The notes beneath the pieces were generated by a model that had not been told where the DNA came from, did not search any database, and saw nothing but the letters and a program-made list of their open reading frames with translations. A stretch of DNA of 64,000 nucleotides, taken from positions 1,937 through 65,936 of the forward strand of contig CAZHXX010000007.1 of assembly GCA_964536485.1 (NCBI GenBank), written 5' to 3'. This stretch comes from an uncultured Candidatus Saccharibacteria bacterium (lineage in GTDB: Bacteria; Patescibacteriota; Saccharimonadia; Saccharimonadales; SZUA-47). This document shows, one piece after another, positions 1 through 64,000 of the stretch; position 1 is the first letter of the stretch, and each line of letters opens with the position of its first letter. The position numbers and the translations under genes are program-made.

Positions 1-2
1 GT

Positions 3-605
3 GTGGCTACTTTCATGTTTGTGTTTTCTGTGTTTGCAAGCAGGGCACTCATAAGCCAGAGTTTGTATCATGGGCGTGTTATTCGCGAGAAAGAGCTTGC
101 GTTGCGCCTGTTGAAAGAGAATGAGACCACAGTGGCCGATCTGAAGAAGTCTTATGACGCGTTCCAGTCTGCAGACAAGAATATCTTGGGAGGGAACCCA
201 GCTGGCACAGGTGAACTCGATGGCAATAACGCCAAGATAGTGTTGGACGCGCTTCCTAGTAAGTACGATTTCCCGGCATTGTCGAGCAGTATAGAAAAGA
301 TTTTACGCGATGGTGGGTATGAGATTGTCTCTATTGGAGGTATCGAAGATAGCGCGCTTGCCGAGTCAAGCACGACGGCAAGTGGAACTGTTGCGCCAGT
401 TGAGATGCCGTACCAGTTTGCGGTGAATGCAGATACTGAGGGAATTAAGCGACTTCTGCAGACGCTTGAAAAATCTATTCGTCCTATTTATGTTGATTCT
501 ATTCAGGTGCAGTCTGGAGAAACTGTTTTGCAAGCGCAGGTTAATCTGAGAACATTCTTTACCCAGCCAAAGACATTCCAGCTTGGTAGTCAGGAGGTGC
601 AGTAA
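3..605 (+). CDS. type IV pilus assembly protein, PilO-like (5' end cut by window edge)
   Basis: ORF open to window start. Hydrophobic N-terminal segment followed by a coiled-coil-like region. Lies directly upstream of pilB-pilT-pilC. Confidence 0.4.
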   Translation: MATFMFVFSVFASRALISQSLYHGRVIREKELALRLLKENETTVADLKKSYDAFQSADKNILGGNPAGTGELDGNNAKIVLDALPSKYDFPALSSSIEKILRDGGYEIVSIGGIEDSALAESSTTASGTVAPVEMPYQFAVNADTEGIKRLLQTLEKSIRPIYVDSIQVQSGETVLQAQVNLRTFFTQPKTFQLGSQEVQ

Positions 606-850
606 TGAAGAAGAAAGATATTAGTATTATTGTGACGGTTGCGCTTGGAAGTGCAGTGTTTTCTTTTGTATTATCTGGACTCTTATTTTCTTCTAAGAAA
701 GACCGCTCCCAGACCGTTGAAGTTGTAGAGCAAATTAGCACTGAATTTAAGACTCCAGATCCTACCTACTTCAATCGAGAATCAAAGAATCCATCACAAA
801 ATATTCAGATTGGGACAGACCAGAATAGCAATCCATTTGGATCACAATAG
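605..850 (+). CDS. small membrane-anchored protein of the pilus operon
   Basis: 81-aa ORF with one N-terminal TM helix (IIVTVALGSAVFSFVLSGLLF). ATGA-type overlap with the upstream stop. Confidence 0.5.
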   Translation: MKKKDISIIVTVALGSAVFSFVLSGLLFSSKKDRSQTVEVVEQISTEFKTPDPTYFNRESKNPSQNIQIGTDQNSNPFGSQ

Positions 851-863
851 GGGCATAGAAACT

Positions 864-2645
864 ATGAGCGTGTTGTCCGTTGCTACCCAAAAACTTGTCG
901 AAAAAGCGATTGTTGAGCAGGGTGTATTGACACCTGAAAAGATGCTTGAAGCACGAGGACGAGCTGAGCAAAAAAATAGTCCACTTTTTAGCACAATGGT
1001 TACGGATGGGTATATTACCAATGAAGTTTTGACGAAGATGATTGCTAGTGTGACAAAGATGCCATACGTTAATTTGTCGAGCGCGATCATTGATCCAAAA
1101 CTACTATCTACGTTGCCAAAAGACATTGCCGAGCGTTATATGGCGGTTCCTCTGGGAGAAATGAACAACCGCCTTGTTGTTGCGATGCTTGATGCTGACA
1201 ATGTCCAGGCAGTAGACTTTCTGAGCAATAAAATAGGACGGCCACTAAAGGTTTATGCTGCCAGTGAAGAGGGGATTCGCAACGTCTTACAGCAATACAA
1301 GGATGATATATCACAGGACGTGACTAGTGCACTTGATTCGCAAATAAAAGAGCAACTGGCCGAAGACGAAGCGAAGGAGCAACGTGATGTAAAGGTTATC
1401 AAGAATGACTCTCCGATTAGTAAGGCACTCTCGTCTATTTTGGAGTATGCGGCGGCTAATAAAGCGAGTGATATTCATATTGAGCCTCTTGAAAAGATGT
1501 TGAAAATTCGTGCCCGCGTTGATGGCGTGTTACGAGAAGTTATGCAACTTCCTAAATCAACCGAGGCACCACTGGTTTCTCGTATAAAGATTTTGTCTAA
1601 CCTGAAGATAGATGAACATCGTGTGCCACAGGATGGTCAGTTTTCGATTGCACTTGGAAAGTCGGCAATAGATTTACGTATTGCTATCTCTCCGGTGGTA
1701 TGGGGGGAGCAAGTGGTTATTCGTTTGCTAGATAAGTCCGGGACCTCTCTTATGCTGGAAGACATGGGTTATGTGGGAAGAGCACTGCACACTATCCGCC
1801 GTGGATTAAAGCGACCAAACGGTATGATACTGACGTCTGGGCCGACCGGGTCAGGAAAATCTACCTCGCTTTACGCACTCCTGCAAGAGATTAAGAGCGA
1901 TGAAATAAACATCGTTACTCTTGAAGATCCTGTTGAGTATAAGATGGCCGGTATTAACCAGATTCAGGTTAACGCTGAAGTTGGGCTAACATTTGCCTCT
2001 GGTTTGCGTTCTATTTTGCGCCAGGACCCTGACGTCGTGATGGTGGGAGAAATCCGAGACAAAGAAACAGCGACGCTGGCGGTACAGGCTGCGCTTACGG
2101 GACACTTAGTGTTTAGCACCCTTCACACCAATTCGGCGGCAGGTATCTTGCCTCGTCTGCTTGATATGGGTATTGAGCCATTTTTGATTGCGAGTACAGT
2201 ACACACGGTCATTGGGCAGCGACTGGTGCGACGAAATATTGAGGAGCGCGAGGCGTACAAATCATCACAGGCAGAAACTGACGCGATTCGACAGACGCTG
2301 GGGGCTCATTTACCGAAGACACAAGAAGAGATAGCGACAATTTCTCGGGAACTTGGCTATTCTAACTTGCCTCTTGCTAATCAAAACGCTTATACTTTGT
2401 TTAAGGGAAAGAGTAAACCCGAAAACCCAGAAGGCTACAAGGGTCGAATGGGGCTGTACGAGGTCTTTGAAATTTCAGATGCAATTCAATCGCTTATTCT
2501 AAAACGGGCGACAAGCTCTGAGATTCAGAAGGTGGCACAAGCCGAAGGCATGATAACCATGCGAGAAGATGGCTACCTGAAAGCCTTAAGTGGGATGACA
2601 ACCTTAGCAGAGATTAACAGAGTCGCTGCCGAGGGTGCAGTATAA
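864..2645 (+). CDS. pilB: type IV pilus assembly ATPase PilB (GspE family)
   Basis: Walker A GPTGSGKST, Asp box VMVGEIRD, His box HLVFSTLHTNSA, and an N-terminal GspE_N-like domain. ATG at 864 preferred over 810, which overlaps the upstream ORF. Confidence 0.9.
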   Translation: MSVLSVATQKLVEKAIVEQGVLTPEKMLEARGRAEQKNSPLFSTMVTDGYITNEVLTKMIASVTKMPYVNLSSAIIDPKLLSTLPKDIAERYMAVPLGEMNNRLVVAMLDADNVQAVDFLSNKIGRPLKVYAASEEGIRNVLQQYKDDISQDVTSALDSQIKEQLAEDEAKEQRDVKVIKNDSPISKALSSILEYAAANKASDIHIEPLEKMLKIRARVDGVLREVMQLPKSTEAPLVSRIKILSNLKIDEHRVPQDGQFSIALGKSAIDLRIAISPVVWGEQVVIRLLDKSGTSLMLEDMGYVGRALHTIRRGLKRPNGMILTSGPTGSGKSTSLYALLQEIKSDEINIVTLEDPVEYKMAGINQIQVNAEVGLTFASGLRSILRQDPDVVMVGEIRDKETATLAVQAALTGHLVFSTLHTNSAAGILPRLLDMGIEPFLIASTVHTVIGQRLVRRNIEEREAYKSSQAETDAIRQTLGAHLPKTQEEIATISRELGYSNLPLANQNAYTLFKGKSKPENPEGYKGRMGLYEVFEISDAIQSLILKRATSSEIQKVAQAEGMITMREDGYLKALSGMTTLAEINRVAAEGAV

Positions 2646-2662
2646 ATAAATAGGAGACACGG

Positions 2663-3739
2663 GTGGCAACAGCAGGATCACAACCAAGAATTGAACTTCT
2701 ACTTGAAGAAGTCGTGAAGAAAAAAGCATCAGATTTGCATTTGCAAATTGGGTTGCCTCCGATGTTGCGTGTAGACGGTTCTTTGCGCCCGGTGTCTGGC
2801 GCAGATGTTTTAACCGAAGAAGCACTGGAATCTTTAGTGTTTGCGATTCTTGATGATGACCAAAAGCAAATACTGCTAAAGGACAAAGAGTTTGATTTTA
2901 GCTTTGCGTTTGGCGACCTGGGAAGATTCCGTGTGAATGCGTTCCATGAGCGAGGTAATTTGGCTGCAGCTCTGCGTCTTATACCTAACGAAATCCTCAC
3001 CCCAGAACAACTTGGCTTGCCAGAAATTGTAAAGAAATTCGCCGAGTATCCGAGAGGTCTCGTGCTAGTAACGGGACCGACAGGTTCTGGTAAGTCTACA
3101 ACGCTTGCCTCGCTGGTAGACAAAATAAATACCGAGAAGGCAACGCACATTATTACCATTGAAGACCCAATCGAGTTTACTCATAAATCAAAGAAATCGG
3201 TGCTTGTACAACGAGAAGTTCACTACGATACGTTCTCTTTTTCGGCGGCGCTTCGTAGTTCGCTACGCCAAGATCCAGATGTTGTCTTGATTGGAGAAAT
3301 GCGAGATCTTGAGACGATAGCGAGCGCGATAACGATTGCTGAAACAGGTCACCTTGTTTTTGCAACCCTTCACACCAACTCAGCGGCGCAAAGTATTGAC
3401 CGTATGATTGACGTTTTTCCTCCCCATCAACAGCCACAAATTCGTTCCCAGCTGAGCAATATATTGATGGCTATCTGTTCGCAACGCCTTATTCCTTCAA
3501 TTGGTGGCGGACGAGTAGTGGCTGCAGAAGTGCTAGTGGCTACTCCGGCTGTACGAAACATAATTCGCGAAGGCAAGACGCATCAGCTTGATGCGGTGAT
3601 TCAGACCGGTGCGGATTATGGCATGCAGTCTATGGATAAAACGCTTGTGTCACTTATACACTCTGGCACTATTAGCTATGACGAAGCTCGTAACTACGCA
3701 GTTGATATTGAAGAGCTCGATAGATTGATGAGAGGATAA
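2663..3739 (+). CDS. pilT: twitching-motility retraction ATPase PilT
   Basis: GTG start. ASDLHLQIGLPPMLRVDG, GPTGSGKSTT, LIGEMRD and HLVFATLHTNSA motifs. PilT-like length of 358 aa. Confidence 0.9.
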   Translation: MATAGSQPRIELLLEEVVKKKASDLHLQIGLPPMLRVDGSLRPVSGADVLTEEALESLVFAILDDDQKQILLKDKEFDFSFAFGDLGRFRVNAFHERGNLAAALRLIPNEILTPEQLGLPEIVKKFAEYPRGLVLVTGPTGSGKSTTLASLVDKINTEKATHIITIEDPIEFTHKSKKSVLVQREVHYDTFSFSAALRSSLRQDPDVVLIGEMRDLETIASAITIAETGHLVFATLHTNSAAQSIDRMIDVFPPHQQPQIRSQLSNILMAICSQRLIPSIGGGRVVAAEVLVATPAVRNIIREGKTHQLDAVIQTGADYGMQSMDKTLVSLIHSGTISYDEARNYAVDIEELDRLMRG

Positions 3740-3744
3740 CGACA

Positions 3745-4959
3745 ATGGTGATGTTTTCTTATGTAGCACGAGACCCAGCGACAGGGAAGAAGGTCGAAGG
3801 TGCTTTGCAGGCAGAAGACGAAAAGACCGTAGCCAAGATATTGAAGCAACAAGGATATGCACTTTTAGAGGCATCCGTACAGGAAGATACTAACCCACTG
3901 GCTGCGCTTATGGGACGAGTGAAAGGAAAAGATAAGGTCATCTTTTCGCGTCAGCTCTCAACACTCATAAATGCAGGACTTCCTCTCGTGCAAAGTTTGC
4001 GCTCAGTATTGAGTCAGACAACAAACAAGCGTATGCAAAGTATTTTAACTGATGTGATTGGAAGCGTAGAGGGGGGGAAGTCTTTTTCCGATAGTCTTGC
4101 TGAGCATCCCAAGGTGTTTGACCAAATCTTCGTGAGCCTTGTTTCTGCGGGAGAAGCTTCCGGAACGCTTGATGTTGCACTTGAGCGAATCGCGAATCAG
4201 CAAGAAAAAGATAGTGAGCTTGCTGGAAAAGTAAGAGGAGCGATGATATATCCAGTTATTGTGGTGCTGGTGATGGTTGCGGTAGTAACCTTTATGCTCG
4301 TCAGTGTGCTACCTCAAGTAGAAGAGTTGTATAGTGGTATACCGGGCGCAAGATTACCGTTTGTTACTCGTGCATTGCTCGCGCTCTCTGCTTTTATGGT
4401 GTCTTTCTGGTGGGTTATTTTAATAGTTGTTGGTGTACTCGTTTTTGCCACAACAAAATACGCGCGTACTGCAGGGGGCAAGCAAATAATCGATACGTTG
4501 AAGTTGAAGCTGTGGCCGATTGGCCCGCTCTTTACAAAAATGTATATGGCACGTTTCTCGCGGACAGGCACAACGCTTGTTTCGAGCGGGGTTCCGCTTA
4601 TACAGGTGTTGGATATTACTGCCAAAGCTATTAATAACGTCCATGTTGAAGCATCTATTCACCGCGCAACCGAAAAAGTTAAAGGCGGGCGGGCGCTCTC
4701 TGAATCGTTGATGGGCGACCCATACTTTTTAGACCTCGTACCAAATATGTTAAAGATTGGTGAGGATTCTGGTGCTCTTGAAAAGATGATGGAGAAGACA
4801 GCTGACTACTTTGAAAAAGAAGTTGATAATCAGATAAAGTCTATCTCTACTATCATTGAACCGGTACTCATGGTTATCTTGGGGGTCGTGGCTATTACGA
4901 TTGTAAGCGCGATTCTGTTGCCAATTTACGGGCTGGTTGGGCAGAACTTAGGAAAATAG
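3745..4959 (+). CDS. pilC: type IV pilus platform protein PilC (GspF family)
   Basis: 404 aa with a duplicated T2SS-F-like domain and three TM segments. Position after pilB/pilT. Confidence 0.9.
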   Translation: MVMFSYVARDPATGKKVEGALQAEDEKTVAKILKQQGYALLEASVQEDTNPLAALMGRVKGKDKVIFSRQLSTLINAGLPLVQSLRSVLSQTTNKRMQSILTDVIGSVEGGKSFSDSLAEHPKVFDQIFVSLVSAGEASGTLDVALERIANQQEKDSELAGKVRGAMIYPVIVVLVMVAVVTFMLVSVLPQVEELYSGIPGARLPFVTRALLALSAFMVSFWWVILIVVGVLVFATTKYARTAGGKQIIDTLKLKLWPIGPLFTKMYMARFSRTGTTLVSSGVPLIQVLDITAKAINNVHVEASIHRATEKVKGGRALSESLMGDPYFLDLVPNMLKIGEDSGALEKMMEKTADYFEKEVDNQIKSISTIIEPVLMVILGVVAITIVSAILLPIYGLVGQNLGK

Positions 4960-5059
4960 TATCTAGAAAGAGTTTGTCATAACGCTTGCGCTTTTGAAAA
5001 AATAAGCTTAAGATGTAGTGGTAAAAACACTAACATTCGCACGCATTAAGGGGGAAAGA

Positions 5060-5560
5060 ATGTCTAGAATAAAAACAATATTAAAAAAAAGTTCGCAAGG
5101 GTTCACGATTATTGAAGTAATGATCGTGCTTGCTATTGCTGGACTGATATTGGGAGTCGTGCTTGTCGCCATTCCACAATTGCAAAAAAACCAGCGAAAC
5201 GAGTCGCGTAAAAGCGTCCTCGCGCGTATTTCAGCAGAAGTCGATAACTACATTGGCAACAATGAAGGTGTGGTGCCAACTGCTGGTACGAACGCTACAA
5301 CAGGGTTCACGACAGGATTTAAGACTCGTTACATAAATACAGCTACTGGTAAGACCTTTGACAAGCCAGGTGGTGGTGCATACGTTTATGAAGATTTTAG
5401 TGCTAGCGCAACTTCTATCGTAAAAGACCACATTGCCTATAAGGCAGGTGGAAAGTGCGTTGGTGAGTTACCAAGTGGTACTGGTGCAAGCGCAACACGA
5501 AACTTTGCGATTGCAGTTGGTCTTGAAGGTGGGTCTTCCTACTGCGTTGACAATGAATAA
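5060..5560 (+). CDS. major type IV pilin (prepilin)
   Basis: Class III signal ...SSQG|FTIIEVMIVLAIAGLILGVVL with Glu5. GGGGGAAAGA RBS lies before the ATG at 5060. A strong terminator follows the gene. Confidence 0.8.
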   Translation: MSRIKTILKKSSQGFTIIEVMIVLAIAGLILGVVLVAIPQLQKNQRNESRKSVLARISAEVDNYIGNNEGVVPTAGTNATTGFTTGFKTRYINTATGKTFDKPGGGAYVYEDFSASATSIVKDHIAYKAGGKCVGELPSGTGASATRNFAIAVGLEGGSSYCVDNE

Positions 5561-5584
5561 CTAGCATATTTCTTAAGAAATTTT

Positions 5585-5635
5585 AAGGAGCCTGTTGATT
5601 CGTCATGAAACACTAGGCTCCTTTTGCTTTGTTTG
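5585..5635 (+). terminator. intrinsic terminator after the pilin gene
   Basis: AAGGAGCCT (5585-5593) pairs with AGGCTCCTT (5615-5623), followed by a T-rich tract. Confidence 0.55.
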
Positions 5636-5649
5636 TTACCATTAGAGTA

Positions 5650-6456
5650 ATGGAAGCGCTATTCACTGGATATCTGTTTTTTCTTGGGCTTATTTTTGGG
5701 AGTTTTGCCTTAGTTCTTGCAGACAGAATGAAACAAAAGCGCGACTGGGTGAGGGGGCGATCTGCCTGCGAGTTTTGCAAACACACCTTATCTATGCACG
5801 ATTTAGTACCTCTGTTTAGCTGGCTGTCAACAGGGGGAAAGTGTCGTTATTGTAAAAAAAAGCTCTCCTTTTCTTATCCTTTAACAGAGCTAGGGCTCGG
5901 TCTTGCATTTGCGGGGAGTTATGTATGGTGGCCTCGTGATTTTGATGGAGCGGGACGCTTGTTGTTCGCTACGTGGTTGTTAGCGCTGGTTGTCGCTACG
6001 GCATTATTCGTCTATGATCTTCGTTGGTATTTGCTGCCAAATAAACTGGTGTATCCGCTTATCGCTATCGCCAGCTTTCACCGTGCAGTAGTAATTGCTT
6101 CTAACGGAGTAGGTATGTCAAAAGATATGCTTGCTGTAGGGCTTTCTGTGCTGGTCGGTGCGGGAGTTTTTTATGTGTTGCATGAATATTCTAAAGGCAA
6201 ATGGATTGGAGATGGTGACGTACGGCTTGGTGTGGCGATGGGTCTGTTTTTGCCTGGTCCGTTTGAAGCTTGGTTTGCTATCTGTGTTGCCTCAATAATT
6301 GGGATTATTATTGCGTTGCCAAAGCTGATTCAATCGCGTAAAAATCTCAAGATGAAACTGCCTTTTGGTCCTCTGCTTTTGGTGGGACTATACGTTGCTT
6401 ATTTATTCGCCGAACCCGTGCTTCACTGGTACACTACGACATTTCTCTATCTCTAG
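5650..6456 (+). CDS. pilD: prepilin peptidase / N-methyltransferase PilD (A24 family)
   Basis: CEFC...CRYC zinc motif, GDGDVRLG active-site Asp region, multi-TM. ATG at 5650 preferred because the TTG at 5629 lies inside the terminator. Confidence 0.85.
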   Translation: MEALFTGYLFFLGLIFGSFALVLADRMKQKRDWVRGRSACEFCKHTLSMHDLVPLFSWLSTGGKCRYCKKKLSFSYPLTELGLGLAFAGSYVWWPRDFDGAGRLLFATWLLALVVATALFVYDLRWYLLPNKLVYPLIAIASFHRAVVIASNGVGMSKDMLAVGLSVLVGAGVFYVLHEYSKGKWIGDGDVRLGVAMGLFLPGPFEAWFAICVASIIGIIIALPKLIQSRKNLKMKLPFGPLLLVGLYVAYLFAEPVLHWYTTTFLYL

Positions 6457-6498
6457 AAATACAGAGGTTAAAAATAATGCTTATGGTATACTGAGTCT

Positions 6499-7341
6499 AT
6501 GAAAGTGAGTGGTGGTTATACAATCATCGAGGTTATGGTTGTGATAGGAATTTCTGCTGTCATATTTTTCTCTGCTATGACTGCTATTGGCGGTCGTCAA
6601 GAGTCAGTACAATTTTCTCAGGCTGTCCGTGAATTTGACGCAAAGATGAGAGATATTATGAATGACGTCACGACTGGCTACTTTCCTACAAACAGCACTA
6701 TTACTTGCACTCTTTTAGCGGGCACTCCCCAGATTAGCGTTGATAATGATGCGAAGTTGGGTACTAATAACAACTGTATCTTTATAGGGAAGGCAATACA
6801 ATTTTTGCCAGATGGCGTAGGTGAGAGAATGGACATCTATTCTTTGGCTGGATTGCGCTATCAAGATAACGACCAAACACCAACTACTACGATCGCAAAA
6901 GCTCAGCCAGTTCCGTTGGCTCGTCCTGGTGATGATCCAAATTTTAAGGATGCGACCGAGAGCTACCAGCTCCTCTATGGCTTACGAGTAAAAAAGGTAA
7001 TAAAGCCTCTTGGCACAACTCCTCCTGAGTACGGAAGCGTTGGAATTATTAGTAATTTTGGTGCAGCGGGAGTGTCTGAGGCACAGAGCCTGCAGATTGG
7101 GGGCATAATTGGTTCGCAGACTGGGGCAAATGAATCGACGACGCTTCGTATTCTTGATGCGCTGACTGACGACCCGGCACGATCTCGTAATGACGGCTAT
7201 ATAGACAAAAATACTGCCGAAGGACTTGTTATCTGCCTTGAAAATCAAACAGGTAAAAAGGCATCCGTAACTTTTGGTGCTAAGGGTTCTTCAACAACAA
7301 AGCTAGACATAGATTCATACGATAGGAAGTGCGACATATGA
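6499..7341 (+). CDS. minor pilin-like protein
   Basis: Prepilin signal VSGG|YTIIEVMVVIGISAVIFF. Confidence 0.7.
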   Translation: MKVSGGYTIIEVMVVIGISAVIFFSAMTAIGGRQESVQFSQAVREFDAKMRDIMNDVTTGYFPTNSTITCTLLAGTPQISVDNDAKLGTNNNCIFIGKAIQFLPDGVGERMDIYSLAGLRYQDNDQTPTTTIAKAQPVPLARPGDDPNFKDATESYQLLYGLRVKKVIKPLGTTPPEYGSVGIISNFGAAGVSEAQSLQIGGIIGSQTGANESTTLRILDALTDDPARSRNDGYIDKNTAEGLVICLENQTGKKASVTFGAKGSSTTKLDIDSYDRKCDI

Positions 7342-7802
7342 GAAAGTTACAGCGTGGCGACACTATTATTGAGGTAATGCTCGCGATGTCAATTATTGGT
7401 ATTGTGCTTGGTGCTGCATTTGGCATAGCAAACCGTAGCGTGAGCGTGGGACAAGATGCGCAGGAAAGAACTGAGGCGTTAAAGCTTGCGGAAACACAGC
7501 TTGAAATTTTTAAAACACAGTTTGTGAAGTCTAGTATTGTGCGTGCTCGTAATGAACTGCAACCTTTTTGCTTTGATGCGACTACGACGCCACCTACGCT
7601 TCATGATTCTACTGACGATCAGTGCGATAAGGTGGACGCAACAAGTGCAGACGGTATCTACTCGATAAAGATTCTTCCGCCATCACGGTTTGGCGCCACT
7701 GGAAGTTACACAATAGAGGTTCATTGGGAACGACTCGGTGCTACCGCTACAGAAAATGCAGAGAATAAACTGATCTTGTACTACAAGCCGGGGACTGTAT
7801 GA
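7329..7802 (+). CDS. minor pilin-like protein
   Basis: Prepilin-like signal LQRG|DTIIEVMLAMSIIGIVLG, with an unusual Asp at +1. Confidence 0.65.
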   Translation: MRHMRKLQRGDTIIEVMLAMSIIGIVLGAAFGIANRSVSVGQDAQERTEALKLAETQLEIFKTQFVKSSIVRARNELQPFCFDATTTPPTLHDSTDDQCDKVDATSADGIYSIKILPPSRFGATGSYTIEVHWERLGATATENAENKLILYYKPGTV

Positions 7803-8455
7803 GCAGGCAACATAAGAACGGGTTTACTATTATTGAGCTGATGATAGCGACAACAGTATTTTCGCTTGTTTTGATGGTGTGTCTCGGCGGGATTATGCAG
7901 ATAACAAAAATGTATTACCGTGCGGTGACGCAAACCAAAACAAGAGAAGCTACTCGTTCAGTGGTAGATGAAATTGCTGAAGCGATTCGTTTTTCGAACC
8001 AAGATATCATACTTGCCCCAGGAGTCGCCGGCCCGCAAATTGCTGTGGGTAATACGACGACAAGCTATATCTGTATCGGTCAGCGACGATATACGTATGC
8101 TATAGACAGGCAAGTGAAAAGCTCGCCACAGGCAAATACGAAACAACAGCGACATGCGCTTTGGCTTGACCAGCCAACAACATGTAACGGGGCAAGTGAC
8201 CTGACCCAGGTATCCCCGAGCGCGGACGGTAAAAGCTTGTTGGGCGAGAACATGCGTCTCTACGAATTCAGCGTGAAATTGGTTGACCCAGTTGAACGTA
8301 TTTATGAAATACGTGTTGGAGTGGCATATGGAGATGAAGATTTGTTGCGGGTAAAAACAACTGATGCACGTCAGCTGACCTGCGAAGGAGCTTTTGTCGG
8401 AGTAGAGTTCTGCGCCACGACAAACTTCTTGGTAACGGTGCAAAAGAGGCTATAA
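7799..8455 (+). CDS. minor pilin-like protein
   Basis: Prepilin signal HKNG|FTIIELMIATTVFSLVL. 4-nt overlap with the upstream gene. Confidence 0.7.
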   Translation: MSRQHKNGFTIIELMIATTVFSLVLMVCLGGIMQITKMYYRAVTQTKTREATRSVVDEIAEAIRFSNQDIILAPGVAGPQIAVGNTTTSYICIGQRRYTYAIDRQVKSSPQANTKQQRHALWLDQPTTCNGASDLTQVSPSADGKSLLGENMRLYEFSVKLVDPVERIYEIRVGVAYGDEDLLRVKTTDARQLTCEGAFVGVEFCATTNFLVTVQKRL

Positions 8456-8456
8456 T

Positions 8457-9476
8457 ATGCTTATGACAAAACGTACCCACACGCAAGAACAAGGCTTCAT
8501 CGCTATTGTTGTGGCTGCTCTTATCATGGTTATTTTGTCGCTCATTACGATTGGCTTTACACGTATGATGCAACGAGAACAGCAACAAGCGCTAGACAGG
8601 CAACTGACACGACAGGCACTTTATGCTGCGGAGTCGGGTATTAATGATGTCTATGAAGGCTTGCGCCAAGGCACACTAACAGAGATAGAAAAAACAGATT
8701 GTGATGTTGGAGACCTCCCAAATGATGGGGTTATTAGTGATAGCACCAATATTGCTTACACTTGCGCTTTGTATGACAAAACACCAGCTCAGCTTGCGTA
8801 CAGCATTAGCACGTCCGATTCTAAGATATCTCCTCTGATAACAGAGAGTGGTCGCAACTTCTCGACGATAACTATTCAGTGGGGGCAAGAAAAAGGACTC
8901 AACAATGTCGCAACGCTTCCTGATTGTGGCTCGGCAGGGATTTTCCCGCGTTCTCGTGCAGGGAATGTGCCACTTTTGAAGGTAGATTTTACTAACACGT
9001 CGACACTGAGCAGAGATAGCCTTATTAACTCTACTGACTATCTCTATGTTTCTCCCTGCAAAGGAGCTGGTACTACTACTTATCGCTACGTTGGGGGAGC
9101 AAAGGGGACGGTCGTAGGGGTGAGTTGCAACGCAAGCGCAACGCTTCCATGTTCGCTGACTATTAATGGGCTCGCATCAAATCGTTACGTTGCCCGAATA
9201 CACAGTGTCTATGACAGCTCGCAGGTAGTCATCGATGGTTCTGAGCAGTTGGGCGGGGGTGCCACAGGCCCTGTAGAGTTTGCTCAATCACAGACAAGCA
9301 TTGACGTGACCGCTCGGGCAACCGATGTCGTGAGAAGATTGCGCGTGTCTATCCCTCTTGGCCAGCCAGATAACCCACCTGAGTCGGTGTTTCAGTCTTT
9401 TGACGGCGTATGTAAGCTTTTGTCTATAGACACAGTAAGCTCTCCAGCACGCATTACCGACGACTGTACGTACTAA
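8457..9476 (+). CDS. PilX-like minor pilin / pilus tip-associated protein
   Basis: N-terminus QEQGFIAIVVAALIMVILSLITIGF...ALYAAESG resembles a PilX_N-type hydrophobic segment, with no Glu5. Confidence 0.55.
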   Translation: MLMTKRTHTQEQGFIAIVVAALIMVILSLITIGFTRMMQREQQQALDRQLTRQALYAAESGINDVYEGLRQGTLTEIEKTDCDVGDLPNDGVISDSTNIAYTCALYDKTPAQLAYSISTSDSKISPLITESGRNFSTITIQWGQEKGLNNVATLPDCGSAGIFPRSRAGNVPLLKVDFTNTSTLSRDSLINSTDYLYVSPCKGAGTTTYRYVGGAKGTVVGVSCNASATLPCSLTINGLASNRYVARIHSVYDSSQVVIDGSEQLGGGATGPVEFAQSQTSIDVTARATDVVRRLRVSIPLGQPDNPPESVFQSFDGVCKLLSIDTVSSPARITDDCTY

Positions 9477-9485
9477 GAAGCGCGA

Positions 9486-10418
9486 CTACTGCGAGGTATC
9501 GGGCTCTTCGTGTGAGCGATGAAATTTTTGGTGTACCGCTTTGAGATGTGGGTCGGTAACGTGCGTATATATTTGGGTTGTCGATATGTTGCTATGGCCA
9601 AGCATTGCTTGCACCGAACGTAAGTCTGCGCCGTTCATAAGTAAATCTGTGGCAAAGCTATGGCGAAGGGTGTGCGGACTGGCATGTTTTGTGATCCCGG
9701 CAAGGAGGGCGTAGCGCGCAACCAGGCGTTGGACACTGCGCGCGGTGAGGCGGTAGTAATTGCCGGAAACTGAAACTTGCTTCGTGCCACTATAACGAAT
9801 GAAGAGAGGGGCACTATTGTCTTGCCGTTTATCGAGGTACTGCTGGACCCACCAGGCCGCAGCGTCGCTTATAAAGATAGGCCTGTCTTTTTGCCCCTTA
9901 CCGCGCACCATGAATTCTTTACGTTTGAGGTTGATGTGGTCTTTGTTCAAGCCCACAAGCTCTGATACACGTAAGCCACTAGAGAAGAGAAGCTCTAAGA
10001 TCGCGCGGTCGCGAAGCCCCTGCAAGGTCTCTAGCTTTGGTCCTGCAAAGAGTCGCTCAAGCTCTTCTTGGTTGAGGAAAGTTACTTGTTTGCGGGTGGC
10101 TTTAGCAAGCTCTATTTTGTCTGCAGAGATAACTTGCATGTCACGTTTGGTACAGAATTTTACAAAACTACGGAGTGCTATGAGGTGATAGTTGAGGGTA
10201 TTTTTTTGTAGCTCATCCGAAGTATTTGTCCCAAGCCGGTTGAGCCAGAGACGCCATTTTCTGATAAGCTCGGCGTCTATGTCAGTGACTTGTATATCAC
10301 CTGCAAAGTCTATGAGACGAGTGAGGTAGTGGTCGTAGTTCTGGATGGTTTTTTGGGAACGACCTTGTTCTATTTCGAGATATTCTAGAAAATCTGTTTT
10401 TGTTTTTGAAAAGAGCAT
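9486..10418 (-). CDS. tyrosine recombinase XerC/XerD family
   Basis: C-terminal catalytic region HTLRHSFATDLLMNGADLRSVQAMLGHSNISTTQIYTHV plus an N-terminal SAM-like core-binding domain. Confidence 0.85.
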   Translation of the reverse strand: MLFSKTKTDFLEYLEIEQGRSQKTIQNYDHYLTRLIDFAGDIQVTDIDAELIRKWRLWLNRLGTNTSDELQKNTLNYHLIALRSFVKFCTKRDMQVISADKIELAKATRKQVTFLNQEELERLFAGPKLETLQGLRDRAILELLFSSGLRVSELVGLNKDHINLKRKEFMVRGKGQKDRPIFISDAAAWWVQQYLDKRQDNSAPLFIRYSGTKQVSVSGNYYRLTARSVQRLVARYALLAGITKHASPHTLRHSFATDLLMNGADLRSVQAMLGHSNISTTQIYTHVTDPHLKAVHQKFHRSHEEPDTSQ

Positions 10419-10568
10419 AGATTTAGTATAGCACTGAAAGTTATGAGTGTTTTTGAAAAGAAACCCTGCGTTTCTGACTACGACTTAGGCAGAAGTGAGC
10501 AGTTTTCTCTCAAGAGTAATTTTGTTATACTGAGGGTAATTTACAAGAAAAAAGAATAGGATTATTAC

Positions 10569-11033
10569 ATGGAGCGAACACTTATTATTCTCAAGCCAGA
10601 TGCAGTTCAACGAGGGCTCTCGGGTGAGATTATAAAGCGATTTGAACGAAAAGGCTTGAAGATTATTGGCTTAAAAATGATGACGCTTGATAGTGCAATG
10701 TTGCAAGCACACTATGCGCATCTAACAGATAAGCCGTTCTATAAGGGTCTTGAAGAGTTTATGAAAAGCTCACCTGTTATCGTGATGGCACTTGAAGGAT
10801 ATGAGTGCGTTAACTCTATTCGCATTATTCTTGGTGCAACAAACCCGCGTGAAGCAGATGCTGGGACGATACGTGGCGACTTAGCGATTGGAACGGGCAG
10901 AAATCTTGTGCATGCTTCGGACAGTAAAGAGAACGGTGAAATTGAAGTTGGACGATTCTTTAGTGATGAAGAACTATTCTTGTACGACAAGTCTGAGTAT
11001 TTGCAGGTCTACGAAACTCACGAACGCGAGTAA
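10569..11033 (+). CDS. ndk: nucleoside diphosphate kinase
   Basis: MERTLIILKPDAVQRGL..., NLVHASDS active-site His region, 154 aa. Confidence 0.9.
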   Translation: MERTLIILKPDAVQRGLSGEIIKRFERKGLKIIGLKMMTLDSAMLQAHYAHLTDKPFYKGLEEFMKSSPVIVMALEGYECVNSIRIILGATNPREADAGTIRGDLAIGTGRNLVHASDSKENGEIEVGRFFSDEELFLYDKSEYLQVYETHERE

Positions 11034-11078
11034 ATAGTTTACAGATGAGACTTAACAGGCTACAGTAGTACCGAGTAA

Positions 11079-11259
11079 GCCCCTGTAGTTCAATGGATAA
11101 AACAATTCTGCACCTCAAGGAAAAGCTCTACTGGCGAACACAGCCAGTGGCTGTGTGAGTTTTCCTTGCTTGGCTGAGCGAAATGCCCTTGGCATTTTTG
11201 CGAACAAAATGGCGCGACTCTTTAGAGTCGAACCTGTTATCATGGATAGTGTTGGAGAT
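11079..11259 (+). pseudogene. truncated 5' copy of tRNA-Arg (52 nt) followed by a 129-nt hairpin-rich spacer
   Basis: 11079-11130 matches the first ~50 nt of the downstream tRNA-Arg except in the anticodon loop (8-9 nt, disrupted). No T-arm or acceptor 3' strand is present. The spacer has three perfect hairpins: CACAGCC-AGT-GGCTGTG, AAATGCC-CTT-GGCATTT and CGACTC-TTTA-GAGTCG. Confidence 0.55.
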
Positions 11260-11334
11260 GCCCCTGTAGTTCAATGGATAAAACAATTCCGTCCTAAGGA
11301 AAAGCTCTAGGTTCGACTCCTGGCGGGGGCACCA
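11260..11334 (+). tRNA. tRNA-Arg (anticodon CCT)
   Basis: Hand-folded cloverleaf: acceptor GCCCCTG/CGGGGGC, anticodon loop GTCCTAA, T-arm CTAGG-TTCGACT-CCTGG, encoded CCA. Confidence 0.85.
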
Positions 11335-11376
11335 ACATATTAGAACTTCAGTTAGCTTTAGCGTAATATAGAGAGT

Positions 11377-11916
11377 ATGGCAACGAACGCCTTTAAGGGC
11401 CAATACGACGAAGAAGAAGTCTTGCTGATGTTTCGTAAGCATCCTGTCGTGATGCGTCGTGGTCTTATTTATTTTATGTTTGCGATATTGCTGGGAACGG
11501 TTCCCTCGTTCATTAAGCCTGAGCTTTCTTATTTTTATGCAGGGATAGGTGGCGGATTTATTCTGGGTATTATCGTGATGTTTCCCTCTTGGGTATATTG
11601 GTACTTTAGCGTCAATATAATGACTGACCAACGGTTTATACAGATTGTACAGAAAGGCTTTTTTAAGAAGCGATATTCAGATATTGCACTTAAACAAATA
11701 CAATCGGTGAATTATGAGGTGGTTGGGGTGCAGGAGACATTGCTGGGGTTTGGTACAATTATCATACAGACGTATCTTGGTGATATTGTCATAAACGATG
11801 TGCACAAACCGCAAGAGACCACAAAAGAACTGTCACTTATACTGCGGGATCATGGAAACATCAGCGACACAGCTGACGAAGCAGAAAAAGTAAGCCACGA
11901 AAGATTGAGGCAATAG
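11377..11916 (+). CDS. membrane protein with bacterial PH (YdbS/YdbT-like) domain
   Basis: Two TM helices followed by a DQRFIQI...GFGTIIIQT segment typical of bPH_2 domains. Confidence 0.5.
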   Translation: MATNAFKGQYDEEEVLLMFRKHPVVMRRGLIYFMFAILLGTVPSFIKPELSYFYAGIGGGFILGIIVMFPSWVYWYFSVNIMTDQRFIQIVQKGFFKKRYSDIALKQIQSVNYEVVGVQETLLGFGTIIIQTYLGDIVINDVHKPQETTKELSLILRDHGNISDTADEAEKVSHERLRQ

Positions 11917-12980
11917 TGAAGAAGAAACTGCAACAATTACGAGAGAAACGACTGGCAAAAAAAGAGCTTGCTGAGTCGGGCGTGATTCCGCGCATAACAA
12001 ACGAGAATGTGGCTGAGCACCGTGAGGAAATATTGTCTGGTGCACGCAAGTACATTTATCCCCTGCAACACTCTAAGCACCGCATTATACTGCTCACTAC
12101 TTCTCTTGTTATTGCGACAATTTTAATTTTTACTTCTAGTACGGTGTATTTTCTCTATCGCAAGCAGTCGTCTTCTAGCTTTATGTACCAAGTGACTAAG
12201 GTGCTTCCTTTTCCGGTAGCGAGAACTGGCAATACTTTTGTTGCGTACGAAAACTATCTCTTTGAGCTACGTCACTACATCCACTATTACGAAACTCAGC
12301 AGAAGTTAAGCTTTGAGACAGAGGCGGGGCAGGACCAACTGTCTGCTTATAAAAAGCGTGCACTCGATGATGTGGTGAACATGGCATATACAAAAATGAT
12401 TGCCAAGGAACGCGGAGTAAGTGTGACTGAGCAAGAGATTGATGAGCAAATACGAATTGCTAAAGAGCAAAAAAGACTTGGGAGCAACGAGGCGATTTTT
12501 GAAGATGTGTTGCGAGAGTATTGGGACTGGACGATAACCGATTTTCGACGAAGTTTACGCGATGAATTGCTGATTCAAAAAGTGACTCGCTCTCTTGATG
12601 AGGAGGCTGACAAGCGAGCAAGCGAAGCGCTTGCAAAGCTTGCTGGAGGCGAAGACTTTGGTGCAGTTGCAAAGCAATATTCTGATGAGGAATCGACGAG
12701 GGATGCGGGGGGTGAATTCGGTGAAGTAGACCCATCTAACCGCAACGTTTCGCAACAAACTGTTGATACCTTGTTGCGACTGAACGTGGGGCAATACTCG
12801 GATGTAAAAGTGATCCCTTATGAGACAGGATATGCACTCGAGATTGTGAAGAATCTAGAGAAGAAGGGGAGTGGGGCACGAGGTGCTCGTATCATTTTCC
12901 GATTGAAGGATTTGGAAGCTACGTTGAATGATCGTAAGGATAAGCAACCTTATCGGATGTATATTTCTTTGCCTAATTGA
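11916..12980 (+). CDS. peptidyl-prolyl isomerase, SurA-N/parvulin (PpiC) type, membrane anchored
   Basis: GTG start, one TM helix, C-terminal parvulin-like FGAVAKQYSDEESTRDAGGEFGEV...GYALEIV. Confidence 0.65.
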   Translation: MKKKLQQLREKRLAKKELAESGVIPRITNENVAEHREEILSGARKYIYPLQHSKHRIILLTTSLVIATILIFTSSTVYFLYRKQSSSSFMYQVTKVLPFPVARTGNTFVAYENYLFELRHYIHYYETQQKLSFETEAGQDQLSAYKKRALDDVVNMAYTKMIAKERGVSVTEQEIDEQIRIAKEQKRLGSNEAIFEDVLREYWDWTITDFRRSLRDELLIQKVTRSLDEEADKRASEALAKLAGGEDFGAVAKQYSDEESTRDAGGEFGEVDPSNRNVSQQTVDTLLRLNVGQYSDVKVIPYETGYALEIVKNLEKKGSGARGARIIFRLKDLEATLNDRKDKQPYRMYISLPN

Positions 12981-13030
12981 TAAATTAGAGATATTTACGT
13001 AGCTTTTAAAAGCTATTGGTAAAAACTTCT

Positions 13031-13572
13031 TCTCGCTTCATTTTCGGCAGTGCTTATCAGCACTTTGCACGAGTTGCAGTGGGCGATGCCTGCCCCCACC
13101 CAGCCATACTTTTGTTTGCAGGTGCAAAAGTATGCAAAAACCCCGCAGCATGCAAGAAAAGCACGATTGGCTTCTTTACAGAAATGAAGCGTTCCTTGCG
13201 GAACGCTCTAAAGAGCGGTCAGAATAGTTACTGAAAGAGAGTATTCTGACAAGTCCTCGGAAATGACTCCCTTCATTTCTGCAAAGAAGCCATCGGTTTT
13301 CTTGCGGTGCTGGAGAGCTACAGAGCTACTGTAGCCTAACCAGCCTTTAACAATAAGACTGATGCCATACAGAGAAATGACAACGAATCATTTCCGAGGA
13401 CTAGTCAAAAGTCTTCTTATTTAATAACTACTTTTGACCGCTTGTGTTCCGCAAGGAACGCTGTCATTTCTCTGTATGGCAATCATGTTCTTATTGTAGG
13501 CTGCGGGGCGTTTTGGGTACTTTTGGACCTGTAGCTAAAAGTACCGCTGGGTTAAAGGGCAGCAAAGCCCTT
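13031..13572 (+). repeat. structured repeat locus R1: inverted dimer of two repeat units (13031-13325 forward, 13338-13572 reverse)
   Basis: Central hairpin GCTACAG-agcta-CTGTAGC at 13317-13337. Each arm folds into its own long branched hairpin. Homologous to loci at 17.6, 32.3, 34.2, 37.7 and 38.8 kb. Confidence 0.85.
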
Positions 13573-13690
13573 TTTCTTGATGAAGCTGACAACAGCTTTT
13601 CACGGGGTCTTGTAATTAACACCTTAGGATGGTACTATTATTCGAGTTTCAAGATGTAGTTTCTGTACTATATCTCGCAACAATAAACGC

Positions 13691-13767
13691 GGGCTCGTGG
13701 TGTAGTGGCCTAACATGCCTCCCTGTCACGGAGGAGATCGCCGGTTCAAATCCGGTCGGGCCCGCCA
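13691..13767 (+). tRNA. tRNA-Asp (anticodon GTC)
   Basis: Acceptor GGGCTCG/CGGGCCC, anticodon stem-loop CCTCC-CTGTCAC-GGAGG, T-loop TTCAAAT, discriminator G, encoded CCA. Confidence 0.85.
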
Positions 13768-13939
13768 AGACAAAAGTCTCATGCATTGCATGGGGCTTTT
13801 TTCTTGGGCAGACACTCGTCTGCGATTTGAACCGAAAGTCGGCGTAGCCGCGGTTCATAATTCTCGATTAGAGAATTATATGCAGAGCCTGAGAAATCCT
13901 TCAGTAAGTAATTAAAGATTTCCCAGCGCGAAGCCATAC

Positions 13940-13955
13940 ATCCGGTCGGGCCCGC
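13940..13955 (+). repeat. 16-nt direct repeat of the tRNA-Asp 3' end (att-like scar)
   Basis: ATCCGGTCGGGCCCGC is identical to 13750-13765 inside the tRNA. Confidence 0.7.
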
Positions 13956-13997
13956 TAAGTGGACAAAAATTACTATACATGGTACTATATTTTTTTT

Positions 13998-14543
13998 ATG
14001 AGTTATATAGAGGTTGTTGGTTTTGTGCCTGAGTCGCTTCGATCTGTTATGTCGCAGCCTTTGCCCAATTGGACGATAAGCGCCGAGAATCCTCTGTTAA
14101 AATTGTACTCAGGCGTATATCACAGTAACGATGAATTGAGAAATGGGCAACGAGCGGGACGGTATGAAGATGAGTTGGGCGGAGAGTATGTTGATTTATT
14201 TAACTCAGTAGCTAACATTGGACATATTTCTTGTTCTCGAGCAGCATATGTACAGATCGACCTTGTGCAAGGACCAGCAAGTGAAATTGGTAATCAGCTT
14301 GGATGGCATACAGACGAGGGGCTACATTACCAAAGATTAGTAGTGTGTGACAAGTATGGAACACTGTACGGTTCAAGAGAAGCGCCAATCACAACACCGG
14401 ACTATGGCATTTTGAGTTTTGACGACGAAGCTCTGCATAAACCAAATTTAGGGCCTGAACACGAAGTAAAAACAAGATTACAGGTGACATCAGTGCCTAG
14501 ATCGCCTAGCAGATTATTTGAAACCAGATTTAGTATGGACTAG
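13998..14543 (+). CDS. hypothetical protein (possible Fe(II)/2OG-oxygenase-like HxD motif)
   Basis: ORF 13959-14543; ATG at 13998 preferred. GWHTDEG motif only, function not supported further. Confidence 0.45.
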   Translation: MSYIEVVGFVPESLRSVMSQPLPNWTISAENPLLKLYSGVYHSNDELRNGQRAGRYEDELGGEYVDLFNSVANIGHISCSRAAYVQIDLVQGPASEIGNQLGWHTDEGLHYQRLVVCDKYGTLYGSREAPITTPDYGILSFDDEALHKPNLGPEHEVKTRLQVTSVPRSPSRLFETRFSMD

Positions 14544-14584
14544 AGCATTGTTGCCTATGACGAAATAGCTGTAGACTTCTTTTC

Positions 14585-15181
14585 TTACAGCTCGTCTATT
14601 ACGGAGCTTGAGGCGTGGGGTAGCTGGTCGAGCATGAAGGCTTGGTCAAACCAGATGCTCGAAGCGGGATCTCTCAAGAAGCGTTCGGCATCCTCTATGA
14701 TTTCTAGCTGAGGGCCTGCATAGTTTCTTAGTGCCGTAAATTCTTCTGCACAGGTGCTGAGGTTTGTCCACGCGAGCTGGACTACCGGCATTTCCTCGCC
14801 CGTACTATCGTCAAAAACAGTCGTTAGACATTCTCTCGCCAAAGGGAAAAAGTAATTAGGGCTGTCTCGGAAAAGAGTTACGTAGCGACGGACCCTTTGG
14901 ACTTCTTCAGTAGCAGATTTAACTCCACGTTTATGACGACGACATGGATCTACATTCGCATAATTTGCGATGAACGAGAAGACATATTCTTCTGCCATTG
15001 CGTGTGGTGGCAAACCTTGGTCACCAGCATACCAGTGAACGAGCTCTCGGTCAGATTGACTCAATGTGGCAAAATAGGACGTTGCCTCTCCGTGCTCGCT
15101 CGCATCTGGGTATTCACCAAGAGGATTAGCATGAATAAGAGTTTCATATGAAGGGAAGTGACTGTCAACTATAGAACTCAT
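14585..15181 (-). CDS. hypothetical protein
   Basis: 198-aa ORF with no recognisable motif. Confidence 0.55.
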   Translation of the reverse strand: MSSIVDSHFPSYETLIHANPLGEYPDASEHGEATSYFATLSQSDRELVHWYAGDQGLPPHAMAEEYVFSFIANYANVDPCRRHKRGVKSATEEVQRVRRYVTLFRDSPNYFFPLARECLTTVFDDSTGEEMPVVQLAWTNLSTCAEEFTALRNYAGPQLEIIEDAERFLRDPASSIWFDQAFMLDQLPHASSSVIDEL

Positions 15182-15255
15182 TTATGCATAATAGCTATAT
15201 AGTTGCTAGCTTGTCAAACATAAGCTATTTAAAGGAGCTTATGTGGGAAAAGTCT

Positions 15256-15993
15256 CTACCATTCTGAAGCACGCCCGAAGGCGGTATAAGCGATAATTGT
15301 TGCATTACCAAATGGCTCGGTAGGCAAAATGCCATATGCTGTAGGTCGGATAAAATCATCTGCTTGAAGATCGTTACGAGGTGCTTGGGCAATGTAGGCA
15401 AGAACTGTCACTCCACTTGCAACTGCTGAATGTGTCATGTTTTCTGGGACATGGAAATAAGTGTCTTCTTGACCTTCACTCAGGTCGGCAACAGCAGCTT
15501 GAACAGCTCCTCTGCCGCTCAATAGAACTGCTGCCCCGTAGACTGTGTGCCCGAGCCCGGATTGAGTCGTATCAGTCTTGATGTTCAGATTAAGGACATC
15601 GATGTTCCGACGCGCGAGAAGGTATAGTTCTGCAGGGTCGGTGTTTGGTGCAAATGCGTATTGTTCGTGTGGTGCTTCTTCCGGTTGAAGAGCAACCATT
15701 GGCTCTCCTGAAAGATGCTCAAGCGCGACTGTTGCTACTTGCAAAATGTGCGCTGTTTGTTCAGGGCGAAGCTGTCTTAGCGATTCTGACGTTCTCCATC
15801 GTCTGGAATCTAGTGAAGTAAGCGTGTCTTGCAAGCTCGGGTCAACGAGACTAGCCGAGTTCAAAAAAGGGTTTGCATCAAGCAGTGCCATTGGTAGTTC
15901 TCGCCCAAGTTTTGCAAAAACTTCTGCTGGGTTCTCTCCAGGCAGTTGTTGGTTGACATGTAGGGTAGGGATTGTTTCTAATTTGTTCGTCAT
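15256..15993 (-). CDS. hypothetical protein
   Basis: 245-aa ORF with no recognisable motif. Confidence 0.55.
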   Translation of the reverse strand: MTNKLETIPTLHVNQQLPGENPAEVFAKLGRELPMALLDANPFLNSASLVDPSLQDTLTSLDSRRWRTSESLRQLRPEQTAHILQVATVALEHLSGEPMVALQPEEAPHEQYAFAPNTDPAELYLLARRNIDVLNLNIKTDTTQSGLGHTVYGAAVLLSGRGAVQAAVADLSEGQEDTYFHVPENMTHSAVASGVTVLAYIAQAPRNDLQADDFIRPTAYGILPTEPFGNATIIAYTAFGRASEW

Positions 15994-16068
15994 AATGAAA
16001 GACTATACAATATATGTAATTATCGTCAAAACATTATTCTAACTTCATTACTAGTAAGCAAGCTGATT

Positions 16069-16296
16069 TTAGGCAGCTAGATTTTGGTCCGTTTGGTGAC
16101 CTCGAAAATGTTCACTCATGTGTACCGGTGCTTCAGATGGTGCAGTAAGCGCAGCACCTCCCGCCCAGCCTGCGATTCTCTTTACTCTCTCCCAGACTGG
16201 CAATCTGTCCTGTTCGCCCGTAGAGAGGCCATAGAACGCCCCTAATCTAAAACCATTTTCGTTGTAGCCCAAGTATTCTCCTGCGCGATTTTTCAT
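16069..16296 (-). CDS. hypothetical small protein
   Basis: 75-aa ORF. GGAGAA-type RBS region upstream. Confidence 0.4.
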   Translation of the reverse strand: MKNRAGEYLGYNENGFRLGAFYGLSTGEQDRLPVWERVKRIAGWAGGAALTAPSEAPVHMSEHFRGHQTDQNLAA

Positions 16297-16551
16297 ATTT
16301 TCGTTCTCCTTCTATTTGTGCAAAAGAAAACTCCCCGGTTTGGTTCCGGGGAGTTGTTTTGCTTTGTTGATTATTTGTTGGCTACAAAGAAATACACTCC
16401 CCGTGGGTCTTAATAATGAGCACCGCAACTTGTGTATTACAATTGATAACCATACGAGACTAGGTTACGCCTCGAGTTTGGTGATGTCAACAATTTGTAT
16501 TTGTGGGATTTATCACAAAATTTTTTGTGACACAGGTGTATAAAGATAGGT

Positions 16552-16905
16552 ATGCTACCAGATTCTGTGAGCTGGGGAAGAGGGATAGACAAGCCACTGC
16601 TTGTTTTTAAACCAGACACTTTAGGTGGTCATTTTGAAGGGGTATTAGGGACGTCCCCACCTATCACAGGCGATAGGCTTGCCGTAAATGGATTTACGCG
16701 GGAGCAGGCAAGGTTTATAGAAGCTGCGATACAGCACGGAACCGTTGGTACTGAAGTTGTAGGTGTTATCGTGTCTAGCAGGCTGAAGGCTTGCGCAGAA
16801 GTCGCTGGTACTTATGCGCTCCAGAATTGTACAGTCTCAATTTTGAATGGTAATTTACGTGCTACGGGGCTTTCGGGAACAGAAATTGTTGAAGTAAATG
16901 ACTAG
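16552..16905 (+). CDS. hypothetical protein
   Basis: 117-aa ORF. Confidence 0.45.
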   Translation: MLPDSVSWGRGIDKPLLVFKPDTLGGHFEGVLGTSPPITGDRLAVNGFTREQARFIEAAIQHGTVGTEVVGVIVSSRLKACAEVAGTYALQNCTVSILNGNLRATGLSGTEIVEVND

Positions 16906-16957
16906 CAATTAGTGAAAGCATTCTTGGTGCTGATTTTTCTTGCTATGATTAAGGGCG

Positions 16958-17518
16958 ATGAAACGATTTTTGATTTTACACGGTACTGACGGAAGCCCAA
17001 ACGCAAACTGGTTTATGTGGTTGAAGGGTGTACTAATAGGTATGGGCTACCAAGTTTGGCTCCCGCAACTTCCCGGAGCAGAAGCGCCAGATGCAAAGAA
17101 ATATACAGAGTTTTTGCTGGCAAATAAGTCGTTTGTGTTTGATGATGAAACAATTGTGGTCGGGCATTCTTCTGGTGCGGTTGAGATATTGCACTTGCTT
17201 CAGAATTTGCCTGAAGGGTCAAAGATAAAGGCAGCAGTTTTGGTTGCAACGTTTAAAGACGATCTTGGGTGGGATTCATTAACCGGGATGTTTGAAGAGC
17301 CTTTAGATTTTGATGCTATAAAAATGCATTGCGGTAGATTTGTGTTTTTGCACTCTGATGATGACCCTTATTGCCCAGTAGCACATGCTGAATATTTGGT
17401 CGGCAAAACGGGTGGGGAATTGGCTTTGTTTGAGGGGCAGGGACATTTTAATACTGAGCTGAGTCATAGGTATCGGCAGTTTCCTGCACTTTTGGATGTT
17501 ATTAAAGAGATACTTTAG
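16958..17518 (+). CDS. alpha/beta serine hydrolase, YdeN/RBBP9-like
   Basis: ILHGTDGSPNANWF, nucleophile elbow GHSSG, later FLHSDDDPYCP and GHFN. Confidence 0.6.
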   Translation: MKRFLILHGTDGSPNANWFMWLKGVLIGMGYQVWLPQLPGAEAPDAKKYTEFLLANKSFVFDDETIVVGHSSGAVEILHLLQNLPEGSKIKAAVLVATFKDDLGWDSLTGMFEEPLDFDAIKMHCGRFVFLHSDDDPYCPVAHAEYLVGKTGGELALFEGQGHFNTELSHRYRQFPALLDVIKEIL

Positions 17519-17612
17519 CGGGCTTTTTCCCTATGACTACTCTCATCTCGTAGCTTCTACGGGCTTTTCTTGTACGCATCCACCTCGTTTTTAATTGCAA
17601 AAACCTAAAAAA

Positions 17613-18142
17613 GGGCTTTGCTGCCCTTTGACCCTGCGGTACTTTTAGCTTCAGGTCCAAAAGTACCCAAAACGCCCCGCACCCAGGATAAAAAACACAA
17701 CTCATGCCAGATACCAGTATCTTCCGCGCTGTGAGGACGACAAGCGCCCAAAAGTAGTTATCTAAAAGAAGACTTTTGGGTTAAGCTCATTGCTCGACTC
17801 GTAAGACACTGATTGCCATGAATCAGTTTTTTAGAGGGTGTGTAGCTACAGTAGCCACATCAGCACCGCAAGAAAACCGATGGCTTCTTTACAGAAATGA
17901 AGAGAATCATTTCCGAGGACTTGTCAGAATACTCTCTTTCAGTAACTATTCTGACCGCTCTTTAGAGCGTTCCGCAAGGAACGCTTCATTTCTGTAAAGA
18001 AGCCAATCGTGCTTTTCTTGCATGCTGCAGGGTTTTTGCTTACTTTTGCACCTGGAGGTAAAAGTAAGGCTGGGTGTGGGCAGGCATCGCCCACTGCAAC
18101 TCGTGCAAAGTGCTGAAAGCACTGCCGAAAATGAGGTGAGAA
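17613..18142 (-). repeat. structured repeat locus R2: inverted dimer, reverse complement of R1
   Basis: 17860-18142 is the near-identical reverse complement of 13031-13325. 17613-17690 is the reverse complement of 13500-13572. Confidence 0.85.
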
Positions 18143-18249
18143 GCGTACTCAATTCTTGTAGGCTGTGCATGTGTCGCTCACTTGCTCTAGGGCATTAACA
18201 ATCAAGAATAATTATTGAAAAAAACGTAAATTATAGTATAATAATTTTA

Positions 18250-18786
18250 ATGAGTAACTCAGTGAACTATTTTGGCTATGGAGCTAACAGTGAAGCACGC
18301 GCTATTGCTGCTATTACCGGCCGTGAGGAAGCTACTCTGCAAGGTACCCCAGCAAGATTGCGTTCCTATGGGTTGGCAATTCAGTGTTTAGTAGACGTGC
18401 CCGATTCTTTGAGCCAAGAGTCTTTTTTGCCAGTATCTCCGCAAGATTTGTTGCGAAAAAACTGGGGTGAAAAGTTTTCTAGCTATGTTATTTACCCCAA
18501 AATGGGAAGCTTTGTATTCGGTAGAATATGGGAGTTAACGCGCGACGAGCGTGAGCGTATACGCGATTTTGAGCTGGTGGGTGATTGGTACAGGGATGCC
18601 GTTGGCGTTGCTGAAACAGATGGTGGCTTAGTAACAGTTGTCACCGAAGCACTTGGTGATGGGCAAAACTATGGGAACGAGGCATATGGCCTTGACTATA
18701 ACCCATGGCTACAAACAGCAGAAGAGTTTGAAAAAGTAGCTGCTAGTGTTCGTGCCTCTTATGATGCGAGAATGGGAAATGCCTAA
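18250..18786 (+). CDS. gamma-glutamylcyclotransferase (AIG2/GGACT)-like protein
   Basis: N-terminal NYFGYGANS (YFxYGSN-type motif) and GRIWELT. Confidence 0.4.
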   Translation: MSNSVNYFGYGANSEARAIAAITGREEATLQGTPARLRSYGLAIQCLVDVPDSLSQESFLPVSPQDLLRKNWGEKFSSYVIYPKMGSFVFGRIWELTRDERERIRDFELVGDWYRDAVGVAETDGGLVTVVTEALGDGQNYGNEAYGLDYNPWLQTAEEFEKVAASVRASYDARMGNA

Positions 18787-19090
18787 AGAACGGCATCCTT
18801 TTTGGAACGGACTTCCTCGAGAAAAAATCGAAACTCTGCTTGGTGAATGTGGTGAAGCGGTAGTTACAAAAGTGGATGTTGTAGCAGAAGAGAAAACTCT
18901 AGAACTCCCTACCATTTTGGTTGGTGTAGACTGTCTGAAATATCCTAATGGGGAGACACTCCACGAACCTTTTGCAGTATTTGACGAGTTAGATCGTGAA
19001 GAACGAGCACCTCTTGTACTCAAAACGGCAAGAGTAAAGCTTTGTTTACTCTGCGAAGGCTGTGAATTCCGTTTGGATAAGAATCAGTAA
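18779..19090 (+). CDS. hypothetical protein
   Basis: ORF 18746-19090. The ATG at 18779 overlaps the upstream stop. Confidence 0.45.
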   Translation: MPKERHPFWNGLPREKIETLLGECGEAVVTKVDVVAEEKTLELPTILVGVDCLKYPNGETLHEPFAVFDELDREERAPLVLKTARVKLCLLCEGCEFRLDKNQ

Positions 19091-19141
19091 CAACTAGGAG
19101 TAGGTATCTTTTATATTTAGACTGTTAGCTGAGCGGGGAAG

Positions 19142-20002
19142 TTAGACGGTTTTTGGCTGGATGCCGGTAGTAGTAATTTGGTATTTATTTTCGGTTTTTT
19201 CTAGTTTTTCCAGGGTGCCTTCGAACCCCATTTGGATATCTTTTTTTGCAACAGTCAGATATCCTTGCATACTTCCCGATGTAGGGAGCGGGAGCCGAAG
19301 TCCATAGTCAGAAGCGAATATTTGAGCATGCTGGGCCACGGGGAGAGCGTTTAGCCCTACTCTGAAATTATTATAGTCTTCTGCTGCTTCTCTCACTTCG
19401 TCGAGGGCGCCGAGGACAATATGCGCCATCATGTTAGTAAAGTTAGCGACACGTATCTCTGAGCCTGACTCTCTTAGCAACGTTCCAAATGCTTGTACCG
19501 ACGGCAGGTCTGTATAGTCGATATCAACGAAGTTTACTTCGGTATCAAGCAGTTTTGCGCGAGAATTTGTATAACGCTCTTGATGAGTTGTGTGATGGTA
19601 CTGCCCGAGGCTTAAAATCTCTTTGTCCTGGGCATCCTGACAGCGCGCTTGCCTTAGTAGCGTGCCTGTCCAACTCATAAAGTCTAAGAGGCTTGGTGCT
19701 TCTCCTACTTGCTTTATAAGCGTGTTCATCCAGCGTAAATGCTCTGGTGAATAGTCTGTAAGATAAATTTGTTCAGGTAGGACTGGCAACATAGAAAGGA
19801 GCGCCCCGTTTCCAACAATTACTGCAACATCACTTTTGCGATATGGCTCATCTGCGGAGCGTTGTGCAAGCTCGTCATAACGAGTATAAAGTGCCATATC
19901 GTTGGAAAAGGGAAAGGCAACACGCGATAAAAGTTTAGCAGGGTCAGGAACAGATAAATCGAGCGGGGAAGCAACCCCGCCCTCGTAACTTAGTGCAATC
20001 AT
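19142..20002 (-). CDS. hypothetical protein
   Basis: ORF 19142-20101. The internal ATG at 20002 (MIALSYEGG) is preferred, because the first 33 codons run through an AT-rich promoter-like region. Confidence 0.5.
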   Translation of the reverse strand: MIALSYEGGVASPLDLSVPDPAKLLSRVAFPFSNDMALYTRYDELAQRSADEPYRKSDVAVIVGNGALLSMLPVLPEQIYLTDYSPEHLRWMNTLIKQVGEAPSLLDFMSWTGTLLRQARCQDAQDKEILSLGQYHHTTHQERYTNSRAKLLDTEVNFVDIDYTDLPSVQAFGTLLRESGSEIRVANFTNMMAHIVLGALDEVREAAEDYNNFRVGLNALPVAQHAQIFASDYGLRLPLPTSGSMQGYLTVAKKDIQMGFEGTLEKLEKTENKYQITTTGIQPKTV

Positions 20003-20102
20003 TATATATATTATATAACAAAATAATAATAGATACAAAAATGTTAAAATCTCACTATGCTTGGGATTGCATAAATTGTAAAATAGTATATAGTATTTCA
20101 TT

Positions 20103-20477
20103 ATGAAATTAGAACAGGCTGTTGCAATAATCCCTTTAGCCCTCCGTGAGTTTCATGAAGCAGGACATAGCCAAGTTTATATTAATCAGCTTGGTAGACG
20201 TGTGATGCAACATGATTTAGAATTTATGGAAAGACGTCGGGCATTGAACGAGAGGCTCAGACGTTTTGGTATCCACAGGAGTGAGCTTCCAGATGGGTTT
20301 AAACATCCGAGGCCCTACATAATGTCTGGTGCATTAAATATCCTGGTAGGCCAAGACATCGTTGAGCTTGTTCCCGATCCTTATCCTGAATCCCCGCTGA
20401 GAATTAGAACAATGTATCGGCTTGCAGGTTTTGTGCCAGCAATTGTTCCGCCAATCCCTAAGCCTGAGATAGCGTAA
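20103..20477 (+). CDS. hypothetical protein
   Basis: 124-aa ORF divergent from 19142-20002. Confidence 0.5.
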   Translation: MKLEQAVAIIPLALREFHEAGHSQVYINQLGRRVMQHDLEFMERRRALNERLRRFGIHRSELPDGFKHPRPYIMSGALNILVGQDIVELVPDPYPESPLRIRTMYRLAGFVPAIVPPIPKPEIA

Positions 20478-20484
20478 TAAAGAT

Positions 20485-20865
20485 ATGACCCAACACGATA
20501 TTGAGCTAAGGGAGTTGAGGCCTAATGGGTCTCGTATGTTTGAGCTTTCTACTGAACATGGCTTTGCTCTACTTAGTCTCAACACGTCGGGGTGGCTTTG
20601 CGTATCAGATATAGAGGTCGCGAAAGGTCATTTACGCGAAGGTATAGGCACAGCACTACTGGCAAGGACCACAGAATTATCGCAGGCACTAGGCGCGTCA
20701 GTAATTTATGCAGGCATAGTTACTAGAGAAGCGGTTGAGCTGTTTACGAAATTTTTTGGAGACTCTGTTTCTGTTGAACAACTAGGAACATTTACTGCAC
20801 CTAACGAAGAGCCAAGAAACGACGCGCGCGCCATGCTTTGGCATGTGCTCCCTAGACAGGAGTAG
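20485..20865 (+). CDS. GNAT-family N-acetyltransferase-like protein
   Basis: Motif A-like HLREGIGTALLARTTELSQALG. Confidence 0.4.
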   Translation: MTQHDIELRELRPNGSRMFELSTEHGFALLSLNTSGWLCVSDIEVAKGHLREGIGTALLARTTELSQALGASVIYAGIVTREAVELFTKFFGDSVSVEQLGTFTAPNEEPRNDARAMLWHVLPRQE

Positions 20866-20938
20866 CGCTCATGCTTGCGTTTTTAGGTTCGCAGTTACCG
20901 AGCAGTAAGTATAGTCGAGACATGTTACTATTTTTGTA

Positions 20939-21511
20939 ATGATGAATGCTATTATTTTGCACGGAAAGCCTGATAGGGAAGAATACTACGACCTGACGAT
21001 GCCAAGCATGAGTAACGCGCACTGGATACCGTGGCTACAGGCACAACTTTTGAAAAAAGATATTTTTGCAGTAACTCCAGAAGTACCGTTTGCATTTGAG
21101 CCAGACTGGGAGCTGTGGTGTAAAGAAGTAGAACGTTTTGAAATTGGACCCGATACAATGATTGTTGGGCATAGCTGTGGCGGGGGTTTTTGGCTACGCT
21201 GGTTGAGTGAGCACAAAGATATTTCAGTTGGGAAAGTTGTCTTGGTGGCGCCTTCACTTGGTTTGAGTTGGGAAGACAAGGGAAAAAAATTCTTTCAGAA
21301 TTTTGTGCTAGACCCTGAGCTTGTAAGTAGAGCTAAAGGGCTCACTATTTTTCACTCTGATGATGATAATGAAAGCATAGTTCAAGCGGTTGAGAAAATA
21401 AGCGCACAAGTACCGGGAATAAAATTTAGGGAATTTCATCTAAAGCATTTCACAATTAATGACCTGAAGACTCCTGAGTTCCCTGAACTTCTTAGTGCGC
21501 TTGTATATTAA
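20939..21511 (+). CDS. alpha/beta hydrolase, YdeN/RBBP9-like (paralogue of 16958-17518)
   Basis: ILHGKP..., GHSCGG elbow, IFHSDDDNES. Confidence 0.5.
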   Translation: MMNAIILHGKPDREEYYDLTMPSMSNAHWIPWLQAQLLKKDIFAVTPEVPFAFEPDWELWCKEVERFEIGPDTMIVGHSCGGGFWLRWLSEHKDISVGKVVLVAPSLGLSWEDKGKKFFQNFVLDPELVSRAKGLTIFHSDDDNESIVQAVEKISAQVPGIKFREFHLKHFTINDLKTPEFPELLSALVY

Positions 21512-21715
21512 ACCTCTGCACCTAGAAAGAAAAAGATTATAAAAAATATGAAATTGTAAATATTAAATAAAAGTGTTATTATATTTTTATGATCTTAGGA
21601 TATGTTAGTGCTAACAACTCACTTCGACAGGACACTGCCGTGTTCTTTGGCTTTACCTCTTTTATCCAGGCGGTTGCTTCTCGAACGTATTAAACGACTT
21701 AAAATAATCACAAGA

Positions 21716-21750
21716 GCGACCGCCAGCAAGAAGCGGTCGTTTTTAATTTT
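21716..21750 (+). terminator. intrinsic terminator in the leader of 21778-22023
   Basis: CGACCGC (21717-21723) pairs with GCGGTCG (21733-21739), followed by TTTTTAATTTT. Confidence 0.5.
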
Positions 21751-21777
21751 GTTAATAATTTTTAGGAGAAAACCATT

Positions 21778-22023
21778 ATGGAAAATGAACCACAAGTAAG
21801 AAATATAAGTGAGATAGGGCAGAGGTTACACATTGCTGAAACAGCTATTGGGCTTGGGAGAAGAACGGTGAGAGAGTTGCTAAAGCAAGAGCTGGTTGAT
21901 GTTGAAGCAGTAGAGGCGACCCGGCAATCTATCCTGCAGGCTAGGCTGCAACGTAACCAGCTAAGGGGAGAGCTTGAAAGAGCACGACCGGCTCCTCCAC
22001 CTCAGGATACGTGGCTACACTAA
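21778..22023 (+). CDS. hypothetical small protein
   Basis: 81-aa ORF with an AGGAGAA RBS 7 nt upstream. Confidence 0.5.
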   Translation: MENEPQVRNISEIGQRLHIAETAIGLGRRTVRELLKQELVDVEAVEATRQSILQARLQRNQLRGELERARPAPPPQDTWLH

Positions 22024-22051
22024 CTAAAGCATAAGGATAATTTGATAGACT

Positions 22052-23077
22052 ATGACTATGAATGAACAAAAAATCATTAGGACAATTTGCGTTTTTGCAC
22101 AAAGCCCAGACAATATGGCAATTGAGAGACTAGAAAAAATAGCTCAAAAACTCGAACAGAATGACTATATGGTGCAAACTAAACGAGTTGCATCGACCAT
22201 CGCGCATATAGACCAGCTTCTTGCGCTCAGTAAGAAGGGGATTGAGTATATAAGTGTGGGCAACATCACGGCTGAGCAGGCAGTTGACTTGTTGCCGACC
22301 TATTACGAGAACAAGGCGCTCACATTTACTATTGAGCTTGCTCAGGAAGAGATATCGCAAAAGCACGTCGATATTTTGCAACAAATAATTGCGCACAATG
22401 CCTCTAAGACATTTAACTTTACCTATACGTTTAACAACGCACCTTCGAGCCCGTACTTTCCGTCTGCACGATATGAAAAAGACGGTTTTGCGATTGGGCT
22501 ACAACCTACGGATTTGTCTGCAGGGTGTAGCACGCTTGAAGAATGGCTCGAGAAGATGAGGCAGGTCTGGCAAGAACTTGCAGATTTGTTTGCAGACGAA
22601 CAAGACTTCTTGGGAATTGACAGCTCGATAGCACCTCTACTTGACGGTAATAGCAGCTTTGTTAGTTTCGTGAAGAGACTTGGATATAGTTTTGAACAAA
22701 CGGTCACTACCGACATGTATACGAGGATTACAAAGTTCATAAAGGAACAAAATCCAAGTCCGGTTGGGCTGTGTGGCATGATGTTGCCGTGCCTGGAGGA
22801 TTTTGAGTTGGCACGAGAATATGAAGTAGGGAATTTTTCTATAGAGCGCAACGTGTTTCTTTCACTTCATTCTGGCTTGGGAATTGACACGTACCCGATA
22901 GGCATTGATGAAAGGCCTGAGCGAATCATAGAAATACTCAAGTTAGTGCAGGCACTATCCAATAAATATCACAAGCCACTTTCTGCGCGCTTTGTTTCTG
23001 ACGGCAAAGCAAGAATTGGGCAAAAAAGTGATTTCCAAAACCCATATCTCGCCGATTGTGTCATTCGTGCTTTGTAG
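22052..23077 (+). CDS. hypothetical protein (weak UPF0210/DUF711-like N-terminus)
   Basis: 341-aa ORF. The only resemblance is the IIRTICVF motif, so the function is not supported. Confidence 0.4.
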   Translation: MTMNEQKIIRTICVFAQSPDNMAIERLEKIAQKLEQNDYMVQTKRVASTIAHIDQLLALSKKGIEYISVGNITAEQAVDLLPTYYENKALTFTIELAQEEISQKHVDILQQIIAHNASKTFNFTYTFNNAPSSPYFPSARYEKDGFAIGLQPTDLSAGCSTLEEWLEKMRQVWQELADLFADEQDFLGIDSSIAPLLDGNSSFVSFVKRLGYSFEQTVTTDMYTRITKFIKEQNPSPVGLCGMMLPCLEDFELAREYEVGNFSIERNVFLSLHSGLGIDTYPIGIDERPERIIEILKLVQALSNKYHKPLSARFVSDGKARIGQKSDFQNPYLADCVIRAL

Positions 23078-23108
23078 TAGTGCTGACCAATAATAGGTAT
23101 ACTTTTTT

Positions 23109-23762
23109 GTGATGAAGAAATATATAACCCGTAGAAACATAGCCTTTGTCATTTTTTGCATGCTTGTAATTTTGTATCTTGGGAGAGGCTGGATTCGTAA
23201 TTCAGCTGTACCTACTTTAGCCACCGAAGTTAACGGTCCAAGTGTTGATAAAGCTTTTGAGAGCAGTGTTATGCCTGTTAAGACAGGCTTAGAGAGAATT
23301 GGCCTAGACTTTGTGGATGAGCTAAAAACAGAGTGTAGCACTGGTTTTTATAGCTGGATAAAAATATCCCTGTCCTGTGGGAGAGGCATATATCATAGTG
23401 ATGGGGGTAGTGGTGGCTTCGGGAAAGCGATTACTGATGAAGCATTTGCGACAAGGTGGAAAAATGAGGCGCCAAAGATACAAGAGACAATGGAACGGAT
23501 TGGATGGAAAGTTGATACTGAAAATAGGTCTGAATACCTTGCGTACGCAAGCAATGATAGGCTTGATCAACTAATTGATAACAGCGAGGATAGGGTTAGT
23601 CTTAGTTTTATTAAAGATGAGGCTGACATTGCTTGTGAATTTTATTTTACTTACTATAGCCCGTATCTAGATATTGACAACGGGAGTAAGTCTTTGCCCG
23701 CTGTGGGCATTAGTTCTTTTTGTGTGAAGGGGGTAGATATCTTTGGTGGCTATCATTTTTGA
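23109..23762 (+). CDS. hypothetical secreted/membrane-anchored protein
   Basis: N-terminal TM/signal IAFVIFCMLVILYLG. Confidence 0.5.
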   Translation: MMKKYITRRNIAFVIFCMLVILYLGRGWIRNSAVPTLATEVNGPSVDKAFESSVMPVKTGLERIGLDFVDELKTECSTGFYSWIKISLSCGRGIYHSDGGSGGFGKAITDEAFATRWKNEAPKIQETMERIGWKVDTENRSEYLAYASNDRLDQLIDNSEDRVSLSFIKDEADIACEFYFTYYSPYLDIDNGSKSLPAVGISSFCVKGVDIFGGYHF

Positions 23763-23794
23763 TTAGTTGCTACGCCAAGAAAGTAAGACATTGC

Positions 23795-24715
23795 TTACTG
23801 AGCTTTTGGAGGCGGTGGGAGTTCACCAAAAGCGGAGGCTTGCTTAGGACGCGCAATGCGTACTTCTGGCACATCGTAGGTTACTTCATTGGTGACTGTA
23901 GCATTTTCTAGCCCATTCATGATTACCCAGGATTCAGATTTTTGACCATTTTTTGTGTATTTTCCGTCTCCACCTTCAATTGCAATAACTCCGTCATAGC
24001 CGCTACTCACTACATATCCTGCAAAGAGGTCGCCCGTTTGCATGAGCACTTCTTTTAAATTACTCGTGTCAAGCTGTGTATAAAATCTGTATGGACCATA
24101 CTCCATAGGTTTACCGTTACCTCGAATGTAAGCAATTTTAGCTTGAACGAGCTGTATGTACGTTGTCGTATGAGAAAGGGGTAATTCTGAATCATTCTGC
24201 GGTTCGCTTTCAATCCACCGTTCCAAGTAATCGGCAAAGTCACTCATAATGGGCATAAGATTTTCTGGCTTACGGAGATCCAAAAAAGAAACATCTTGTA
24301 GTAGAAACTCGTATACAACAGGCGTCTTCGATTCTTCTTGAATTATACCGTCTTTAAGCTCTCTTTGGTCTGGTACGCGTTCGCGTGAATAGCCGAAAGC
24401 AAGTTCTGGTGAGCTCGTAGCATAAAACCCTAACCCAATCGTGTCATCTTCTGCGCGCTCAAACTTAGTAATTCCCTTTGTTGCGCTGCCATGGTACAAA
24501 GTAATCTCGTCGAAATGAATGCTTCGTCCATCTTCACTTACCTCACCCTGTTGTTCAGGCTTGCTATGAGTAATATCTGCATTTAAAGCCCATTCTCCAA
24601 TTAGCTGCCCAACCCTAAATTGCGCTACAGCATCTACATAATCGTGATACTCATGTTCGCCAGCAGGTAGTAAAACAGATTTTAGTGGTGTTTTTGTTTC
24701 GGGCACTGTATACAT
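23795..24715 (-). CDS. hypothetical protein with ADP-ribosyltransferase-like (H-Y-E) signature
   Basis: The ordered motifs LYHGS ... GLGFYATSS ... VVYEF resemble the H-Y-E ART/PARP-like core. Motif-level evidence only. Confidence 0.3.
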   Translation of the reverse strand: MYTVPETKTPLKSVLLPAGEHEYHDYVDAVAQFRVGQLIGEWALNADITHSKPEQQGEVSEDGRSIHFDEITLYHGSATKGITKFERAEDDTIGLGFYATSSPELAFGYSRERVPDQRELKDGIIQEESKTPVVYEFLLQDVSFLDLRKPENLMPIMSDFADYLERWIESEPQNDSELPLSHTTTYIQLVQAKIAYIRGNGKPMEYGPYRFYTQLDTSNLKEVLMQTGDLFAGYVVSSGYDGVIAIEGGDGKYTKNGQKSESWVIMNGLENATVTNEVTYDVPEVRIARPKQASAFGELPPPPKAQ

Positions 24716-24961
24716 ATTGTAGCATATTTAAGACTTTTTGTCTATTCATGCGGTCTTGAATCGCGCTAACTTTTCAGTCAAGGAGGACTGCAGTTGAGCT
24801 GATAGCTCATCGTGGGCCTGTACTGCTTGGGTCAGTTGGGACAACAGCGCTTTTAAGTGCACAACAAGCTAGAACAGCTGAAGTAACCGCGCTTGAACAG
24901 TTGTTCCAGATTTAGCTCACGAAGTTGCTGCGGAGTTCAGAAGCTTGCTAAAAAATTATAA

Positions 24962-25603
24962 ATGTACTTAAATACATCTAGCATAAAAAATAAAAAAATG
25001 ATAATAACCAGAACACAAGACACAATGACTATTAGATCTATTGAACAGGTGAAGCTGTTTATGTCGATTTTGTTTATGTCTTTAGGTATTCTTAGCCTTA
25101 TTTCACCTTTTTTGTTTCGAGATGTGTCAGCCTGGGCATCTTTAATTGGAATTATGGTTCTGTTACCAGTAACCATAATGCTTTTAGAAGTGACTTATAC
25201 TCGGATTGAGTTGCATAAAATTGGACCGTCAAAGGTAACTGTAAAAAATCTTCGACACGAAGATAACTTTGAATTTACTATTTCGGACATGAAGAGCGTG
25301 ATTAAGGAAGAATATGTTGGGTTTCTCGGCAACGGTTCAAATGAACCGAATGACTTACTGATTTTAACTTTCAAAAACCGCGAAAATTTAGAATTAGCGT
25401 CGACAAGAGGGGCAGTGTCTTGGCCAAGATCTTTCCGCCCATATCGTAAAGAAGCAAAACAAATAGCAGAGTTTGCTGGAGTGCAAGTGGAGGTTAAAGA
25501 GATAGATATATTACAGGACATTAAAAGTGTAATTGAGAACACTATCCCTGAAAAAATGCCTGACGACAAATCCGACGGAGTAACTGATATAAAGAACTTA
25601 TAA
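24962..25603 (+). CDS. hypothetical membrane protein
   Basis: Two TM helices near the N-terminus. Start uncertain (24962, 24998 or 25025). Confidence 0.5.
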   Translation: MYLNTSSIKNKKMIITRTQDTMTIRSIEQVKLFMSILFMSLGILSLISPFLFRDVSAWASLIGIMVLLPVTIMLLEVTYTRIELHKIGPSKVTVKNLRHEDNFEFTISDMKSVIKEEYVGFLGNGSNEPNDLLILTFKNRENLELASTRGAVSWPRSFRPYRKEAKQIAEFAGVQVEVKEIDILQDIKSVIENTIPEKMPDDKSDGVTDIKNL

Positions 25604-25735
25604 TTATTAAAAATTTCAAGCAAGTGATTGGTTGCGTTCCAAATCAACGAACGCTATGTGCAGTTCATCAAGCCTTCTGAGCAAAAGAAATAAGAAGCCG
25701 TAATATCTGATTTCTATTTTTGTTATTATTAGCGT

Positions 25736-26548
25736 ATGGATGATTATTTGAAAGAACTTGAGATTGCGAAGCGGCTGGCGAAGGACGCGGGCGTAATTAT
25801 GAACAAATATTTCAGTAGTGGTGCAGACGGTGCACAGATAAAGAATGATAAAACCATCGTTACAAAGGCTGATACTGAAATAAACACGCATGTTATTGCG
25901 GTGTTGGCGACCGAGACACCAAGCTATAGCGTTTGGGGCGAAGAAGAGAAATCAATCAAGCAGGATGTGCCATACACATGGGTGTGTGACCCGGTTGATG
26001 GCACGATGCCGTTTGCTAAGGGGCTACCTATATCTACCTTCTCGGTTGCCTTAGTAGATTCGGAAGGAGTGAGCGTGCTTGGTGTGGTGTATGACCCATT
26101 CACGGACAAGCTGTATGAAGCAGTCCGGGGTAGTGGCGCTTTTATGAATGGCATGCCAATTCGTGTCTCAGATAATGATACGCTCGATGGCGCTTACATT
26201 GACGAAGAACTGTGGTTTAACAATGAGGAGCAGGTAACTTTTGATACCCCCAAAGATGCGCTAAATAAATTGGGTGCGAAAGTAACGACTCAGTGTTCTG
26301 CTGTAATCATGGGATGCATGGTTGCGAGCGGAGCATACGAAGCGATGTTATTTGGACAGGGTAAACCTGAGGATATTGCTGCGCTATCTGTCATAGTGAC
26401 CGAGGCGGGCGGAAAGGTGACGGACCTGTTTGGAAATGAACAAAGGTATGACACGAATATTAGAGGAGCTGTAGTTTCCAACGACTACTTGCACGAAAAG
26501 CTTGTAGAGCTTACGTCAAAAATGAACTACACCAGCAAATACCTCTAA
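25736..26548 (+). CDS. inositol monophosphatase family protein (SuhB-like)
   Basis: WVCDPVDGT metal-binding motif and EE...KSI region, 270 aa. The last 8 codons come from junction repeat A. Confidence 0.8.
   Translation: MDDYLKELEIAKRLAKDAGVIMNKYFSSGADGAQIKNDKTIVTKADTEINTHVIAVLATETPSYSVWGEEEKSIKQDVPYTWVCDPVDGTMPFAKGLPISTFSVALVDSEGVSVLGVVYDPFTDKLYEAVRGSGAFMNGMPIRVSDNDTLDGAYIDEELWFNNEEQVTFDTPKDALNKLGAKVTTQCSAVIMGCMVASGAYEAMLFGQGKPEDIAALSVIVTEAGGKVTDLFGNEQRYDTNIRGAVVSNDYLHEKLVELTSKMNYTSKYL
26517..26544 (+). repeat. cassette-junction direct repeat, copy A
   Basis: AAAATGAACTACACCAGCAAATACCT matches the consensus AAAATGAACNNCACCAGCAAAWAYCT. Confidence 0.7.
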
Positions 26549-26602
26549 ACCCGCATTCTTCTCATGCTTGCTAGTAATAGCTTATGATGGTATTTTCAAG
26601 AG

Positions 26603-27088
26603 ATGAAACACTTAGAGGCATTTTTGGCAATGGAAGGCATGCTAGAAGAAAGGCCTGTTGAAGCTGTGAGACTTGCAACAAGTGCGTTATTGGCAATAAG
26701 TTTTATGCGTAGTGAAACCCCGTTTAAAACAAAAAAAGGTTTGCCAGTGTATGAGCATAAAATACCACTTGAACCTTATAGTGCTAATTTAAGAGTAAAA
26801 CCACATCCTAGTGACTTTTTAAGTCTTGAAAAACCAGAAGAGAGAGTCTTGGCCGCGGATTTACCTGCGTCTCTTACTTATTTTTATAGAAGCTATCTAG
26901 GCGCTTCATTCTCTTTTGAAAGGGACACGGGGATTGTCTCCGTAGAATTTGGCAAGGGGAGTTATTTTAGTTCAACAGGTTCTGCATCTGCGACAGAGCA
27001 AGGAATATGCTCAATTAGGAATATTTGGCAAGACTTACACGCTCCAACAATTATGTATGTACAGCAAGTAGCGAACCAACTCGGTTAG
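26603..27088 (+). CDS. hypothetical protein
   Basis: 161-aa ORF. Confidence 0.5.
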   Translation: MKHLEAFLAMEGMLEERPVEAVRLATSALLAISFMRSETPFKTKKGLPVYEHKIPLEPYSANLRVKPHPSDFLSLEKPEERVLAADLPASLTYFYRSYLGASFSFERDTGIVSVEFGKGSYFSSTGSASATEQGICSIRNIWQDLHAPTIMYVQQVANQLG

Positions 27089-27549
27089 TCTTCTTTTGCT
27101 TTGGCTTCTAGTTCTGCTTCCAGTATCGCTTTTGCTTCTTCAAAAGTGGGGGTTGTACCGACAGTTTTGAAGACTCCGTTGCAGGCTATGCATCTCTTGA
27201 AGCTTGCACAGATGACATCAAACTCTTCTTCTGGGACGCCAAGTTTCATTAATTTAGCAAAGAGTGCGTCTGGGTCAAAGCGGTCTTGCCGATGGTATTC
27301 AGGGCGATCTGTTAGCTCTGCGTCACGCTTAAGACCATTGAGCTCTATGGCAGAATGCGAAAACCCATCTACCAAGTGAAATTGTTGGTCGTTAGCTATA
27401 CGAGGGAGGAAAGGATTTATGTGTGCCGGCATTTCGCAACCATCGCACCCTTCAAGACCGAACTCAGTCCTGCTTGAAAAGATTACTAAAAACCTGTTCT
27501 TTACATCTGGTTCTAAGCGACGTAAATATTCAGTCTCTGGGTCTACCAT
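27085..27549 (-). CDS. hypothetical protein
   Basis: 154-aa ORF with a convergent 4-nt overlap with 26603-27088. Confidence 0.5.
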   Translation of the reverse strand: MVDPETEYLRRLEPDVKNRFLVIFSSRTEFGLEGCDGCEMPAHINPFLPRIANDQQFHLVDGFSHSAIELNGLKRDAELTDRPEYHRQDRFDPDALFAKLMKLGVPEEEFDVICASFKRCIACNGVFKTVGTTPTFEEAKAILEAELEAKAKED

Positions 27550-27605
27550 ACTGTTGGCTATTTAACACTCGATTCATCCCCAAAGCAACCTTAAGCAAGT
27601 TTTCG

Positions 27606-28283
27606 CTACCCAATCATGACTTGCCAGCGTACGGCGTGTCTTATAGTCGGGACTTTGGCTGGTTGCGCGTAGTGGGGCAGAGAGGGTGGCATGATGACAA
27701 GTTTATTAACCGGAATTTCTTCTTTAGATAATTGGTCCGCAACAGCTTCTTTTAGGTGAGTTCTTGGTTCGCCCTGGAAATCCTGCGGAGTTGTTGGTCC
27801 TTGAAGTGTCATCGTTGGCAGAGAGTCACACGCAAAGCCAATAGCTTTTAGCGCTGTCCCATCTTCTCCATTCAAAAATGTTGCTTCAACGTTTGTGCCG
27901 CCCGGGGCTGTGCCGTCTAAGTGAGGAAGCCAAAAAGTACCCACATCGTGTGTGCCTAGTTTGCTATAAAAATGGTCAAAATATATTCGAGCTTGTTCAT
28001 AATTATCCTGTCCAAATATCTCTTCTATCGTTTTACAAAACAAAGCATGAAGAGGTGCGTATGCACTGTTTGAGCCAGCAAAAACAGCTTCCTTACCAGA
28101 AGCTTTAATCGTTCTTTCTCTATCGTCAACAAACGATGTGGCAAGGCCTTGTAAATCGACACTATCAGCAACAACAATGTCTTTTCGGGGCAACGCTAAA
28201 GCCTCAGCGGAGTAAGGGTTGTCTAAAAACTCAGTGAAAATATTATGCGTTGGAGCGGATAAGATATTAGCCATAAAACCCAA
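27606..28283 (-). CDS. hypothetical protein (HxD motif WLPHLDG)
   Basis: 225-aa ORF. The start is probably the ATG at 28274 (MANILS). Confidence 0.5.
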   Translation of the reverse strand: MGFMANILSAPTHNIFTEFLDNPYSAEALALPRKDIVVADSVDLQGLATSFVDDRERTIKASGKEAVFAGSNSAYAPLHALFCKTIEEIFGQDNYEQARIYFDHFYSKLGTHDVGTFWLPHLDGTAPGGTNVEATFLNGEDGTALKAIGFACDSLPTMTLQGPTTPQDFQGEPRTHLKEAVADQLSKEEIPVNKLVIMPPSLPHYAQPAKVPTIRHAVRWQVMIG

Positions 28284-28329
28284 GGATAATAGCTAGACCC
28301 CTAGAAAGCAACCATAAGCAAAACCAGAG

Positions 28330-28364
28330 CTCAGCACCAAAATGAACCCCACCAGCAAAAACCT
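28330..28364 (+). repeat. cassette-junction direct repeat, copy B
   Basis: CTCAGCACCAAAATGAACCCCACCAGCAAAAACCT. Confidence 0.7.
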
Positions 28365-28395
28365 GTTTAAGTCAGGCCATCTCTATATTCTCAAG

Positions 28396-28424
28396 TTGAC
28401 AAAAATAATTTATTGAAGTATAGT
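28396..28424 (+). promoter_or_regulatory. sigma70-type promoter of 28433-28816 (near-leaderless)
   Basis: TTGACA (28396-28401), 17-nt spacer, TATAGT (28419-28424). The ATG lies only 8 nt downstream of the -10. Confidence 0.5.
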
Positions 28425-28432
28425 AATGATTC

Positions 28433-28816
28433 ATGAGTGATACAAATACTTGTTTTGGATGTGAATTCGAGCCAAAAATTGCAGAAATTGGCATGTTTGC
28501 AAGAGTGACACGAGAAATCGTAGAGTTGAAGGTTCCTGGTGTTATCGATGCCACATTGGATGTTGTTATAGAATCAGACAAGGTGGAAGCAAACCCAGCG
28601 GTTGACCAGAAGGTTTCTGGCATAATAGACCTCACCGCACAGATGAGTAGTGTCGCAAATTCGGTTGATACTGAAATTTTAGATGAAATTGATGCTATTT
28701 TGTGTGCAAGAACTTGCACTGAAGAGACCAAAGCGGAGTCGTTATCGGGTTGCCCAAAGCTCGACTTGCTAATGCCCAAAATGTGGGACCTCGCAACCAA
28801 AATCCAACTCCCTTAA
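28433..28816 (+). CDS. hypothetical acidic protein
   Basis: 127-aa ORF that is the only gene between junction repeats B and C. Confidence 0.5.
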   Translation: MSDTNTCFGCEFEPKIAEIGMFARVTREIVELKVPGVIDATLDVVIESDKVEANPAVDQKVSGIIDLTAQMSSVANSVDTEILDEIDAILCARTCTEETKAESLSGCPKLDLLMPKMWDLATKIQLP

Positions 28817-28847
28817 TTAATAATTCGCCAAGGTAATGTAGTAGATA

Positions 28848-28882
28848 CTCACCTCCAAAATGAACCACACCAGCAAATATCT
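28848..28882 (+). repeat. cassette-junction direct repeat, copy C
   Basis: CTCACCTCCAAAATGAACCACACCAGCAAATATCT. Confidence 0.7.
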
Positions 28883-28984
28883 TTAACTCTGCCAAAACTA
28901 AATAACAAAGAATTACAGATGAAAAGGTAAAAAATTATGAGCGTATTGTCTTGACTACGAATAAAATAAGCTAGAATTAATGCG

Positions 28985-29830
28985 ATGACCGATAACTCAA
29001 AAGATAACATGCAACTTGCAATTAATGAAGCTAAGAAGGCTCCTGAAGGTAGTCCCAGGGTTGGCACCGTTATTGTAAAAAACGGAAGGGTTTTAGCTAA
29101 GGCATACAGAGGTAAATACGGAGAGCACCTACACGCGGAGCACTGTGCATTAATAGAGGCAAAAAACGCAGGAACAAACATAAGAGGTGCTACTGTATAC
29201 ACTACATTAGAGCCTTGTAACGAAGTTAGGAGTGCATCTAAGGTTCCGTGTGCTGACCAGCTTATAGAAGCAGGAGTAGCTGAAGTTTATATAGGTAGTT
29301 ATGATCGAAATCCTGTTGTTTATCGTCAAGGCTGGAGAAGACTAAGAGATGCCGGCTTGAAGCTTTACGATTTTGATGAACAGCACCGTCAGCAGGTTAA
29401 ATATTTAAACAGTCGCTCGGATGGTAATTTTCTTTACAGTGTTGGGAAAAGTGGAGGCGCAAAGTTTGACTACATGCAAAATGGAGGAAAATTTGAGGTT
29501 TTTTATGATGAGTCTAAAGCTATTGTTTTTAAAACTAGATGGAGCCAAAAAGGCCCACGTTCTATTTATGCATATGGTGGACAGCCTGGGATCGTTTCTC
29601 TAGCCAAATACGCGGTAAATTTTGAGGAGATTGATGATCCAGACGCTTACGACTATGAAGGTAGTTCAGTATCCGGTTATGAAGGAGACATAGTCATTTT
29701 CAGGAATGCAGAAGGGCATGCTCTAGTTAAGATTTGTGAAGTTCAAGTCGGAGCACCCTGGGACAATAAAAATACTTCGCTGAAGATTAAGTATCAACTA
29801 AGGCTTAAAGAGTCTAGTAAACAAAGCTAA
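28985..29830 (+). CDS. CMP/dCMP-type (RibD-like) zinc deaminase fused to an uncharacterised C-terminal domain
   Basis: HAEHCAL...TLEPC...PCADQLIEAGV zinc-binding signature in the first ~150 aa. The remaining ~130 aa have no recognisable motif. Confidence 0.65.
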   Translation: MTDNSKDNMQLAINEAKKAPEGSPRVGTVIVKNGRVLAKAYRGKYGEHLHAEHCALIEAKNAGTNIRGATVYTTLEPCNEVRSASKVPCADQLIEAGVAEVYIGSYDRNPVVYRQGWRRLRDAGLKLYDFDEQHRQQVKYLNSRSDGNFLYSVGKSGGAKFDYMQNGGKFEVFYDESKAIVFKTRWSQKGPRSIYAYGGQPGIVSLAKYAVNFEEIDDPDAYDYEGSSVSGYEGDIVIFRNAEGHALVKICEVQVGAPWDNKNTSLKIKYQLRLKESSKQS

Positions 29831-29860
29831 AAACTGTTAAAGATTTGCTAAGATGAAGTT

Positions 29861-30409
29861 ATGAATGCAGTATTTCTAGACCGAGATGGAACGATTAACA
29901 TTGGTATACCGAGAATCTCGAGAGTTGATAGTCCTGAAAAGGTTGAATTACTCCCGACGGTTATTGAAGCGCTTAGTCTTTTAGCGACTTTGGACTATAA
30001 AGTGTTTTTAGTGACGAATCAGGCCGGCATCGCAGAAGGTAAGATAACAGTAGAAGAATTTGAAAAGATAAACGAGCGAACCCTTGAGCTCATTAGACCA
30101 AGTGGTATAGATATAACTGAGACATACTATTGCCCGCACGGTGAACAAGACGCTTGTGAGTGTAAAAAGCCAAAACCTAAGATGCTCTTTGATGCTGCTC
30201 AAAAGTATGACTTAGACTTAGAAAATTCATTTATGATAGGAGATAGAATTTCAGACATAGACACAGGAATTAATGCTGGGACGAAGACAATCCTAGTGTT
30301 GTCTGGTGAAATAGTTGAGGCTCCGCAGGCAACTTATACAGCAAGTAATTTGCTTAAAGCAATTCAGTTCATAGCTGTAAGCAAAAACTATAACTCACCA
30401 AAAAAATGA
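29861..30409 (+). CDS. HAD-IIIA phosphatase, GmhB/histidinol-phosphatase-like
   Basis: VFLDRDGTIN motif I, VTNQAG, zinc-loop CPHGEQDACECKKPKP, GDRISD. Confidence 0.7.
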   Translation: MNAVFLDRDGTINIGIPRISRVDSPEKVELLPTVIEALSLLATLDYKVFLVTNQAGIAEGKITVEEFEKINERTLELIRPSGIDITETYYCPHGEQDACECKKPKPKMLFDAAQKYDLDLENSFMIGDRISDIDTGINAGTKTILVLSGEIVEAPQATYTASNLLKAIQFIAVSKNYNSPKK

Positions 30410-30428
30410 ACTCCACCAGCAAATACCT
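30394..30428 (+). repeat. cassette-junction direct repeat, copy D
   Basis: CTCACCAAAAAAATGAACTCCACCAGCAAATACCT. It overlaps the stop codon of 29861-30409. Confidence 0.7.
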
Positions 30429-30471
30429 CAAAAATTCAAAAGATTTAAAAACATCGTGCTACAACCCTGAA

Positions 30472-31791
30472 TCAGAGAAGTTTATTCTTAGCATTTCTCC
30501 TAGTCTTATTTAGTTGTCTTGCAATAATATTAGATTCAGTTTTTTTGTAAGCACCTCGCATATAATCAGCTTTTTTCTGACCTCTCAAATGCCTTGAAAT
30601 CGTAGAAGATCGAAATGATATTGAAGCTCCGTTAAAATGAAAGCCTAAGTACTGAGGGTCTTTTCGTTTGCTCGAAACTTTATTATCAATACTTTTAGTT
30701 ATGTTCTCAAGATCCGTTTCACCTTCTATTTTACGAAAGACTTCTGTCTTTTTTAAGCTTAGTCTAAGCCCATGAGACGCCAGGGCTTTAGATATATTTA
30801 GATATACATTCTTAGATTGTCCTATTGGGCATATTATTAAAATATCGTCACTGTAACGCTGGTAAAAACCACCGAGACTTCCTACTACTACCTCTTTAGT
30901 AGCTTTATCAAACTCTGATAAATATAAATTTGCTAGTAGCCCACTGATTGGGCTTCCTTGTGGTATGCCGAACCCTGACTTATTAGTCTTGACCTCTTTT
31001 TTTAAATACTTATTATAATCACTAAGACTACAAAATTTTCTGGATTCGTCTATTTTTGTCAGGAATTTCCTTTTGTTCTTTTTGAGTATTTTAAGAGCTT
31101 CGCTATATTCAAGGTATCTATAGCGTGTAATATTTTTAAATATAACTTCATGGTCTGGATTGGCTGAAAATCCACCTTCCAATATTGAGTTCCATCTTTC
31201 GTGGAGTATTGAGTGATTCAGGTTATCGAAAAAACCTTTAACATCCAACATTATGCATTCGTATTCTGTCCTATTTCGCATTTCATCAAATGCTTCTTTC
31301 GCAAAATCAACGTTATTCTTTCCGTCAACTGATCTGTATGCAATAACATTATTTTCAAGTGATTCTTGCAATAAAAACTTCTCGTAATCTTTCTGTAATA
31401 AATACGAGTAGAAGGAAAGTATCGTCGCATCCCAATGGGAAGCATACATAATAAGCCTAGTTTTAATATGTGGAAATTTTTTCTGGCTACGCTCTCCCTT
31501 TAAAGATGAGAATTCATAGTCGTAAGGAGGCTGAACAAACCTTCTCAGTCGTTTTCCATTTTTTATAAAAGGCAGAAAACCATGACTCTCAAGTCTACCT
31601 TCTTGGCAGATAATTTCTTTTAGTTTTGCTGCTTGAGCTACATCGTTACCAATACGTGGATAGTGCAGTTTGTTATCTATATGGGGGTAGTTACGCTCGC
31701 CAATGAATTTTTTGCCAAATTTCTTATTTCCAAGCGTGGCTTTATGCTTTTGATAAACTAGCCATTCATTAAATTGAATCGTATGTCTCAT
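30472..31791 (-). CDS. stand-alone reverse transcriptase (non-group-II, non-DGR; Abi/UG/DRT-like)
   Basis: RT motifs KTRLIMYASHWD (1-2), IMLDVKGFFDNLNH (A), FGIPQGSPISGLLANLYL (B'), YQRYSDDILIICP (C), LSLKKTEVF (D/6), YLGFHFNG (7). No extra enzymatic domain. The gene is strongly AT-rich. Confidence 0.85.
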   Translation of the reverse strand: MRHTIQFNEWLVYQKHKATLGNKKFGKKFIGERNYPHIDNKLHYPRIGNDVAQAAKLKEIICQEGRLESHGFLPFIKNGKRLRRFVQPPYDYEFSSLKGERSQKKFPHIKTRLIMYASHWDATILSFYSYLLQKDYEKFLLQESLENNVIAYRSVDGKNNVDFAKEAFDEMRNRTEYECIMLDVKGFFDNLNHSILHERWNSILEGGFSANPDHEVIFKNITRYRYLEYSEALKILKKNKRKFLTKIDESRKFCSLSDYNKYLKKEVKTNKSGFGIPQGSPISGLLANLYLSEFDKATKEVVVGSLGGFYQRYSDDILIICPIGQSKNVYLNISKALASHGLRLSLKKTEVFRKIEGETDLENITKSIDNKVSSKRKDPQYLGFHFNGASISFRSSTISRHLRGQKKADYMRGAYKKTESNIIARQLNKTRRNAKNKLL

Positions 31792-32257
31792 ACAGACTTG
31801 AAACTCGACTCCTCGGTGTGGCGCAACACTTTTACATTGCTGTGAGGAGTCGATACATGCAGTAGAGCACTTGCGAAGTGGTGCAGCATAGAGCGGGGTA
31901 ATGGAAAGGTATTTTCTCCAAAGAAATTACGCCTAAGTCAATTCAATCGCGGAGATATACAATAATATCATGGGATATATTGCCATAATTACTATCGCAA
32001 ACTTCATCGTTGGTAAAGGTGAACTACTGTTGAAGTTCAAGAGTAGTTTATCTTTACGCTTGACCGCCTCTGTTAGCTTTACAAGCTTTCTCGGGCTTGA
32101 CCTATGTCCTGTCTCAGCTACTATAATGTGGATCCCGCTTCTCCGTCCACACGTACTATAAAGCTATAGTAGTGGGTTGTTGTTACCCTCAACAGTATCT
32201 TTATTATAGCAAATTTAGAATAAAAAGCTATAGCTTACTAGAATGTATCAAGTCTGT
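31792..32257 (-). ncRNA. candidate RT-associated non-coding RNA / long structured 5' leader
   Basis: No ORF on the RT strand. Bounded by a 10-nt inverted repeat at 31792-31801 and 32248-32257. Contains a 9-bp stem (31806-31814 with 31844-31852) and an 11-bp hairpin at 32022-32048. An extended -10 TGCTATAAT reads on the minus strand at 32211-32203. Confidence 0.35.
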
Positions 32258-32290
32258 CAAACTGCTAGTGCTTAATTGTTGGGTTAAATT

Positions 32291-32536
32291 TCAGCATGTA
32301 GCCTCCAGCATAAAGCAAGAAAACCGATGCCTATTACTCAAAATGCAGTGAATCATTTCCGAGGACATGTCAAAAGTCTTCTTATTCAGTAACTACTTTT
32401 GACCGCTTGCCGTCCCGCAGGAACACTACATTTTGAGTAATTGGCAGTCGCAGTTCTTCTTGCCAGCTGGCGGGGCGTTTTGGGTACTTTTGGACCTGTA
32501 GCTAAAAGTACCGCTGGGTATGGGCAGGCAAAGCCC
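32291..32536 (-). repeat. structured repeat locus R3: single unit, same strand as the RT
   Basis: Homologous to 13338-13572. It has the head hairpin GTACTTTT...AAAAGTAC, the GTCAAAAGT/ACTTTTGAC apical stem and the TCATTTCCGAGGAC motif. Confidence 0.8.
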
Positions 32537-32538
32537 AT

Positions 32539-33186
32539 TTATTTAATCCTATACTCCCTCGAAACTCCCCACCCGGAAGCCGCAACGTCCCCACGATGGG
32601 TCAAAAGTTGCATATAATGCTGAACCCGGCGTGGCGGAAGATTGAGAGCGCGAGCTATAGTGCGGTTACTCGCAGGGCTGTGAGAAGAGATAAAAGCCAA
32701 AATATCTGAAACATTTTTTTGTGCAACTGCCTGCCGAGCTTCGACGCCCTGGCGACTTAACGACGCCTGGTTTTTCTTGGCATAGAGCGAGGCGGCAGCT
32801 TTGAGTTGCGCGTCGGAAAGCTGAGAAATGTCTATCTCTGCTGCGGGTGGTGGCGGGGTGACTGGTGGTGCCGGAGCAGGGGCAGGTGGCTCCGGTGCGG
32901 GCGCCTTTATCACAGGTGCTGGTGCTGGTTCGGGAACGGTAATGGGTTCTGGACTAGGTTCGGGAATTATGACTGGTTCTGGGACAACGATTGGTTCTGG
33001 CTGGTGAGTTGGTTCAGGAGCAGGTTCTGCAGGAACAGATTCTACAGGTGCTGGCGCAGGGGACGGTATCTCTGCAGGCGGTGCAACGGGTGGTTCTGTT
33101 GCAGGAGTTTCTACTGGTGCAACTTCAACACTTGGCTCTAGTGGCGTGTCCGCTGGTGGTTCTGGAACGGGTGTTTGGTCGTCCAT
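32539..33186 (-). CDS. proline-rich protein with C-terminal winged-helix DNA-binding domain
   Basis: The N-terminal ~110 aa are P/E/A/V-rich. C-terminus is SNRTIARALNLPPRRVQHYMQLLTHRGDV. Confidence 0.55.
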   Translation of the reverse strand: MDDQTPVPEPPADTPLEPSVEVAPVETPATEPPVAPPAEIPSPAPAPVESVPAEPAPEPTHQPEPIVVPEPVIIPEPSPEPITVPEPAPAPVIKAPAPEPPAPAPAPPVTPPPPAAEIDISQLSDAQLKAAASLYAKKNQASLSRQGVEARQAVAQKNVSDILAFISSHSPASNRTIARALNLPPRRVQHYMQLLTHRGDVAASGWGVSREYRIK

Positions 33187-33195
33187 GCTGAAACT

Positions 33196-33645
33196 CTATA
33201 GTTTGATTGGTGTTTTGGGGAAGCCCTTTTTCAGTGCAAGCTCGATAGCAGTTTGAAGCTGAGGGGTACGAAAAGGGAGGTGCTTAAAACTACCTTTGTC
33301 TATCCAGAGTGGTGTGTGTACGTTGCCTTGCATAGAGTTGCTGGCAAGCTTTGCTTCTTCGCTGTCGTCTGAAAGTGCGATGTCGTTGCCGTGTGGACCG
33401 ACGGTGCAGAGGAAAATATATTGTTCTGCATAGGGTTCTGGATGAAGCTCGACGAAGACAAGTTGGGTGCTGGTGACATCGAGACCTGTTTCTTCTTTAA
33501 CTTCACGGATGACGCCTTGTTCTAAGGTTTCGCCTTCTTTTACGCCACCACCAACCAATGTGTAGTACTGGTTGCCGGCTTTAAGGCGACGCATAATAAG
33601 GATACGGTTGTTTTCTATGACTATGGCTCTTGCTGATTTGTTCAT
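33196..33645 (-). CDS. NUDIX hydrolase
   Basis: Nudix box GGGVKEGETLEQGVIREVKEETGL. Confidence 0.85.
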   Translation of the reverse strand: MNKSARAIVIENNRILIMRRLKAGNQYYTLVGGGVKEGETLEQGVIREVKEETGLDVTSTQLVFVELHPEPYAEQYIFLCTVGPHGNDIALSDDSEEAKLASNSMQGNVHTPLWIDKGSFKHLPFRTPQLQTAIELALKKGFPKTPIKL

Positions 33646-33688
33646 ATGCTGAAGTATAGCGAACGGAGCCTGTGTTTTAAAGGAAGGG

Positions 33689-34081
33689 TTAGTTTTTGAG
33701 CAAGATTGATATCTGTAATGTGGTAGCTATGCAGACCCATACGAGATAGGGGATAAAGGCTATGGCGATAAATTTCTGGTATGGCCAGATAGCTATCATT
33801 GACCAGATGATGGTCGCGAGAACCAGAAGGATGTCAACGACGGCGAGAAAATTGTTACGGAGGCCAAATTGAATCGGTGTAAAGATGAGGTTGAAGCCAA
33901 GATTGAGCCAAAATGGTAGGGCGGTTTTGGTTGATATCTTGTCTTGTGCAAGTAGGACGATGACGTAAATGTTAACCGCAAAAATAATCGGGTAAATGAC
34001 TGACCAGACTTGGCCAAAGACACTTTCATGTGGTGCCCACGAAGGTTTTTTGAGTGCTCTGTACCATCCTTGACTGTTCAT
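33689..34081 (-). CDS. TspO/MBR family tryptophan-rich membrane protein
   Basis: WYRALKKPSWAPHESVFGQVWSVIYPII motif and 4-5 TM helices. Confidence 0.7.
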   Translation of the reverse strand: MNSQGWYRALKKPSWAPHESVFGQVWSVIYPIIFAVNIYVIVLLAQDKISTKTALPFWLNLGFNLIFTPIQFGLRNNFLAVVDILLVLATIIWSMIAIWPYQKFIAIAFIPYLVWVCIATTLQISILLKN

Positions 34082-34157
34082 AGTAGGGGTAAGTATGGGC
34101 TTATGGAGAGGGCTTGTAAATAAGATTTATTGCAGAATATTCTGTACTTTTTTTGGT

Positions 34158-34385
34158 GGGCTATGCCTGCCCACACCCAGCCTTACTTTTCTCTCCAGCT
34201 AGAAAAGTAAGCAAAAGAGCCGCAGCCTACACAAAAAAGCGATGAAAATGAATCATAAATGAAACGTGCCTGCGGAACGGCAAGCGGTCAAAAGTAGTTA
34301 TTGAATAGGAAGACTTTTGACTGGTCCTCGGCAATGACTCGTTCATTTTTGTATTCCTTTTCTCGGTTTTTGCGTTTGAGGCTGG
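34158..34385 (+). repeat. structured repeat locus R4: single unit
   Basis: Head GGGCTATGCCTGCCCACACCCAGCC, hairpin TTACTTTTC...GAAAAGTAA, GCCTGCGGAACGGCAAGCGGTC, apical GTCAAAAGT/ACTTTTGAC, GTCCTCGGCAATGA. Confidence 0.8.
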
Positions 34386-34498
34386 TTTGACTGCATGGTC
34401 CAATGTGTAGAGAGTTAAATAGGATTTTATATTTTCGTTCAGAATTTGTTGACAGCTTGGTACATAACTTTATATAGTTAACTAGTAAGTTAACTATT

Positions 34499-34849
34499 AT
34501 GGAACACGATTCACCACAACTCGATATGCTCTTTGAGGCTCTGGCCCACAAGCATCGTCGTGAAATAATCTATACACTTGGATTGCAACCAAGGTCCATA
34601 AGCCAGCTAGCTATACAGCAGGGGTTATCATTGCCTGCGATTTATAAGCACATTTCTGCGCTAGAAGAGGCTGGGCTAATAATGCGCAAGAAGAGTGGTC
34701 GAACCAACTTCTTAGCATTGAATAAAAAGAACCTTATGGTTTTGCAGAAATGGTTAATGCAGTACAACGCACATTGGGGCAACCAGGAAGAGTCGCTTGA
34801 AAACTATGTAAAAGCTATAGAGCAAGCAGAGAAACAAGTAATTAAATAA
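34499..34849 (+). CDS. ArsR/SmtB-family HTH transcriptional regulator
   Basis: LFEALAHKHRREIIYTL...SISQLA...SLPAIYKHISALEEAGLI. Confidence 0.75.
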   Translation: MEHDSPQLDMLFEALAHKHRREIIYTLGLQPRSISQLAIQQGLSLPAIYKHISALEEAGLIMRKKSGRTNFLALNKKNLMVLQKWLMQYNAHWGNQEESLENYVKAIEQAEKQVIK

Positions 34850-34860
34850 AGGAGAATAAG

Positions 34861-35205
34861 ATGAAAAAATTCGTGTTTATATACTTTGGTGGTACAGAAT
34901 CTGTTAAAACAGCCGAGAATGTACAAGCGTATTCAATGCAGCAGATAATGGCAGACTGGGGCAAATGGTTTGAAGAACTTGGGCCTGCGCTAGTTGACGG
35001 GGGGAGCCCTTTCAACAGTGATGGGCAGTCGGTGACACTCAATGGTGCGGCACCGATTATGCCCGCTGATATGCCAGCTACAGGGTACACGATTGTGAAC
35101 GCTGAGAGCATGGAAGCTGCCGTAGAGCTTGCAAAGGGTTGCCCGAGCCATAAACACATGGATGGTAAGGCGGTAGTGCAAGTGTACGAAGCTATGCCAA
35201 TGTAG
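34861..35205 (+). CDS. YCII/DGPF-like small protein
   Basis: MKKFVFIYFGG...GYTIVNAESMEAAVELAKGCP...VQVYE pattern typical of YCII-related domains. Confidence 0.45.
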   Translation: MKKFVFIYFGGTESVKTAENVQAYSMQQIMADWGKWFEELGPALVDGGSPFNSDGQSVTLNGAAPIMPADMPATGYTIVNAESMEAAVELAKGCPSHKHMDGKAVVQVYEAMPM

Positions 35206-35280
35206 CATTGTATCTTTTGTAAGGGACTTAAAAAGACGCCTCGAGTGTAGGCGTCTTTTGGTATAATGATTTAGATTTCG

Positions 35281-35430
35281 CCACCTTAGCTCAGTAGTGA
35301 GAACTGCCAGTGGCAGTTTGCAAGGCCGGAACACCTGCGTGTGATTCCACACCAGATGTGAGGCGGGGCCGAGGCTGATTTGAAATTTATTTCAAGTAAG
35401 ACCGTGGCAGAGCATTTACAATATAGATAT
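35281..35430 (+). other. tRNA-Thr-like 5' fragment plus structured spacer immediately upstream of tRNA-Thr
   Basis: GCCACCTTAGCTCAGTAGTGAGA resembles a tRNA acceptor/D-arm but no cloverleaf can be completed. It is followed by the hairpin AACTGCC-AGT-GGCAGTT, which has the same GCCAGTGGC core as 11139-11155. Confidence 0.4.
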
Positions 35431-35506
35431 GCCGAAGTAGCTCAGTTGGTAGAGCATTTCATTCGTAACGAAAAGGTCGTGGGTTCAAATCCCATCTTCG
35501 GCTCCA
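35431..35506 (+). tRNA. tRNA-Thr (anticodon CGT)
   Basis: Acceptor GCCGAAG/CTTCGGC, D-arm GCTC-AGTTGGTA-GAGC, anticodon loop TTCGTAA, T-arm GTGGG-TTCAAAT-CCCAT, encoded CCA. Confidence 0.85.
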
Positions 35507-35507
35507 T

Positions 35508-35582
35508 GCGGGTATCGTATAACGGCTATTATGTATCCTTCCCAAGGATAAGACGAGAGTTCGACTCTCTCTACCCGCACCA
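35508..35582 (+). tRNA. tRNA-Gly (anticodon CCC)
   Basis: Acceptor GCGGGTA/TACCCGC, anticodon stem-loop TATCC-TTCCCAA-GGATA, T-arm GAGAG-TTCGACT-CTCTC, encoded CCA. Lies 1 nt after tRNA-Thr. Confidence 0.8.
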
Positions 35583-35729
35583 ACGATAAGTGATGATAGA
35601 CAATGGACGTTCGATTATCGAAGAGTTGCCAGATTCGAACATCAGCCTTCTAGCATCAACAATCAAACCTGATGTTCTGAGCCTTTATTACTCTTTGAAA
35701 CTACGCTATACTAGACACTAGAATCTTCT

Positions 35730-36086
35730 ATGTTTAAAATCCCTAAAAACTATTTTCATGACCGTCACGTTCTGAGCTTGGTTGGCGCAGATCTTGCGCT
35801 GTTTCTGCTTGCAACACTTAATGTACTGCTGAACGTAAAACCTGACGAAAACCCGACGAGCATTGTGGCCTACCGTGACACGACAAAGATTGGACAAATA
35901 AGTGGCGCAACAACAGAGCTCTACCAGTTTGCCGTCTTTGCCCTGATTGTGACCGTAGCATCTATTGTGCTAAGCATGAAATTGTATACACACCGTCGAC
36001 ATCTTTCTGTAGGGATATTGGGGATGTGTTCGCTTCTTTTAATACTCGACATTATTATTTTTAACGCGCTTACGAAAACTTTGTAG
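35730..36086 (+). CDS. hypothetical membrane protein
   Basis: 118 aa with 3-4 TM helices. Precedes the GT2 gene. Confidence 0.55.
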   Translation: MFKIPKNYFHDRHVLSLVGADLALFLLATLNVLLNVKPDENPTSIVAYRDTTKIGQISGATTELYQFAVFALIVTVASIVLSMKLYTHRRHLSVGILGMCSLLLILDIIIFNALTKTL

Positions 36087-36095
36087 GCTCAGAAC

Positions 36096-37712
36096 ATGAA
36101 AAAGCCTTTTCCTTACGAAATACCGTTCAACGAGGAGAAAGGTGCGCAGTACCGTTTTTTTGAAATTTTGCCTGGTTTTTTGACGTGGTCAGCGTTGATT
36201 TTGCCGTTTGCGTTGGCGTTTTGGAACGTGGGAGTAACGGCAGTAATTATGATTGCCTACTTGATGCTATGGTTTGTGAAGGCGGTTGCACTGAACTTGC
36301 GTGCCGTGCAAGGCTGGCGGTTGTTTCAAGAACACCTTGGGATTGACTGGATGGCACTTTTTGCCGATGTAAAAAAGCACGACGATACGAAAAAGTGGCC
36401 CCAGTGGCACTTAAATAACCTGAACCGAATCGAGAAGTGTCCAAACGGTATTAAACCTGATGAGATAACGCATGCGGTAATAGTGGCTACCTGGAATGAG
36501 TCGCGCGAAACACTGAAACCAACGCTTGATACCGTAGCCGAAAGTGTTGGTGACCCAAAGAAGATGATCGTGTTGCTCGCCTATGAAGCGCGCGGTGGTG
36601 AGGTGGTAGAGAAGCAAGCCGAAACGCTAATGAAAGAGTATGAAGGTGTGTTTATGGTGTCTAAAGCGGTAAAGCACATTGACGCGCCTGGCGAAGTGAT
36701 TGGTAAGGGGCCGAACATTACCTATGCGGGTCGCGAACTTGAACGTATTGTGAAAAAGAAGGGGATAGACCCACTCCAAGTATTGGTGACAACTCTGGAT
36801 GCCGATAACCGTCCACACAAGAGTTATTTTGCTTGTTTGTCTTATGTGTATAGCGTGTGCCATGACCCACTGTTTCTTTCGTTTCAACCTATACCGATGT
36901 TTACGAATAATATTTGGGATGCACCGGCGCCCATGCGCGTGATTGCAACGGGGAATAGTTATTGGATGCTCATTCAGGGACTTCGACAGCATATGTTGCG
37001 CAACTTTTCGGCGCATGCACAGCCACTGGCTTCTTTAATAGAGACAGATTTTTGGAGTAGACGAACTATCGTGGAGGATGGGCATCAGTTCTGGCGAAGT
37101 TATTTTGCTTTTGATGGTAAGCATGAAGTGATCCCTATTTTCTTGCCGATTTATCAGGATGCGGTGCTGGCAAAAGGCTACCGCCGAACGCTGAAGGCCC
37201 AGTTTATACAAATACGACGTTGGGCATGGGGCGCGACAGACATTGCCTATGTTGCCAAGTATGGGTTCTTTAAGAAAAATAAAATCTCGCGTACTGACGT
37301 GTGGTTTAAGTTTTTGCGCCTGCTCGAGGGGCATTTTAGCTGGGCAACTGCTCCGCTTATTTTGGCTTTTGGCGCACTGATACCATGGGTATTTCACCAA
37401 ACAGACTTTATTGCTAACCAGTTGCCACAAGTGGCAAGCCGGATTCAGACGGTTGCAATGCTTGGGATTTTGGTCACCTTATATTTGAGCTTTAAGATTT
37501 TGCCACCGAAGCCGTCGCGCTATAAGAAGCACCGCACGGTGTTTATGGTGTTGCAATGGGGACTGTTACCACTGACTACCATCTGCTATAGCGCTTTTGC
37601 AGCGATTGTTTCGCAGACACGGCTGATGTTTGGCTGGTACTTGGGTAAGTTCGATGTGACGGAGAAGGCAGTGGTGACTGATTCTGGGACTGTTACTTCG
37701 CATGATGAATAA
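36096..37712 (+). CDS. membrane-bound family-2 glycosyltransferase (processive, cellulose-synthase-like)
   Basis: VIVATWNES, TTLDADN (DxD) and QFIQIRRWAWG (QxxRW) motifs, with multiple N- and C-terminal TM helices. Confidence 0.7.
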   Translation: MKKPFPYEIPFNEEKGAQYRFFEILPGFLTWSALILPFALAFWNVGVTAVIMIAYLMLWFVKAVALNLRAVQGWRLFQEHLGIDWMALFADVKKHDDTKKWPQWHLNNLNRIEKCPNGIKPDEITHAVIVATWNESRETLKPTLDTVAESVGDPKKMIVLLAYEARGGEVVEKQAETLMKEYEGVFMVSKAVKHIDAPGEVIGKGPNITYAGRELERIVKKKGIDPLQVLVTTLDADNRPHKSYFACLSYVYSVCHDPLFLSFQPIPMFTNNIWDAPAPMRVIATGNSYWMLIQGLRQHMLRNFSAHAQPLASLIETDFWSRRTIVEDGHQFWRSYFAFDGKHEVIPIFLPIYQDAVLAKGYRRTLKAQFIQIRRWAWGATDIAYVAKYGFFKKNKISRTDVWFKFLRLLEGHFSWATAPLILAFGALIPWVFHQTDFIANQLPQVASRIQTVAMLGILVTLYLSFKILPPKPSRYKKHRTVFMVLQWGLLPLTTICYSAFAAIVSQTRLMFGWYLGKFDVTEKAVVTDSGTVTSHDE

Positions 37713-37717
37713 GTAAC

Positions 37718-38297
37718 TGTGGGCGATGCGCCCGAAGTCCCAAAGAAACGAGCATCCTTTTCTAGCCTCATTTTCGGCAGTACGTTCCGTACTTTGCACG
37801 AATAACAGTGGGCGATGCCTGCCCACACCCAGCCTTACTTTTGCCTGCAGGTGCAAAAGTAAGCAAAAAGTCCGCAGCATGCAAGAAAAGCACTATTGGC
37901 TCAGCTAAAGATTCTATCGTTCCTGCGGAACGGCGAGCGGCCTCGTTAGTTACTAAAGTAGAGTAACTCGGCTAGTCCTCGGAAGTGATTCAATAGAATC
38001 TCTAGCTGAGACCATCGGTTTTCTTGCGGTGCTGGAGAGCTACACGAGCTACTGTAGCCACACCAGCCTTTACCCTAAAAACCGAGAAAATGAGACAGAT
38101 GATAAAGGAGTCATTGCCGAGGACTTGTCCGGCTACTCCTTTTAAGTAACTACCCGGACCGCTCTAGCGTTCCGCAAGGCACCTTTGTCATCTGTCTGTA
38201 TTTTCATCGCTTGTTTTTGGGGAGGCTGCGGACTTTTTGCATACTTTTGAGACTGTAGTCAAAAGTATGACCGGGGTGAAGGGGTGTAACGACCCCT
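37718..38297 (+). repeat. structured repeat locus R5: inverted dimer of two diverged units
   Basis: Left unit: CATTTTCGGC-hairpin-TTGCACGA, GGGCGATGCCTGCCCACACCCAGCC, TTACTTTTG...CAAAAGTAA. Right unit (reverse): ATACTTTTGA...TCAAAAGTAT. Central hairpin GCTACACGAGCTACTGTAGC. Confidence 0.8.
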
Positions 38298-38304
38298 CTA
38301 AGAT

Positions 38305-38703
38305 TTATTGATGCTTTGCTTTGTAAACAGCGCTGGCGATGGGGTCGAAGCGGGCAAGGACGGTGTGGGTTACTTCTGCAATGAGTGCTTTTTCTAGTTT
38401 TGGTTGTTTTAAGCGCAATAACGTGGCTAAAACAGTGTCTGTAAGCGCACTAGCATCGTCTAGAGCGCTTTTTTTATGCTGTAGTGCGTCTTTTATGCTC
38501 TCGAACAAGATGTCTCTCTGGAAGGCCTCTAGGGCCTTCTGAGAGGTGATGACACGGTGGGTTGAAGACATGTCAATTTGCTCCGAAGTGGTCCATATTT
38601 TGCGACATGCCTGACACTGTCGACGACGCCACACTTGTGTGCTTCCGGCGCGTTTTCGGCTGTTTGTGACGGACGATTTTTTTCCGCAAAATGGACAATC
38701 CAT
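38305..38703 (-). CDS. nrdR: transcriptional repressor NrdR (short form)
   Basis: MDCPFCGKKSSVTNSRK...VWRRRQCQACRKIWTTSEQ zinc ribbon plus a C-terminal ATP-cone-like segment. Confidence 0.8.
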   Translation of the reverse strand: MDCPFCGKKSSVTNSRKRAGSTQVWRRRQCQACRKIWTTSEQIDMSSTHRVITSQKALEAFQRDILFESIKDALQHKKSALDDASALTDTVLATLLRLKQPKLEKALIAEVTHTVLARFDPIASAVYKAKHQ

Positions 38704-38804
38704 GACAATATATTGACATAACGCTAATGATTTTACTAGTGGATAAGTGGGTAGGGATGTGGGGAAATAATTTAAGGCGCTTTCGCGCGGAGTAAAAATT
38801 GCGA

Positions 38805-39045
38805 CTTTTACCAGTCGCGCTAGGTCATACTTTTGCCTGCAGGTGCAAAAGTATGCAAAAACCCCGCAGCATGCAAGAAAAGCACGATTGGCTTCTTTAC
38901 AGAAATGAAGCGTTCCTTGCGGAACGCTCTAAAGAGCGGTCAGAATAGTTACTGAAAGAGAGTATTCTGACAAGTCCTCGGAAATGACTCCCTTCATTTC
39001 TGCAAAGAAGCCATCGGTTTTCTTGCGGTGCTGATGGGCTACACG
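38805..39045 (+). repeat. structured repeat locus R6: single unit
   Basis: 38826-39031 is almost base-for-base identical to 13107-13312. Confidence 0.85.
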
Positions 39046-39061
39046 AGCACAAAGGTGTTGA

Positions 39062-39300
39062 GGACAAATAGACAAACCCCGCGCTTTTCTCTATAAGAGA
39101 CGAGCGCGGGGCCGGTTGTTCCACTCCCTAAGGGTTCCTTTGCAGGAGACCCATAACCGTTAAGACCGCTTGTTGGCTGGGCGAGGTCTTCGAACACGTT
39201 TCCGTGCTGGCGGGACCGCGTGCAACTCTTCGTAAAAGAGTGCGAAGCCATCAAGCGAGTTGTTTGATTTATTCAAACAGTTACCTCAACTTAACACGCT
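39062..39300 (-). ncRNA. candidate structured sRNA or leader ending in an intrinsic terminator
   Basis: On the minus strand there are several hairpins (CACG-GAAA-CGTG, AAGACC...GGTCTT, GGGTCTCC...GGAACCC). They are followed by CCCCGCGCT...AGCGCGGGG and then TTTGTCTATTTGT at 39111-39062. No ORF. Confidence 0.35.
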
Positions 39301-39393
39301 TATGTTAACATATTAGTACATACATGTCAAGTAATGTTCGTTGTGTTATTGATTTACCTCTGTTATGCTCTGTATACATAAGGAAAAAATTAC

Positions 39394-40476
39394 GTGATAT
39401 TTGAAGAAAAAAGAAAGATTGGTGCTTTTGCCAGAACTGGCATTTTGCACACGCGCGCAGGTGACGTTTTGACCCCTACTTTTATGCCAGATGGGACGCG
39501 CGGAGCGGTGAAGGGGATGACGCCGGAACAGGTGAGCGCTACCGGCGTGCAGATAGTGCTTGCCAACACCTACCATTTGCATCTTAGCCCAGGGGAAGAC
39601 AAGATGAAACAGCTTGGTGGCCTGCATGCCTTTGCTAACCGTAAGGGGCCAATGCTGACTGATTCTGGTGGGTTCCAGGTATTTTCTCTGGGTGAGCATA
39701 CGAAGATTACTGAAGAAGGGGTGCATTTTAAGGACCCGAAGACGGGAGATAAGCGCTTTATTTCTCCTGAGAAGTCGATGCAGATTCAGCTTGATTTGGG
39801 TGCAGATATGATTGTGGCGTTTGATCACCTCATAGGCTTGGGGGATGAAACGGAGGCGCAAGTAAAGGATGCCTTTGACCGCACGCATCGCTGGCTTGAG
39901 CGCTGTATTGTGGAGTTTAAGCGACTGACGAAAGATATGGAGAAGCGACCACTCCTCTTTGGCGTTGTACAGGGTGGCTTGAACATTGATTTGCGTAAGC
40001 AGAGCCTTGAGATTGTGCAGAACAGCGATGTTGATGGCATTGCTATCGGGGGGCTTTCTGTTGGTGAAACCCGCGAAGAGATGGAGACAGTTTTGAAGGC
40101 GCTGGCGCCGTTATATCGAGCAGATAAGCCACGATTTTTGCTTGGTGTAGGAACGCCCGAAGACCTCAGAATTGCGGTTGAGAATGGGATAGATATGCTG
40201 GATTGTGTATTGCCGACACGTAACGCGCGTCATGGGATGGTTTGGGGTGAGCAAAGCAAGAAGATGCAACTGACGAATGAGCAGTTTGCGCTAGACAGTG
40301 GAGTGATTGACTCGACTTGTGACTGCTATACCTGCGCAAACGGCTTTTCGCGTGCGTTTTTGCGGCACCAGTTTAAATCTGGCGACCCGATTGCTGGGAC
40401 GCTTGCAAGTATTCATAATTTGCGACATATGAGCCGGCTATGTGAAGCGTATCGAAATGGTAGTATTAATTTATGA
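39394..40476 (+). CDS. tgt: queuine tRNA-ribosyltransferase
   Basis: GTG start. VLANTYHL, MLTDSGGFQVFSL and GGLSVGE motifs, and a C-terminal CxCxxC zinc site (CDCYTC). Confidence 0.9.
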   Translation: MIFEEKRKIGAFARTGILHTRAGDVLTPTFMPDGTRGAVKGMTPEQVSATGVQIVLANTYHLHLSPGEDKMKQLGGLHAFANRKGPMLTDSGGFQVFSLGEHTKITEEGVHFKDPKTGDKRFISPEKSMQIQLDLGADMIVAFDHLIGLGDETEAQVKDAFDRTHRWLERCIVEFKRLTKDMEKRPLLFGVVQGGLNIDLRKQSLEIVQNSDVDGIAIGGLSVGETREEMETVLKALAPLYRADKPRFLLGVGTPEDLRIAVENGIDMLDCVLPTRNARHGMVWGEQSKKMQLTNEQFALDSGVIDSTCDCYTCANGFSRAFLRHQFKSGDPIAGTLASIHNLRHMSRLCEAYRNGSINL

Positions 40477-41402
40477 AGATAGTTGTTGCTGAGCCGATTA
40501 GTACAACTTTGGACGAGCTCATTGCACACCATAATAAAGACTGGGTTGTTTATGAAGATAGGCCTGCAGACAAGACTGAACTAATAAAGCGGATTGGTGA
40601 TGCTGAGGTGGCTAGTTCTTATTCTGTTCATTATGACGGGGAAGTGTTTGAGGCATGCCCAAACCTAAAATATGTCGCTATTCCGGCGGTGGGGGCAAGT
40701 TTCTTTGTTGACATGGAAGCGGCGAAACGTCATGGGGTGACCGTGATGAATTGCCCAGGGTATAACGCGCAGGCCGTGGCTGAGCTGGCAGTGGGTTTTA
40801 TGCTTGATCTACTCCGGTTTGTGGTGCCAGAGCACGCAAAAATTGCTGGCGGTGCTTGGAACTTTACTTTGCCCAAGGGGCATCTTTTGCAAGGAAAGAC
40901 AGTAGGCCTGATTGGATACGGGAATGTTGGCAAAACGATAGAATATCTCTTGAATAATTGGGACGTGACGGTGCTACATGTAGACAGTGCTTCTAGTGCA
41001 ACAGATATCGATGGGCTTGCAAGCAAAGCAAATGTAGTGGTGGTGTGTTGTCCGATTACTGACGAAACGAGACATATGCTCGATGAGCGACGTTTTGCCC
41101 TGATGAAGAGTGGGGTCGTTATTATTAATGTTGGTCGTGGTGGTGTGATAGACGAAGATGCTCTGTATAAGCACCTTGTAGAGGGACATGTAGCTGGGGC
41201 TGGCCTAGATGTGTTTGAGCAAGAGCCTGTCACTGACGAACCTATTGCCTCTATTGAGCGATTTGCGAAGCTACCAAATGTGATTTGTACGCCACACCTC
41301 GCTGGCACGAGTGAAGAATCACGCGAGGTGCTTGGCCAGATGATTTATGACAACCTTGTGAGTTGTGAGAATGGTAAGCCACAAAATACCTATAAAGACT
41401 AA
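40473..41402 (+). CDS. D-isomer-specific 2-hydroxyacid dehydrogenase (PGDH-like)
   Basis: NAD-binding GLIGYGNVGKT, catalytic-region RGGVIDEDAL and TPHLAG. 4-nt overlap with tgt. Confidence 0.75.
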   Translation: MKIVVAEPISTTLDELIAHHNKDWVVYEDRPADKTELIKRIGDAEVASSYSVHYDGEVFEACPNLKYVAIPAVGASFFVDMEAAKRHGVTVMNCPGYNAQAVAELAVGFMLDLLRFVVPEHAKIAGGAWNFTLPKGHLLQGKTVGLIGYGNVGKTIEYLLNNWDVTVLHVDSASSATDIDGLASKANVVVVCCPITDETRHMLDERRFALMKSGVVIINVGRGGVIDEDALYKHLVEGHVAGAGLDVFEQEPVTDEPIASIERFAKLPNVICTPHLAGTSEESREVLGQMIYDNLVSCENGKPQNTYKD

Positions 41403-41411
41403 ACGAGATAG

Positions 41412-41771
41412 CTAGTTGCTGTCCTCGCTACCTGCATAGTAAGGTGTGTAGACTATATCAATCTGGATGCCTGCATTACCGAATAGTGTTGTAAAGGCTT
41501 CTTCAGTCTCTAGGCTATTGAACTTATTCGATAACCCAGCTTCTAGTAACACAGGGAGTATTTCTAACTCTTCAACCGAATATCTGCGTTCTGGGCTTAC
41601 CTCTGGGTCTCCGGCATCTCTAAACCAACCGTTCACTCGTCTCGTTAGATCCTCATTGTATCCATATTTGTATGATAGCCTGCCAAGATGAGCTGCTGCG
41701 TAGAGATGCTCAGGGCCTCTTAGTACAACATGTGGGTTTCCGGATCTTTCCATTGTTTCAATATAAAACAT
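41412..41771 (-). CDS. hypothetical protein
   Basis: 119-aa ORF. Confidence 0.5.
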   Translation of the reverse strand: MFYIETMERSGNPHVVLRGPEHLYAAAHLGRLSYKYGYNEDLTRRVNGWFRDAGDPEVSPERRYSVEELEILPVLLEAGLSNKFNSLETEEAFTTLFGNAGIQIDIVYTPYYAGSEDSN

Positions 41772-41844
41772 ATATTTCTCCTAATTTTAGATGAATTCTA
41801 ACAGACTAAAAAAGGATAAACAAAAGCGACATGAACGCTTAAAA

Positions 41845-41870
41845 TGAAAAAACTCAGGCTTGTGCCTGAG
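41845..41870 (-). terminator. intrinsic terminator downstream of tRNA-Val
   Basis: CTCAGGC (41853-41859) pairs with GCCTGAG (41864-41870), with a T-run on the minus strand (A-run at 41845-41852). Confidence 0.5.
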
Positions 41871-41877
41871 ATTGTAT

Positions 41878-41954
41878 TGGTGGGCGATGCAGGATTTGAA
41901 CCTGCCACCTTTTCCACGTCAAGGAAACGCTCTAGCCAAATGAGCTAATCGCCC
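41878..41954 (-). tRNA. tRNA-Val (anticodon GAC)
   Basis: Reverse complement folds as follows: acceptor GGGCGAT/ATCGCCC, anticodon stem-loop TTTCC-TTGACGT-GGAAA, T-arm GCAGG-TTCAAAT-CCTGC, encoded CCA. Confidence 0.85.
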
Positions 41955-42439
41955 GCGTCACGGTTTTCGTAACTGAGGTGATTATAGCGGATGAAGAGGG
42001 GGTAGTGCAAGAATATACCGTGAAAAGTATAAGTATTATACGGTTATTACCATCTATGAGATAAATGGAAAGTTTCCACAGACTGTGGATAACGCCAGTA
42101 AAAAACTACTAGCATTATAGTACTAATTACTGTATTCTAGTGTGAGTGAGGGAGTTCTGGGAGAGGTTTTTCACCAATCCACAGTCAATTTGTGCTTAGT
42201 TGCGAGAGAGCACAAATAAAACTAAGAGGAGTCTGATTAGTCGGATTCCTCTTTTTTGTTACGCATGGGTTATGAGAAAACTGGGATAGGTTTTCTCATC
42301 GCTCAGGGCGCCCGCAGAAAGGCGGTTCGCTCTGGCTGCTCTTTCCTGAACATAGAATCTTTAAGTTCAGAGTGAATCTGACCTTAAAGATGTATAGATT
42401 ATCTAAAGGCTTTAACCTGTAGAAACTACGGTATTTATC

Positions 42440-42645
42440 TTTGAGTTGCTCCGGTGGTATACTGTAGCTAAGCAGTGAAGTGGCCTCACCAACCACCGAG
42501 CTTACCTTGCACGCATGCATAGCAAGTAAAAACGCATGAAGAGTAAAAGTCGAGGTGGAACCTCCAAGGTTACTGACAGAGTAACAAAGGACCGAGACGC
42601 ACAATATTGGATGAAGTATCGCTCAATTGTGCGCTTTTTATTTTT
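42440..42645 (+). promoter_or_regulatory. structured thrS leader with terminator (T-box-like, unconfirmed)
   Basis: Two GGTGG(T/A)A motifs (42452-42462, 42553-42562). A 9-bp stem pairs GCTCCGGTGG with CCACCGAGC. The terminator (42598-42605 with 42626-42633, then a T-run) lies right before the thrS RBS GGAAAGGAG. Confidence 0.4.
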
Positions 42646-42665
42646 AACGGGAAAGGAGACCCCCG

Positions 42666-44519
42666 ATGGCAGACAATACCGACTTAGATGCAATGCGACA
42701 TTCGCTCGCTCATATAATGGCGACCGCAGTGACGAAGCTTTGGCCAACAGCTCGACTTGGGGTTGGACCGGTGGTAGAACACGGGTTTTACTATGATATC
42801 GATATCCCTGGCGTGGCTATTTCTGAAGACGATTTTGAGAAGATTGAAGCTGAAATGAAGCAAGTGATTGCGGCAAAAGACCCATTTGTAAAATCAATGA
42901 AGTCGATTGCTGATGCTATGGACTGGGCAGAAGGAGCAAAGCAACCATATAAGCTTGAGCTTTTGAACGACCTACGACGAGAAGGTACAACACTTGCGAG
43001 TGAGCTTGATAGTGCGATGATGGGCTTGCCGGCAGGTGTGAGCGGAGCAAGCGCAGGGAAGGCTGGCGTGAGAGAGGTGTCCTTTTATACAAATGGTGCA
43101 TTTACTGACCTCTGCCGAGGGCCACACGTAGAAGATACGGGGAAAGTAGGGGCTTTTAAGCTCATGCGCGTGGCTGGTGCTTACTGGCGTGGCAACGAGA
43201 AGAATGCTCAGATGCAGCGACTTTATGGTGTTGCTTTTGCAACCGAAAAAGAGTTGCGCCAGCATTTGCAGATGCTCGAAGAAGCAAAGAAGCGCGACCA
43301 CCGAAAGCTCGGTAAGGAACTTGATCTGTTTGTCTTTTCTGATCTTGTGGGCTCAGGCTTGCCGCTGTTTACGCCTCGTGGGACGGTCTTACGCGAAGAA
43401 GTAGGGAGATTTTCTCAGGAGCTACAGGGAGCTGCGGGCTACCAGCGTGTGTCTATCCCACACATGGCAAAGGTTGATTTGTATAAGACTTCTGGGCACT
43501 ATGACAAGTATCCGGAACGCTTTTCTGTGACCAGCTTTGAGAGTGATGATGAGTTTATGATGAAGCCGATGAACTGCCCTCACCACACTCAGATTTACGC
43601 TTCACAACCAAGAAGCTATAAAGATTTACCGATTCGTTATATGGAGAACACTGTTGTGTACCGAGACGAAAAAGCCGGCGAGTTGCATGGACTGATTCGT
43701 GTGCGTGGTGCAACGCAGGACGACGCACATGTGTTTTGTCGACCTGATCAGATTGAGGCAGAGTTTACGGCTATTATGACTATGATTCGTGACATGTATG
43801 CGGTATTCAATCTGAAGTGGAAGGCGCGACTAAGTTTTCGCGATAGTAGTGATAAGTATCTTGGTGATCCAGGGTTGTGGGAGTCGGCACAAAATACTAT
43901 TGAAGAAGTGGCGAAGAAGCTCGAGCTTGACTACTCGATTAGCGAAGGTGATGCTGCCTTTTATGGGCCAAAGATTGATGTGATGGCAACTGATGCCTTG
44001 GGCCGTGAGTGGCAGTTGGCAACCGAACAGCTAGACTTTGTACAGCCAGAAAGATTTGGTCTGGAATACGTTGACACCGAAGGTAATAAACAACGACCAG
44101 TGATGATACACAAGGCTTTGCTGGGCTCTTTTGAGCGCTTTCTTGGTGTGTATATTGAGCACACAGCAGGGAAGTTCCCGGTATGGATTGCACCAGAGCA
44201 GGTACGGATTATTACGGTGAATCAAGAAGAAGTGACAACAAACTTTGCGCGCGAAGCTAAGGAGATGGGGGAGAAGCTAGGCCTGCGTATCGTGGTGGAT
44301 AACGACAATGAGTCAGTCGGTAAGAAGATACGAAATAGCGTTGGCTGGAAGGTACCTTACGTTTTGGTAGTAGGCGAAAAAGAGATCCAGACTGGTGAGG
44401 TGACACCGCGTGTGCGTGATGATTTGAAGGTGCAAGATGAATCGACAATGCCACTTGAAAACTTCTTGAAGTCGGTAGCGAATGAAGCAAGAGCTCGCGT
44501 GACCAAGTCTAGTCTGTAG
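42666..44519 (+). CDS. thrS: threonyl-tRNA synthetase
   Basis: Second additional domain with HSLAHIMA, class II motifs HRKLGKELDLF, MNCPHH and RVRGATQDDAH, and a C-terminal anticodon-binding domain. Confidence 0.92.
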   Translation: MADNTDLDAMRHSLAHIMATAVTKLWPTARLGVGPVVEHGFYYDIDIPGVAISEDDFEKIEAEMKQVIAAKDPFVKSMKSIADAMDWAEGAKQPYKLELLNDLRREGTTLASELDSAMMGLPAGVSGASAGKAGVREVSFYTNGAFTDLCRGPHVEDTGKVGAFKLMRVAGAYWRGNEKNAQMQRLYGVAFATEKELRQHLQMLEEAKKRDHRKLGKELDLFVFSDLVGSGLPLFTPRGTVLREEVGRFSQELQGAAGYQRVSIPHMAKVDLYKTSGHYDKYPERFSVTSFESDDEFMMKPMNCPHHTQIYASQPRSYKDLPIRYMENTVVYRDEKAGELHGLIRVRGATQDDAHVFCRPDQIEAEFTAIMTMIRDMYAVFNLKWKARLSFRDSSDKYLGDPGLWESAQNTIEEVAKKLELDYSISEGDAAFYGPKIDVMATDALGREWQLATEQLDFVQPERFGLEYVDTEGNKQRPVMIHKALLGSFERFLGVYIEHTAGKFPVWIAPEQVRIITVNQEEVTTNFAREAKEMGEKLGLRIVVDNDNESVGKKIRNSVGWKVPYVLVVGEKEIQTGEVTPRVRDDLKVQDESTMPLENFLKSVANEARARVTKSSL

Positions 44520-44526
44520 GAGCACG

Positions 44527-45024
44527 ATGAACAGTTTGAAAGAGCGAGTTGAGGCAGTGGTGAGAACTATCCCAAAAGGAAGAGTTATGACTTATGGCCA
44601 GCTTGCTGCTTTGTGTGGAAATGCCCGTGCGGCACGAGTGGTGGGAGGAATTGCCCACTACGGCCCCACATACCTCCACACCACTTCTGACTGCCCGAAT
44701 GCACAGCACTCAGCGCCTCAGAAGTTTTCAAAGCATAACATTGTTGAACGCTCCAGTTCTCACTCAACGTCCGATATGGACGTCTCGTTGCGAGCTTCAC
44801 GTTCGCCTCGTTATGCATTTGAATGTGAAGGTTGTGGGGGTCAAATGATGCCTTGGCACAGGGTAGTGAATAAAAAAGGTGGGCTGGCGAGCGGGTATCA
44901 TGGGGGAAGGCACAGCCAAAAAGAGCATCTTGAGGCCGAGGGAGTTTCGGTAACAGGTGAGGGTGATAGTTATTTTGTGGATGTGGAACGTCTGTTGTGG
45001 TGGCCCGAGGGGCAAAGCGTATGA
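44527..45024 (+). CDS. alkyltransferase-like protein (Atl; MGMT DNA-binding domain without the active-site Cys) with an internal insertion
   Basis: IPKGRVMTYGQLAALCGNARAARVVGG ... PWHRVVNKKGGLASGY. Trp replaces the PCHR cysteine. A ~60-aa Ser-rich insert lies between the two halves. Confidence 0.6.
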   Translation: MNSLKERVEAVVRTIPKGRVMTYGQLAALCGNARAARVVGGIAHYGPTYLHTTSDCPNAQHSAPQKFSKHNIVERSSSHSTSDMDVSLRASRSPRYAFECEGCGGQMMPWHRVVNKKGGLASGYHGGRHSQKEHLEAEGVSVTGEGDSYFVDVERLLWWPEGQSV

Positions 45025-45893
45025 AAAAACAACCTGTCAGTACTCTTTATATAGTCGGACCAACTGCTTCTGGAAAGACTGCCTTGGCTATGAAGCTTGC
45101 TGAAGAACTGGGAGCTGAAATAGTGTGTGCTGACTCGCAGACGGTGCGTCGAGCAATGGATATCGGCACTGCAAAGCCTACGAAACAAGAGCAGGAACGG
45201 GTGCCACACCACTGCCTGGATATCATTGACCCGTATGACGAATCCTCACTTGATGACTATTTACAGACAGCTCGCGCAATAATCGCCGAAATTCAGAAAC
45301 GCGGAAAATTAGCGATAGTTGTGGGAGGAACAGGGCTGTATGTTGATGGGCTGTATTTTCAGTTTTCACTCCCTGATTTAAGCGCTGATATGCTCGCACA
45401 GAAAGAGGCATTGAACGGATTAAGTGTTGAAGCCCTGCAAGCAAAAATACAATCAAGTAACTTGATGCTTCCGGAGAATGCGAAGAATAAAAGACATTTA
45501 GTAAACACGCTTTTGCGTAGCGGGGCGCGAGGTGACCAAAGTGCCCCAAGCCCTCATTCATTAATTGTGGGGCTCAACCCTGCACGAGAGGTTTTGCTAG
45601 AGAGAATTAATGCTCGGGCTGACAACATGATTAAAGCCGGATTTGTTAACGAAGTACAGAAGCTGTTACGTGACTACGGACAGCCACCCCGTGCTTTTGA
45701 TGCGATTGCATATAGAATTATGATGAGACATGTTGAGGGTGAGATAACTGAAGAAGAAGCGGTTGAACTTATGAAAATTGCAGACCGACAATACGCAAAA
45801 CGCCAACTATCTTGGTTTAAGAGAAACAAAGATATCGTGTGGTTTGAAGACGGTATAACAGCGTACGAACACGTTCGAGCACAGTTTTTATAA
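45021..45893 (+). CDS. miaA: tRNA dimethylallyltransferase
   Basis: P-loop GPTASGKTALA, DSQTVRRAMDIGTAKP, YAKRQLSWF. The ATG at 45021 overlaps the upstream stop (ATGA). Confidence 0.88.
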   Translation: MKKQPVSTLYIVGPTASGKTALAMKLAEELGAEIVCADSQTVRRAMDIGTAKPTKQEQERVPHHCLDIIDPYDESSLDDYLQTARAIIAEIQKRGKLAIVVGGTGLYVDGLYFQFSLPDLSADMLAQKEALNGLSVEALQAKIQSSNLMLPENAKNKRHLVNTLLRSGARGDQSAPSPHSLIVGLNPAREVLLERINARADNMIKAGFVNEVQKLLRDYGQPPRAFDAIAYRIMMRHVEGEITEEEAVELMKIADRQYAKRQLSWFKRNKDIVWFEDGITAYEHVRAQFL

Positions 45894-45926
45894 TGCTCCT
45901 GAACAAGTCTGTTACAATAAGACTAT

Positions 45927-46568
45927 ATGGAACAGCTATTTGGTTCAAAAACGCGCGTTAAGCTTCTAAAACTATTCATGACCAATCCGAATAGATCGTT
46001 TTATGTGCGTGAAATTACTCGCAAAGTTGAAGAGCAGATTAACTCGGTGCGCCGTGAGCTTGCAAACCTTTTGTCTCTTGGCGTGATTACATCTGATAGC
46101 ACGAACAATAAGCTGTACTACGAAGTAGACCAGACATGGGAGCATTATGGTCCTTTGCGGGAATTATTTACCGGTAAACGAAGTGCACCAAAGGCAGGCA
46201 AGGCTAAAGATGCGCCCGCCGAAGATGCTCCAGAAGATGTGGTGGTTATTGAAGATAAAAAACCAAGTGTTGACGCAGATGTCTGGGACAGAGTTGGCAA
46301 CATTGCCGGGCTCGCATATTCTGGAGTGTTTACTCGAGATACGACATCGCCGGTTGATGTGATGATTGTTGGTGATGTGCCTATTTCTCGTGCTGAAGCG
46401 GCAGTTGCTGAGCTTGAAAAGCATGAAGGCAAAGAACTCCGCTATGCGGTCATGGAACTTGATGAGTGGCTCTACCGCAAGCAAGTAAATGATAAATTCT
46501 GGCTACAAGTTACTGGGGCTAAAAACCAGGTGATTATTGACGTCGCTGGCGTCTTTGCCGACAAATAA
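45927..46568 (+). CDS. winged-helix transcriptional regulator-like protein
   Basis: N-terminal KTRVKLLKLFMTNPNRSFYVREITRKV...SVRRELANL wHTH. Confidence 0.5.
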   Translation: MEQLFGSKTRVKLLKLFMTNPNRSFYVREITRKVEEQINSVRRELANLLSLGVITSDSTNNKLYYEVDQTWEHYGPLRELFTGKRSAPKAGKAKDAPAEDAPEDVVVIEDKKPSVDADVWDRVGNIAGLAYSGVFTRDTTSPVDVMIVGDVPISRAEAAVAELEKHEGKELRYAVMELDEWLYRKQVNDKFWLQVTGAKNQVIIDVAGVFADK

Positions 46569-46644
46569 TCTAAGTTTTACTGACTCTGGGCTAGAGATTG
46601 ACCAGGGAGGTACGCTACAATAGTGCTAACGAAAGAGGGAAAGT

Positions 46645-47289
46645 ATGGAATTAGAGTTCTTTGGAGGCAACTGCTTCCGTATTAAAACGAAACAAACAAC
46701 GATTGTTATCGACGATAACTTAGAAGCACTGGGGAAGAAGTCTTTGCTGTCGGATAAAGTGGCATCTTTTTATACCTCGGATGCAGTGAAACGCCCCGCA
46801 AAGAACCCTGCATATCTGGTGATTGATACGGCTGGTGAATTTGAGGTGGGGGATGTGACGGTAAAAGGTGTGCAAGCGCGAGCTCACATTGACGAGGAAG
46901 GACAGAAGAGTGCGACCGTTTTTCAGTTTATGCATAGCGGGCAAACAATTAGCGTACTTGGGCATGTTCACCCTGACCTCGATGCAGATGTGCTTGAGCT
47001 CGTGAGCGGAACTGACGTGCTTGTCGTGCCTGTTGGTGGAAATGGCTATACTCTTGACCCAGTCGGTGCATCATCGATTATTAAGAAGACGGAGCCGTCT
47101 ATCATTGTTCCTTCACAGTATGAGCTTTCACACGCTGGACTCACCTACGAGGTCCCAGCACAACCTTTGAGTGAATTTGCTAAAGTTGCCTCATTGAACA
47201 CTGAAGACGTCCAGGAAAGCCTCAAAATGGCTAAAGCGGGCGATGAAGTGACTACTCAGAGCAGAGTGGTCGTTTTGAACGTAAAGTAG
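46645..47289 (+). CDS. MBL-fold metallo-hydrolase-like protein
   Basis: Overall beta-lactamase-fold pattern (FFGGNCFRIKT...VIDD...GHVHPD). Motif-level evidence only. Confidence 0.45.
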   Translation: MELEFFGGNCFRIKTKQTTIVIDDNLEALGKKSLLSDKVASFYTSDAVKRPAKNPAYLVIDTAGEFEVGDVTVKGVQARAHIDEEGQKSATVFQFMHSGQTISVLGHVHPDLDADVLELVSGTDVLVVPVGGNGYTLDPVGASSIIKKTEPSIIVPSQYELSHAGLTYEVPAQPLSEFAKVASLNTEDVQESLKMAKAGDEVTTQSRVVVLNVK

Positions 47290-47354
47290 ATGATTTGATT
47301 ATCGTTGGTTGCTGTTTGATGTTCGAGAATTGAACATTGGGCTACCGGCAATAT

Positions 47355-47392
47355 AAAAAACACCTAGTACATCACTGCAACAGGTGTTTTTT
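47355..47392. terminator. bidirectional intrinsic terminator between 46645-47289 and rpmB
   Basis: AAAAAACACCT (47355-47365) pairs with AGGTGTTTTTT (47382-47392). Confidence 0.6.
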
Positions 47393-47403
47393 ATAGAGGA
47401 GTG

Positions 47404-47598
47404 TTATTTACTAACGATACCTTTTCGTTTGAGGGTACGGAGAGCACTCGTGCTAATCTTGACACGAACTTTCTTGCCATCAATAACAAGGGTCTTTTTT
47501 TGGAGATTTGGCTCCCAAACCTTGTTGGTGTGGCGTTGTGAAAAGCTGACATTACTGCCGAACTGCTTGCCTTTACCGGTGATTTCACATTTTTTCAT
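47404..47598 (-). CDS. rpmB: 50S ribosomal protein L28
   Basis: MKKCEITGKGKQFGSNVSFSQRHTNKVWEPNLQKK..., 64 aa. Confidence 0.9.
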   Translation of the reverse strand: MKKCEITGKGKQFGSNVSFSQRHTNKVWEPNLQKKTLVIDGKKVRVKISTSALRTLKRKGIVSK

Positions 47599-47693
47599 AA
47601 TTTATACTCTTATATTCAAGGTCTAATACTACTATTTTTTTCCTCTTTGGTCAAGGTGTTTTAGGGGGTAGCGGTTTGGTATACTAGATAAAG

Positions 47694-48320
47694 ATGAACG
47701 ATATTTATCCAGTAAGTGAAATTCTTATATTTTTAGGGGTATTGTTTGCGTCGGTTTCGTTCCATGAGATGATGCACGCTTTGGTTGCATACAAGCTTGG
47801 CGATGATTTGGCTCATTCGCATGGGCGGATAAGTCTTAACCCACTTCGGCACATCGACCCATTGCTTACTATTGCCCTCCCGGCACTCATGATTTTGCTT
47901 GGGCAAAGTCCTATTTTGGCAGCAAAACCAGTGCCTATAAATACGAATCGTATCAGTGGTGAGGAGCTTGGATTAGCGGCTGTTGGACTTGCAGGGCCTG
48001 CGTCTAATCTGCTTCTTGCTGGGATAGGCGCGGTCATACTCAATTCTCTTCCAGGCGGAAGCGTATTTCTTAATGATGTATTAACGCTTTTTGTGCATGT
48101 TAACGTGGGGCTGTTTGTCTTTAATATGCTTCCTATTCCACCACTAGACGGCTCTCGGCTTCTTTATGCGGTTGCTCCGACACCCTTGCAAGAACTCATG
48201 GAGCAAATTGAGCGTATGGGAATTATGGTAGTTTTGCTGTTTTTGTTCTTCCTTCTCCCATTATTGAGCCCAGTTTTGCAGACGGTGAATGAGTTTTTCT
48301 TGTCTATTTTGATACGCTAG
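47694..48320 (+). CDS. site-2 protease family (M50) zinc metallopeptidase
   Basis: HEMMHAL HExxH motif in a TM helix, NMLPIPPLDG, multi-TM. Confidence 0.8.
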   Translation: MNDIYPVSEILIFLGVLFASVSFHEMMHALVAYKLGDDLAHSHGRISLNPLRHIDPLLTIALPALMILLGQSPILAAKPVPINTNRISGEELGLAAVGLAGPASNLLLAGIGAVILNSLPGGSVFLNDVLTLFVHVNVGLFVFNMLPIPPLDGSRLLYAVAPTPLQELMEQIERMGIMVVLLFLFFLLPLLSPVLQTVNEFFLSILIR

Positions 48321-48366
48321 CATAAAGCGCGTACAATACGGAGAGTACCTAACAAAGATACAAAAA

Positions 48367-49191
48367 ATGAAACAATTAAAATTTGACCACAATTTTGCCG
48401 AGGCTATCGTTCGTGGCGAACGACAGACGACGCTACGAATCGATGACAAGGATATTCGGGTTGGTGAGCTTGTGCAACTTGTCGATAAAGTCTCGAGTAA
48501 CAAGCCTCAGGAGTGGGAAATACCAGGGGAGCTATCGGTAGTAGGGGTACAGGCATTTATGCTTGGCTCGCTCCCTTTAGAGCTACTCAGAGATGCTGAA
48601 ATAGGAGAAGTGAGTAAGGAAGCTTTGTACGCGTTTTTGCGAAGATTTTATGGTGAATCGATCAATGATATGACGGTAGTAAAGTTGATTCAGTTTCATT
48701 TTGTGCCTTATGCACAAAAGGTACTGTACATGCTAAAGCAGGGCAATGAGTCGATGCGTGAGCACCTTCCTGAAAGAGTATTTTTGTACGCTGACGGTGG
48801 CTCTCGTGGCAATCCGGGGCCGTCTGCTGCGGGTTTTGTCATAGAAGATGAACACACAAACGTATTGGAATCTTGGAATAAGTATTTGGGAATTACGACC
48901 AATAACCAGGCGGAGTATCATGGTCTGATTGCGGCGCTTGAATGGTGCAAACAGCATCAGATACAAGACGTGGAAGTACGGCTAGACAGTCTGCTGGTGG
49001 TGAACCAAATGCGGGGCAAGTTTAAGGTGAAAAACAGAGATTTGTGGACGCTCTATGAAACTGCCAAAGGGTTGCAGAAGGATTTTCGGAAGATAACTTT
49101 TTCGCATGTCCCGAGGGAGCTAAACCGGCGTGCCGACCTTGAGGTGAATAAGGCGCTTGATTCGATGAGTGGGAAAGATATTGTTCAGTAG
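48367..49191 (+). CDS. rnhA: ASCH domain - RNase HI fusion protein
   Basis: The N-terminal ~110 aa are ASCH-like (KFDHNFAEAIVRGERQTTLR). C-terminal part is RNase H: YADGGSRGNPGPSAAGF, TNNQAEYHGLIAALEW, NRRADLEVNKAL. Confidence 0.75.
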   Translation: MKQLKFDHNFAEAIVRGERQTTLRIDDKDIRVGELVQLVDKVSSNKPQEWEIPGELSVVGVQAFMLGSLPLELLRDAEIGEVSKEALYAFLRRFYGESINDMTVVKLIQFHFVPYAQKVLYMLKQGNESMREHLPERVFLYADGGSRGNPGPSAAGFVIEDEHTNVLESWNKYLGITTNNQAEYHGLIAALEWCKQHQIQDVEVRLDSLLVVNQMRGKFKVKNRDLWTLYETAKGLQKDFRKITFSHVPRELNRRADLEVNKALDSMSGKDIVQ

Positions 49192-49236
49192 GCTCTCTAG
49201 TAACTCGGGGCAACACCAGGTATACTAGAACATGCT

Positions 49237-49616
49237 AGAGGAGCAGTGATAATCGCCGTTGTCTTTGCAAAAAGGCAAGGGAGGAAAGTCCGGGCAGTAT
49301 CAAAGACTGACAGTTGTTAACGGCAACCAAAGGTGACTTTAGGGAAAGTGCCACAGAAACGAAACATCTACTTAGTAATAAGTAGAAAAAGGTGAAACGA
49401 GTGGGGTAAGAGCCCACAGTCTTGTGAGGTGACTCATGAGAGAGGTAAACCCTGTCTACTGCAAGGAGCGCTGGCCACGCTGGGTAAACCAGCACGTATC
49501 TTTGCGAGGTCATGCGCGCTACGAAAACCGCTTGATTCCATGAGCAATTATGGAACTAGATAGATGATTATCACCCATCTTTTGATGGGGACAGAACCCG
49601 GCTTATTCGCTCGTCT
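49237..49616 (+). ncRNA. rnpB: RNase P RNA (bacterial type A)
   Basis: GGAGGAAAGTCCGGGC (CR-I), AGGGAAAGTGCCACAGAAA, GTAAGAGCCCAC, ACAGAACCCGGCTTA (CR-V). P1 pairs AGAGGAGC with GCTCGTCT. Confidence 0.9.
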
Positions 49617-49622
49617 GGCACT

Positions 49623-49653
49623 AAAAAATCCCCTTGAAATGAGGGGATTTTTT
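49623..49653. terminator. bidirectional terminator between rnpB and rplT
   Basis: ATCCCCT (49628-49634) pairs with AGGGGAT (49642-49648), flanked by an A-run and a T-run. Confidence 0.65.
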
Positions 49654-49676
49654 ACTTGAAGAGATGGTAGGCTTGT

Positions 49677-50021
49677 TTACTTGATAGCTGATTTAACGAT
49701 TGCGCTGAATGCTTTTTTGTCGTTAACAGCTAGTTCGCTGAGCATCTTGCGGTCTACAAGGATGCCTTGCTCCTTCATGCCATGCATAAGACGGCTGTAG
49801 GTAGTGCCGTTTTCGCGGGCTGCTGCGTTGATGCGAGTGTTCCACAGCTGGCGGAAAGTTCGCTTTTTCTCGCGACGGTCGCGATGTGCGTTTTCTAATG
49901 CTTTTACGATCGCTTGCTTACCACGGCGCACACTTGAACGGTGTGCGAGGGTCATGCCCTTGGTACCACGGCGGATCTTGTTGTGCCGTGCGCGTGCTGT
50001 TACGCCTCTTTTAACTCTCAT
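49677..50021 (-). CDS. rplT: 50S ribosomal protein L20
   Basis: MRVKRGVTARARHNKI...RDRREKKRTFRQLWNTRINAAARE. Confidence 0.92.
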   Translation of the reverse strand: MRVKRGVTARARHNKIRRGTKGMTLAHRSSVRRGKQAIVKALENAHRDRREKKRTFRQLWNTRINAAARENGTTYSRLMHGMKEQGILVDRKMLSELAVNDKKAFSAIVKSAIK

Positions 50022-50032
50022 GATTTACTCCT

Positions 50033-50227
50033 TTAGGCACCTAAATTAAGTTTAATGTTTTTGCTTTGCTTGCCGGTTAGTTCTTGTACACCTGCAAATG
50101 TTCGTTTGCGACTTTTGCTCTTCTTCTGAAGCAAGTGATTTCCTGTTGCTTTGCGACGAAGTACTTTACCGTTTTTGTTGATACGGATTCGGTCTTTGGT
50201 TCCGCTATGGGTCTTGAGCTTTGGCAT
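50033..50227 (-). CDS. rpmI: 50S ribosomal protein L35
   Basis: MPKLKTHSGTKDRIRINKNGKVLRRKATGNHLL. Confidence 0.9.
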   Translation of the reverse strand: MPKLKTHSGTKDRIRINKNGKVLRRKATGNHLLQKKSKSRKRTFAGVQELTGKQSKNIKLNLGA

Positions 50228-50236
50228 GTGGTCCTC

Positions 50237-50824
50237 CTACATCTCTTTCGTTGTTGTTTCGTCAGTTGTGTCGCTCTGCGGGCTGGAAACTTCTTTTGAT
50301 GAAGTTGCTTTAGCCGATGCTGATCTTCTTATGACGAAGGTTAATTGTTTTCCTAAAAAGGTAGCTTTTTGATCGACAGTGATTGTTTCGCCGAATGAGT
50401 CGATGATTCGTTGGGCGAGAGCGAAGCCAACATCTCGGTGTGCCAACTCTCTTCCTCTGAAACGCAAGGTATACTTCACCTTGTGGCCTTCATCGAGGAA
50501 TTCTCTGACTTTCTTGGCTTTCACCTCGAGGTCATGAGCACCGATTTTAAGCCCGACTCGCATTTCTTTTACTTCAAGGTTCTTCGCATTCTTCTTGTTT
50601 TTCTGAAGTTGCTTTGTGCGCTGGTAGTTATACTTACCCCAGTCCACGATCTTGGCGACAGGTGGGTCAGCGTTTGGTGATATCTCGACTAAATCTAGTC
50701 CTGCTTGCTCTGCTGCTTGCAAGGCTTCTGACTTGGTCATGACACCGAGCTGATTACCCTCTTCGTCAATTACCCGAAGTTGTGACGCCCGAATCTGATG
50801 GTTCAGGCGAGTAACACTGTTAAT
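50237..50824 (-). CDS. infC: translation initiation factor IF-3 (ATT start)
   Basis: The conserved N-terminus INSVTRLNHQIRASQLRVIDEEGNQLGV lies upstream of the first ATG (50740). An in-frame ATT at 50824-50822 is preceded by GGAG. There are no stops in between. Confidence 0.85.
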   Translation of the reverse strand: MNSVTRLNHQIRASQLRVIDEEGNQLGVMTKSEALQAAEQAGLDLVEISPNADPPVAKIVDWGKYNYQRTKQLQKNKKNAKNLEVKEMRVGLKIGAHDLEVKAKKVREFLDEGHKVKYTLRFRGRELAHRDVGFALAQRIIDSFGETITVDQKATFLGKQLTFVIRRSASAKATSSKEVSSPQSDTTDETTTKEM

Positions 50825-50885
50825 GGAACTGCTCCTTATGGTTTCTTATTGTTTCGTACAATTTTAACAGTTTATGTTGAGGATT

Positions 50886-52409
50886 TCAAGAGGTAGTAAG
50901 GGGCCGGTAGCGGAGCGCTTCGCTTATGTGGCGTATCTCAATTGTGTTGGAGTCATCGAGGTCAGCAATAGTGCGCGCTACTTTTACCGTTTTCATATAC
51001 ACGCGGGCCGATAAATCAAGTTTTGTAGCGGCGGTATCTAAGAGTTCTTTGGCTTCAGGAGAGAGATGCGCATGCAACTTAACTTCTTTGTTTGTCATAC
51101 TTCCGTTGCGCATCTGGGCATTTTTGAAGCGTTCTGAGCCTCGAGCTATGGCCTTTTTTACCCGCTTAGTAATGGCATCGCTTAGTTCTGTTGATGGAGC
51201 TGTTTTGTTGAGAAGGGAGGTGTGGTCAATGCTGTCAACAGTGACATGAATATCGATACGGTCGAGCAGGGGGCCTGAGAGCTTTTTTTGGTATCTTTCT
51301 ATCTCGAGTGGGGTGCAAACGCAAGGTTTGGTACTCCCCCAATAGCCACACGGACAGGGGTTTTTGGTGGCAATAAGCAAGAAGTCGGCTGGGTAGGTGA
51401 CGCGCTCTTGAGCCCTTGAGACGGTGACCTGCTTGTCTTCAAGAGGTTGGCGTAGACTTTCAAGTGTTGAGCGCTTGAATTCTGGAAGCTCGTCGAGAAA
51501 AAGGATACCTTTGTGGCTAAGGCTGACTTCGCCAGGCTTTGGTCGTTGGCCTCCACCAATGAGGGCGATGTCACTAGTGCTGTGATGGGGGGAGCGAAAT
51601 GGACGGTCGGTAACAAGTGTATTTGCATGGGTAGCAACCAGACTGTGGAGATGGGTTACTTCTATGACCTCTTGTCTGGTTAGCGCCGGCATGATACTGA
51701 TAAGGGCTTTTGCGAGCATGCTCTTACCGACACCAGGAGGACCGCTCAGCAGGACGTTATGCTGGCCTGCTGCGGCGATTTCAAGTGCTCGTTTGGCGCT
51801 TTCTTGCCCGACAATTTCTGAAAAGTCCACTGTAGTTTTGCGCAAGTCTTCTTCTTTTCGGATTTTTGTCTCAGACTGATCGCTGCTACGCACAAACGCA
51901 AGCTCATTTGTGCAGAGGCTCGAGTAGAGCTGTTTTAAGGTACGAATAGGTGCTAACTCGAGATCTGGAATAAGGAGTGCTTGGTCTAGGTTATCTTGCG
52001 GGATAATGTAGCGCGTGTAGCCAAGGCTACGGCCAGCGAGAAGTTTGCCGAGAATCCCGCGAATAGGCTTTACTGTTCCGTCTAAGCCCAGCTCTCCTAG
52101 CACAATGCAATCGTCGGGCACTGTCTTTAGTTGCTCAGAAGATAGGAGGACAGATAGGGCGATTGCTATATCGAAATGTGACCCATTCTTAGGAATGTCA
52201 GAGGGTGAGATATTAGTAGTTATCTTTTTGCGGGGGATAGTGAGGGAGGCTGCAGAAAATGCACTTCTGAGTCTTTCCCGGGATTCGTCAAGACTCTTGC
52301 CTACGACACCAATAATTTGCATAGTGGGAAGGCCGTTTGAAAGGCTTGTTTGAATCTCTGCGACTATCCCACCACTCGCATCGTCTTGTAACGACAACAC
52401 AGTTTTCAT
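50886..52409 (-). CDS. comM: Mg-chelatase-like ATPase YifB/ComM
   Basis: Lon-like N-terminal domain, AAA+ Walker A GPPGVGKSM, Walker B FLDELPEF, C-terminal Mg_chelatase_C region. ATG at 52409 (MKTVLSL) preferred. Confidence 0.85.
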   Translation of the reverse strand: MKTVLSLQDDASGGIVAEIQTSLSNGLPTMQIIGVVGKSLDESRERLRSAFSAASLTIPRKKITTNISPSDIPKNGSHFDIAIALSVLLSSEQLKTVPDDCIVLGELGLDGTVKPIRGILGKLLAGRSLGYTRYIIPQDNLDQALLIPDLELAPIRTLKQLYSSLCTNELAFVRSSDQSETKIRKEEDLRKTTVDFSEIVGQESAKRALEIAAAGQHNVLLSGPPGVGKSMLAKALISIMPALTRQEVIEVTHLHSLVATHANTLVTDRPFRSPHHSTSDIALIGGGQRPKPGEVSLSHKGILFLDELPEFKRSTLESLRQPLEDKQVTVSRAQERVTYPADFLLIATKNPCPCGYWGSTKPCVCTPLEIERYQKKLSGPLLDRIDIHVTVDSIDHTSLLNKTAPSTELSDAITKRVKKAIARGSERFKNAQMRNGSMTNKEVKLHAHLSPEAKELLDTAATKLDLSARVYMKTVKVARTIADLDDSNTIEIRHISEALRYRPLTTS

Positions 52410-53118
52410 ACAAGGTACTGTATGGCTCGTTGTTGGAAAAAGCAACAATAAAAAACGGGAATAAATGTACCGGGCCTAAAAAAGAACAACGACCTGCGAG
52501 AAGTCGTTGTTACAGAGACATTTTTGTTTTTGAGCACTTTTTTTATTCAAGTGCTAGACATATGGTATCGATATGAAATGCTTATGTCAACAACATTTTT
52601 GCATCAAGTTATAGGACCTTATTTTTGCAGGAAAATTCTTTTGTGCATGGGCCTATCAGTAACTTACTAAAGCATAAAAAATACAAAGTTTTCGGGTAGC
52701 AAATAATGACAAGAAGGTGAGGCAGTTTGAATAATGGAGCTTAAGAAAGCCTATGTGGTAATCCCGTATGAGGTATGAGGTAGTCTTTTGATGCGATGCG
52801 GAATGTGCGCAGTAATTTGCCCGAAAAAGGTGGCAGGAACACAGAATGGGACTATTAAGTAAGGTAGAATTTTAGAAAATTTTTACCGATTTTTTGGCGT
52901 AGTAATGGGAAGTTGGGCCAACAGTTGTTAGGCCAGATTAGTTCTGACCGAAGGAAAAATTTAAGTAGGTGTCATATAAAATTGTCCAAAATAATATCTA
53001 TTTTTGTAAAAAATATTGTTGTAAAAAATAAGCTGTATATTTTTTATATAATTATATAAAATCCATAGTTTAAAGTGTTTTTATAATTTTAACAACAATA
53101 TAATTACGATTTATTGTA

Positions 53119-53147
53119 TTGACTTTTAAAATCATTCGTGCTAGTAT
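53119..53147 (+). promoter_or_regulatory. candidate sigma70 promoter inside the long intergenic gap
   Basis: TTGACT (53119-53124), 17-nt spacer, TAGTAT (53142-53147). Confidence 0.35.
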
Positions 53148-53328
53148 TAGATCATGTTCAGCAAAAAGAAAAACCCTGAATAAAACAAAAATATCGCCCT
53201 AAGAAGCCTAAAGCTTTTTAGAGCGGTCAGTCAAAGCCTGTGGACGATAAGCGCCTTATAAGTCATAATATTTTGGGTGGATTTATCGTCCAGGCTCCTC
53301 TTAAATAAATGTTCTGTTTTAGTTCAAG

Positions 53329-53363
53329 AATCGCACTTGGAGAGGTGCGATTTTTGCTTTTTT
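53329..53363 (+). terminator. intrinsic terminator
   Basis: AATCGCAC (53329-53336) pairs with GTGCGATT (53345-53352), followed by TTTGCTTTTTT. Confidence 0.55.
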
Positions 53364-53418
53364 AAGTACTTTCTTCCTTGGGTGAAGAACATTATAATAG
53401 GGATAAGGAAATATTACA

Positions 53419-53781
53419 GTGGCAGTACACCTACATTCAGTCGTGCGCGGGGTAGGGAGATTCATTCTCCTTCTGTTGCTAGTTGGGTTGCTTTTACTGT
53501 TTATGATGAAAACAAACCCCGAGCAAGCTAGCCTTACTATTACATTGATACCTCTTATCTTGGTATGGGGAATAACTTTTATCGCAACGACTCACCTTGA
53601 ATACGTTTTTAGGAAGGTTCGATATGGTTATATCACTATGCTCTCAGCTGTCTTTGCTACGGTGATAACCCTTCTTCTTATGTTTTCTGCTCTTGGGACA
53701 GTGGGACTGTTTGATGTGGCGTTGCTTGTTTGTCTGGCGCTACTCGGGGTTTTCTACTTTAGAAGATCATGGCCAAAATAA
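53419..53781 (+). CDS. hypothetical membrane protein
   Basis: GTG-start ORF with 4 TM helices. Start uncertain. Confidence 0.45.
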   Translation: MAVHLHSVVRGVGRFILLLLLVGLLLLFMMKTNPEQASLTITLIPLILVWGITFIATTHLEYVFRKVRYGYITMLSAVFATVITLLLMFSALGTVGLFDVALLVCLALLGVFYFRRSWPK

Positions 53782-53809
53782 AGAGTTATTGCTATAATGT
53801 GAAGTACCT

Positions 53810-54184
53810 ATGGACAACGATACAACTCAGGATTTTAGCTTGCCGCCAGTGCAACCAACAGCAGGGGTGGTAGATGACAGCGTGCTACCTATGCATCAAA
53901 CCCAAACGAGTCCAGCTGTTCAGCCTCTTGCACCTACTTCAGTAAGCGCTCCTACAGCTCAGCCTCAAATGAGCGCTCGACCAAGCATGCAACAAGCTAT
54001 TGCCGCATCTCTCCCTTTGTCTGCAGAAGATAAAGACTTGATAGAGAGAATTTGGGTAGATAAAGCTAAGATGATCGTGCGCCAAACTTATGGTGATCCT
54101 TTTGTACAGAGCAAGGCGCTTGGCCAGGTTAAGGCTGATTATATTCGCAAGCGTTACGGTAAAGAAATCAAAGTGAGCGAGTAG
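53810..54184 (+). CDS. hypothetical protein (P/Q-rich N-terminus)
   Basis: 124-aa ORF immediately upstream of the ATPase gene. Confidence 0.5.
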   Translation: MDNDTTQDFSLPPVQPTAGVVDDSVLPMHQTQTSPAVQPLAPTSVSAPTAQPQMSARPSMQQAIAASLPLSAEDKDLIERIWVDKAKMIVRQTYGDPFVQSKALGQVKADYIRKRYGKEIKVSE

Positions 54185-54187
54185 GCT

Positions 54188-57160
54188 ATGTTTTCCGTAC
54201 TTATCGTCGTAAGTATCATAGTTGCCATTATCGGTGTTAGTGTGGCTATTGCTTTTATGCATACGCGCAAGCTGTGGCGTGAACAAAAGAATTTTGAACG
54301 TGGGCTTAAGATGGTGCCGATGCTCATTCACCTTCCACCGGCGAGTGATGACATTGAAGTTGGTGGAAGAGATGCCCGTGATGTTGTTGATGAAACTATT
54401 TCGAAGGCACAGACACTTTATGACATTATCGCAAGTACTGTTCAGAAGGGCTTTAAGTCTAAGTTTTATGGTCAGAGGCATTTTGCGTTTGAGATTATAG
54501 GGACCAAAGGATTTGTTCATTATTATGCTGCAGTACCAGTTACTCTTGTGGAGGTCGTACAGCAAGCAGTGGTGAGTGCCTATCCGTCGGCTCGCCTGGA
54601 AGAGGTTGAGGAACACAACATATTTTCTCCTGTGGGGAGAACGAGCGGCACCATGGGCGGAGAGCTCGTCCTGAAAGAAGACTACGCCTATCCGATTGCG
54701 ACGTATCATGATCTTAAGCGAGACACTATTCAGTCAGTACTTAATGCGCTTTCTACCCTCGATAAAGAAGACGGGGCAGGGATTCAGATTTTGATGCGAC
54801 CTGCCACGAGTGACTGGCGTAAGTCTGCCCTGAGCGTTGCGGCAAAGAAGCGTAAGAACGAACACTCGAAGAGTAAGACCAAAATTGTGTCGGGTTGGTT
54901 TGGCCAACTTTTGTATGCGCCTTTTAAGCCACCAGAAGAATCTTCACATGAGAAAAAAGAAGAGAAGCCACTGAGTAGTGTTGACCAAGCACTTATCGAC
55001 GGCATAGAAGATAAGACTCGCCATGCTGCGTACGAGGTGTGTATACGGGTGGTTGCATCTTCTAATATTTCTCAACGTGCACAATCTATCTTGAATAGTA
55101 TTGTGGCGACATTCTCACTGTATGATGCGCCTGGTAAGAACGGGTTTAAGTATATTCCGGCCAAGGATATTGACAGTTTTATTACTGCCTATATTATGCG
55201 GTTCTTCCCACCAGAGAATAATAAGACAATTTTGAATGCTGTGGAGCTTGCTACCATATTCCACTTTCCAGACCAGAGTAGTATTCCAACAACACAGCTT
55301 GAGCGACAAGCTTCAAAACAGGCTGACGGTCCACGAAATATGCCGGAAGAAGGGTTGCACCTAGGCTACAACGTTTTCCGTAGTGTGAAGAAGCCAGTAC
55401 GTATTGCGCAAGCAGACCGAGCACGTCACATGTATGTTGTGGGGCAAACAGGAACGGGTAAATCTACCTTTCTTGAGAATCTCGCGTTTCAAGACATGCT
55501 TAACGGGGAAGGGTTTGCCTTTATTGACCCGCACGGTGATACCGCAGAGAAACTGCTTGCCTCTGTACCTAAGGAAAGAACTGAAGATGTCATTTATTTC
55601 TGTCCTGCTGATATGGAATATCCGCTCGGACTGAACTTGTTTGAATTCGAGAACCCTGACGAACAAGACTTCTTGATCCAGGAAGCTATCAATATGCTTT
55701 ATAAACTTTATGATCCTCAGCACCAAGGTATTATCGGCCCACGCTACGAACACTGGTTCCGTATGGCGTCTCGTACTATTATGGCCGACCCAGCTGGTGC
55801 AACGTTTATTGATATACCAAAGGTTTTTACTGATAACCAGTACGCAAAAGAAAAGCTCGCTTTTGTGAAAGATAAGGTAGTGCTTGATTTTTGGAATAAG
55901 GAAATGGCCCAGACAAGCGATTATCACAAGAGTGAGGTCTTGGGCTGGTTTGTGAGTAAGTTCGGTGCCTTTATGGCCAACGAGATGATGCGCAATATTA
56001 TCGGGCAAGTAAAAAGCTCGTTCAATTTGCGTGAGATAATGGATAATAAAAAGATTTTGATCGTAAACCTGAGCAAAGGACGTACGGGTGAGCTAAACTC
56101 TAAGCTTTTGGGTATGATTTTTGTGATGAAATTCCAGGCTGCAGCTATGAGCCGCGCCAGTATCGATGAAGACAAGCGCGTAGATTTTTGTCTGTATGTT
56201 GATGAGTTCCAGAACTTCTCTACTGATAGCTTTGCGACAATTATGTCCGAAGCGCGAAAGTACCATCTCAACTTGATTGTTGCGAACCAGTTTACGACAC
56301 AGTTGACTGAAGAAATTCGAGATGCTGTTTTTGGTAACATTGGTACTATTGTGTCTTTCCGTGTCGGACAGGATGAGGATGCTGAAGCTTTAGCGAAGCG
56401 ATTTAAGCCTGTCTTTGATGCCAGCGACCTACTCCGAATACCAAACTATAATATGGTGATTCGTACGCTCATTGGAGGTGTACCAACGCAAGCATTTAGT
56501 ATGCTAGGGATTCCGCCACTTACAAAGCCAAATAAGGAGCTGGGAGATGCGCTTAAACAACTTTCGGCAGCGAAGCATGGGCGACCACGCGCGATCGTAG
56601 AGAAAGAGATATTTGACCGTTTGCAGACATCTGATGATCTTGCTCCGGTTGCGAAGCCGACAGCCGGCTCTATGGGGGGCAGGCCGGCCGCTCCAGCACG
56701 CCCGACCACAGGCTCTTCTTTTCTGGACGACTGGCTTCAGAAGAAAGAGACTAATAGCTTTAAAGCGCCAACTTCTCCGTTTGCAAAAGACCAACCACAG
56801 CAACAGTCTACAACGAATGTTGCCCCAGTAGCCGAACCAGTGTCTACATATGGGCCAGCACCAGCTAGTGGCCCAACACCAGTTGTGTCATCTTCACCGT
56901 TGCAACCTGTAGCGCCATCTGAGCTTAGTGATGCATATACGCAAATGTCGGCGCCATCAAGTCAAAGTGCTCCTCAGCAAGAGGGATCTGCTCTGGCTAG
57001 TCCTGTGCCGGCTCAGTATGTAGGTCCTCTGTATGATGATATGACCCAGTCTGCACCACAAATGCAGGACGCTTCAATGGACATAGACACCAATGAGGGC
57101 GTGATTCATCAAAACAATACTCCTACTAGCGACGAAGAGACAACGATTCATATTCGTTAG
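54188..57160 (+). CDS. membrane-anchored FtsK/HerA-superfamily ATPase, VirD4/TraD coupling-protein-like
   Basis: N-terminal TM helix, Walker A GQTGTGKST, FIDPHGD, Walker B YVDEFQNF, ARKYHLNLIVANQ. The C-terminal ~200 aa are P/S/Q-rich and look disordered. Confidence 0.65.
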   Translation: MFSVLIVVSIIVAIIGVSVAIAFMHTRKLWREQKNFERGLKMVPMLIHLPPASDDIEVGGRDARDVVDETISKAQTLYDIIASTVQKGFKSKFYGQRHFAFEIIGTKGFVHYYAAVPVTLVEVVQQAVVSAYPSARLEEVEEHNIFSPVGRTSGTMGGELVLKEDYAYPIATYHDLKRDTIQSVLNALSTLDKEDGAGIQILMRPATSDWRKSALSVAAKKRKNEHSKSKTKIVSGWFGQLLYAPFKPPEESSHEKKEEKPLSSVDQALIDGIEDKTRHAAYEVCIRVVASSNISQRAQSILNSIVATFSLYDAPGKNGFKYIPAKDIDSFITAYIMRFFPPENNKTILNAVELATIFHFPDQSSIPTTQLERQASKQADGPRNMPEEGLHLGYNVFRSVKKPVRIAQADRARHMYVVGQTGTGKSTFLENLAFQDMLNGEGFAFIDPHGDTAEKLLASVPKERTEDVIYFCPADMEYPLGLNLFEFENPDEQDFLIQEAINMLYKLYDPQHQGIIGPRYEHWFRMASRTIMADPAGATFIDIPKVFTDNQYAKEKLAFVKDKVVLDFWNKEMAQTSDYHKSEVLGWFVSKFGAFMANEMMRNIIGQVKSSFNLREIMDNKKILIVNLSKGRTGELNSKLLGMIFVMKFQAAAMSRASIDEDKRVDFCLYVDEFQNFSTDSFATIMSEARKYHLNLIVANQFTTQLTEEIRDAVFGNIGTIVSFRVGQDEDAEALAKRFKPVFDASDLLRIPNYNMVIRTLIGGVPTQAFSMLGIPPLTKPNKELGDALKQLSAAKHGRPRAIVEKEIFDRLQTSDDLAPVAKPTAGSMGGRPAAPARPTTGSSFLDDWLQKKETNSFKAPTSPFAKDQPQQQSTTNVAPVAEPVSTYGPAPASGPTPVVSSSPLQPVAPSELSDAYTQMSAPSSQSAPQQEGSALASPVPAQYVGPLYDDMTQSAPQMQDASMDIDTNEGVIHQNNTPTSDEETTIHIR

Positions 57161-57195
57161 TAAAACTTACTTTTCGAGCAAGGCTAGCTAGGAGG

Positions 57196-57747
57196 CTATC
57201 TTTTCTTGAACGTTTTCCAGAGGAGCTCGATAAGAAGCCCCAGGACCATACCGGTTGCAAAGAGAAGGATGACAGCGAGGTAGTTATATTCGTAGCCGTA
57301 GCGCTTTGTGGTCCATAAAAGCAAAGATGTACCAATTGCGGCGAAAAGTGCACCACCGAGCATGCTAGACGGTCTGGCAACCGTTTTTCCTACAAACTCA
57401 GATGGCTTGTCTAGAACTTTGCTGTGGACTGCTTTGCTAAAATAGCGAGATGGCAGAGACAGCCTCTTTTGAACACGAAGCATTGTTCGTGAATATGCCA
57501 TATCTTTAAGCTGTTTATTAATGAGTACTGGGTGCTGTCTTTGAGGCGCACGTTCTGCTCGGGGTACCTCTTTCCCGCTTATTGCTTGTTGCTCAACTCG
57601 TTTTGCTATTTCGCCGATCTCTTGTTTGTTGTCTGGTTGTTTTTCGGCTTTTGACTCAAGTTCTTTACGTATAGCGTCGAGGTGCTCGCGTGCTTCATTC
57701 ACAGGCTTTAAGACTTCGTGAGATTGTTTTGGAGCGAACTCTGACAT
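57196..57747 (-). CDS. hypothetical membrane protein
   Basis: 183 aa with a charged N-terminal half and two C-terminal TM helices. Confidence 0.5.
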   Translation of the reverse strand: MSEFAPKQSHEVLKPVNEAREHLDAIRKELESKAEKQPDNKQEIGEIAKRVEQQAISGKEVPRAERAPQRQHPVLINKQLKDMAYSRTMLRVQKRLSLPSRYFSKAVHSKVLDKPSEFVGKTVARPSSMLGGALFAAIGTSLLLWTTKRYGYEYNYLAVILLFATGMVLGLLIELLWKTFKKR

Positions 57748-57749
57748 TA

Positions 57750-62465
<4,716 letters not shown>

Positions 62466-62466
62466 T

Positions 62467-64000
62467 ATGAATGATGACAACAAAAAACCACGAGAAGAAA
62501 ATGAAGAGATGGATGCTCCAGTTGTAGAAGTGCTGGAAAAACCGGCTCAGACGCACTCACGTATTGTTGAAGACAAGAGTGTTGAGACAATCATGCAGGA
62601 TAGCTACTTGCGCTATTCAATGAGCGTTATTATCGACCGCGCTTTGCCTGATGTGCGTGATGGCTTGAAGCCAGTGCACCGACGTATCTTATATACGATG
62701 CATGATTCAGGGTTGCGGAGTACCTCAAGACACCGCAAGAGTGCAACCGTTGTTGGTGACGTTATGGGTAAGTATCACCCGCACGGCGACAGCTCTATCT
62801 ACGATGCCATGGTCCGTATGGCACAGCCGTGGTCCATGCGCTATATGCTCGTAAATGGGCAGGGTAACTTTGGTAGCATGGATGGAGATCCGCCGGCTGC
62901 TTACCGATACACCGAGGCGAAGATGGAACGTTTGGCAGATGAGATTTTGGCCGATATCGATAAAGAGACGGTTGACTTTCGTGAAAACTACGACGGAACG
63001 AAGCAAGAACCAAGCGTCTTGCCAGCAAAATTACCAAACCTTTTGCTGAATGGTCAGCTTGGTATTGCCGTTGGTATGGCGACTAATATTCCGCCACACA
63101 ATCTCGGTGAGCTACTAGATGCAACTATCTACCAGATCGATCATGATGATGCGACTGTTGATGACTTGTTGCAATTTGTTCAGGGACCAGACTTCCCGAC
63201 AGGCGGCATTATTTACGGCAAAGAAAGCTTGCGCGCAGCTTATGCAACGGGGCGTGGTGGCGTGGTTGTCCGAGGCGTGGCAGAGATTGTCGAAAATGCT
63301 AAGGGTAAACAACAAATTGTTATTTCCGAGATTCCTTATGGGCTTAACAAAGCTTCGTTGATTGAAAAGATTGCTGATCTCCATAAAGAAAAGAAGGTGT
63401 TGGGCATTGCTGACCTGCGCGATGAAAGTGCTCGTGGCGAGGTAAAGATTGTCATAGACCTGAAGCGCGATGCCTTTCCTAAGAAACTTCTGAATCAGTT
63501 GTTTAAGCTCACCCCACTGCAAAGCTCATTCAACTTCAACATGATGGCCTTGGTTGACGGTATTCAACCGCGAGTGCTTGGTTTGCAAGATATTATTGTT
63601 GAGCATATTAAACATCGTCAGATTGTGGTCCGAAGACGAACAGAATATGAACTTCGCAAAGCAAAGGATCGCGCCCACATTTTGGAAGGGTTGAAGATTG
63701 CGCTTGATCATATAGATGAGGTGATTGCGACTATTCGTGCTAGTGAGACTACAGACGAAGCGCAGGCAAACTTAATAAAGAAGTTTAATCTCTCAGAGTT
63801 GCAGGCAAAAGCAATTTTGGCGATGCAGTTGCGTACACTTGCAGGACTTGAACGTCAGAAGATTGAAGACGAACTTGCAGAGCTCATGAAGCTCATCACT
63901 GAGCTGGAAGCTATTTTATCTGACGAAAAGCGAATTCTGGCTATTATTAAAGACGAATTCCTAGAGCTGAAGAAATCTTACGCAGATGAACGACGCACAA
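62467..64000 (+). CDS. gyrA: DNA gyrase subunit A (3' end beyond the window)
   Basis: Not in the ORF track because it has no stop within the window. [53 protein letters not shown]. Confidence 0.92.

Follow-up and report, generated by a model that had tools for sequence, protein, structure and literature searches.

REPs are species-specific, imperfect palindromes of ~20–40 nt that are headed by GTAG or GTGG. REP, BIME and REPIN sequences are mobilised by RAYT transposases of the Y1 HUH type, and SMAG repeats are likewise GTAG-headed. This picture of REP, REPIN, RAYT and SMAG reportedly goes back to work by Nunvar in 2010, Bertels and Rainey in 2011, Messing in 2012 and Rocco in 2010. Bacterial MITEs (Correia/NEMIS, ERIC, RUP) are non-autonomous intergenic elements of a few hundred base pairs that can seed rearrangements. 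The RNAs of mobile elements (HEARO, or omega RNA, of IscB; IS605-orfB; retron; DRT2) are large, structured and non-coding, may be multicopy and horizontally spread and, to our knowledge, always lie beside their protein gene. Finally, the orphan Rfam family TwoAYGGAY was rated "probably RNA" by Weinberg 2010 (PMC2864571) and is placed by Rfam in the Csr/Rsm-binding clan (PMC5753348; PMC4333381); a function as a CsrA sponge is a hypothesis only (PMC4333381).

The window, a 64-kb stretch of Saccharibacteria DNA analysed at its full length, contains nine copies of a repeat that shares features with each of these systems. Like REP, BIME and REPIN sequences, the units are intergenic, high-copy and hairpin-forming, occur in either orientation and often as inverted pairs, and keep their hairpins paired through compensatory change; target-site duplications are seen in neither. 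In addition, most Saccharibacteria-type units carry a GTAG-containing TGTAGCC box at the 5′ end. In contrast to REPs, whose length they exceed six- to tenfold, the units measure ~250 nt and include a 180-nt rod, their module is invariant across phyla, the Bacteroidota copies lack the GTAG box, and no RAYT gene is present among the 71 of 79 listed window ORFs that were scanned. The units share with MITEs the general properties given above and inverted pairs with terminal inverted repeats, but differ in that no target-site duplications were found at the candidate ends, no partner insertion sequence was seen among the ORFs near the module at 117 loci, the interior is structurally constrained and single units have no terminal inverted repeats. 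The likeness to mobile-element RNAs lies in size, structure and non-coding nature and in a capacity for multiple copies and horizontal spread, whereas neither a linked protein nor an Rfam match was found for the units, and the one adjacent reverse transcriptase has a separate non-coding RNA; retron and DRT2 non-coding RNAs are conserved immediately upstream of, and co-oriented with, their reverse transcriptase, and the units are not. With TwoAYGGAY, the units share a long closing stem (P1) around an apical multi-hairpin region, a multicopy intergenic setting and, in the gammaproteobacterial members, a 3′ flanking module that lies outside the Rfam definition. Unlike TwoAYGGAY, the window units lack the two AYGGAY terminal loops and fall below the 43-bit gathering threshold.

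Location and anatomy of the nine units

Saccharibacteria genomes are tiny and repeat-poor, and the units form the dominant repeat class of the window, with nine copies inside 26 kb that are all intergenic and lie on both strands. A covariance-model search, using a model made from 21 related units, returns nine full-length matches of 140–242 bits in the 64 kb and nothing else. These matches lie where an earlier note on this DNA had placed nine units at six loci (three inverted pairs and three singles). In the first inverted pair, U1 (13076–13325, (−) strand, 225.2 bits; strands here are the better-folding "forward" orientation) comprises a rod hairpin, a 3′ module and a GC hairpin. Beyond this GC hairpin lies an extra hairpin segment (GCAAAGTGCTGATAAGCACTGCC..., 13031–13075, (−) strand), which is seen only in U1, U4 and U5, with counterparts at 18098–18145 and 37755–37804 (alignment A1). 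The mate of U1, U2 (13327–13575, (+) strand, 241.6 bits), ends in GGGCAGCAAAGCCC followed by TTTTT. The second pair is formed by U3 (17608–17853, (−) strand, 139.7 bits), a degenerate copy in which the module is intact and the core motif is gone, and U4 (17847–18097, (+) strand, 232.3 bits). In the third pair, the left half is U5 (37805–38047, (−) strand, 228.6 bits), downstream of a 538-aa ORF, and the right half is U6 (38050–38299, (+) strand, 224.4 bits), which abuts the 3′ end of nrdR. The single units are U7 (32294–32541, (+) strand, 226.8 bits), which adjoins a DRT2-like reverse transcriptase island, U8 (34153–34398, (−) strand, 227.4 bits), whose basal stem is partly decayed, and U9 (38797–39046, (−) strand, 217.5 bits), which has a different terminal hairpin, GCGACT/AGTCGC. 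Every unit contains stop codons in all six frames, which rules out coding potential: the units are non-coding.

All nine units contain an invariant hairpin pattern, TACTTTTNNNTNCAGNNNNAAAAGTANNCAAAA, with nine occurrences in the window compared to 0.00 expected from shuffles. On the strand read in the earlier note, the pattern takes the form TACTTTT-N12-AAAAGTA-NN-CAAAA, as at 13107–13139; the other eight module hairpins are found at 13511–13543, 17640–17672, 18034–18066, 32478–32510, 34184–34216, 37836–37868, 38235–38267 and 38828–38860. Near-identical copies 25 kb apart had also been described, and residues 13105–13322 (U1) and 38826–39043 (U9) are indeed 98% identical over 218 nt. Similarly, 13057–13312 (U1) and 17861–18116 (U4) are 96% complementary, and U4 and U9, which are 20.7 kb apart, are 97% complementary over 209 nt (repeat I2). 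The stem sequences quoted at the outset are likewise found in the DNA.

The anatomy is described here on the strand with more support, which runs opposite to the original orientation. At the 5′ end is a short box, usually TGTAGCC, that is present in most Saccharibacteria-type units and not in Bacteroidota copies, and at which copy-to-copy similarity ends. The rod that follows is an imperfect hairpin of ~180 nt with a closing pair of motifs, CAGC/GCUG. In the Saccharibacteria-type rod, the motifs GAGUCAUU, AGUAACUA and ACCGCU are conserved and unpaired, and in the window units the apical loop reads ...AGUAACUA.... The module, ~45 nt in length, consists of GCnGCGG, UUUUG and an 11–12-bp hairpin, UACUUUU...AAAAGUA, and is succeeded by a GC hairpin of variable sequence, for a whole unit of ~250 nt. 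Often, two units in inverted orientation form the complete element, with one module at each outer end. GUUCC/GGAAC, initially taken as a hairpin, is better read as part of a long-range helix that switches between UUCC:GGAA and UGCC:GGCA (10 versus 10 sequences at one pair in alignment A5); in U6, this helix is the UGCC:GGCA variant. A triple helix (U·A-U) in which the UUUUG tract would pair with the hairpin was set aside on linker length, by reasoning rather than computation.

Base pairing and the strand that folds

The nine repeats are real, strongly base-paired units. In an RNAduplex matrix, duplexes between a 5′ arm and its own 3′ arm have energies of −47 to −66 kcal/mol (U2, −65.7; U7, −55.2; U5, −51.4), compared to −21 to −42 kcal/mol with arms of other lineages. 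The exceptions to this own-arm preference are the degenerate U3, which has a weak own-arm duplex, and U8. In alignment A5 of the 21 related units, 92.3% of cells are paired, relative to 71.1% in shuffled alignments and 37–44% with slid partners, and both sides have changed at 40 of the 59 pairs. The covariation score of this alignment is 0.533, versus 0.152 when shuffled and ~0.09 when slid, and its helices 1–4 comprise 33 pairs that are each 82–97% paired. Single-unit folds give z values of −7.7 and −8.3, with U1 on the (−) strand at −8.3. The stems vary while loops and bulges stay constant, and the placement of bulges, internal loops and G·U pairs is conserved. Compensatory changes are also observed within the otherwise invariant module hairpin, and its flanking pairs show both conservation and covariation across 121–128 modules. 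The proposal of a structured, non-coding repeat family under pairing constraint is supported.

The distribution of G·U pairs leans moderately to the strand opposite the one first read. In the module hairpin, 17 G·U pairs are counted on this opposite strand and two on the other; alignment A5 contains 54 G·U versus 15 A·C. The pairs predicted from both strands speak less clearly, with 23 G·U versus 15 A·C. On these counts, which are moderate evidence, the original orientation is probably that of the non-folding strand. The minimum free energy is also better on the forward strand in 88 of 108 elements, but this advantage is gone once composition is controlled, and the comparison was dropped because shuffled sequences show the same offset.

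Spread of the module and its link to TwoAYGGAY

This repeat family is very widespread, intergenic and bacterial. A 33-nt hairpin pattern within the ~45-nt module is unchanged at more than 117 species-representative loci, mostly from Bacteroidota and Saccharibacteria, and such invariance across phyla does not fit a local or lineage-restricted family. Further variant copies are present inside the same 8-kb loci, and many module loci sit at contig ends, as assembly-breaking repeats. Just one element lies inside an ORF. Orientation is unbiased with respect to neighbouring genes (65:55 and 50:46) and has a weak relation to GC skew (64:37). A phage or plasmid origin was discarded: the hairpin pattern has no exact match in IMG/VR viral contigs, and a unit pair has no blastn match in PLSDB or INPHARED.

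The window units have no Rfam match at the gathering threshold (whole window) or at E ≤ 10 (12980–13690). When the window and 38 loci were searched at gathering and lax thresholds, the only matches were tRNAs, RNase P, one group II intron, Flavo-1 and TwoAYGGAY at one locus. The suggestion that the repeat is no known ncRNA, insertion sequence or REP thus holds as far as Rfam and the classical features of insertion sequences are concerned, neither of which is seen. It does not hold entirely: gammaproteobacterial TwoAYGGAY RNAs (RF01731) carry the module on their 3′ side, which gives the family some connection to known motifs. The one matching locus, L020 from a Vibrio MAG, scores 47.8 bits against RF01731 (gathering score 43) on the favoured strand and is the sole locus to pass. 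The TwoAYGGAY seed members of Psychromonas ingrahamii carry UUUUG, the UACUUUU...AAAAGUA hairpin and a GC hairpin at their 3′ side, and the 3′ module is common to the window, L020, the Bacteroidota loci L011 and L014, and P. ingrahamii (alignment A6; supplementary alignment of PMC2864571). The RF01731 model ends before the module. The five human-gut TwoAYGGAY sequences that were read do not contain the module, and the window units do not contain AYGGAY loops. A literature search found no prior description beyond TwoAYGGAY, and the family is apparently undescribed to date.

Readings of the element

The observed anatomy, pairing constraint, cross-phylum spread and exchange of segments between copies may best be accommodated by a family of non-coding, non-autonomous intergenic repeats of ~250 nt per unit that is REP/REPIN-like in logic, with each unit a structured repeat acting in single-stranded form. 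The probability of this reading is put at roughly 0.4. In the proposed mechanism, the element would act single-stranded, the module would serve as a handle for a trans-acting factor that propagates or processes the element, and the rods would stay paired because the single-stranded state needs pairing. As no conserved promoter was found at the units, any RNA-level effect would stem from read-through from neighbouring genes, which may place a stable structure at transcript ends. Against a REP-like reading, the module sequence is conserved across phyla, we know of no cognate enzyme for the element, the candidate ends showed neither target-site duplications nor sharp insertion boundaries, and the strand evidence is moderate. 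If the reading is true, one 45-nt module would link hundreds of unannotated, strongly structured elements from Bacteroidota, from Saccharibacteria and from some Proteobacteria, join part of TwoAYGGAY to them, give a starting point in the search for the factor by which these elements are bound or moved, and explain a class of assembly-breaking repeats in carrier genomes. Cultured carriers exist (Daejeonella rubra DSM 24536, Saccharicrinis aurantiacus HQYD1 and Psychromonas ingrahamii 37), and questions on the element are therefore directly testable.

A further point against the REP-like reading is that conserved bulges and loops separate the covarying stems, which is more suggestive of an RNA that binds a ligand or protein than of a simple hairpin repeat. 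A broader, more tentative proposal is that rod-plus-module elements constitute an unrecognised, cross-phylum class of functional single-stranded nucleic acid, of which the gammaproteobacterial TwoAYGGAY RNAs would be one branch, with the ~45-nt handle bound by a conserved factor and the rods as payload (e.g., protein-sponge sites), or else reflect a new hairpin-dependent mobility without a linked gene. All-against-all clustering of 433 ORFs at most 2.5 kb from module hits at 117 loci gave no protein family in more than seven loci. No RAYT, transposase or reverse transcriptase was seen to recur near the 117 loci, with domain searches that covered three of the ten representatives of the largest clusters. 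Within the window, where 79 ORFs are listed, a Pfam search of 71 ORFs of at least 70 aa found no Y1/HUH (RAYT) or DDE transposase.

The main rival, which is possible but somewhat doubtful, holds that the units are stand-alone genes for trans-acting structured sRNAs, with TwoAYGGAY as a member of the same superfamily. The variable rod would form a protein- or RNA-binding scaffold that differs by lineage, with CsrA-type AYGGAY loops in Gammaproteobacteria, and the conserved module a shared 3′ handle for stability or processing. Strong structural covariation combined with conserved unpaired motifs speaks for such genes, and the G·U bias favours one strand, on which the module is 3′-terminal. GNRA tetraloops are also more frequent on this favoured strand (14/103 versus 7/106 on the other), although GNRA/UNCG enrichment is weak. 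Maintenance of units at orthologous sites and the ties to TwoAYGGAY, namely the same-strand L020 score, the module at the 3′ side of the Psychromonas copies and the standing of that family as probable RNA in a Csr/Rsm-binding clan, point in the same direction. The signals expected for transcription do not. No conserved promoter is observed on either side of the units; neither in Saccharibacteria nor in Bacteroidota does one precede the 5′ box, and the Bacteroidota promoter motif TAnnTTTG is absent upstream of the 5′ end. In inverted pairs, the 5′ ends abut or overlap, leaving no room for promoters, and the 3′ hairpin has no general U-tract terminator. High copy number, assembly breaks at the elements, several degenerate or chimeric copies, and window units with neither AYGGAY loops nor an Rfam match at E ≤ 10 are further points against sRNA genes. 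Two candidate signals were rejected: sigma-70-like boxes upstream of single Saccharibacteria units, in flanks read by eye, have inconsistent positions, and the GC hairpin as a terminator is followed by a U-run after U2, U3 and U7 only, with no T-run in the family flanks.

Less probable by far is that the inverted pair is a cut-and-paste MITE, with the module as terminal inverted repeat, a DDE transposase elsewhere and the single units as broken halves. The elements are multicopy and intergenic, in either orientation, and inverted pairs of 490–580 bp with a module at both ends are found in two phyla: in the window (three), in Saccharibacteria relatives and in the Bacteroidota loci L011, L014 and L053. 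In addition, two inverted units at L078 enclose 900 bp of cargo, and the site orthologous to U9 in one relative (L122) is empty, although too diverged to fix the element ends. However, the L078 cargo has no Pfam match, and target-site duplications are absent from all 13 candidate end pairs examined, which represent 10 distinct inverted pairs. A sharp insertion boundary was not found either. Neither an autonomous copy nor a recurring transposase is seen at the 117 loci, nor a transposase in the 71 window ORFs scanned. A module at both ends is seen in the inverted pairs and not in single units or in tandem head-to-tail arrays, which exist at L096 and L092. The two halves of an inverted pair carry different rods, and these rods are under a pairing constraint with conserved loops that a DDE MITE would not need.

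Related strains bear on a further alternative, an improbable one, in which pairing is kept without selection: the arms of neutral, junk palindromes would be homogenised by hairpin-templated repair or gene conversion. Between these strains, modules and inner rods have been exchanged with both arms together, as cassettes, and one unit among the relatives (L121) is chimeric. These joint swaps, and the near-identical copies 25 kb apart, are what homogenisation would produce. They also qualify the compensatory stem changes first reported: the pairing is real, as the own-arm duplexes and alignment A5 indicate, but the strong covariation between copies within the genome partly reflects whole-segment exchange between lineages, not compensatory mutation step by step. 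Given the cassette-like swaps and the chimeric unit in the relatives, the earlier note goes too far in deriving selection for structure directly from covariation. Nevertheless, homogenisation does not fit the fixed bulges, internal loops and G·U positions, the loops that stay constant while stems change, or the conservation of the module across phyla, and the degenerate U3, U8 and the L121 chimera show that pairing decays when it is not maintained. In favour of the preferred, REP/REPIN-like reading, relatives with flanking genes of 76–85% nucleotide identity have units at orthologous intergenic sites, with the swaps, the chimera and the empty site described above. At L118 and L119, moreover, the order of genes agrees with an inversion between U4-like and U9-like copies, in line with units being sites of rearrangement. 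Against it, retention across such considerable divergence suggests that the units are not obviously mobile now.

Very improbable is a reading of the units as templates or partners of a DRT2-type reverse transcriptase, or as a SINE-like retroelement copied from the 3′ module: U7 does lie ~500 nt upstream of such a gene and the module is 3′-terminal on the favoured strand, but the favoured strand of U7 opposes the gene, the 117 loci show no recurring reverse transcriptase, A-tails and target-site duplications were not found, and the four homologue loci searched (L123–L126) are all unit-free. Only U7 is near a DRT2-type enzyme and the upstream region of the homologues is without a unit, and a unit–DRT2 link was rejected; the enzyme beside U7 appears unrelated to the units. 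This reverse transcriptase, of 439 aa, matches Drt2 with E = 3e-89 (NCBIfam) and 1e-102 (PADLOC), and it is preceded by a conserved non-coding region of its own, ~400 nt long, which is common to the L123 and L125 homologues.

Repeat units and their fold

The nine ~250-nt repeat units occupy six intergenic loci in the window. Three are inverted pairs, U1/U2 (13076-13325, minus; 13327-13575, plus), U3/U4 (17608-17853, minus; 17847-18097, plus) and U5/U6 (37805-38047, minus; 38050-38299, plus), and three are single units, U7 (32294-32541, plus), U8 (34153-34398, minus) and U9 (38797-39046, minus). All six loci described in the earlier note were recovered by repeat finding, and when the 64 kb were searched with a covariance model derived from 21 such units, exactly nine full-length matches (140-242 bits) and no others came back. 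The reported near-identity of two copies 25 kb apart was confirmed (13105-13322 and 38826-39043 share 98% identity), and the complement of 17861-18116 matches 13057-13312 at 96%. Every unit contains stop codons in all six frames.

Each unit combines a ~180-nt imperfect hairpin, the rod, with a ~45-nt conserved end piece, the module, which carries UUUUG and a UACUUUU...AAAAGUA hairpin and is followed on the outside by a GC hairpin. Nine matches to the invariant hairpin pattern lie in the window, where 0.00 were expected. Outside the GC hairpin of U1, U4 and U5 only, an extra ~45-nt hairpin segment (CATTTTCGGCAGTGCTT.TCAGCACTTTGCACG; 13031-13075, 18098-18145 and 37755-37804) suggests modular addition at the unit end.

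The stems quoted in the earlier note are present in the sequence, and its claim that they vary between copies yet remain complementary holds for all units except U3 and U8, the only two in which own-arm pairing has decayed. Calculated arm against arm, the duplex energy of a unit's own 5' and 3' arms is −47 to −66 kcal/mol, versus −21 to −42 kcal/mol with arms of other lineages (U1, U4 and U9 form one lineage; U2, U5, U6 and U7 each form their own). The consensus fold of 21 units, the nine of the window and 12 from related Saccharibacteria contigs, combines one long, irregular rod with a second hairpin apart from it. In this alignment, 92.3% of cells pair (71.1% when shuffled, 37-44% with slid partners), two-sided change is seen at 40 of 59 pairs, and the covariation score is 0.533, compared with 0.152 for shuffled and ~0.09 for slid partners. 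The GTTCC...GGAAC segment, previously taken as a local hairpin, fits better into a long-range helix, where it is paired with the GTCCTCGGAAATGA motif and where UUCC:GGAA and UGCC:GGCA are exchanged in step (at one pair, each form is seen in 10 sequences). On the strand favoured below, the conserved unpaired elements are a bulge (GAGUCAUU), an apical loop (AGUAACUA) and ACCGCU.

Strand of the fold

Although 88 of 108 elements fold better on the reverse complement of the orientation first proposed, this preference was discarded because shuffled sequences give the same offset and composition therefore explains it. Pair types are more informative. In 128 module hairpins, non-Watson-Crick pairs that are A·C on the proposed strand and G·U on the other occur 17 times, and the converse twice. 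The 21-unit alignment contains 54 G·U and 15 A·C pairs; the counts are 38 versus 26 when the fold is predicted on the other strand instead, and 23 versus 15 on pairs that the two predictions share. GNRA tetraloops are found in 14 of 103 cases on the favoured strand and in 7 of 106 on the other. Together, these counts lean moderately towards the strand opposite to the original orientation. The favoured strand agrees with that of TwoAYGGAY RNA and places the module at the 3' end.

The module and its relation to TwoAYGGAY RNA

An element in a Vibrio MAG (L020) is a TwoAYGGAY RNA on this same favoured strand (47.8 bits; threshold 43), and the Rfam model ends where the module starts. In a flank-containing alignment (Weinberg et al. 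2010), Psychromonas ingrahamii members continue into ...UUUUGGUUACUUUUCUUUUGCUGUUGAAAGAAAAGUAAC and then a GC hairpin, which is the same module. The module is absent from the five human-gut members examined. The window units lack AYGGAY loops and, like the Bacteroidota elements, have no match in Rfam 15. Module and rod can thus occur apart from each other. Of the known motifs TwoAYGGAY comes closest, sharing the module in L020 and P. ingrahamii, but its AYGGAY loops set it apart and it is not the family of the window units. Rfam places it in the Csr/Rsm-binding clan (PMC5753348), and a CsrA-sponge role has been proposed only (PMC4333381). No account of the module turned up in the literature searched. 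The claim of novelty survives as far as the missing Rfam match, but the family is not categorically new, since the module is shared with some TwoAYGGAY members and since the logic of the family, that of a structured, intergenic, multicopy, inverted-pair repeat, resembles REP/REPIN elements. In one P. ingrahamii copy (NC_008709.1/1237421-1237983; PMC2864571 supplement 99), ~50 nt of unrelated sequence splits the 3' arm of the module hairpin; repeated blocks (ACGCCGUCAGGGCGGAAGACCAAC...) also follow copies in this species.

Among the matches listed, the 33-nt hairpin pattern is unchanged in >117 species-representative genome loci: many in Bacteroidota (Daejeonella, Pedobacter, Saccharicrinis, Maribellus, Microscillaceae, Saprospiraceae), others in Saccharibacteria, three assigned to Oscillospiraceae, one each to Vibrio, Desulfuromonadales and Endomicrobia, and Gammaproteobacteria represented by two contigs of one MAG and another. 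This breadth, together with the invariance of the module, is surprising. Conservation extends beyond the specified bases to CCGCnGC after CAAAA and a C at loop position 9. Four pairs extending the hairpin covary freely (at one, TA 46, CG 40, GC 32), and a related contig, L122, has compensatory changes within the 'invariant' hairpin itself (UCCUUUUU/AAAAAGGA and AACUUUU/AAAAGUU). The downstream rod is long and of its own type in each lineage. Many matches lie at contig ends, and the covariance model found further variant copies inside the same 8-kb loci. A scan of 2.9 million viral contigs did not find the pattern, and blastn against plasmid and phage collections gave no hits.

Variation between relatives, context and interpretation

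In relatives' contigs with the same nrdR neighbourhood, the same intergenic sites are occupied. One site carries a different terminal hairpin and module from strain to strain; between L118 and L119, judged the same species by identical NrdR, both inner-rod arms are replaced together; and a unit at L121:345-624 is a chimera whose arms come from two lineages and no longer pair. The strain comparison proposed earlier yielded one empty site, that of U9 in L122. L118 and L119 differ in gene order as a ~20-kb inversion between two oppositely oriented copies would predict; U4 and U9 are copies of this kind, and in the window they are 97% complementary over 209 nt and 20.7 kb apart.

Pairs of inverted units that carry the module on each outer side also occur in Saccharibacteria relatives and in Bacteroidota (L011 4039-4608; L014 1074-1578; L053 752-1311). 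At L078 1290-2760, also Bacteroidota, two inverted units flank a 900-bp cargo that gave no Pfam hit. Tandem arrays are found in L092 and L096 (6200-7270 in the latter); in Saccharicrinis-type loci such arrays run head to tail with a 327-nt period. No protein family recurred near the module in >7 loci (domain searches covered 3 of 10 largest-cluster representatives). Orientation shows no bias relative to neighbouring genes and a weak one relative to GC skew. No conserved promoter was found upstream of the 5' box, nor a general U-tract after the terminal hairpin, and no target-site duplications flank the 13 candidate end pairs (10 distinct inverted pairs) inspected.

Fixed bulges and loops, covariation, strand-biased G·U pairs and retention at orthologous sites indicate that the single-stranded fold matters. 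High copy number, strictly intergenic placement in either orientation, inverted pairs and segment exchange, with no own promoter, linked gene or target-site duplication, are more in keeping with a REP/REPIN-like structured repeat than with either a DDE-type MITE or a conventional sRNA gene. We therefore tentatively favour, at a probability of roughly 0.4, a structured, non-autonomous repeat whose action and maintenance take place in the single-stranded state. The module would be its recognition handle, and RNA-level effects, if any, would arise through read-through transcripts; the propagating enzyme and the transcript are steps that we infer. A stand-alone sRNA is a serious rival, if a doubtful one given the missing promoter, the high copy number, the inverted pairs and the segment exchange. 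An ordinary MITE is improbable, with neither target-site duplication nor linked gene; no transposase was found among the 71 ORFs scanned in the window. Neutral homogenisation of palindromes, set beside the signs that the fold matters, is judged less probable still.

A link to the DRT2-type reverse transcriptase near U7 is very improbable and was rejected: no repeat unit occurs at the four homologue loci compared, so the proximity is treated as coincidental. Homologues with 35-59% identity come mostly from metagenomic contigs, one of them labelled Patescibacteria. This 439-aa protein (30472-31791, minus; NCBIfam Drt2 E = 3.3e-89, below the curated cutoff; PADLOC Drt2 E = 1.1e-102) is encoded in a low-GC island. 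Its ~400-nt upstream region is conserved with those of the L123 and L125 homologues, which are 51-58% identical to it, and, judged from this conservation, is a candidate DRT2 template non-coding RNA (within 30472-32200, minus) with no Rfam match. The surrounding variable region includes, besides a deaminase and an ART-like ORF, a family of 61-nt direct repeats (26509-26569, 28847-28907 and 30393-30453; 62-70% identical) with a conserved mini-ORF, ATG AAC .. ACC AGC AAA TAY CT (MN(H/Y/S)TSKYL). Two ORFs, one of 118 aa (35730-36086, plus) and a conserved one of 538 aa (36096-37712, plus), gave no Pfam hit up to E = 1e-4; both keep their synteny in every relative inspected and are ~85% identical in nucleotides to L118. 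The regions 810-9476, 9486-10418 (minus) and 54188-57160 hold a type IV pilus cluster (PilB/PilT-like ATPases, PilC, prepilin peptidase and pilins), a Xer-like tyrosine recombinase and a TraG/VirD4-like ATPase.

Follow-up and report, generated by a model that had tools for sequence, protein, structure and literature searches.

The 64-kb stretch of DNA that we analyzed (the window) contains a tRNA-Asp (GTC) gene at 13691-13767 (+ strand) that lies between two long repeats, R1 (13029-13580) and R2 (17603-18143), in inverted orientation. A promoter-like site (13610-13638, + strand; TTGTAA-17 nt-TACTAT, read from the sequence) precedes the tRNA gene and is conserved in relatives. Downstream are a direct repeat of the tRNA-Asp 3' end (13940-13959, + strand; 19 of 20 positions identical to 13750-13769) and a variable gene region (13959-17518). 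The open reading frame at 16958-17518 is of the Ser_hydrolase/YdeN type (PF06821, E=3.6e-16), four other enclosed ORFs that were tested had no Pfam match, and no recombinase or transposase was found among the enclosed ORFs tested. The tRNA-Asp, the tRNA 3'-end scar, the YdeN-like hydrolase and the lack of an internal recombinase had all been described in an earlier note on this DNA, and each was confirmed, the last among the ORFs tested. The enclosed genes had also been called lineage-specific. The left part (13959-15993) had no counterpart in the relatives examined, and the right part (16316-17518, including Ser_hydrolase) is shared with, and syntenic in, the relative L130.

We regard the enclosed DNA as a long-standing variable region linked to tRNA-Asp. 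As in tRNA-gene-linked genomic islands, an intact tRNA-Asp is followed by a second, directly repeated copy of its 3' end and by variable genes. Unlike in such islands, the two copies of the 3' end are only ~170 nt apart and there is no integrase, and we therefore regard the scar as the remnant of an integration. The scar is independent of R1 and R2, and the relative L126 carries a tRNA-Asp scar of its own.

R1 and R2 are dimers, each made of two ~260-nt units joined head to head. In a global alignment of R1 with reverse-complemented R2, 457 of 558 positions were identical. Identity was 95% over the outer 284 nt (94-100% per 50-nt bin across the outer ~280 nt), with a longest exact run of 122 nt, and just 62-66% over the middle ~170 nt. 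The individual inverted matches were 13057-13312 with 17861-18116 (256 nt, 96%), 13029-13055 with 18117-18143 (93%), and 13486-13575 with 17608-17697 (90 nt, 89%). R1 also matched its own reverse complement at 71%. These comparisons bear out the earlier description of R1 and R2 as repeat dimers that are reverse complements of each other, with more than 90% identity over the outer ~300 nt. The inverted pair is real, but it is not a special bracketing pair: its halves are four of nine units dispersed in the window, the others having been missed in the earlier note, and the inverted relation arises because a unit of the same subtype (a-type) occupies the outer side of both dimers.

All nine units, detected with nhmmer profiles, fall within 13-39 kb, where the gene content of the window is variable, and there were none elsewhere in the window. 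The motif TTTTG..TACTTTT..CTG.A..AAAAGTA was seen nine times in the window, versus none expected by chance. R1 consists of U1 (13029-13325, - strand; a-type with a ~55-nt 3' tail; nhmmer E=4.6e-65) on the outer side and U2 (13326-13580, + strand; b-type; MFE z=-9.2) on the inner side. The 5' motifs (YGTAGC) of the two units together form the palindrome GCTACAG-AGCTA-CTGTAGC at the dimer junction (13317-13335), and U2 ends in GGGCAGCAAAGCCC followed by a T-run, resembling a terminator hairpin. A T-run after the last hairpin was present in some units only. R2 consists of U3 (17603-17860, - strand; E=1.8e-43) on the inner side, with a c-type body like those of L029a and L096 joined to a b-type 3' module, and U4 (17861-18143, + strand; a-type with tail) on the outer side. 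U5 (32293-32546, + strand) and U6 (34147-34402, - strand) are single units. U7 (37760-38048, - strand; a-type with tail) and U8 (38049-38304, + strand; d-type) are the left and right halves of a third dimer, R3. U9 (38801-39050, - strand) is single and a mosaic, in which the 5' 220 nt are of U1 type (97.7%) and the 3' hairpin resembles that of L057.

The units are mosaics of a body and a 3' module, and some copies have been homogenized. Against U1, U4 showed 95% identity over 284 nt and U9 showed 97.7% over 218 nt, and the three were mutually 95-98% identical; in comparison with their positional counterparts in a relative, U1 was 91% identical and U4 74%. Because the units are mosaic and partly homogenized, we conclude that they do recombine. 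Three copies with the same variable helix were present in L134 and L145. All seven adjacent pairs that we found were head to head and all seven joined different subtypes, a pairing that suggests targeted insertion. The 5' boundary of the units is sharp, with homology starting abruptly at YGTAGC and unrelated flanks upstream, and we found no shared or conserved promoter upstream of the units. Such a picture fits an inserted element better than a gene. No ORF or reading frame is common to the units; they are non-coding.

The units have an elaborate predicted fold that, judged from the alignment, is maintained through compensatory change. We aligned 40 units from Saccharibacteria genomes and predicted 75 pairs. 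Counted on the same alignment that was used to predict the structure, and with many of the 40 sequences related, 85.2% of cells were paired, versus 67.0% in 500 shuffles (none of which reached the observed value), and sliding the pair partners dropped pairing to 40-48%. Both sides had changed in 60 of the 75 pairs, the covariation score was 0.454 versus 0.157, and one pair of columns in the conserved core alternated between G-C (17 units) and U-A (17 units). Single units also folded far better than shuffled sequences (z of -6.2 and -9.2). The predicted fold is a ~65-bp rod (helices P1-P5) that includes a stretch of ~22 bp that is free in sequence and always paired. At its tip the rod carries an apical domain that is conserved (GAGTCATTKCCGAGGAC, TAACT, GACCGCTTG). 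This inner domain, not the termini, is the most conserved part of the unit. The rod is followed by the 3' module, which opens with GCGG and a U-run and continues with two hairpins, one of 11 bp with a NNCUGNAG loop and then a GC hairpin. The 5' YGTAGC motif did not covary with the CUGNAG loop. A pairing of 5' CCAGC with GCUGG after the hairpin was considered and discarded, since the CTCGC/GCGAG subfamily gave no support for it. The variable helix, considered as a guide, had no match of at least 14 nt in the window outside the units.

The strand on which the fold might act was less clearly indicated. G-U cells outnumbered A-C cells (164 versus 103), the alifold energy was -89.9 versus -82.0, and single-sequence energy was lower on the unit strand for 26 of the 40 units; the complementary strand would be 83.1% paired. 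Pairing potential is nearly equal on the two strands, and the selection could also be on DNA hairpins.

Comparisons of gene order showed that even distant relatives keep units at matching gene junctions. An identical tRNA-Asp sequence adjoins PpiC in L068, L126, L128, L130, and L135. The order PpiC, unit (- strand), tRNA-Asp was found in the window, L130, L128/129, L068, and L135, and L126 keeps a 3' remnant of the unit. What stands beside the tRNA-Asp differs among relatives, from two dimers through a single unit to a mere remnant, and the place and orientation of the tRNA-Asp are constant. The relatives with a single unit or a remnant had no further unit in the DNA that was compared. A second junction, gmhB followed by a unit (+ strand), was found in L144 at a position matching that of U5, and the GmhB proteins are only 45% identical. 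In the window, gmhB and U5 are separated by a cassette with a DRT2 defense reverse transcriptase (30472-31791). We considered U5 as the non-coding RNA of DRT2 and rejected this assignment because U5 is antisense to the DRT2 leader and outside it, past a TATAAT promoter-like site read in the sequence upstream of DRT2. No reverse transcriptase was found near units in the other loci.

Full-length units were present in other Saccharibacteria genomes and metagenomes, and, across phyla, the two-hairpin 3' module recurred at more than 117 loci. In the cross-phylum loci, features beyond the search pattern recurred as well: GCGG upstream in 61 of 78, and a hairpin downstream in 62 of 78. The sixth loop base was G in 97 of 98, although the pattern had left this position free. 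The related elements of Bacteroidota are multi-copy, 280-730 nt long, non-coding, and often located at contig ends. No protein family recurred beside the module among 117 loci. A covariance search of the window with Rfam 15 at the gathering score found only five tRNAs and RNase P, and lowering the threshold to E≤10 for R1 and R2 gave chance-level matches only. The units matched no Rfam 15 family, including TwoAYGGAY, HEARO, IS605-orfB, ROOL, GOLLD, OLE, raiA, and 6S. A search of the related loci and the DRT2 leader found Flavo-1 elsewhere and one TwoAYGGAY match (in Vibrio), and nothing for the units. Plasmid and phage collections contained no match, and viral contigs gave six chance hairpin matches only.

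The positions of the units relative to neighboring genes argued against two further assignments. The downstream gene was convergent in 58 of 92 loci and co-oriented in 34, and we therefore rejected the notion that the unit is a leader of that gene. A TnpB/IscB guide RNA or a remnant of an insertion sequence was likewise rejected: no such ORF ended upstream of the module in 31 cases, and there was no recurring nearby protein.

The bracketing of the tRNA-Asp region by R1 and R2 looks incidental, and the repeats do not appear to define a mobile or invertible island. The earlier note had proposed that they might be the ends of a composite mobile unit, here a 5.1-kb segment with inverted terminal repeats of ~0.55 kb and, on its left, cargo genes that vary among relatives. 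We rejected this proposal because there was no target-site duplication outside 13029 and 18143 (flanks ..GGTAAAAACTT and CGTACTCAAT..), no transposase or recombinase inside and no transposase domain among the island and flank ORFs tested, because the GC skew and composition of the segment are those of its flanks, and because the tRNA-Asp stays beside PpiC in relatives with a single unit or a remnant and no right-hand repeat (L128, L126). The repeats have no conserved ORF, so they are not transposase-encoding insertion sequences, their inner halves are of different subtypes, and the cargo at 16316-17518 is syntenic in L130; a composite transposon is thus extremely improbable. The note had also viewed the repeats as substrates for inversion, and in this respect the 284 nt at 95% identity with an exact run of 122 nt would suffice for a RecA-dependent crossover between U1 and U4 that flips tRNA-Asp and six genes. 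Homogenization of U1 and U4 implies exchange between the two copies, and three relatives carry the nearby tRNA-Arg gene in the opposite orientation, indicating that small inversions do occur in the lineage. Inversion of the segment is possible, but we found no positive evidence of it, and an inversion switch is quite unlikely. L130, the only other genome with both dimers, has the same orientation, GC skew is positive in the island as in the flanks, no promoter or gene is positioned such that flipping would alter its expression, the tRNA-Asp retains its own conserved promoter inside the segment, and units elsewhere are single or otherwise arranged. The only nearby recombinase, a XerC/D-like gene (9486-10418), occupies the same position, at ~91% identity, in relatives that lack the R1/R2 arrangement, and no dedicated invertase adjoins the segment. 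Short-read contigs of this organism stop at the repeats and so give no orientation links across them.

Based on these results, we believe there is somewhat better than an even chance that the units are dispersed, structured intergenic elements of ~260 nt, probably RNAs, whose copies are exchanged and happen to sit head to head at R1 and R2. R1 and R2 would then be two sites where members of the dispersed family have come to lie in this arrangement. The units would act as single-stranded folded molecules, most likely as non-coding RNAs of ~260 nt transcribed from the unit strand, and loci would swap copies by homologous recombination or by copy-paste. A different reading, that the units are non-autonomous mobile DNA (MITE-, REPIN-, or BIME-like) moved by a transposase encoded elsewhere in the genome, seems to us possible but doubtful. 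Such a transposase would recognize either the YGTAGC end or the single-stranded DNA in its folded form. New copies would insert preferentially at the 5' end of one already in place, giving head-to-head dimers, and the need to transpose would preserve the hairpin. The sharp 5' boundary, the near-identical copies at separate sites (U1, U4, and U9, and the three in L134 and L145), the seven mixed-subtype head-to-head pairs, the pairing potential of both strands, the multi-copy Bacteroidota elements, and the confinement of all nine units to the gene-variable part of the window are consistent with mobile DNA. It is difficult to reconcile with the lack of target-site duplications around R1, R2, and R3, the lack of a terminal inverted repeat in the single unit, the ends of which are unlike (YGTAGC.. 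and ..GC hairpin), the lack of a transposase among the window ORFs tested and of a recurring protein family at the module, the better conservation of the inner apical domain than of the termini, and the persistence at the same junctions down to 45% protein identity. Elements of the IS200/IS605 family have a strong orientation bias, and the mixed orientation of units within 26 kb counts against a single-strand mechanism of that type.

The units, even as structured RNAs, may not stand alone. We tentatively suggest, and consider it improbable rather than probable, that they form one cross-phylum superfamily of structured RNAs of ~250-700 nt with the multi-copy Bacteroidota elements and the TwoAYGGAY RNAs. 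All would share the 3' module, from GCGG and the U-run through the 11-bp hairpin with its CUGNAG loop to the GC hairpin, and a conserved partner would recognize it. A superfamily of this kind would amount to a new class of RNA with a biochemistry of its own, such as that of an RNA-protein particle, a self-processing RNA, or the RNA component of an undescribed mode of spreading. The head-to-head dimers and YGTAGC ends would be its signature of insertion.

Saccharibacteria genomes are very small, yet about 3.6% of the window consists of nine copies of one elaborate fold. The compensatory maintenance of the fold and the persistence at the same junctions argue for function and not junk. Since the copies mark the gene-variable part and are exchanged between loci, they probably influence how the genomes of these organisms are rearranged. 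The family is absent from Rfam, and its 3' module ties it to elements that are abundant but unannotated in Bacteroidota and other phyla. The practical outcome is a negative one, that the tRNA-Asp "island" is not delimited by R1 and R2.

The 3' module also ties the units to TwoAYGGAY (Rfam RF01731), an RNA motif for which we found no proposed function; the 2010 survey lists none (PMC2864571). Like the units, TwoAYGGAY RNA has a long closing helix and two apical hairpins. Unlike it, the units of the window have apical loops without AYGGAY and gave no match to it even at E≤10. The link comes from the common 3' module and from one locus, L026 of Vibrio, in which a TwoAYGGAY RNA is directly followed by the UUUUG..UACUUUU..CUGNAG..AAAAGUA hairpin, within which the Rfam model ends.

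Among known repeats, ERIC, BOX, and Correia-type repeats and MITEs are, like the units, imperfect intergenic palindromes (100-300 nt) with a conserved stem-loop, and their transposase acts in trans or is not known. The units share with MITEs that they are short, non-coding, and multi-copy (nine copies in 64 kb). Unlike all of these repeats, single units have neither terminal inverted repeats nor target duplications, their inner domain is better conserved than their ends, and they persist across deep divergence. The REP, BIME, and REPIN elements of Enterobacteria and Pseudomonas are also non-coding, multi-copy intergenic hairpins with positions kept in related genomes, often between convergent genes, and with subtypes juxtaposed in alternating orientation as mosaic clusters. 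REP units are simple palindromes of ~35-40 nt, whereas the units described here measure ~260 nt and combine about ten helices with an apical domain that is conserved and non-palindromic and with a 3' module that is separate from it. REPIN systems are defined by a RAYT transposase (TnpA-REP), and our comparison with them covers the 64-kb window. Taken together, the units are most likely a dispersed family of structured small RNAs or of REP/BIME-like elements.

R1 and R2, the repeats of about 0.55 kb that flank the tRNA-Asp region, are a genuine inverted pair. A repeat finder gave inverted arms at 13057-13312 and 17861-18116 (256 nt, 96%), 13029-13055 and 18117-18143 (93%), and 13486-13575 and 17608-17697 (90 nt, 89%). 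When R1 (13029-13580) was aligned globally to reverse-complemented R2 (17603-18143), 457 of the 558 columns were identical. In 50-nt bins, identity was 94-100% over the outer ~280 nt and 62-66% over the middle ~170 nt; the longest exact run was 122 nt. Both methods confirm the pair described in the earlier note, and its term "dimer" was apt, as R1 is 71% identical to its own reverse complement.

The contents of the enclosed region were also as described. The tRNA-Asp (13691-13767; promoter-like site TTGTAA-17-TACTAT at 13610-13638) and the scar, a 20-nt copy of its 3' end (13940-13959, 19 of 20 nt identical), are both real. The YdeN-like hydrolase is the ORF at 16958-17518, a Ser_hydrolase (PF06821) and the sole Pfam family among the enclosed ORFs tested, none of which is a recombinase or transposase. 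The composition of the island is the same as that of its flanks, and GC skew is positive throughout it.

R1 and R2 are members of a larger repeat family. A BLAST search with R1 found further matches in the window at 32297-32540, 34156-34351, 37760-38283 and 38826-39048. The oriented repeat unit is ~260 nt long and reads YGTAGC..CCAGC..GAGTCATTKCCGAGGAC..TAACT..TTTTGnnTACTTTT..CTGnAG..AAAAGTA..GC hairpin. There are nine: U1 (13325-13029, -), U2 (13326-13580, +), U3 (17860-17603, -), U4 (17861-18143, +), U5 (32293-32546, +), U6 (34402-34147, -), U7 (38048-37760, -), U8 (38049-38304, +) and U9 (39050-38801, -). A profile search of the window (E<=10) returned exactly these, and the 3' hairpin motif occurred nine times, compared to none in 100 shuffles. 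R1, R2 and a third dimer, R3 (37760-38304), are head-to-head pairs whose 5' ends abut around a short palindrome, in R1 GCTACAG-AGCTA-CTGTAGC at 13317-13335. The 5' motif YGTAGCY (e.g., 13330-13337) is often doubled with a spacing of 7-9 nt and looks like the part of tRNAs that spans U8 and the D-stem (..UGUAGCUC..); a sequence like it, CTACTGTAGC, adjoins tRNA-Arg in the related locus L130.

The units have exchanged sequence. U1 and U4, both of the a-type, are 95% identical over 284 nt, and their positional counterparts in L130 are 91% and 74% identical to them. Since U1 and U4 are closer to each other than to these counterparts, an a-type unit has been copied or converted within the genome after its divergence from L130. 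The stretch of identity stops at the unit 5' boundary. U1 and U9 are 97.7% identical over 218 nt, and U9 is a mosaic in which a U1-type body carries a 3' hairpin resembling the one in L057; U2, U3 and U5 have different bodies with a common 3' module. In all seven adjacent pairs seen (three in the window, two in L130, one in L060 and one in L029), units of different subtypes lie head to head.

The tRNA-Asp and its predicted promoter are ancestral at this locus, and the repeats vary around them, because the tRNA is kept after the PpiC gene (11916-12980, left of R1) while the repeats differ. Relatives with a PpiC 81-88% identical keep the upstream order of type IV pilus genes, XerC/D-like, Ndk, tRNA-Arg, bPH and PpiC, and every one has tRNA-Asp (+) 3' of PpiC. 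L130 (PpiC 88%) has the same architecture and orientation as the window: a dimer, tRNA-Asp, cargo that differs from that of the window (GNAT and HD), orthologues of 16316-17518 (Ser_hydrolase, 89%) and a second dimer. L128/L129 and L068 have a single (-) unit 72-77 nt from tRNA-Asp, L135 has this pair in reverse orientation, and none of these has a right-hand repeat within its available DNA. In L126/L127, only a 3' module of ~100 nt is left. L126 also has its own tRNA-Asp 3'-end scar (11368-11677, ~294 nt downstream of the gene), which makes tRNA-Asp a recurrent site of integration in the lineage. The Ser_hydrolase has a YdeN-like paralogue in the window at 20939-21511, to which it is only weakly similar (each matches the orthologues of the other at ~27-28%). 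Of the two, L126 and L128 have the orthologue of 20939-21511 only, and the 8.7-kb contig of L130 ends before the expected site of this gene. In sequence, the tRNA-Arg (CCT; 11260-11334) and its L130 counterpart are 100% identical, but the gene is inverted relative to its neighbours when compared with L130, L126 and L128. At 11036-11130 there is a degenerate, partial copy of the tRNA 5' half and its upstream region, in which 30 nt are repeated exactly (11079-11108 and 11260-11289).

Units coincide with rearrangement boundaries, as judged from the end of synteny with L130 at R2/D2 and from the position of a NUDIX gene. In the window, this gene (33196-33645) is flanked by U5 and U6; in two relatives it is inside the tRNA-Asp variable region (L126 13017-13493 and L128 14563-15036; 68-73% identity), indicating translocation with units at the boundaries. 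In L144, a (+) unit follows gmhB (45% protein identity) after 15 nt, and this junction is a second case of unit persistence. In the window, a DRT2 cassette (30472-32205, -), absent from the L144 junction, separates gmhB from U5. It encodes a 439-aa DRT2-type antiviral reverse transcriptase (30472-31791; PADLOC Drt2 E=1e-102; NCBIfam Drt2 299.9 bits, under the cut-off of 390). The ~400-nt non-coding leader upstream has its own TATAAT (32213-32208), folds modestly better than shuffles (z -2.45) and matches no Rfam family; the analogy of KpnDRT2 (PMC11100668) suggests that it serves as the RNA template from which cDNA is made by rolling-circle synthesis. Elsewhere, ~850 nt at 52540-53400 have no convincing ORF and no Rfam match.

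R1 and R2 appear to bracket the tRNA-Asp region incidentally, as two family members that each have an a-type unit outside. The earlier note had proposed recombinogenic repeats or, alternatively, the ends of a composite mobile unit. The first part stands; R1 and R2 are not the ends of an island. A composite transposon is contradicted by the synteny, the lack of a transposase among the ORFs tested, and the lack of target-site duplications, which were seen neither outside the repeat ends of R1, R2 or R3 nor around the whole 5.1 kb. Homologous inversion between R1 and R2 is physically possible and may occur at low frequency, but all available evidence indicates a single orientation.

The units are constrained to fold. 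Single units folded far better than shuffles (z -6.2 and -9.2), and RNAalifold on 24 units gave 47 pairs, 41 with compensatory change. For a 75-pair structure across 40 units, 85.2% of cells were paired, compared to 67.0 +/- 0.6% in shuffles (0 of 500 reached it) and 40-48% when partners were slid by 1-3 columns; these counts come from the alignment that predicted the structure, and many rows are related. Both sides changed in 60 pairs, and the covariation score was 0.454 vs 0.157. In one helix of 25 pairs (alignment columns 41-68 and 162-191), the sequence varies almost freely, but pairing is kept at 82%. One column pair in the conserved core alternates between G-C (17 units) and U-A (17 units), and UUKCC therefore pairs with GGMA and does not form the local hairpin suggested by a single sequence. 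The predicted unit is a ~65-bp rod with an apical branch, followed by two 3' hairpins. No ORF is common to all units.

The best-supported description is that the units form a family of intergenic elements that persist, recombine and are constrained in structure. We lean toward the reading that they are expressed as putative structured RNAs of ~260 nt. The signal for which strand folds is weak: G-U outnumbered A-C cells (164 to 103), but the complementary strand would still be 83.1% paired; the alifold energy was -89.9 for the unit strand vs -82.0 for the complement, and 26 of 40 units had the lower single-sequence energy on the unit strand. Some units (U2, U3, U9, L064, L084 and L138) end in a hairpin and T-run, absent from many, and no promoter is common to the upstream flanks. 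A REPIN/MITE-like DNA element, with the hairpin serving transposition, seems to us the less likely alternative to expressed RNAs; it would fit the sharp start of homology at YGTAGC, the head-to-head targeting and the weakness of the strand asymmetry. A role as leader of the downstream gene was rejected, that gene being convergent in 58 cases and co-oriented in 34.

Part of the unit extends beyond Saccharibacteria. The window itself belongs to a Saccharibacteria (TM7) genome; its flanking PpiC-type gene has hundreds of homologues, the few named sources being Candidatus Saccharibacteria or Saccharimonadales. When one genome per GTDB species was scanned for exact matches to the 3' hairpin motif, at least 117 loci were found, and an apical-domain pattern found 16 metagenome loci with 14 more units. 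Among the matches listed, full-length units occurred only in Saccharibacteria-type MAGs; the remaining loci, mostly Bacteroidota with a few Oscillospiraceae, Gammaproteobacteria, Desulfuromonadales and Endomicrobia, have only the 3' module in common with the units (GCGG, a U-run, an 11-bp hairpin with a CUGNAG loop, and a GC hairpin). Also among these matches, GCGG lay <=16 nt upstream of the module hairpin in 61 of 78 loci, a stable hairpin followed it in 62 of 78, the sixth loop base was G in 97 of 98 although free in the pattern, and the 205 nt upstream of the module folded better than shuffles (median z -2.3). By these sequence features, the module is homologous beyond the search pattern. 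In Bacteroidota, it sits within non-coding multi-copy repeats of 280-730 nt. Saccharicrinis sp. (L102, 6396-7164) has three partial unit-profile matches in tandem, ~327 nt apart; in Bacteroidota, the related element can be arrayed in direct tandem instead of as head-to-head dimers. Nothing similar was found in viral contigs or in phage and plasmid records. There is a moderate chance that the family is a new cross-phylum RNA class.

Nothing in Rfam 15 matched the family, and we found no description of it in the literature searched. The units come closest to REP/BIME mosaics in organization, and to TwoAYGGAY in fold and through one physical link. Because there is no covariance-model match and size and complexity differ, we place the family outside both. 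The physical link is in a Vibrio locus (L026), where a TwoAYGGAY RNA (RF01731, 47.8 bits), which has a long closing helix and two apical hairpins, is followed immediately by the 3' module, and the module overlaps the last part of that RNA.

Follow-up and report, generated by a model that had tools for sequence, protein, structure and literature searches.

Copies of a phosphatase gene's 3' end at the seams of a variable cassette stack in Saccharibacteria

We find that the four direct repeats in this 64 kb of DNA (the window), from a Saccharibacteria (CPR) MAG, are copies of the conserved 3' end of an inositol-monophosphatase-family (IMPase) gene, and that each lies at a seam in a stack of small gene cassettes, the content of which varies among close relatives. 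This origin, and the constraint on the core of the repeat described below, go beyond the sequence-only reading of the window, which had taken the repeats for cassette junctions next to a reverse transcriptase (RT), of the kind that successive site-specific insertions would leave, or else for a shared regulatory or processing signal. We tentatively favor the view, quite possible on present evidence, that the repeat is an att-like crossover site for the gain and loss of cassettes.

A repeat search of the window returned a single family of four direct copies, spaced 1820, 518 and 1546 nt apart (Table 1). The 21-nt core AAAATGAACNNCACCAGCAAA is matched exactly at 26519, 28339, 28857 and 30403, four of four on the plus strand and within 4 kb, as compared to 0.02 matches expected from shuffles, which confirms the repeats as first described; no further match was found in the 64 kb with up to three mismatches allowed, and a local-alignment scan of the window with the 75-nt consensus gave no copies beyond the same four. 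Copies B to D agree with copy A at 19 of the 21 core positions, the exceptions being the two variable positions (NN), and across 40 nt copy C has 95% identity with the native end of the gene in two relatives (L006/L024). Relative to the gene end, the repeat is ragged on its left, where homology starts anywhere from about 25 nt ahead of the 75-nt consensus to about 24 nt within it, and its right end is fixed at the stop codon. With complete genes between the copies, the spacing is not the regular one of CRISPR arrays (25-40-nt repeats, 25-75-nt spacers), and only four clustered copies in 64 kb, lacking inverted repeats, do not amount to REP or MITE dispersal. A search of three long copies for inverted repeats of 8 nt or more at 80% complementarity found none, and there was no dyad symmetry of the dif/pdif-arm type in or around the core and no hairpin, as ssDNA or RNA, on either strand of the four window copies and two from relatives (z -1.4 to +1.6; ssDNA folding MFE 0 to -7.9 kcal/mol); the repeats are thus, as had been said, neither palindromic nor CRISPR-like nor attC-like.

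Table 1. Features of the variable region and the one recombinase gene of the window
Feature	Position	Strand	Remarks
Xer-type tyrosine recombinase gene	9486-10418		only recombinase gene in the window; 16 kb from the array
IMPase-family gene, 270 aa	25736-26548	+	Pfam Inositol_P, 3e-53
Copy A (native)	26500-26544; with 3' extension 26500-26571	+	core 26519-26548 = last IMPase codons and stop
Cassette 1	26572-28319		genes 26603-27088 (+, 161 aa), 27085-27549 (-, 154 aa), 27606-28274 (-, 222/225 aa)
Copy B (non-coding)	28320-28364	+	Tyr codon TAC changed to CCC; stop absent
Cassette 2	28365-28837	+	gene for 127-aa acidic protein 28433-28816; promoter-like site 28396-28424
Copy C (non-coding)	28838-28882; annotated to 28886	+	old frame reads MNHTSKYL-stop
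Cassette 3	28887-30383	+	deaminase 28985-29830 (281 aa), HAD-IIIA phosphatase 29861-30409 (182 aa); Pfam, NCBIfam
Copy D (non-coding)	30384-30428; annotated to 30441	+	overlaps HAD stop; final copy, ahead of reverse-oriented RT
DRT2-type defence RT gene, 439 aa	30472-31791	-	last slot of variable region; PADLOC Drt2 1.1e-102, 343 bits
Non-coding leader upstream of RT, ~470 nt	31792-32260	-	no ORF; promoter-like sites
Right border of variable region	32297-32540	-	one copy of ~245-nt strongly folding dispersed element
Proline-rich wHTH gene	32539-33186	-	conserved; adjoins right-border element

The source of the repeat is the last ~30-45 nt of the IMPase gene, whose top NCBIfam match is HisN-like, under the cutoff, and whose product ends in ..KMNYTSKYL-stop; the claim that copy A supplies the last codons and stop of this gene holds. 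The NYTSKYL tail is conserved in more than 100 Saccharibacteria homologues, and the DNA beneath it is more constrained still. Among six lineages with IMPase genes ~76-96% identical in DNA, third-codon-position identity is 0.947 in the last 10 codons as compared to 0.553 gene-wide, which places that stretch at rank 1 of 262, and of 10 degenerate codons in it 8 are invariant, as compared to 15% gene-wide. When 12 non-coding copies from five genomes were each compared to the nearest native copy, mismatches came to 3% in CCAGCAAATACCTCTAA, 18% over the 13 nt that adjoin it on the left, 39% over the following 20 nt and 62% farther out, and two of these copies (L051-4 and L055U) had 0 mismatches in the 30-nt core although their left flanks have decayed. 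The synonymous freeze in a living gene, together with the near-intact state of CCAGCAAATACCTCTAA in non-coding copies, indicates that the core is a functional DNA element under nucleotide-level constraint.

The three intervals between copies (1.8, 0.5 and 1.5 kb) hold 3, 1 and 2 genes, the numbers first reported. Proteins of cassette 1 had no match in Pfam, PADLOC or NCBIfam; homologues of its 161- and 154-aa pair (47% and 40% aa identity) lie in the same plus/minus layout between two repeat copies of the relative L051, and the variable region of L055 has, at another place, a homologue of the 127-aa protein (47% aa). The 127-aa gene does have the near promoter ascribed to it, a TTGACA-17-TATAGT match ending 8 nt ahead of the ATG. 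In cassette 3, the deaminase is of the cytidine/dCMP type with an extra C-terminal domain and belongs to a rare family whose nearest named homologues (~46%) are from Actinobacteria, and the HAD stop (TGA, 30407-30409) falls inside copy D as stated. At the far side of the variable region, window positions 32530-32655 align to the relatives L024 and L026 at the equivalent position. The ~245-nt element at this border is a truly dispersed repeat of the window, distinct from the four copies.

Relatives, whose arrays were read from short metagenomic contigs, have the same element between other cassettes, and the content of five of these arrays (L025, L044, L046, L051 and L055) differs from that of the window. 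For instance, L051 has the flanks of the window on both sides (86% over 1.7 kb to the left, a match of 41 nt to the right), and the stack between them is wholly different: it holds three further copies and lacks the IMPase gene. Between L025 and L026, the IMPase proteins are 97% identical; the former carries four copies and three cassettes, with 2239 bp between the outer two 30-nt cores, and the latter a single copy, seen as a 30-nt overlap at L026 10784-10813. This difference could be a repeat-mediated deletion instead of an insertion. Where cassette homologues recur they are only 40-47% identical in amino acids as compared to 67-84% for flanking genes, as expected of a shared cassette pool. 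A motif search in genomes of 185,579 species gave one related match and 20 chance matches, the metagenome search two related contigs and IMG/VR none, and no arrays were found in more distant lineages with different gene-end DNA. The motif belongs to cassette-stack junctions and is not spread genome-wide, and the content between junctions varies, so that neither of the outcomes that would have told against the sequence-only reading, a genome-wide motif or an invariant block, was obtained. Gene-end copies at the seams of a stack that differs among close relatives lead us to regard the repeats as a recombination hotspot.

In the att-like reading that we favor, the core AAAATGAACTACACCAGCAAATACCTCTAA, the last nine codons and stop of the IMPase-family gene in one Saccharibacteria clade, would be where crossover takes place, and cassettes of one to three genes would be gained or lost through it. 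Every event would leave one copy per side, so that n cassettes carry n+1 co-oriented copies, of which the leftmost would remain a working gene end and the others would be non-coding. The order in the window would then be IMPase gene, A, cassette 1, B, cassette 2, C, cassette 3, D, with the terminal slot after D taken by a DRT2 defence module, and many cassettes would bring, or sit behind, a 3' extension AAATTTCAAAACCCCTCATGCTTGCA that supplies a -35 box to the next gene. Any given event may have been a gain or a loss. Consistent with an att site are direct repeats that reproduce the 3' end of the target gene, with the proximal copy keeping that gene intact, and a related genome with a single-copy, unoccupied site (L026 as compared to L025). 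No integrase was found within the inserted DNA, nor any recombinase domain, in the cassette proteins of the six arrays (the window and the five relatives), no Phage_integrase domain among array-flanking genes, and no integrase, transposase or relaxase in or within ~10 kb of any examined array, on short metagenomic contigs. Unlike most cores recognized by tyrosine and serine recombinases, the site has no inverted repeat, dyad symmetry or hairpin. A recombinase encoded elsewhere would presumably act on the core; the Xer-type gene is one candidate, and no link between it and the repeat was found. Of the successive site-specific insertions first proposed, the seams and the varying content stand, and the insertions may not be strictly site-specific, given the array-side lack of a recombinase, the lack of dyad symmetry and the ragged left ends.

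A serious rival, if a somewhat unlikely one, dispenses with a dedicated site and combines one-sided homologous with illegitimate recombination: relatives' DNA, once taken up, would integrate by a homologous crossover in the conserved IMPase gene and a microhomology-guided join near the recipient gene end, or redundant IMPase copies would be deleted later, and in both cases the old 3' end would be displaced downstream as a remnant, like the orphan modules at rhs, cdiA and tpsA loci. Only short remnants would survive because long duplications are lost through recombination. The ragged left ends beside a right end fixed at the stop codon are as this predicts, as are remnants reaching ~55-70 nt into the gene (L051-4, L055U) and the missing recombinase. 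So is the junction of a HisPase gene with the repeat in L025 and L044, which falls inside the microhomology AAAA.AGC and looks, from its sequence, like an illegitimate join, and type IV pilus genes at 810-9476 of the window could offer a route for DNA uptake. What this rival leaves unexplained is the synonymous freeze of the last 10 codons across six lineages, a perfect 30-nt core in non-coding remnants beside flanks with ~25-40% mismatch, and the derived variant AACCAACCAGC... shared by two L051 copies that flank one cassette, a pattern suggesting that a copy was duplicated when it had already become non-coding.

It is also conceivable, though improbable, that the main role of the repeat is regulatory, as a gene-end signal without structure, rich in C and poor in G (a Rho-type terminator or insulator), to which an upstream promoter element and -35 box for the next gene are joined, kept by selection where genes are packed, with its copies serving as passive recombination substrates. 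At least 10 copies run on to CCCTCATGCTTGCA(A/T) and end sharply after a -35-like hexamer, with a TAnnnT -10 17 nt further on, just ahead of a different gene each time; in the window, copy A is followed after its stop by the -35-containing box TCTCATGCTTGC (26560-26571), and the same box precedes a Ser_hydrolase gene at 20867. The copies rank in the top 0.6-2.3% of 61-nt windows for C-over-G skew and fold worse than shuffles, and 16 of 19 come after a forward-oriented gene. The earlier suggestion of a shared regulatory signal is compatible with the run into a -35 box in many relatives. Window copies B, C and D have no such box, and the cassettes there rely on promoters of their own, 45-70 nt farther along. 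Moreover, the core is equally conserved in native copies that no box follows (L025a, L045), base-by-base conservation is not usual for Rho-type sites, and regulation alone does not explain why copies sit at variable seams.

That the neighboring RT makes or mobilizes the cassettes, with mRNAs joined to the repeat and then retro-transferred, in line with a proposal for group IIC introns and integron attC sites, is an idea for which only proximity speaks (43 nt separate the end of copy D from the RT stop codon) and which we rate as extremely improbable. The repeats lie downstream of the RT and on the other strand, the presence in the cassettes of promoters, and of genes in both orientations, is at odds with an origin from mRNA, and the recovered sequence of the L025, L044, L046, L051 and L055 arrays has no RT, the equivalent slot in L051 being held by an unrelated, reverse-oriented 401-aa gene. 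The RT matches Drt2 (PADLOC, 1e-102); Drt2 is also its top NCBIfam match (3e-89, 300 bits), under the curated 390-bit cutoff. In characterized DRT2 systems an ncRNA lies upstream of the RT, one promoter serves both, and the RT copies this ncRNA by rolling circle into a toxic repeat gene (PMC11100668). By analogy, the leader here, which had no Rfam match, presumably holds the DRT2 ncRNA, a structured RNA expected to template a stop-free repeat ORF, and its promoter, on the side of the RT away from the repeats. With DRT2 identity, strand and position, and arrays of relatives RT-less as recovered all against it, the RT as cassette maker is close to refuted, and the RT is another cargo, a DRT2 anti-phage gene; we found nothing to suggest that it has a role in the cassettes.

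Several known systems invite comparison. The window shares with DRT2 the RT gene and its long non-coding leader, and the four repeats are no part of that system: they lie past the 3' end of the RT gene, on the opposite strand, and recur in genomes that showed no RT. Among Xer-dependent elements (Acinetobacter pdif modules, IMEX elements), short sites delimit small modules, and the host recombinase that moves them has its gene elsewhere; the window indeed has an Xer-type gene. However, dif/pdif sites span 28 bp, their two inverted 11-bp arms flank a spacer of 6-8 bp, and successive module sites point in alternate directions, whereas our element has no dyad symmetry and every copy is direct. Tandem accretion at a gene's 3' end, as for ICESt1/ICESt3 and the integrase-less, cis-mobilisable CIMEs at fda in Streptococcus thermophilus, where inner elements lack their own integrase, or at tRNA genes, likewise leaves the target's 3' end as direct repeats around and between inserts, with the leftmost copy keeping the gene intact. 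Here, the inserts are about ten times smaller, the arrays hold no remnants of integrase, excisionase or transfer genes, the L051 array exists without the target gene, and the repeat limits are ragged on the left. In the orphan arrays downstream of rhs, cdiA and tpsA genes, each cassette comes after a short copy of the upstream gene's 3' part, and growth of the arrays is attributed to homologous recombination in which the old end is displaced (tpsA: PMC3848433). The cassettes here are unrelated enzymes and defence genes, not toxin-immunity pairs, and since the repeated piece includes the stop codon, alternative protein tips are not exchanged.

There is a further likeness to integron arrays and CALINs (attC clusters without an integrase), with which our arrays share tandem 0.5-1.8-kb cassettes of one to three genes, a co-oriented site-like element at each seam, content that varies among close relatives and no recombinase inside cassettes. 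They differ in that no IntI with attI and Pc was found beside the array, the seam is conserved by sequence (the 30-nt core) and not by an attC-like imperfect inverted repeat or hairpin, the cassettes have their own promoters and mixed gene orientation, and the element comes from the 3' end of a housekeeping-type gene. We think it rather unlikely, though conceivable, that this is a new integron-like gene-capture system in one Saccharibacteria (CPR) clade, with a trans-acting recombinase in place of an array-side IntI and a non-palindromic ~30-nt site in the 3' end of a phosphatase gene. Were this true, such a system would stack, shuffle and shed promoter-bearing mini-cassettes, including DRT2 defence and nucleotide-modifying enzymes.

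A repeat search of the window returned one family, the four co-oriented direct repeats that the sequence-only reading had described (copies A to D, at the seams of cassettes 1 to 3). Their 21-nt core, AAAATGAACNNCACCAGCAAA, has 4 exact matches as compared to 0.02 predicted from shuffles, and no further match in the 64 kb with up to 3 mismatches allowed. A local-alignment scan with a 75-nt consensus likewise gave these four copies only, with no fifth copy to the right of the reverse transcriptase (RT) gene, so this DRT2-type gene is not bracketed by two copies. That first description of the region was accurate as a whole: the intervals hold 3, 1 and 2 genes by our gene calls, copy A is the end of the IMPase-like (Inositol_P-family) phosphatase gene, the HAD gene has its stop codon within copy D, the acidic protein has its own near-leaderless promoter match, and the tiny MN(Y/H)TSKYL frame is present in copy A (..NYTSKYL) and copy C (KMNHTSKYL-stop).

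Features of the variable region and its surroundings (window positions unless a related locus, L, is named)
Feature	Position	Strand	Remarks
Putative type IV pilus cluster	810-9476		probable ATPases, pilin-like genes
Xer-type tyrosine recombinase gene	9486-10418	-	directly downstream of pilus cluster
-35-containing box of the seam element, GCTCATGCTTGC	20867-20878		just upstream of Ser_hydrolase gene
Ser_hydrolase gene	20939-21511		in relatives directly before or after phosphatase gene
306-aa protein gene	23795-24715	-	weak ADP-ribosyltransferase match (ART-PolyVal, 3e-4)
213-aa membrane protein gene	24962-25603	+	
Phosphatase gene	25736-26548	+	
Copy A	26500-26544	+	keeps -35 box, 26560-26571
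Cassette 1			161 aa (+), 154 aa (-), 222 aa (-)
17-mer AAAGCAACC[T/A]TAAGCAA	27582-27598, 28305-28321		both sides of 222-aa gene
L055 alignment	28203-28321		L055 2122-2240
Copy B	28320-28364	+	former Tyr codon 28348-28350
Cassette 2			127-aa acidic protein; TTGACA-17-TATAGT match ends 8 nt before its ATG
Copy C	28838-28882	+	former Tyr codon 28866-28868
Cassette 3			deaminase (28985-29830), HAD-IIIA phosphatase
Copy D	30384-30428	+	former Tyr codon 30412-30414
Former Tyr codon, L025	8976-8978		
Former Tyr codon, L046	2719-2721		
RT gene	30472-31791	-	
Expected partner ncRNA	about 31792-32260	-	
RT with leader	30472-32260	-	
Match to L051 right flank	32303-32343		41 nt
~245-nt element	32297-32540	-	right border of cassette region
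~245-nt element, other copies	13080-13322, 13330-13574, 17609-17778, 17868-18093, 34157-34349, 37809-38044, 38828-39026		
~245-nt element, L026	22-145, 16277-16478, 17389-17508		

The repeat is a duplicate of the phosphatase gene's 3' end. This gene has its closest homologues in Candidatus Saccharibacteria MAGs, and its C-terminal tail, ..NYTSKYL, is kept in over 100 homologues from Saccharibacteria, with identities as low as 63%; in the old frame copies B and D read KMNPTSKNL.. and KMNSTSKYLK... Among six native phosphatase genes (DNA identity about 76-96%), third-codon-position identity is 0.553 overall as compared to 0.947 in the last 10 codons, which rank 1 of 262 windows, and 8/10 degenerate codons are invariant there against 15% gene-wide. 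When twelve non-coding copies were each compared with the nearest native copy, mismatches amounted to 3% in CCAGCAAATACCTCTAA, 18% in the 13 nt to its left, 39% in the next 20 nt leftward and 62% beyond, and in two long remnants (L051-4 and L055U) the core shows 0/30 mismatches where the flanks have clearly decayed. Frozen synonymous sites and intact cores in non-coding copies together show that the core is constrained as DNA or RNA, independent of coding.

We note that core changes in the non-coding copies concentrate at the former Tyr codon (TAC to CCC, CAC, TCC, TAA or TGA), and that the 9 nt before and 10 nt after it are intact in the window copies. The codon may be where crossover takes place or where a spacer lies; alternatively, the changes may reflect selection against the small MNYTSKYL frame.

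In many relatives the element runs on as AAATTTCAAAACCCCTCATGCTTGCA(A/T) and ends sharply after this -35-like hexamer, to be followed by a -10 box and then by a different gene each time; copy A keeps the -35 box and copies B, C and D are without it. The element is C-rich and G-poor. No inverted repeat was found in it, nor any fold of either strand as ssDNA, which rules out a hairpin, attC or dif structure and upholds the earlier statement that the repeats are neither palindromic nor attC/dif-like. Rfam gave no match for either the repeats or the RT leader, and an internal direct sub-repeat, ACCTC[C/T]AAA[A/T]T, was dropped since by a rough estimate it is not beyond chance.

The comparison of related loci indicates that cassette content varies among relatives and that the motif is confined to this locus, neither spread genome-wide at unrelated positions nor set in an invariant block. 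In a scan of one genome per species, 20 of 21 loci were single chance matches in unrelated phyla, so a genome-wide or cross-phylum motif was rejected; the sole related locus, L006 from Saccharibacteria, has the orthologous gene end. A metagenome scan added two related contigs, and two IMG/VR pattern scans for a phage attP gave no match and one chance match without flanking similarity. In L025 the phosphatase gene is followed by four copies that separate different cassettes, with a histidine phosphatase and with genes of 129 aa and 318 aa, and a 190-aa gene comes after the last copy; in L026 (phosphatase 97% identical in protein to that of L025) a single copy directly precedes the same 190-aa gene, and the 2239 extra bp of L025 have the 30-nt core AAAATGAACTACACCAGCAAATATCTCTAA at both ends. 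L046 holds a 236-aa gene and Ser_hydrolase between two copies, and L045, with an identical phosphatase protein, has different downstream DNA. Copies lie both upstream and downstream of a 132-aa gene plus phosphatase in L044, a 1369-bp block missing from L055, which is 97.8% identical just past it. L051 has both flanks in common with the window (left flank: 86% over 1.7 kb), and between them has three further copies, no phosphatase gene and the series HisPase; 189 aa; 160 aa and 155 aa (-); methyltransferase; 401 aa (-). Its 160/155-aa pair is homologous to the first two cassette 1 genes at 47% and 40% aa as compared to 67-84% for flanking genes, and L055 has a homologue of the window's 127-aa gene. 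Only single copies are present in more distant lineages, where the gene end has another DNA sequence. Two candidates were dropped: an apparent 190-aa versus 162-aa swap in strains with identical IMPase (P0002) was a gene-call difference with identical spacing, and the left flank of the L055 copy aligns equally well or better as extended IMPase remnant than as histidine-phosphatase remnant.

The best-supported reading, which we hold tentatively and with somewhat less than even confidence, is that of an att-like seam: crossover in the core would add and remove cassettes, each event leaving co-oriented copies at both cassette ends, with the recombinase encoded elsewhere than in the array. The successive site-specific insertions first proposed agree with junction repeats around variable cassettes, but four observations speak against a site-specific system of the classical kind: no recombinase was found in or near any array examined, the site has no dyad symmetry, the copies have ragged left ends, and the HisPase-repeat junction falls in microhomology. 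Within the window, the Xer-type gene encodes the sole recombinase seen (Phage_integrase 7e-44; XerC and XerD models about 250 bits, below cutoff). The four observations favour the main rival, which we hold with fairly low confidence, below that of the att-like seam. In it, homologous crossover in the conserved gene would have been combined with an illegitimate join, or a redundant gene copy deleted, displacing the old 3' end downstream as in rhs/cdiA/tpsA orphan arrays. This leaves unexplained the frozen synonymous sites, the perfect cores inside decayed remnants, and two L051 copies that flank a cassette and have one derived variant in common. That the element is mainly regulatory, a terminator or insulator plus promoter module, is improbable; the -35 extension and base composition are consistent with it, whereas the box-less copies and base-for-base conservation are not.

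Cassette formation driven by the RT we regard as very improbable indeed. Its matches (PADLOC Drt2 1.1e-102; top NCBIfam match Drt2, below model cutoff) identify it as a DRT2 defence RT. In characterised DRT2 the partner ncRNA is encoded upstream of the RT, shares a promoter with it and undergoes rolling-circle reverse transcription (PMC11100668), so the ncRNA would be expected on the RT's far side from the repeats. The repeats, beyond the stop codon of the RT and on the other strand, do not belong to the known DRT2 system. Since the 401-aa gene of L051 occupies the corresponding slot, DRT2 is last-slot cargo. This DRT2-type RT, here in a genome of the CPR (Saccharibacteria), has a non-coding leader of about 470 nt, and its region is low in GC, at 36% as compared to about 45% in the window.

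When the other cassettes were annotated for defence genes, the matches were weak only (TIR-TM at 1e-3; a methyltransferase resembling mad2). The deaminase carries an extra C-terminal domain and is one of a rare family, with 41 proteins at E<1e-20. Among its named homologues the nearest are from Actinobacteria (Brevibacterium, Gordonia and Dietzia, at ~46% identity). Saccharibacteria epibionts usually have Actinobacteria as hosts, which hints at host-to-epibiont transfer; as a probe of cassette mobility these homologues were dropped, the closest contigs being too short and L049 lacking the repeat. The 17-mer around the 222-aa gene may be a further seam or chance; the L055 alignment ends exactly with its second copy. 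Just upstream of the phosphatase gene, the 306-aa and 213-aa genes form the left flank of the variable region and are kept in L051 (84% and 67% aa). The whole 20.9-32.3 kb stretch is rearranged among relatives.

Separately, a ~245-nt non-coding element occurs at least 8 times in the window (71-81% identity), with some copies side by side in inverted orientation. Its fold is a long hairpin (dG -97.5 kcal/mol, z -6.5) with a terminator-like stem at its end, it shows apparent paired substitutions (GGTAC..GTACC versus CATAC..GTATG), and Rfam gave no match to it. A MITE-like palindromic element is one possible identity, and a multi-copy Saccharibacteria small RNA family is another.

Saccharibacteria are ultra-small epibionts with reduced genomes; to our knowledge few of their mobile elements have been described and their acquisition of accessory and defence genes is poorly understood. 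The locus is a compact, recurrent stacking of foreign genes behind one conserved gene end, and its seam element is under selection as DNA. In the literature searched, we came upon no account of arrays of this kind from Saccharibacteria. The closest in working are the integron/CALIN array and tandem accretion of integrase-less elements at a gene 3' end, but the locus has neither the attC hairpin nor the adjacent IntI of integrons, nor the integrase inside the insert that helps define an integrative element. If a dedicated recombinase uses the seam element, this would be a new site-specific gene-capture system without integron hairpin logic; if not, it would show clearly how gene arrays are built in nature by one-sided recombination. 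Either way, the 30-nt core offers a practical marker for variable cargo, including defence systems, in these genomes.

Follow-up and report, generated by a model that had tools for sequence, protein, structure and literature searches.

A divergent DRT2 locus of a Saccharibacteria-type lineage with a predicted neo-type gene in its ncRNA

Introduction

What does a lone reverse transcriptase (RT) make when it is preceded by a long, structured region that has no open reading frame on the RT strand? This question is raised by a locus in a 64,000-nucleotide stretch of DNA from an uncultured Candidatus Saccharibacteria bacterium (contig CAZHXX010000007.1), called the window in the following. The original prediction, made from the letters of this DNA, described a stand-alone RT with a hairpin-rich upstream region and likened it to DRT2-type single-gene defence systems; all features that it listed are present in the window where it had located them. 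In DRT2 systems a gene exists only after reverse transcription, which places them among the most unusual defence mechanisms. To our knowledge the mechanism is so far understood for one enterobacterial clade; a literature search for DRT2 in Saccharibacteria or Patescibacteria gave no report. We argue here that the locus is probably (roughly 0.8) a two-part DRT2 (UG2) anti-phage system, in which the RT and an ncRNA of about 405 nt would carry out a neo-type gene synthesis. It is a divergent member of a known system type and reveals no new kind of system.

Results

The protein is a DRT2 reverse transcriptase

30472-31791, minus strand: gene of a DRT2-type reverse transcriptase of 439 aa with a catalytic YSDD and no domain besides the RT

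The 439-aa open reading frame contains the RT motifs LDVKGFF, PQGSPISGLLANLYL, YSDD, LKKTE and YLGF, and RVT_1 is its only Pfam domain. Of the PADLOC profiles the Drt2 models match best (E = 1.1e-102 and 2.8e-75); the runner-up family is UG17 (E = 2.7e-24). The NCBIfam Drt2 equivalog NF041746 scores 299.9 bits, which is below its cut-off of 390 bits, an annotation threshold and no biological definition; thus, automated annotation would not assign the name Drt2. The sequence matches the solved DRT2 chains (9c0i) with E = 4.2e-48, and the next RT in the PDB follows with E = 7e-5. A fold search with Foldseek, using an AlphaFold model of the RT (pLDDT 85) as query, likewise returned 9c0i_A as the best match (E = 1e-27, TM 0.73/0.75), with DRT9 second (E = 1.6e-10). 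The active site residues Y313, S314, D315 and D316 (YSDD) are invariant among 21 homologues. By HMM, sequence and fold the protein is a DRT2/UG2 reverse transcriptase, as had been proposed. The gene is also AT-richer than its surroundings, as noticed before (GC 0.33-0.36 vs 0.39-0.55).

There is next to no probability that the protein belongs to another RT class, be it that of retrons, group II introns, DGRs or telomerase-like DRT10/UG17 systems. An inverted repeat of 10-13 nt does bracket the upstream region, and there are weak HMM matches to the group II RT, retron St85 and UG17, but these matches lie far below the cut-offs or are far weaker than the match to Drt2. The group II RT model TIGR04416 reaches 73.8 bits where its cut-off demands 300, and no Rfam intron matches in the window; the group II alternative, which had been named for checking, is set aside with the RT not being of that class. 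The retron St85 model, whose cut-off is 235 bits, reaches 43. For DRT10/UG17, E = 2.7e-24 compares with 1e-102 for Drt2, and the neighbours of the RT in the window, which are housekeeping-like, contain no SLATT domain. A DGR was rejected as well: between positions 26000 and 37000 neither the RT gene nor the ncRNA belongs to a repeat pair of 30 nt or more. Repeats seen in this stretch are an intergenic motif, of which one copy abuts the 3′ end of the RT gene, and an inverted repeat upstream of the module.

The inverted repeat around the upstream region had been likened to the a1/a2 repeats of retrons, a comparison that did not hold. It comprises 13 nt at 92% identity (31792-31804 and 32245-32257) with a perfect core of 10 nt, is particular to the window and is not conserved in the 11 homologues. 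Its distal arm is located upstream of the promoter and would therefore not be in the RNA, which leaves half of the repeat outside the transcript.

No partner gene is conserved around the RT across eight homologous loci, and the neighbours differ at each of them. The locus is a single-gene RT system that has neither a fused effector domain nor a conserved partner gene. The earlier observation that there is no accessory open reading frame was correct, but the ncRNA itself is predicted to give rise to the effector.

The upstream region is a conserved pseudoknotted ncRNA

31792-32196, minus strand: cis-encoded ncRNA, about 405 nt (5′ end placed according to the -10 box, 3′ end drawn to the RT start codon)
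32203-32211, minus strand: putative extended -10 promoter of the ncRNA/RT transcript, TGCTATAAT
32227-32275, minus strand: conserved DNA block upstream of the ncRNA promoter

The window was compared with 11 other Saccharibacteria-type loci (12 loci altogether). Conservation spans the region from the promoter to the ATG of the RT in these loci, in which the RTs are just 46-59% identical. The extended -10 element, which was part of the original prediction, is conserved: the -10 box (TAnAAT/TAnACT) aligns in all 12 loci, and the TGn is present in 10 of them. The ncRNA and the RT are probably transcribed together from this one promoter. The block further upstream aligns in 10 of the 12 loci despite differing flanking genes. 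It contains TTGACA at 32260-32255 and AAGCTATAGC at 32236-32227, where the homologues have GCAAAGCAGTAGC. The TTGACA is 46-48 nt away from the -10 box and thus too far to be its -35 box, and its partner at 17-nt spacing, (T/C)AAAGC, is a poor -10 box. The block belongs to the module.

The structure model derived from the 12-locus alignment comprises 17 helices with 92 pairs and two pseudoknots. The parts of the model are as follows (coordinates of the 5′ handle according to the column-to-coordinate map of the alignment):

32113-32195, minus strand: 5′ handle domain
32195-32191 (CUGUU) with 32113-32109 (GACAG), minus strand: helix P1, 100% paired, one compensatory pair
32188-32186 with 32176-32174, minus strand: small 5′ hairpin of the structure model
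32172-32165 with 32125-32118, minus strand: helix H2, changes on both sides in 6 of 8 pairs
32151-32146 with 32132-32127, minus strand: hairpin H3, its loop (32140-32134) engaged in PK1
32140-32134 (H3 loop) with 31897-31891, minus strand: pseudoknot PK1, changes on both sides in 5 of 7 pairs
31792-31947, minus strand: 3′ scaffold, with the right arm of the basal stem at 31941-31936
31933-31928 with 31825-31820, minus strand: pseudoknot PK2, compensatory change in 3 of 6 pairs
31880-31876 with 31872-31868, minus strand: 3′-scaffold hairpin of the structure model
31853-31841 with 31814-31805, minus strand: terminal hairpin, compensatory change in 6 of 10 pairs
31829-31827 with 31818-31816, minus strand: inner stem of the terminal hairpin in the structure model

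In this model 92.5% of cells pair, compared with 38-42% in slid controls, and 45 pairs change on both sides, compared with 8-15 in the controls; none of 500 shuffles reached the observed values. The ncRNA strand itself folds with z = -2.6 relative to shuffled sequences, none of which (0/100) folded as well. The upstream region is a conserved, covarying, pseudoknotted ncRNA, and the covariation supports the upstream hairpins for which the locus had been singled out. The 9-bp stem described there is present as 31805-31814 / 31844-31853 (10 nt at 100%) and the 11-bp hairpin as 32013-32034 / 32036-32057; both are conserved with compensatory changes. Some loops of the template, for example 32034-32036, are poorly conserved. 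The basal stem, formed by GGUCAA with UUGACU at 31941-31936, is 87.9% paired; its columns are invariant, so that covariation is uninformative there. No Rfam family matches the ncRNA. A covariance model of the 3′ scaffold found the 12 loci of the clade and gave marginal matches just upstream of the RTs of two further loci (L002 and L003); the Klebsiella-like loci L169 and L170 were not matched.

A split promoter and a stop-free frame on the antisense strand

32097-32102, plus strand: neo -35 box TTGACC (complement of the invariant ncRNA GGUCAA; 12 of 12 loci)
31958-31963, plus strand: neo -10 box TACAAT (all 12 loci have a TAnnnT here)
31970-31972, plus strand: predicted neo start ATG
31951-32112, plus strand (cDNA/neo sense): predicted cDNA repeat unit, 162 nt = 54 codons (predicted boundaries, about +/-3 nt), its template being the complementary ncRNA stretch

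The antisense (plus) strand of the ncRNA is free of stop codons in one frame over 31937-32158, with a 63-aa open reading frame at 31970-32161. The original prediction had pointed to this antisense frame as relevant should the cDNA be coding; it is the predicted neo frame and is conserved in all 12 loci. The ATG is invariant and follows the -10 box by exactly 6 nt in each of them, which implies a leaderless neo mRNA; the -10/ATG layout of the window is found also in L090, L091, L092, L093 and L095. In the genome, the -35 position before TACAAT is occupied by AAGTCA (3/6 matches). If units are joined head to tail, the TTGACC of the preceding unit comes to lie 17 nt upstream of TACAAT. The predicted junction sequence is CTTGACCTATGTCCTGT|GGAGATATACAAT, or in its other rendering ...GACCTATGTCCTGT|GGAGATATACAAT.... 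This predicted promoter is nonexistent in the genome and would arise by the joining of units.

The unit length was taken as the distance from the -10 box to the -35 box plus the 17-nt spacer. It is 162, 159 or 156 nt and hence a multiple of three in all 12 loci, while the lengths of the 5′ handle and of the 3′ scaffold take all residues modulo three. The resulting concatemer is stop-free in the ATG frame and in no other (12 of 12 loci); in dinucleotide shuffles of the window unit the probability of this frame being without a stop is 0.0185. A de novo scan for a split promoter with a stop-free unit was solved in 23 of 27 loci, compared with 4.7% of shuffles, and gave units of 171 and 174 nt in more distant clades. 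In the positive control L169, which carries a Drt2 annotated by PGAP, the scan recovered TATAAT/TTGACA with a 17-nt spacer and a unit of 111 nt, in agreement with the published DRT2 units of 111-129 nt (PMC12039810).

The predicted repeat peptide is hydrophobic (GRAVY +0.28 to +0.99), as reported for Neo (PMC12039810). Single-base codon differences are synonymous in 36% of cases in frame and in 24% and 20% in the shifted frames. The codon-position periodicity of the substitutions is marginal (permutation p = 0.07), and we set it aside as proof of coding. The conservation of the peptide can be explained largely by constraints on the RNA and on the putative promoter.

An ordinary small gene, for instance one for a membrane toxin, expressed from the chromosome opposite the RT leader, would also account for the 63-aa frame at 31970-32161. 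Gene callers annotated antisense open reading frames of 67-79 aa in four homologous loci, the peptide is hydrophobic, a -10 box precedes the ATG, and some loci have nTGTCA (4/6 matches) at the genomic -35 position. We nevertheless regard this explanation as very unlikely. The stop position and the C-terminal tail are not conserved (the frames comprise 62-121 aa), indels after the donor site are not multiples of three, and frame conservation stops at the predicted donor site. The frame is open also upstream of the ATG in all loci. Furthermore, the good -35 box is located downstream within the open reading frame, and a 17-nt spacer arises solely after concatenation.

Predicted donor and acceptor sites of the template jump

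32110-32112, minus strand: predicted donor triplet ACA, within the conserved motif GAGACAGG and paired in helix P1
31948-31950, minus strand: predicted acceptor triplet GCG (ACA-2 equivalent), in a single-stranded linker

Ten of the 12 loci have ACA as the donor triplet; L081 has GCA instead, and L167 has GCG. The GACAG motif is found directly 5′ of the -35 complement in L169, too. The acceptor is GCA in nine loci, ACA in L165, GUG in L167 and GCG in the window, and donor and acceptor are always exactly one unit length apart (12 loci). The cDNA 3′ end TGT can pair with the window acceptor via G-C and G.T pairs. Exact microhomology between the sites amounts to 1 nt in the window and 2-3 nt in the homologues, and reaches at least 3 nt in L081 and L165 alone; compatibility of donor and acceptor requires G.T wobble pairs, and the GCG of the window is the poorest acceptor among the 12.

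Several other units were considered. The direct repeat GCTTGACC (32058 and 32095) described for this region is present, but GGTCAAGC does not mark a unit: one copy, GGTCAAG, is invariant and represents the complement of the neo -35 box, and the second copy is particular to the window. As homology for the template jump this repeat (37-nt spacing) was rejected, since its spacing is not a multiple of three and its second copy is window-specific, and so was the TACTATAA repeat with its spacing of 35 nt, likewise not a multiple of three. Units of 93, 117 or 120 nt that use a second TTGACC (32060-32065) and a 144-nt unit of the window that uses another -10 box are stop-free and have no counterpart in the homologues. 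A template between the 5′ CUGUU and GACAG was rejected as well; it contains a stop codon (32159-32161), and its length variation ignores multiples of three.

The RT and its ncRNA might also make a product other than a gene, such as non-coding tandem or single-stranded cDNA, with the antisense frame being a by-product of constraints on the RNA and the promoter and not a translated gene. Tang et al. could not readily annotate Neo in divergent DRT2 clades and raised alternative mechanisms (PMC11100668), and the weak codon periodicity (p = 0.07), the weak junction microhomology and a 3′ scaffold that is not recognisably that of Klebsiella-like loci are compatible with such a product. It would, however, leave unexplained why template lengths change by multiples of three beside freely varying flanks, why all 12 loci, and further clades too, keep one frame free of stops, and why an invariant ATG is located exactly 6 nt after the -10 box. 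We consider a non-coding product unlikely and prefer the synthesis of a neo-type gene.

Discussion

Proposed mechanism

For the synthesis of a neo-type gene we propose the following course, which relies on the homology with the DRT2 of K. pneumoniae. The RT would bind its own RNA at the 5′ handle and at the pseudoknotted 3′ scaffold and copy the 162-nt template between them (RNA 32112 down to 31951). Once copying has reached the donor ACA, which lies at the foot of helix P1, the TGT at the 3′ end of the cDNA would shift to the acceptor triplet that directly follows the template on its 3′ side, the exact junction being a prediction, and copying would restart there, which would yield head-to-tail repeats. 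After second-strand synthesis each junction of the double-stranded repeats would set TTGACC 17 nt upstream of TACAAT. The assembled promoter would start transcription at the ATG 6 nt further on, and the resulting mRNA would be translated without a leader into an open-ended, hydrophobic protein of 54-residue repeats (Neo-like). With phage infection as the presumed trigger, the Neo-like protein would be toxic and arrest the infected cell.

At the level of sequence, this locus and its relatives indicate that the split promoter, the multiple-of-three unit and the stop-free frame are kept in a distant, Saccharibacteria-type lineage, on a different RNA scaffold and probably with a leaderless start. 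If this is true, neo synthesis would reach into divergent clades in which it had eluded annotation by its discoverers, and into episymbionts with reduced genomes. The loci yield simple, transferable rules for a neo search at unannotated RTs, namely to look for TTGAC and TAnnnT boxes that a 17-nt spacer separates across the junction, and for a concatemer free of stops. With its 1.8 kb the locus is a compact candidate for probing how far the template jump tolerates imperfect homology between donor and acceptor.

Comparison with known systems

Retrons resemble this locus in having an RT with an adjacent template ncRNA and a role in defence. Here, however, there are no conserved a1/a2 repeats, no retron HMM match above the cut-off and no effector gene, and the ncRNA is located upstream and is far larger. 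DRT9 (UG28), which carries out ncRNA-templated poly-dA synthesis (PMC12483538), is also a stand-alone RT with an upstream ncRNA and gives the second-best fold match, but the TM is 0.45, no sign of a homopolymer template is seen in our locus, and the split promoter and the stop-free frame have no counterpart in DRT9. DRT10/UG17 shares the class 2 UG RT and the repeated copying of an ncRNA template, and is the second-best PADLOC family; the match falls short of that to Drt2 by about 78 orders of magnitude, there is no SLATT gene, and the predicted repeat is 162 nt long and coding instead of short and telomere-like.

The reference system is the DRT2 (UG2) of Klebsiella pneumoniae with its ncRNA-templated neo synthesis (PMC11100668, PMC12039810; PDB 9c0i). 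Both loci have a lone RT gene without an effector domain and, directly upstream on the same strand, a pseudoknotted ncRNA with the template between a 5′ handle and a 3′ scaffold. The Klebsiella RT is the best match of the window RT in sequence and fold. Common to both are also antisense -35 and -10 boxes that are wrongly ordered in the genome and 17 nt apart across the junction, a unit divisible by three with one stop-free frame and a hydrophobic repeat peptide, and a donor ACA in a GACAG context.

The loci also differ. The window RT is only about 28-30% identical to known members (30% to the Photobacterium Drt2 by BLASTP, 28% to 9c0i in the Foldseek alignment). The ncRNA is about 405 nt long compared with 280 nt in K. 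pneumoniae, with a larger, clade-specific scaffold, and the unit has 156-162 nt (171-174 nt in sister clades) compared with 111-129 nt. The ATG lies 6 nt past the -10 box, whereas in the Klebsiella system the start lies 13 nt downstream and a ribosome-binding site is present. The acceptor is GCA/GCG in place of ACA; the donor/acceptor triplets follow R-C-R and not ACA/ACA. The donor ACA pairs with a UGU at the 5′ end of the RNA (P1), whereas in K. pneumoniae the UGU of SL2 has the acceptor ACA-2 as its partner. By pairing with the donor, CUGUU could set the boundary of the template and detach the end of the cDNA. For the DRT2 of K. pneumoniae a covalently attached DNA primer has been found. 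The conserved DNA block that the window has in addition, upstream of the promoter, could serve as a regulatory input. The nearest homologues of the RT place the host in a Saccharibacteria-type lineage. We give an even chance to the reading that these loci form a DRT2 sub-lineage which makes a gene from RNA by the same mechanism but implements it differently, with a unit of 156-174 nt, a leaderless neo mRNA and wobble-dependent R-C-R triplets.

The reverse transcriptase and its genomic setting

30472-31791, minus strand: ORF of the reverse transcriptase (RT), 439 aa, with the RT motifs named in the original prediction
35431-35582: adjacent genes for tRNA-Thr(CGU) and tRNA-Gly(CCC)
49236-49621: class A RNase P RNA

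The only Pfam domain found in the 439-aa protein is RVT_1. The original prediction had likened it to DRT2, and the RT-family profiles agree: PADLOC Drt2 models match with E=1.1e-102 and 2.8e-75, followed by family UG17 (2.7e-24). In a sequence search of solved structures, the chains of K. pneumoniae DRT2 came first (E=4e-48) and another RT followed at 7e-5. An AlphaFold model built from 21 homologues (pLDDT 85) has its best PDB match in K. pneumoniae DRT2 (9c0i_A; E=1e-27, TM 0.73/0.75, 28% identity), ahead of DRT9 (1.6e-10). With the NCBIfam Drt2 model the RT scores 299.9 bits, below the cut-off of 390; scores with the NCBIfam group II intron and retron models are far under their cut-offs. 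Identity to the PGAP-annotated Drt2 of Photobacterium is 30%. Judged by its sequence and modelled fold, the RT is a divergent DRT2/UG2 enzyme. The gene is AT-rich as predicted, with a GC content of 0.33-0.36 vs 0.39-0.55 in its surroundings.

Altogether, 519 RT homologues were found by protein search; the closest 14 are 46-59% identical and all metagenomic. Among species-representative genomes, the top matches are Candidatus Saccharibacteria MAGs, on which the assignment of the host to a Saccharibacteria-type lineage rests. Eleven homologous loci with sufficient upstream DNA were chosen for comparison, giving 12 loci together with the window. A conserved partner gene was sought among the neighbours of the homologous loci and none was found. 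Since the flanking genes differ in every locus, the RT and its upstream region form a self-contained module without a partner gene. The RNase P RNA and five tRNAs encoded in the window show that it is chromosomal.

Two arms of about 200 nt (32339-32537 and 34157-34351), 80-83% complementary, bracket a three-gene block (32539-34081) coding for a Pro/Ala-rich protein, a NUDIX protein and a TspO protein. The left arm, just upstream of the DRT2 module, folds as a long hairpin with a U-rich run behind it (-59 kcal/mol, z = -6.2). It probably acts as a terminator or insulator, or else represents a repeated palindromic element. The intergenic motif AAAATGAACnCCACCAGCAAATACCT is present in four copies on the plus strand (26500-26569, 28320-28364, 28838-28907 and 30384-30453), some of them readable as a mini-ORF MN(Y/H)TSKYL; one copy adjoins the RT gene at its 3′ end. 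A 281-aa protein encoded two genes away from the RT (28985-29830, plus strand) has at its N-terminus a cytidine/deoxycytidylate deaminase domain, where MafB19-like and AID/APOBEC-like families match more weakly; its C-terminal ~150 residues gave no family match. In L167 (1586-2023), the most divergent clade member, the module promoter begins 73 nt past a tmRNA gene. Genomic islands classically integrate at such genes, and tmRNA rescues ribosomes stalled on stop-less mRNAs.

The upstream non-coding RNA

32211-32203, minus (RT) strand: extended -10 box TGCTATAAT, read in the sequence
5′ hairpin loop with 31897-31891, ncRNA: pseudoknot PK1
31933-31928 with loop 31825-31820, ncRNA: pseudoknot PK2

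The 400 nt from the TGnTATAAT box to the RT start codon align in all 12 loci with a mean column identity of 66%; the RTs of these loci are just 46-59% identical. The extended -10 box and a hairpin-rich upstream region had been predicted, and this strand folds better than random (z = -2.6 against shuffles). RNAalifold proposed 74 pairs, 38 with compensatory changes. A structure then written by hand has 92 pairs in 17 helices and two pseudoknots, and covariation in the homologous loci supports it: standard pairs occupy 92.5% of cells vs 38-42% with partners slid by 1-3 columns, and 45 pairs are changed on both sides vs 8-15 in the slid controls, values that none of 500 shuffles reached. The repeats described earlier were found again as a perfect 10-bp stem (31805-31814/31844-31853), a hairpin (32013-32034/32036-32057) and a direct repeat GCTTGACC (copies at 32058 and 32095), and two of the predicted hairpins belong to covarying helices. 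The proposed inverted repeat exists (31792-31804/32245-32257; 13 nt, 92%), but the homologous loci do not conserve it, and one half is positioned upstream of the promoter. A search of Rfam with the ncRNA returned no matching family. On this comparative evidence, a structured RNA is conserved upstream of the RT. Readings of the locus as a retron, an intron, a DGR or DRT10 were rejected because their defining tests failed (profile scores, Rfam, repeats, neighbour genes, unconserved inverted repeat).

Ten of the 12 loci share a conserved DNA block upstream of the ncRNA -10 box (32227-32275, minus strand), although their flanking genes are unlike. The block contains a GCAAAGCAGTAGC-like motif, which reads AAGCTATAGC in the window. 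A near-invariant TTGACA (32260-32255) lies 46-48 nt from the -10 box, too distant to be the -35 box of the ncRNA promoter. Possibly the block is a further, weak promoter or binds a regulator.

The antisense frame and the predicted repeat unit

In K. pneumoniae DRT2 the RT repeatedly copies a 120-nt ncRNA template and the cDNA is made double-stranded; -35 and -10 boxes that have the wrong genomic order are brought to a distance of 17 bp where two repeats join, and transcription antisense to the ncRNA yields an ORF lacking stops (neo), with a unit divisible by 3 (PMC11100668, PMC12039810). The candidate counterparts in the window, including the donor and acceptor triplets flanking the template, are:

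31970, plus: neo start ATG, invariant in 12/12 loci
31958-31963, plus: neo -10 box TACAAT (TAnnnT in 12/12), exactly 6 nt upstream of the ATG
32097-32102, plus: neo -35 box TTGACC, downstream of the ATG, invariant in 12/12 loci
31951-32112: predicted cDNA repeat unit
32112-32110, minus (RNA): predicted donor ACA in the conserved motif GAGACAGG, 10 nt 5′ of the -35 complement
31950-31948, RNA: predicted acceptor GCG (GCA in the conserved YCGCAA motif), exactly one unit downstream of the donor

The stop-free antisense frame of the original prediction is present (31937-32158, plus strand) and equals the predicted neo frame kept in 12/12 loci. Requiring 17 nt between the boxes across the junction sets the unit at 162 nt for nine of the loci; two others have 159 nt and the remaining one 156 nt, and each of these lengths is a multiple of 3. 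In concatemers the ATG frame is stop-free in every locus; the remaining cDNA-sense frames contain 6-21 stops in three units. For the window, the junction sequence would be CTTGACCTATGTCCTGT/GGAGATATACAATAATATCATG; without joining, the genome has AAGTCA at the -35 position upstream of TACAAT, with just 3/6 matches.

As an internal control, the template segment has a length of 0 mod 3 in 12/12 loci, and the flanking RNA domains, a 5′ handle of 66-100 nt and a 3′ scaffold of 145-171 nt, show all residues mod 3. A non-coding cDNA, with an antisense frame that is not a translated gene, would leave this rule and its limitation to the template without explanation and is unlikely. Dinucleotide shuffling of the window unit gave P = 0.0185 for no stops in a given frame. 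A de novo scan that required solely TAnnnT, TTGAC, 17 nt between them across the junction and a concatemer free of stops found the homologous solution in 23/27 loci vs 4.7% of 5400 shuffles, with successes extending to distant clades (RTs 33-38% identical to the window's; units of 162, 171 and 174 nt). In the Photobacterium Drt2 locus, the positive control, it gave TATAAT/TTGACA spaced by 17 nt and a unit of 111 nt, a length reported in the K. pneumoniae clade (PMC12039810). Of the single-base codon differences, 36% are synonymous in the neo frame vs 24% and 20% in the shifted frames, and the third-position excess is marginal (p=0.07); this weak codon signal fits a sequence also constrained as RNA and as promoter. 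The predicted 54-aa repeats are hydrophobic (GRAVY +0.28 to +0.99).

That the 63-aa antisense ORF is an ordinary gene is highly improbable: this would not account for frame conservation ending at the donor site or for a good -35 box downstream of the start, and the C-terminal tails vary in length and frame between loci. Public gene calls contain 67-79-aa "hypothetical proteins" antisense to the ncRNA in four homologous loci (L161 600-833, L164 87-326, L165 307-599, L166 704-943), which are probably mis-annotations, a genomic shadow of the predicted neo frame. A sister clade (L083-L085, L088, L089) has retained the split promoter along with a stop-free unit of 162 nt; an ATG 6 nt after the -10 box is absent upstream of its RTs, and this clade must use another start. 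The window alone has TTGACC, 18 nt and TATAAT (32121-32126) at 32097-32126 (plus), a contiguous antisense promoter-like site aimed into the 5′ handle and absent from homologues.

Exact donor/acceptor microhomology is short (1-3 nt). Both sites are purine-C-purine, except for the L167 acceptor (purine-U-purine), so that in every locus three pairs, Watson-Crick or G.T/G.U wobble, are possible between the cDNA end and the acceptor. Both are altered together in L081 (GCA/GCA) and L167 (GCG/GUG). In the Photobacterium locus, GACAG likewise lies 5′ of the -35 complement. The donor pairs with the RNA 5′ end CUGUU (32195-32191) in a helix that is 100% paired, with a compensatory change in L167. This helix would mark the boundary of the template, and it may help to release the cDNA end. 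In K. pneumoniae DRT2, by contrast, the SL2 UGU strand pairs with the acceptor ACA-2.

Comparison with known DRT2 systems

At the sequence level, the locus has an RT of the DRT2 family with a pseudoknotted ncRNA supported by covariation; the predicted neo promoter is split, the units are multiples of 3 and one frame is free of stops. Most probably the locus works like K. pneumoniae DRT2. By homology, the RT would bind the 5′ handle and 3′ scaffold and copy the template from 32112 down to 31951 in rolling-circle fashion, the cDNA end jumping from donor to acceptor. Second-strand synthesis on the repeat cDNA would follow, the junction promoter would drive transcription, and translation of the open-ended hydrophobic repeat would stop growth of infected cells. 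The first neo transcript would be leaderless, because the 6-nt gap between -10 box and ATG is too small for a ribosome-binding site.

The literature searched contained nothing on DRT2 in Saccharibacteria or Patescibacteria; Tang et al. described Neo as difficult to annotate in divergent DRT2 clades (PMC11100668). By its sequence the locus belongs to the known DRT2 family, and a clade-specific covariance model of the 3′ scaffold has no match in the Kpn-like loci L169 and L170. The window differs from K. pneumoniae DRT2 in the size of the ncRNA (~405 vs 280 nt) and in its unit (162 nt vs a 120-nt template), and its clade in the predicted leaderless neo start, in donor/acceptor sequence and geometry, and in the conserved DNA block upstream of the promoter.
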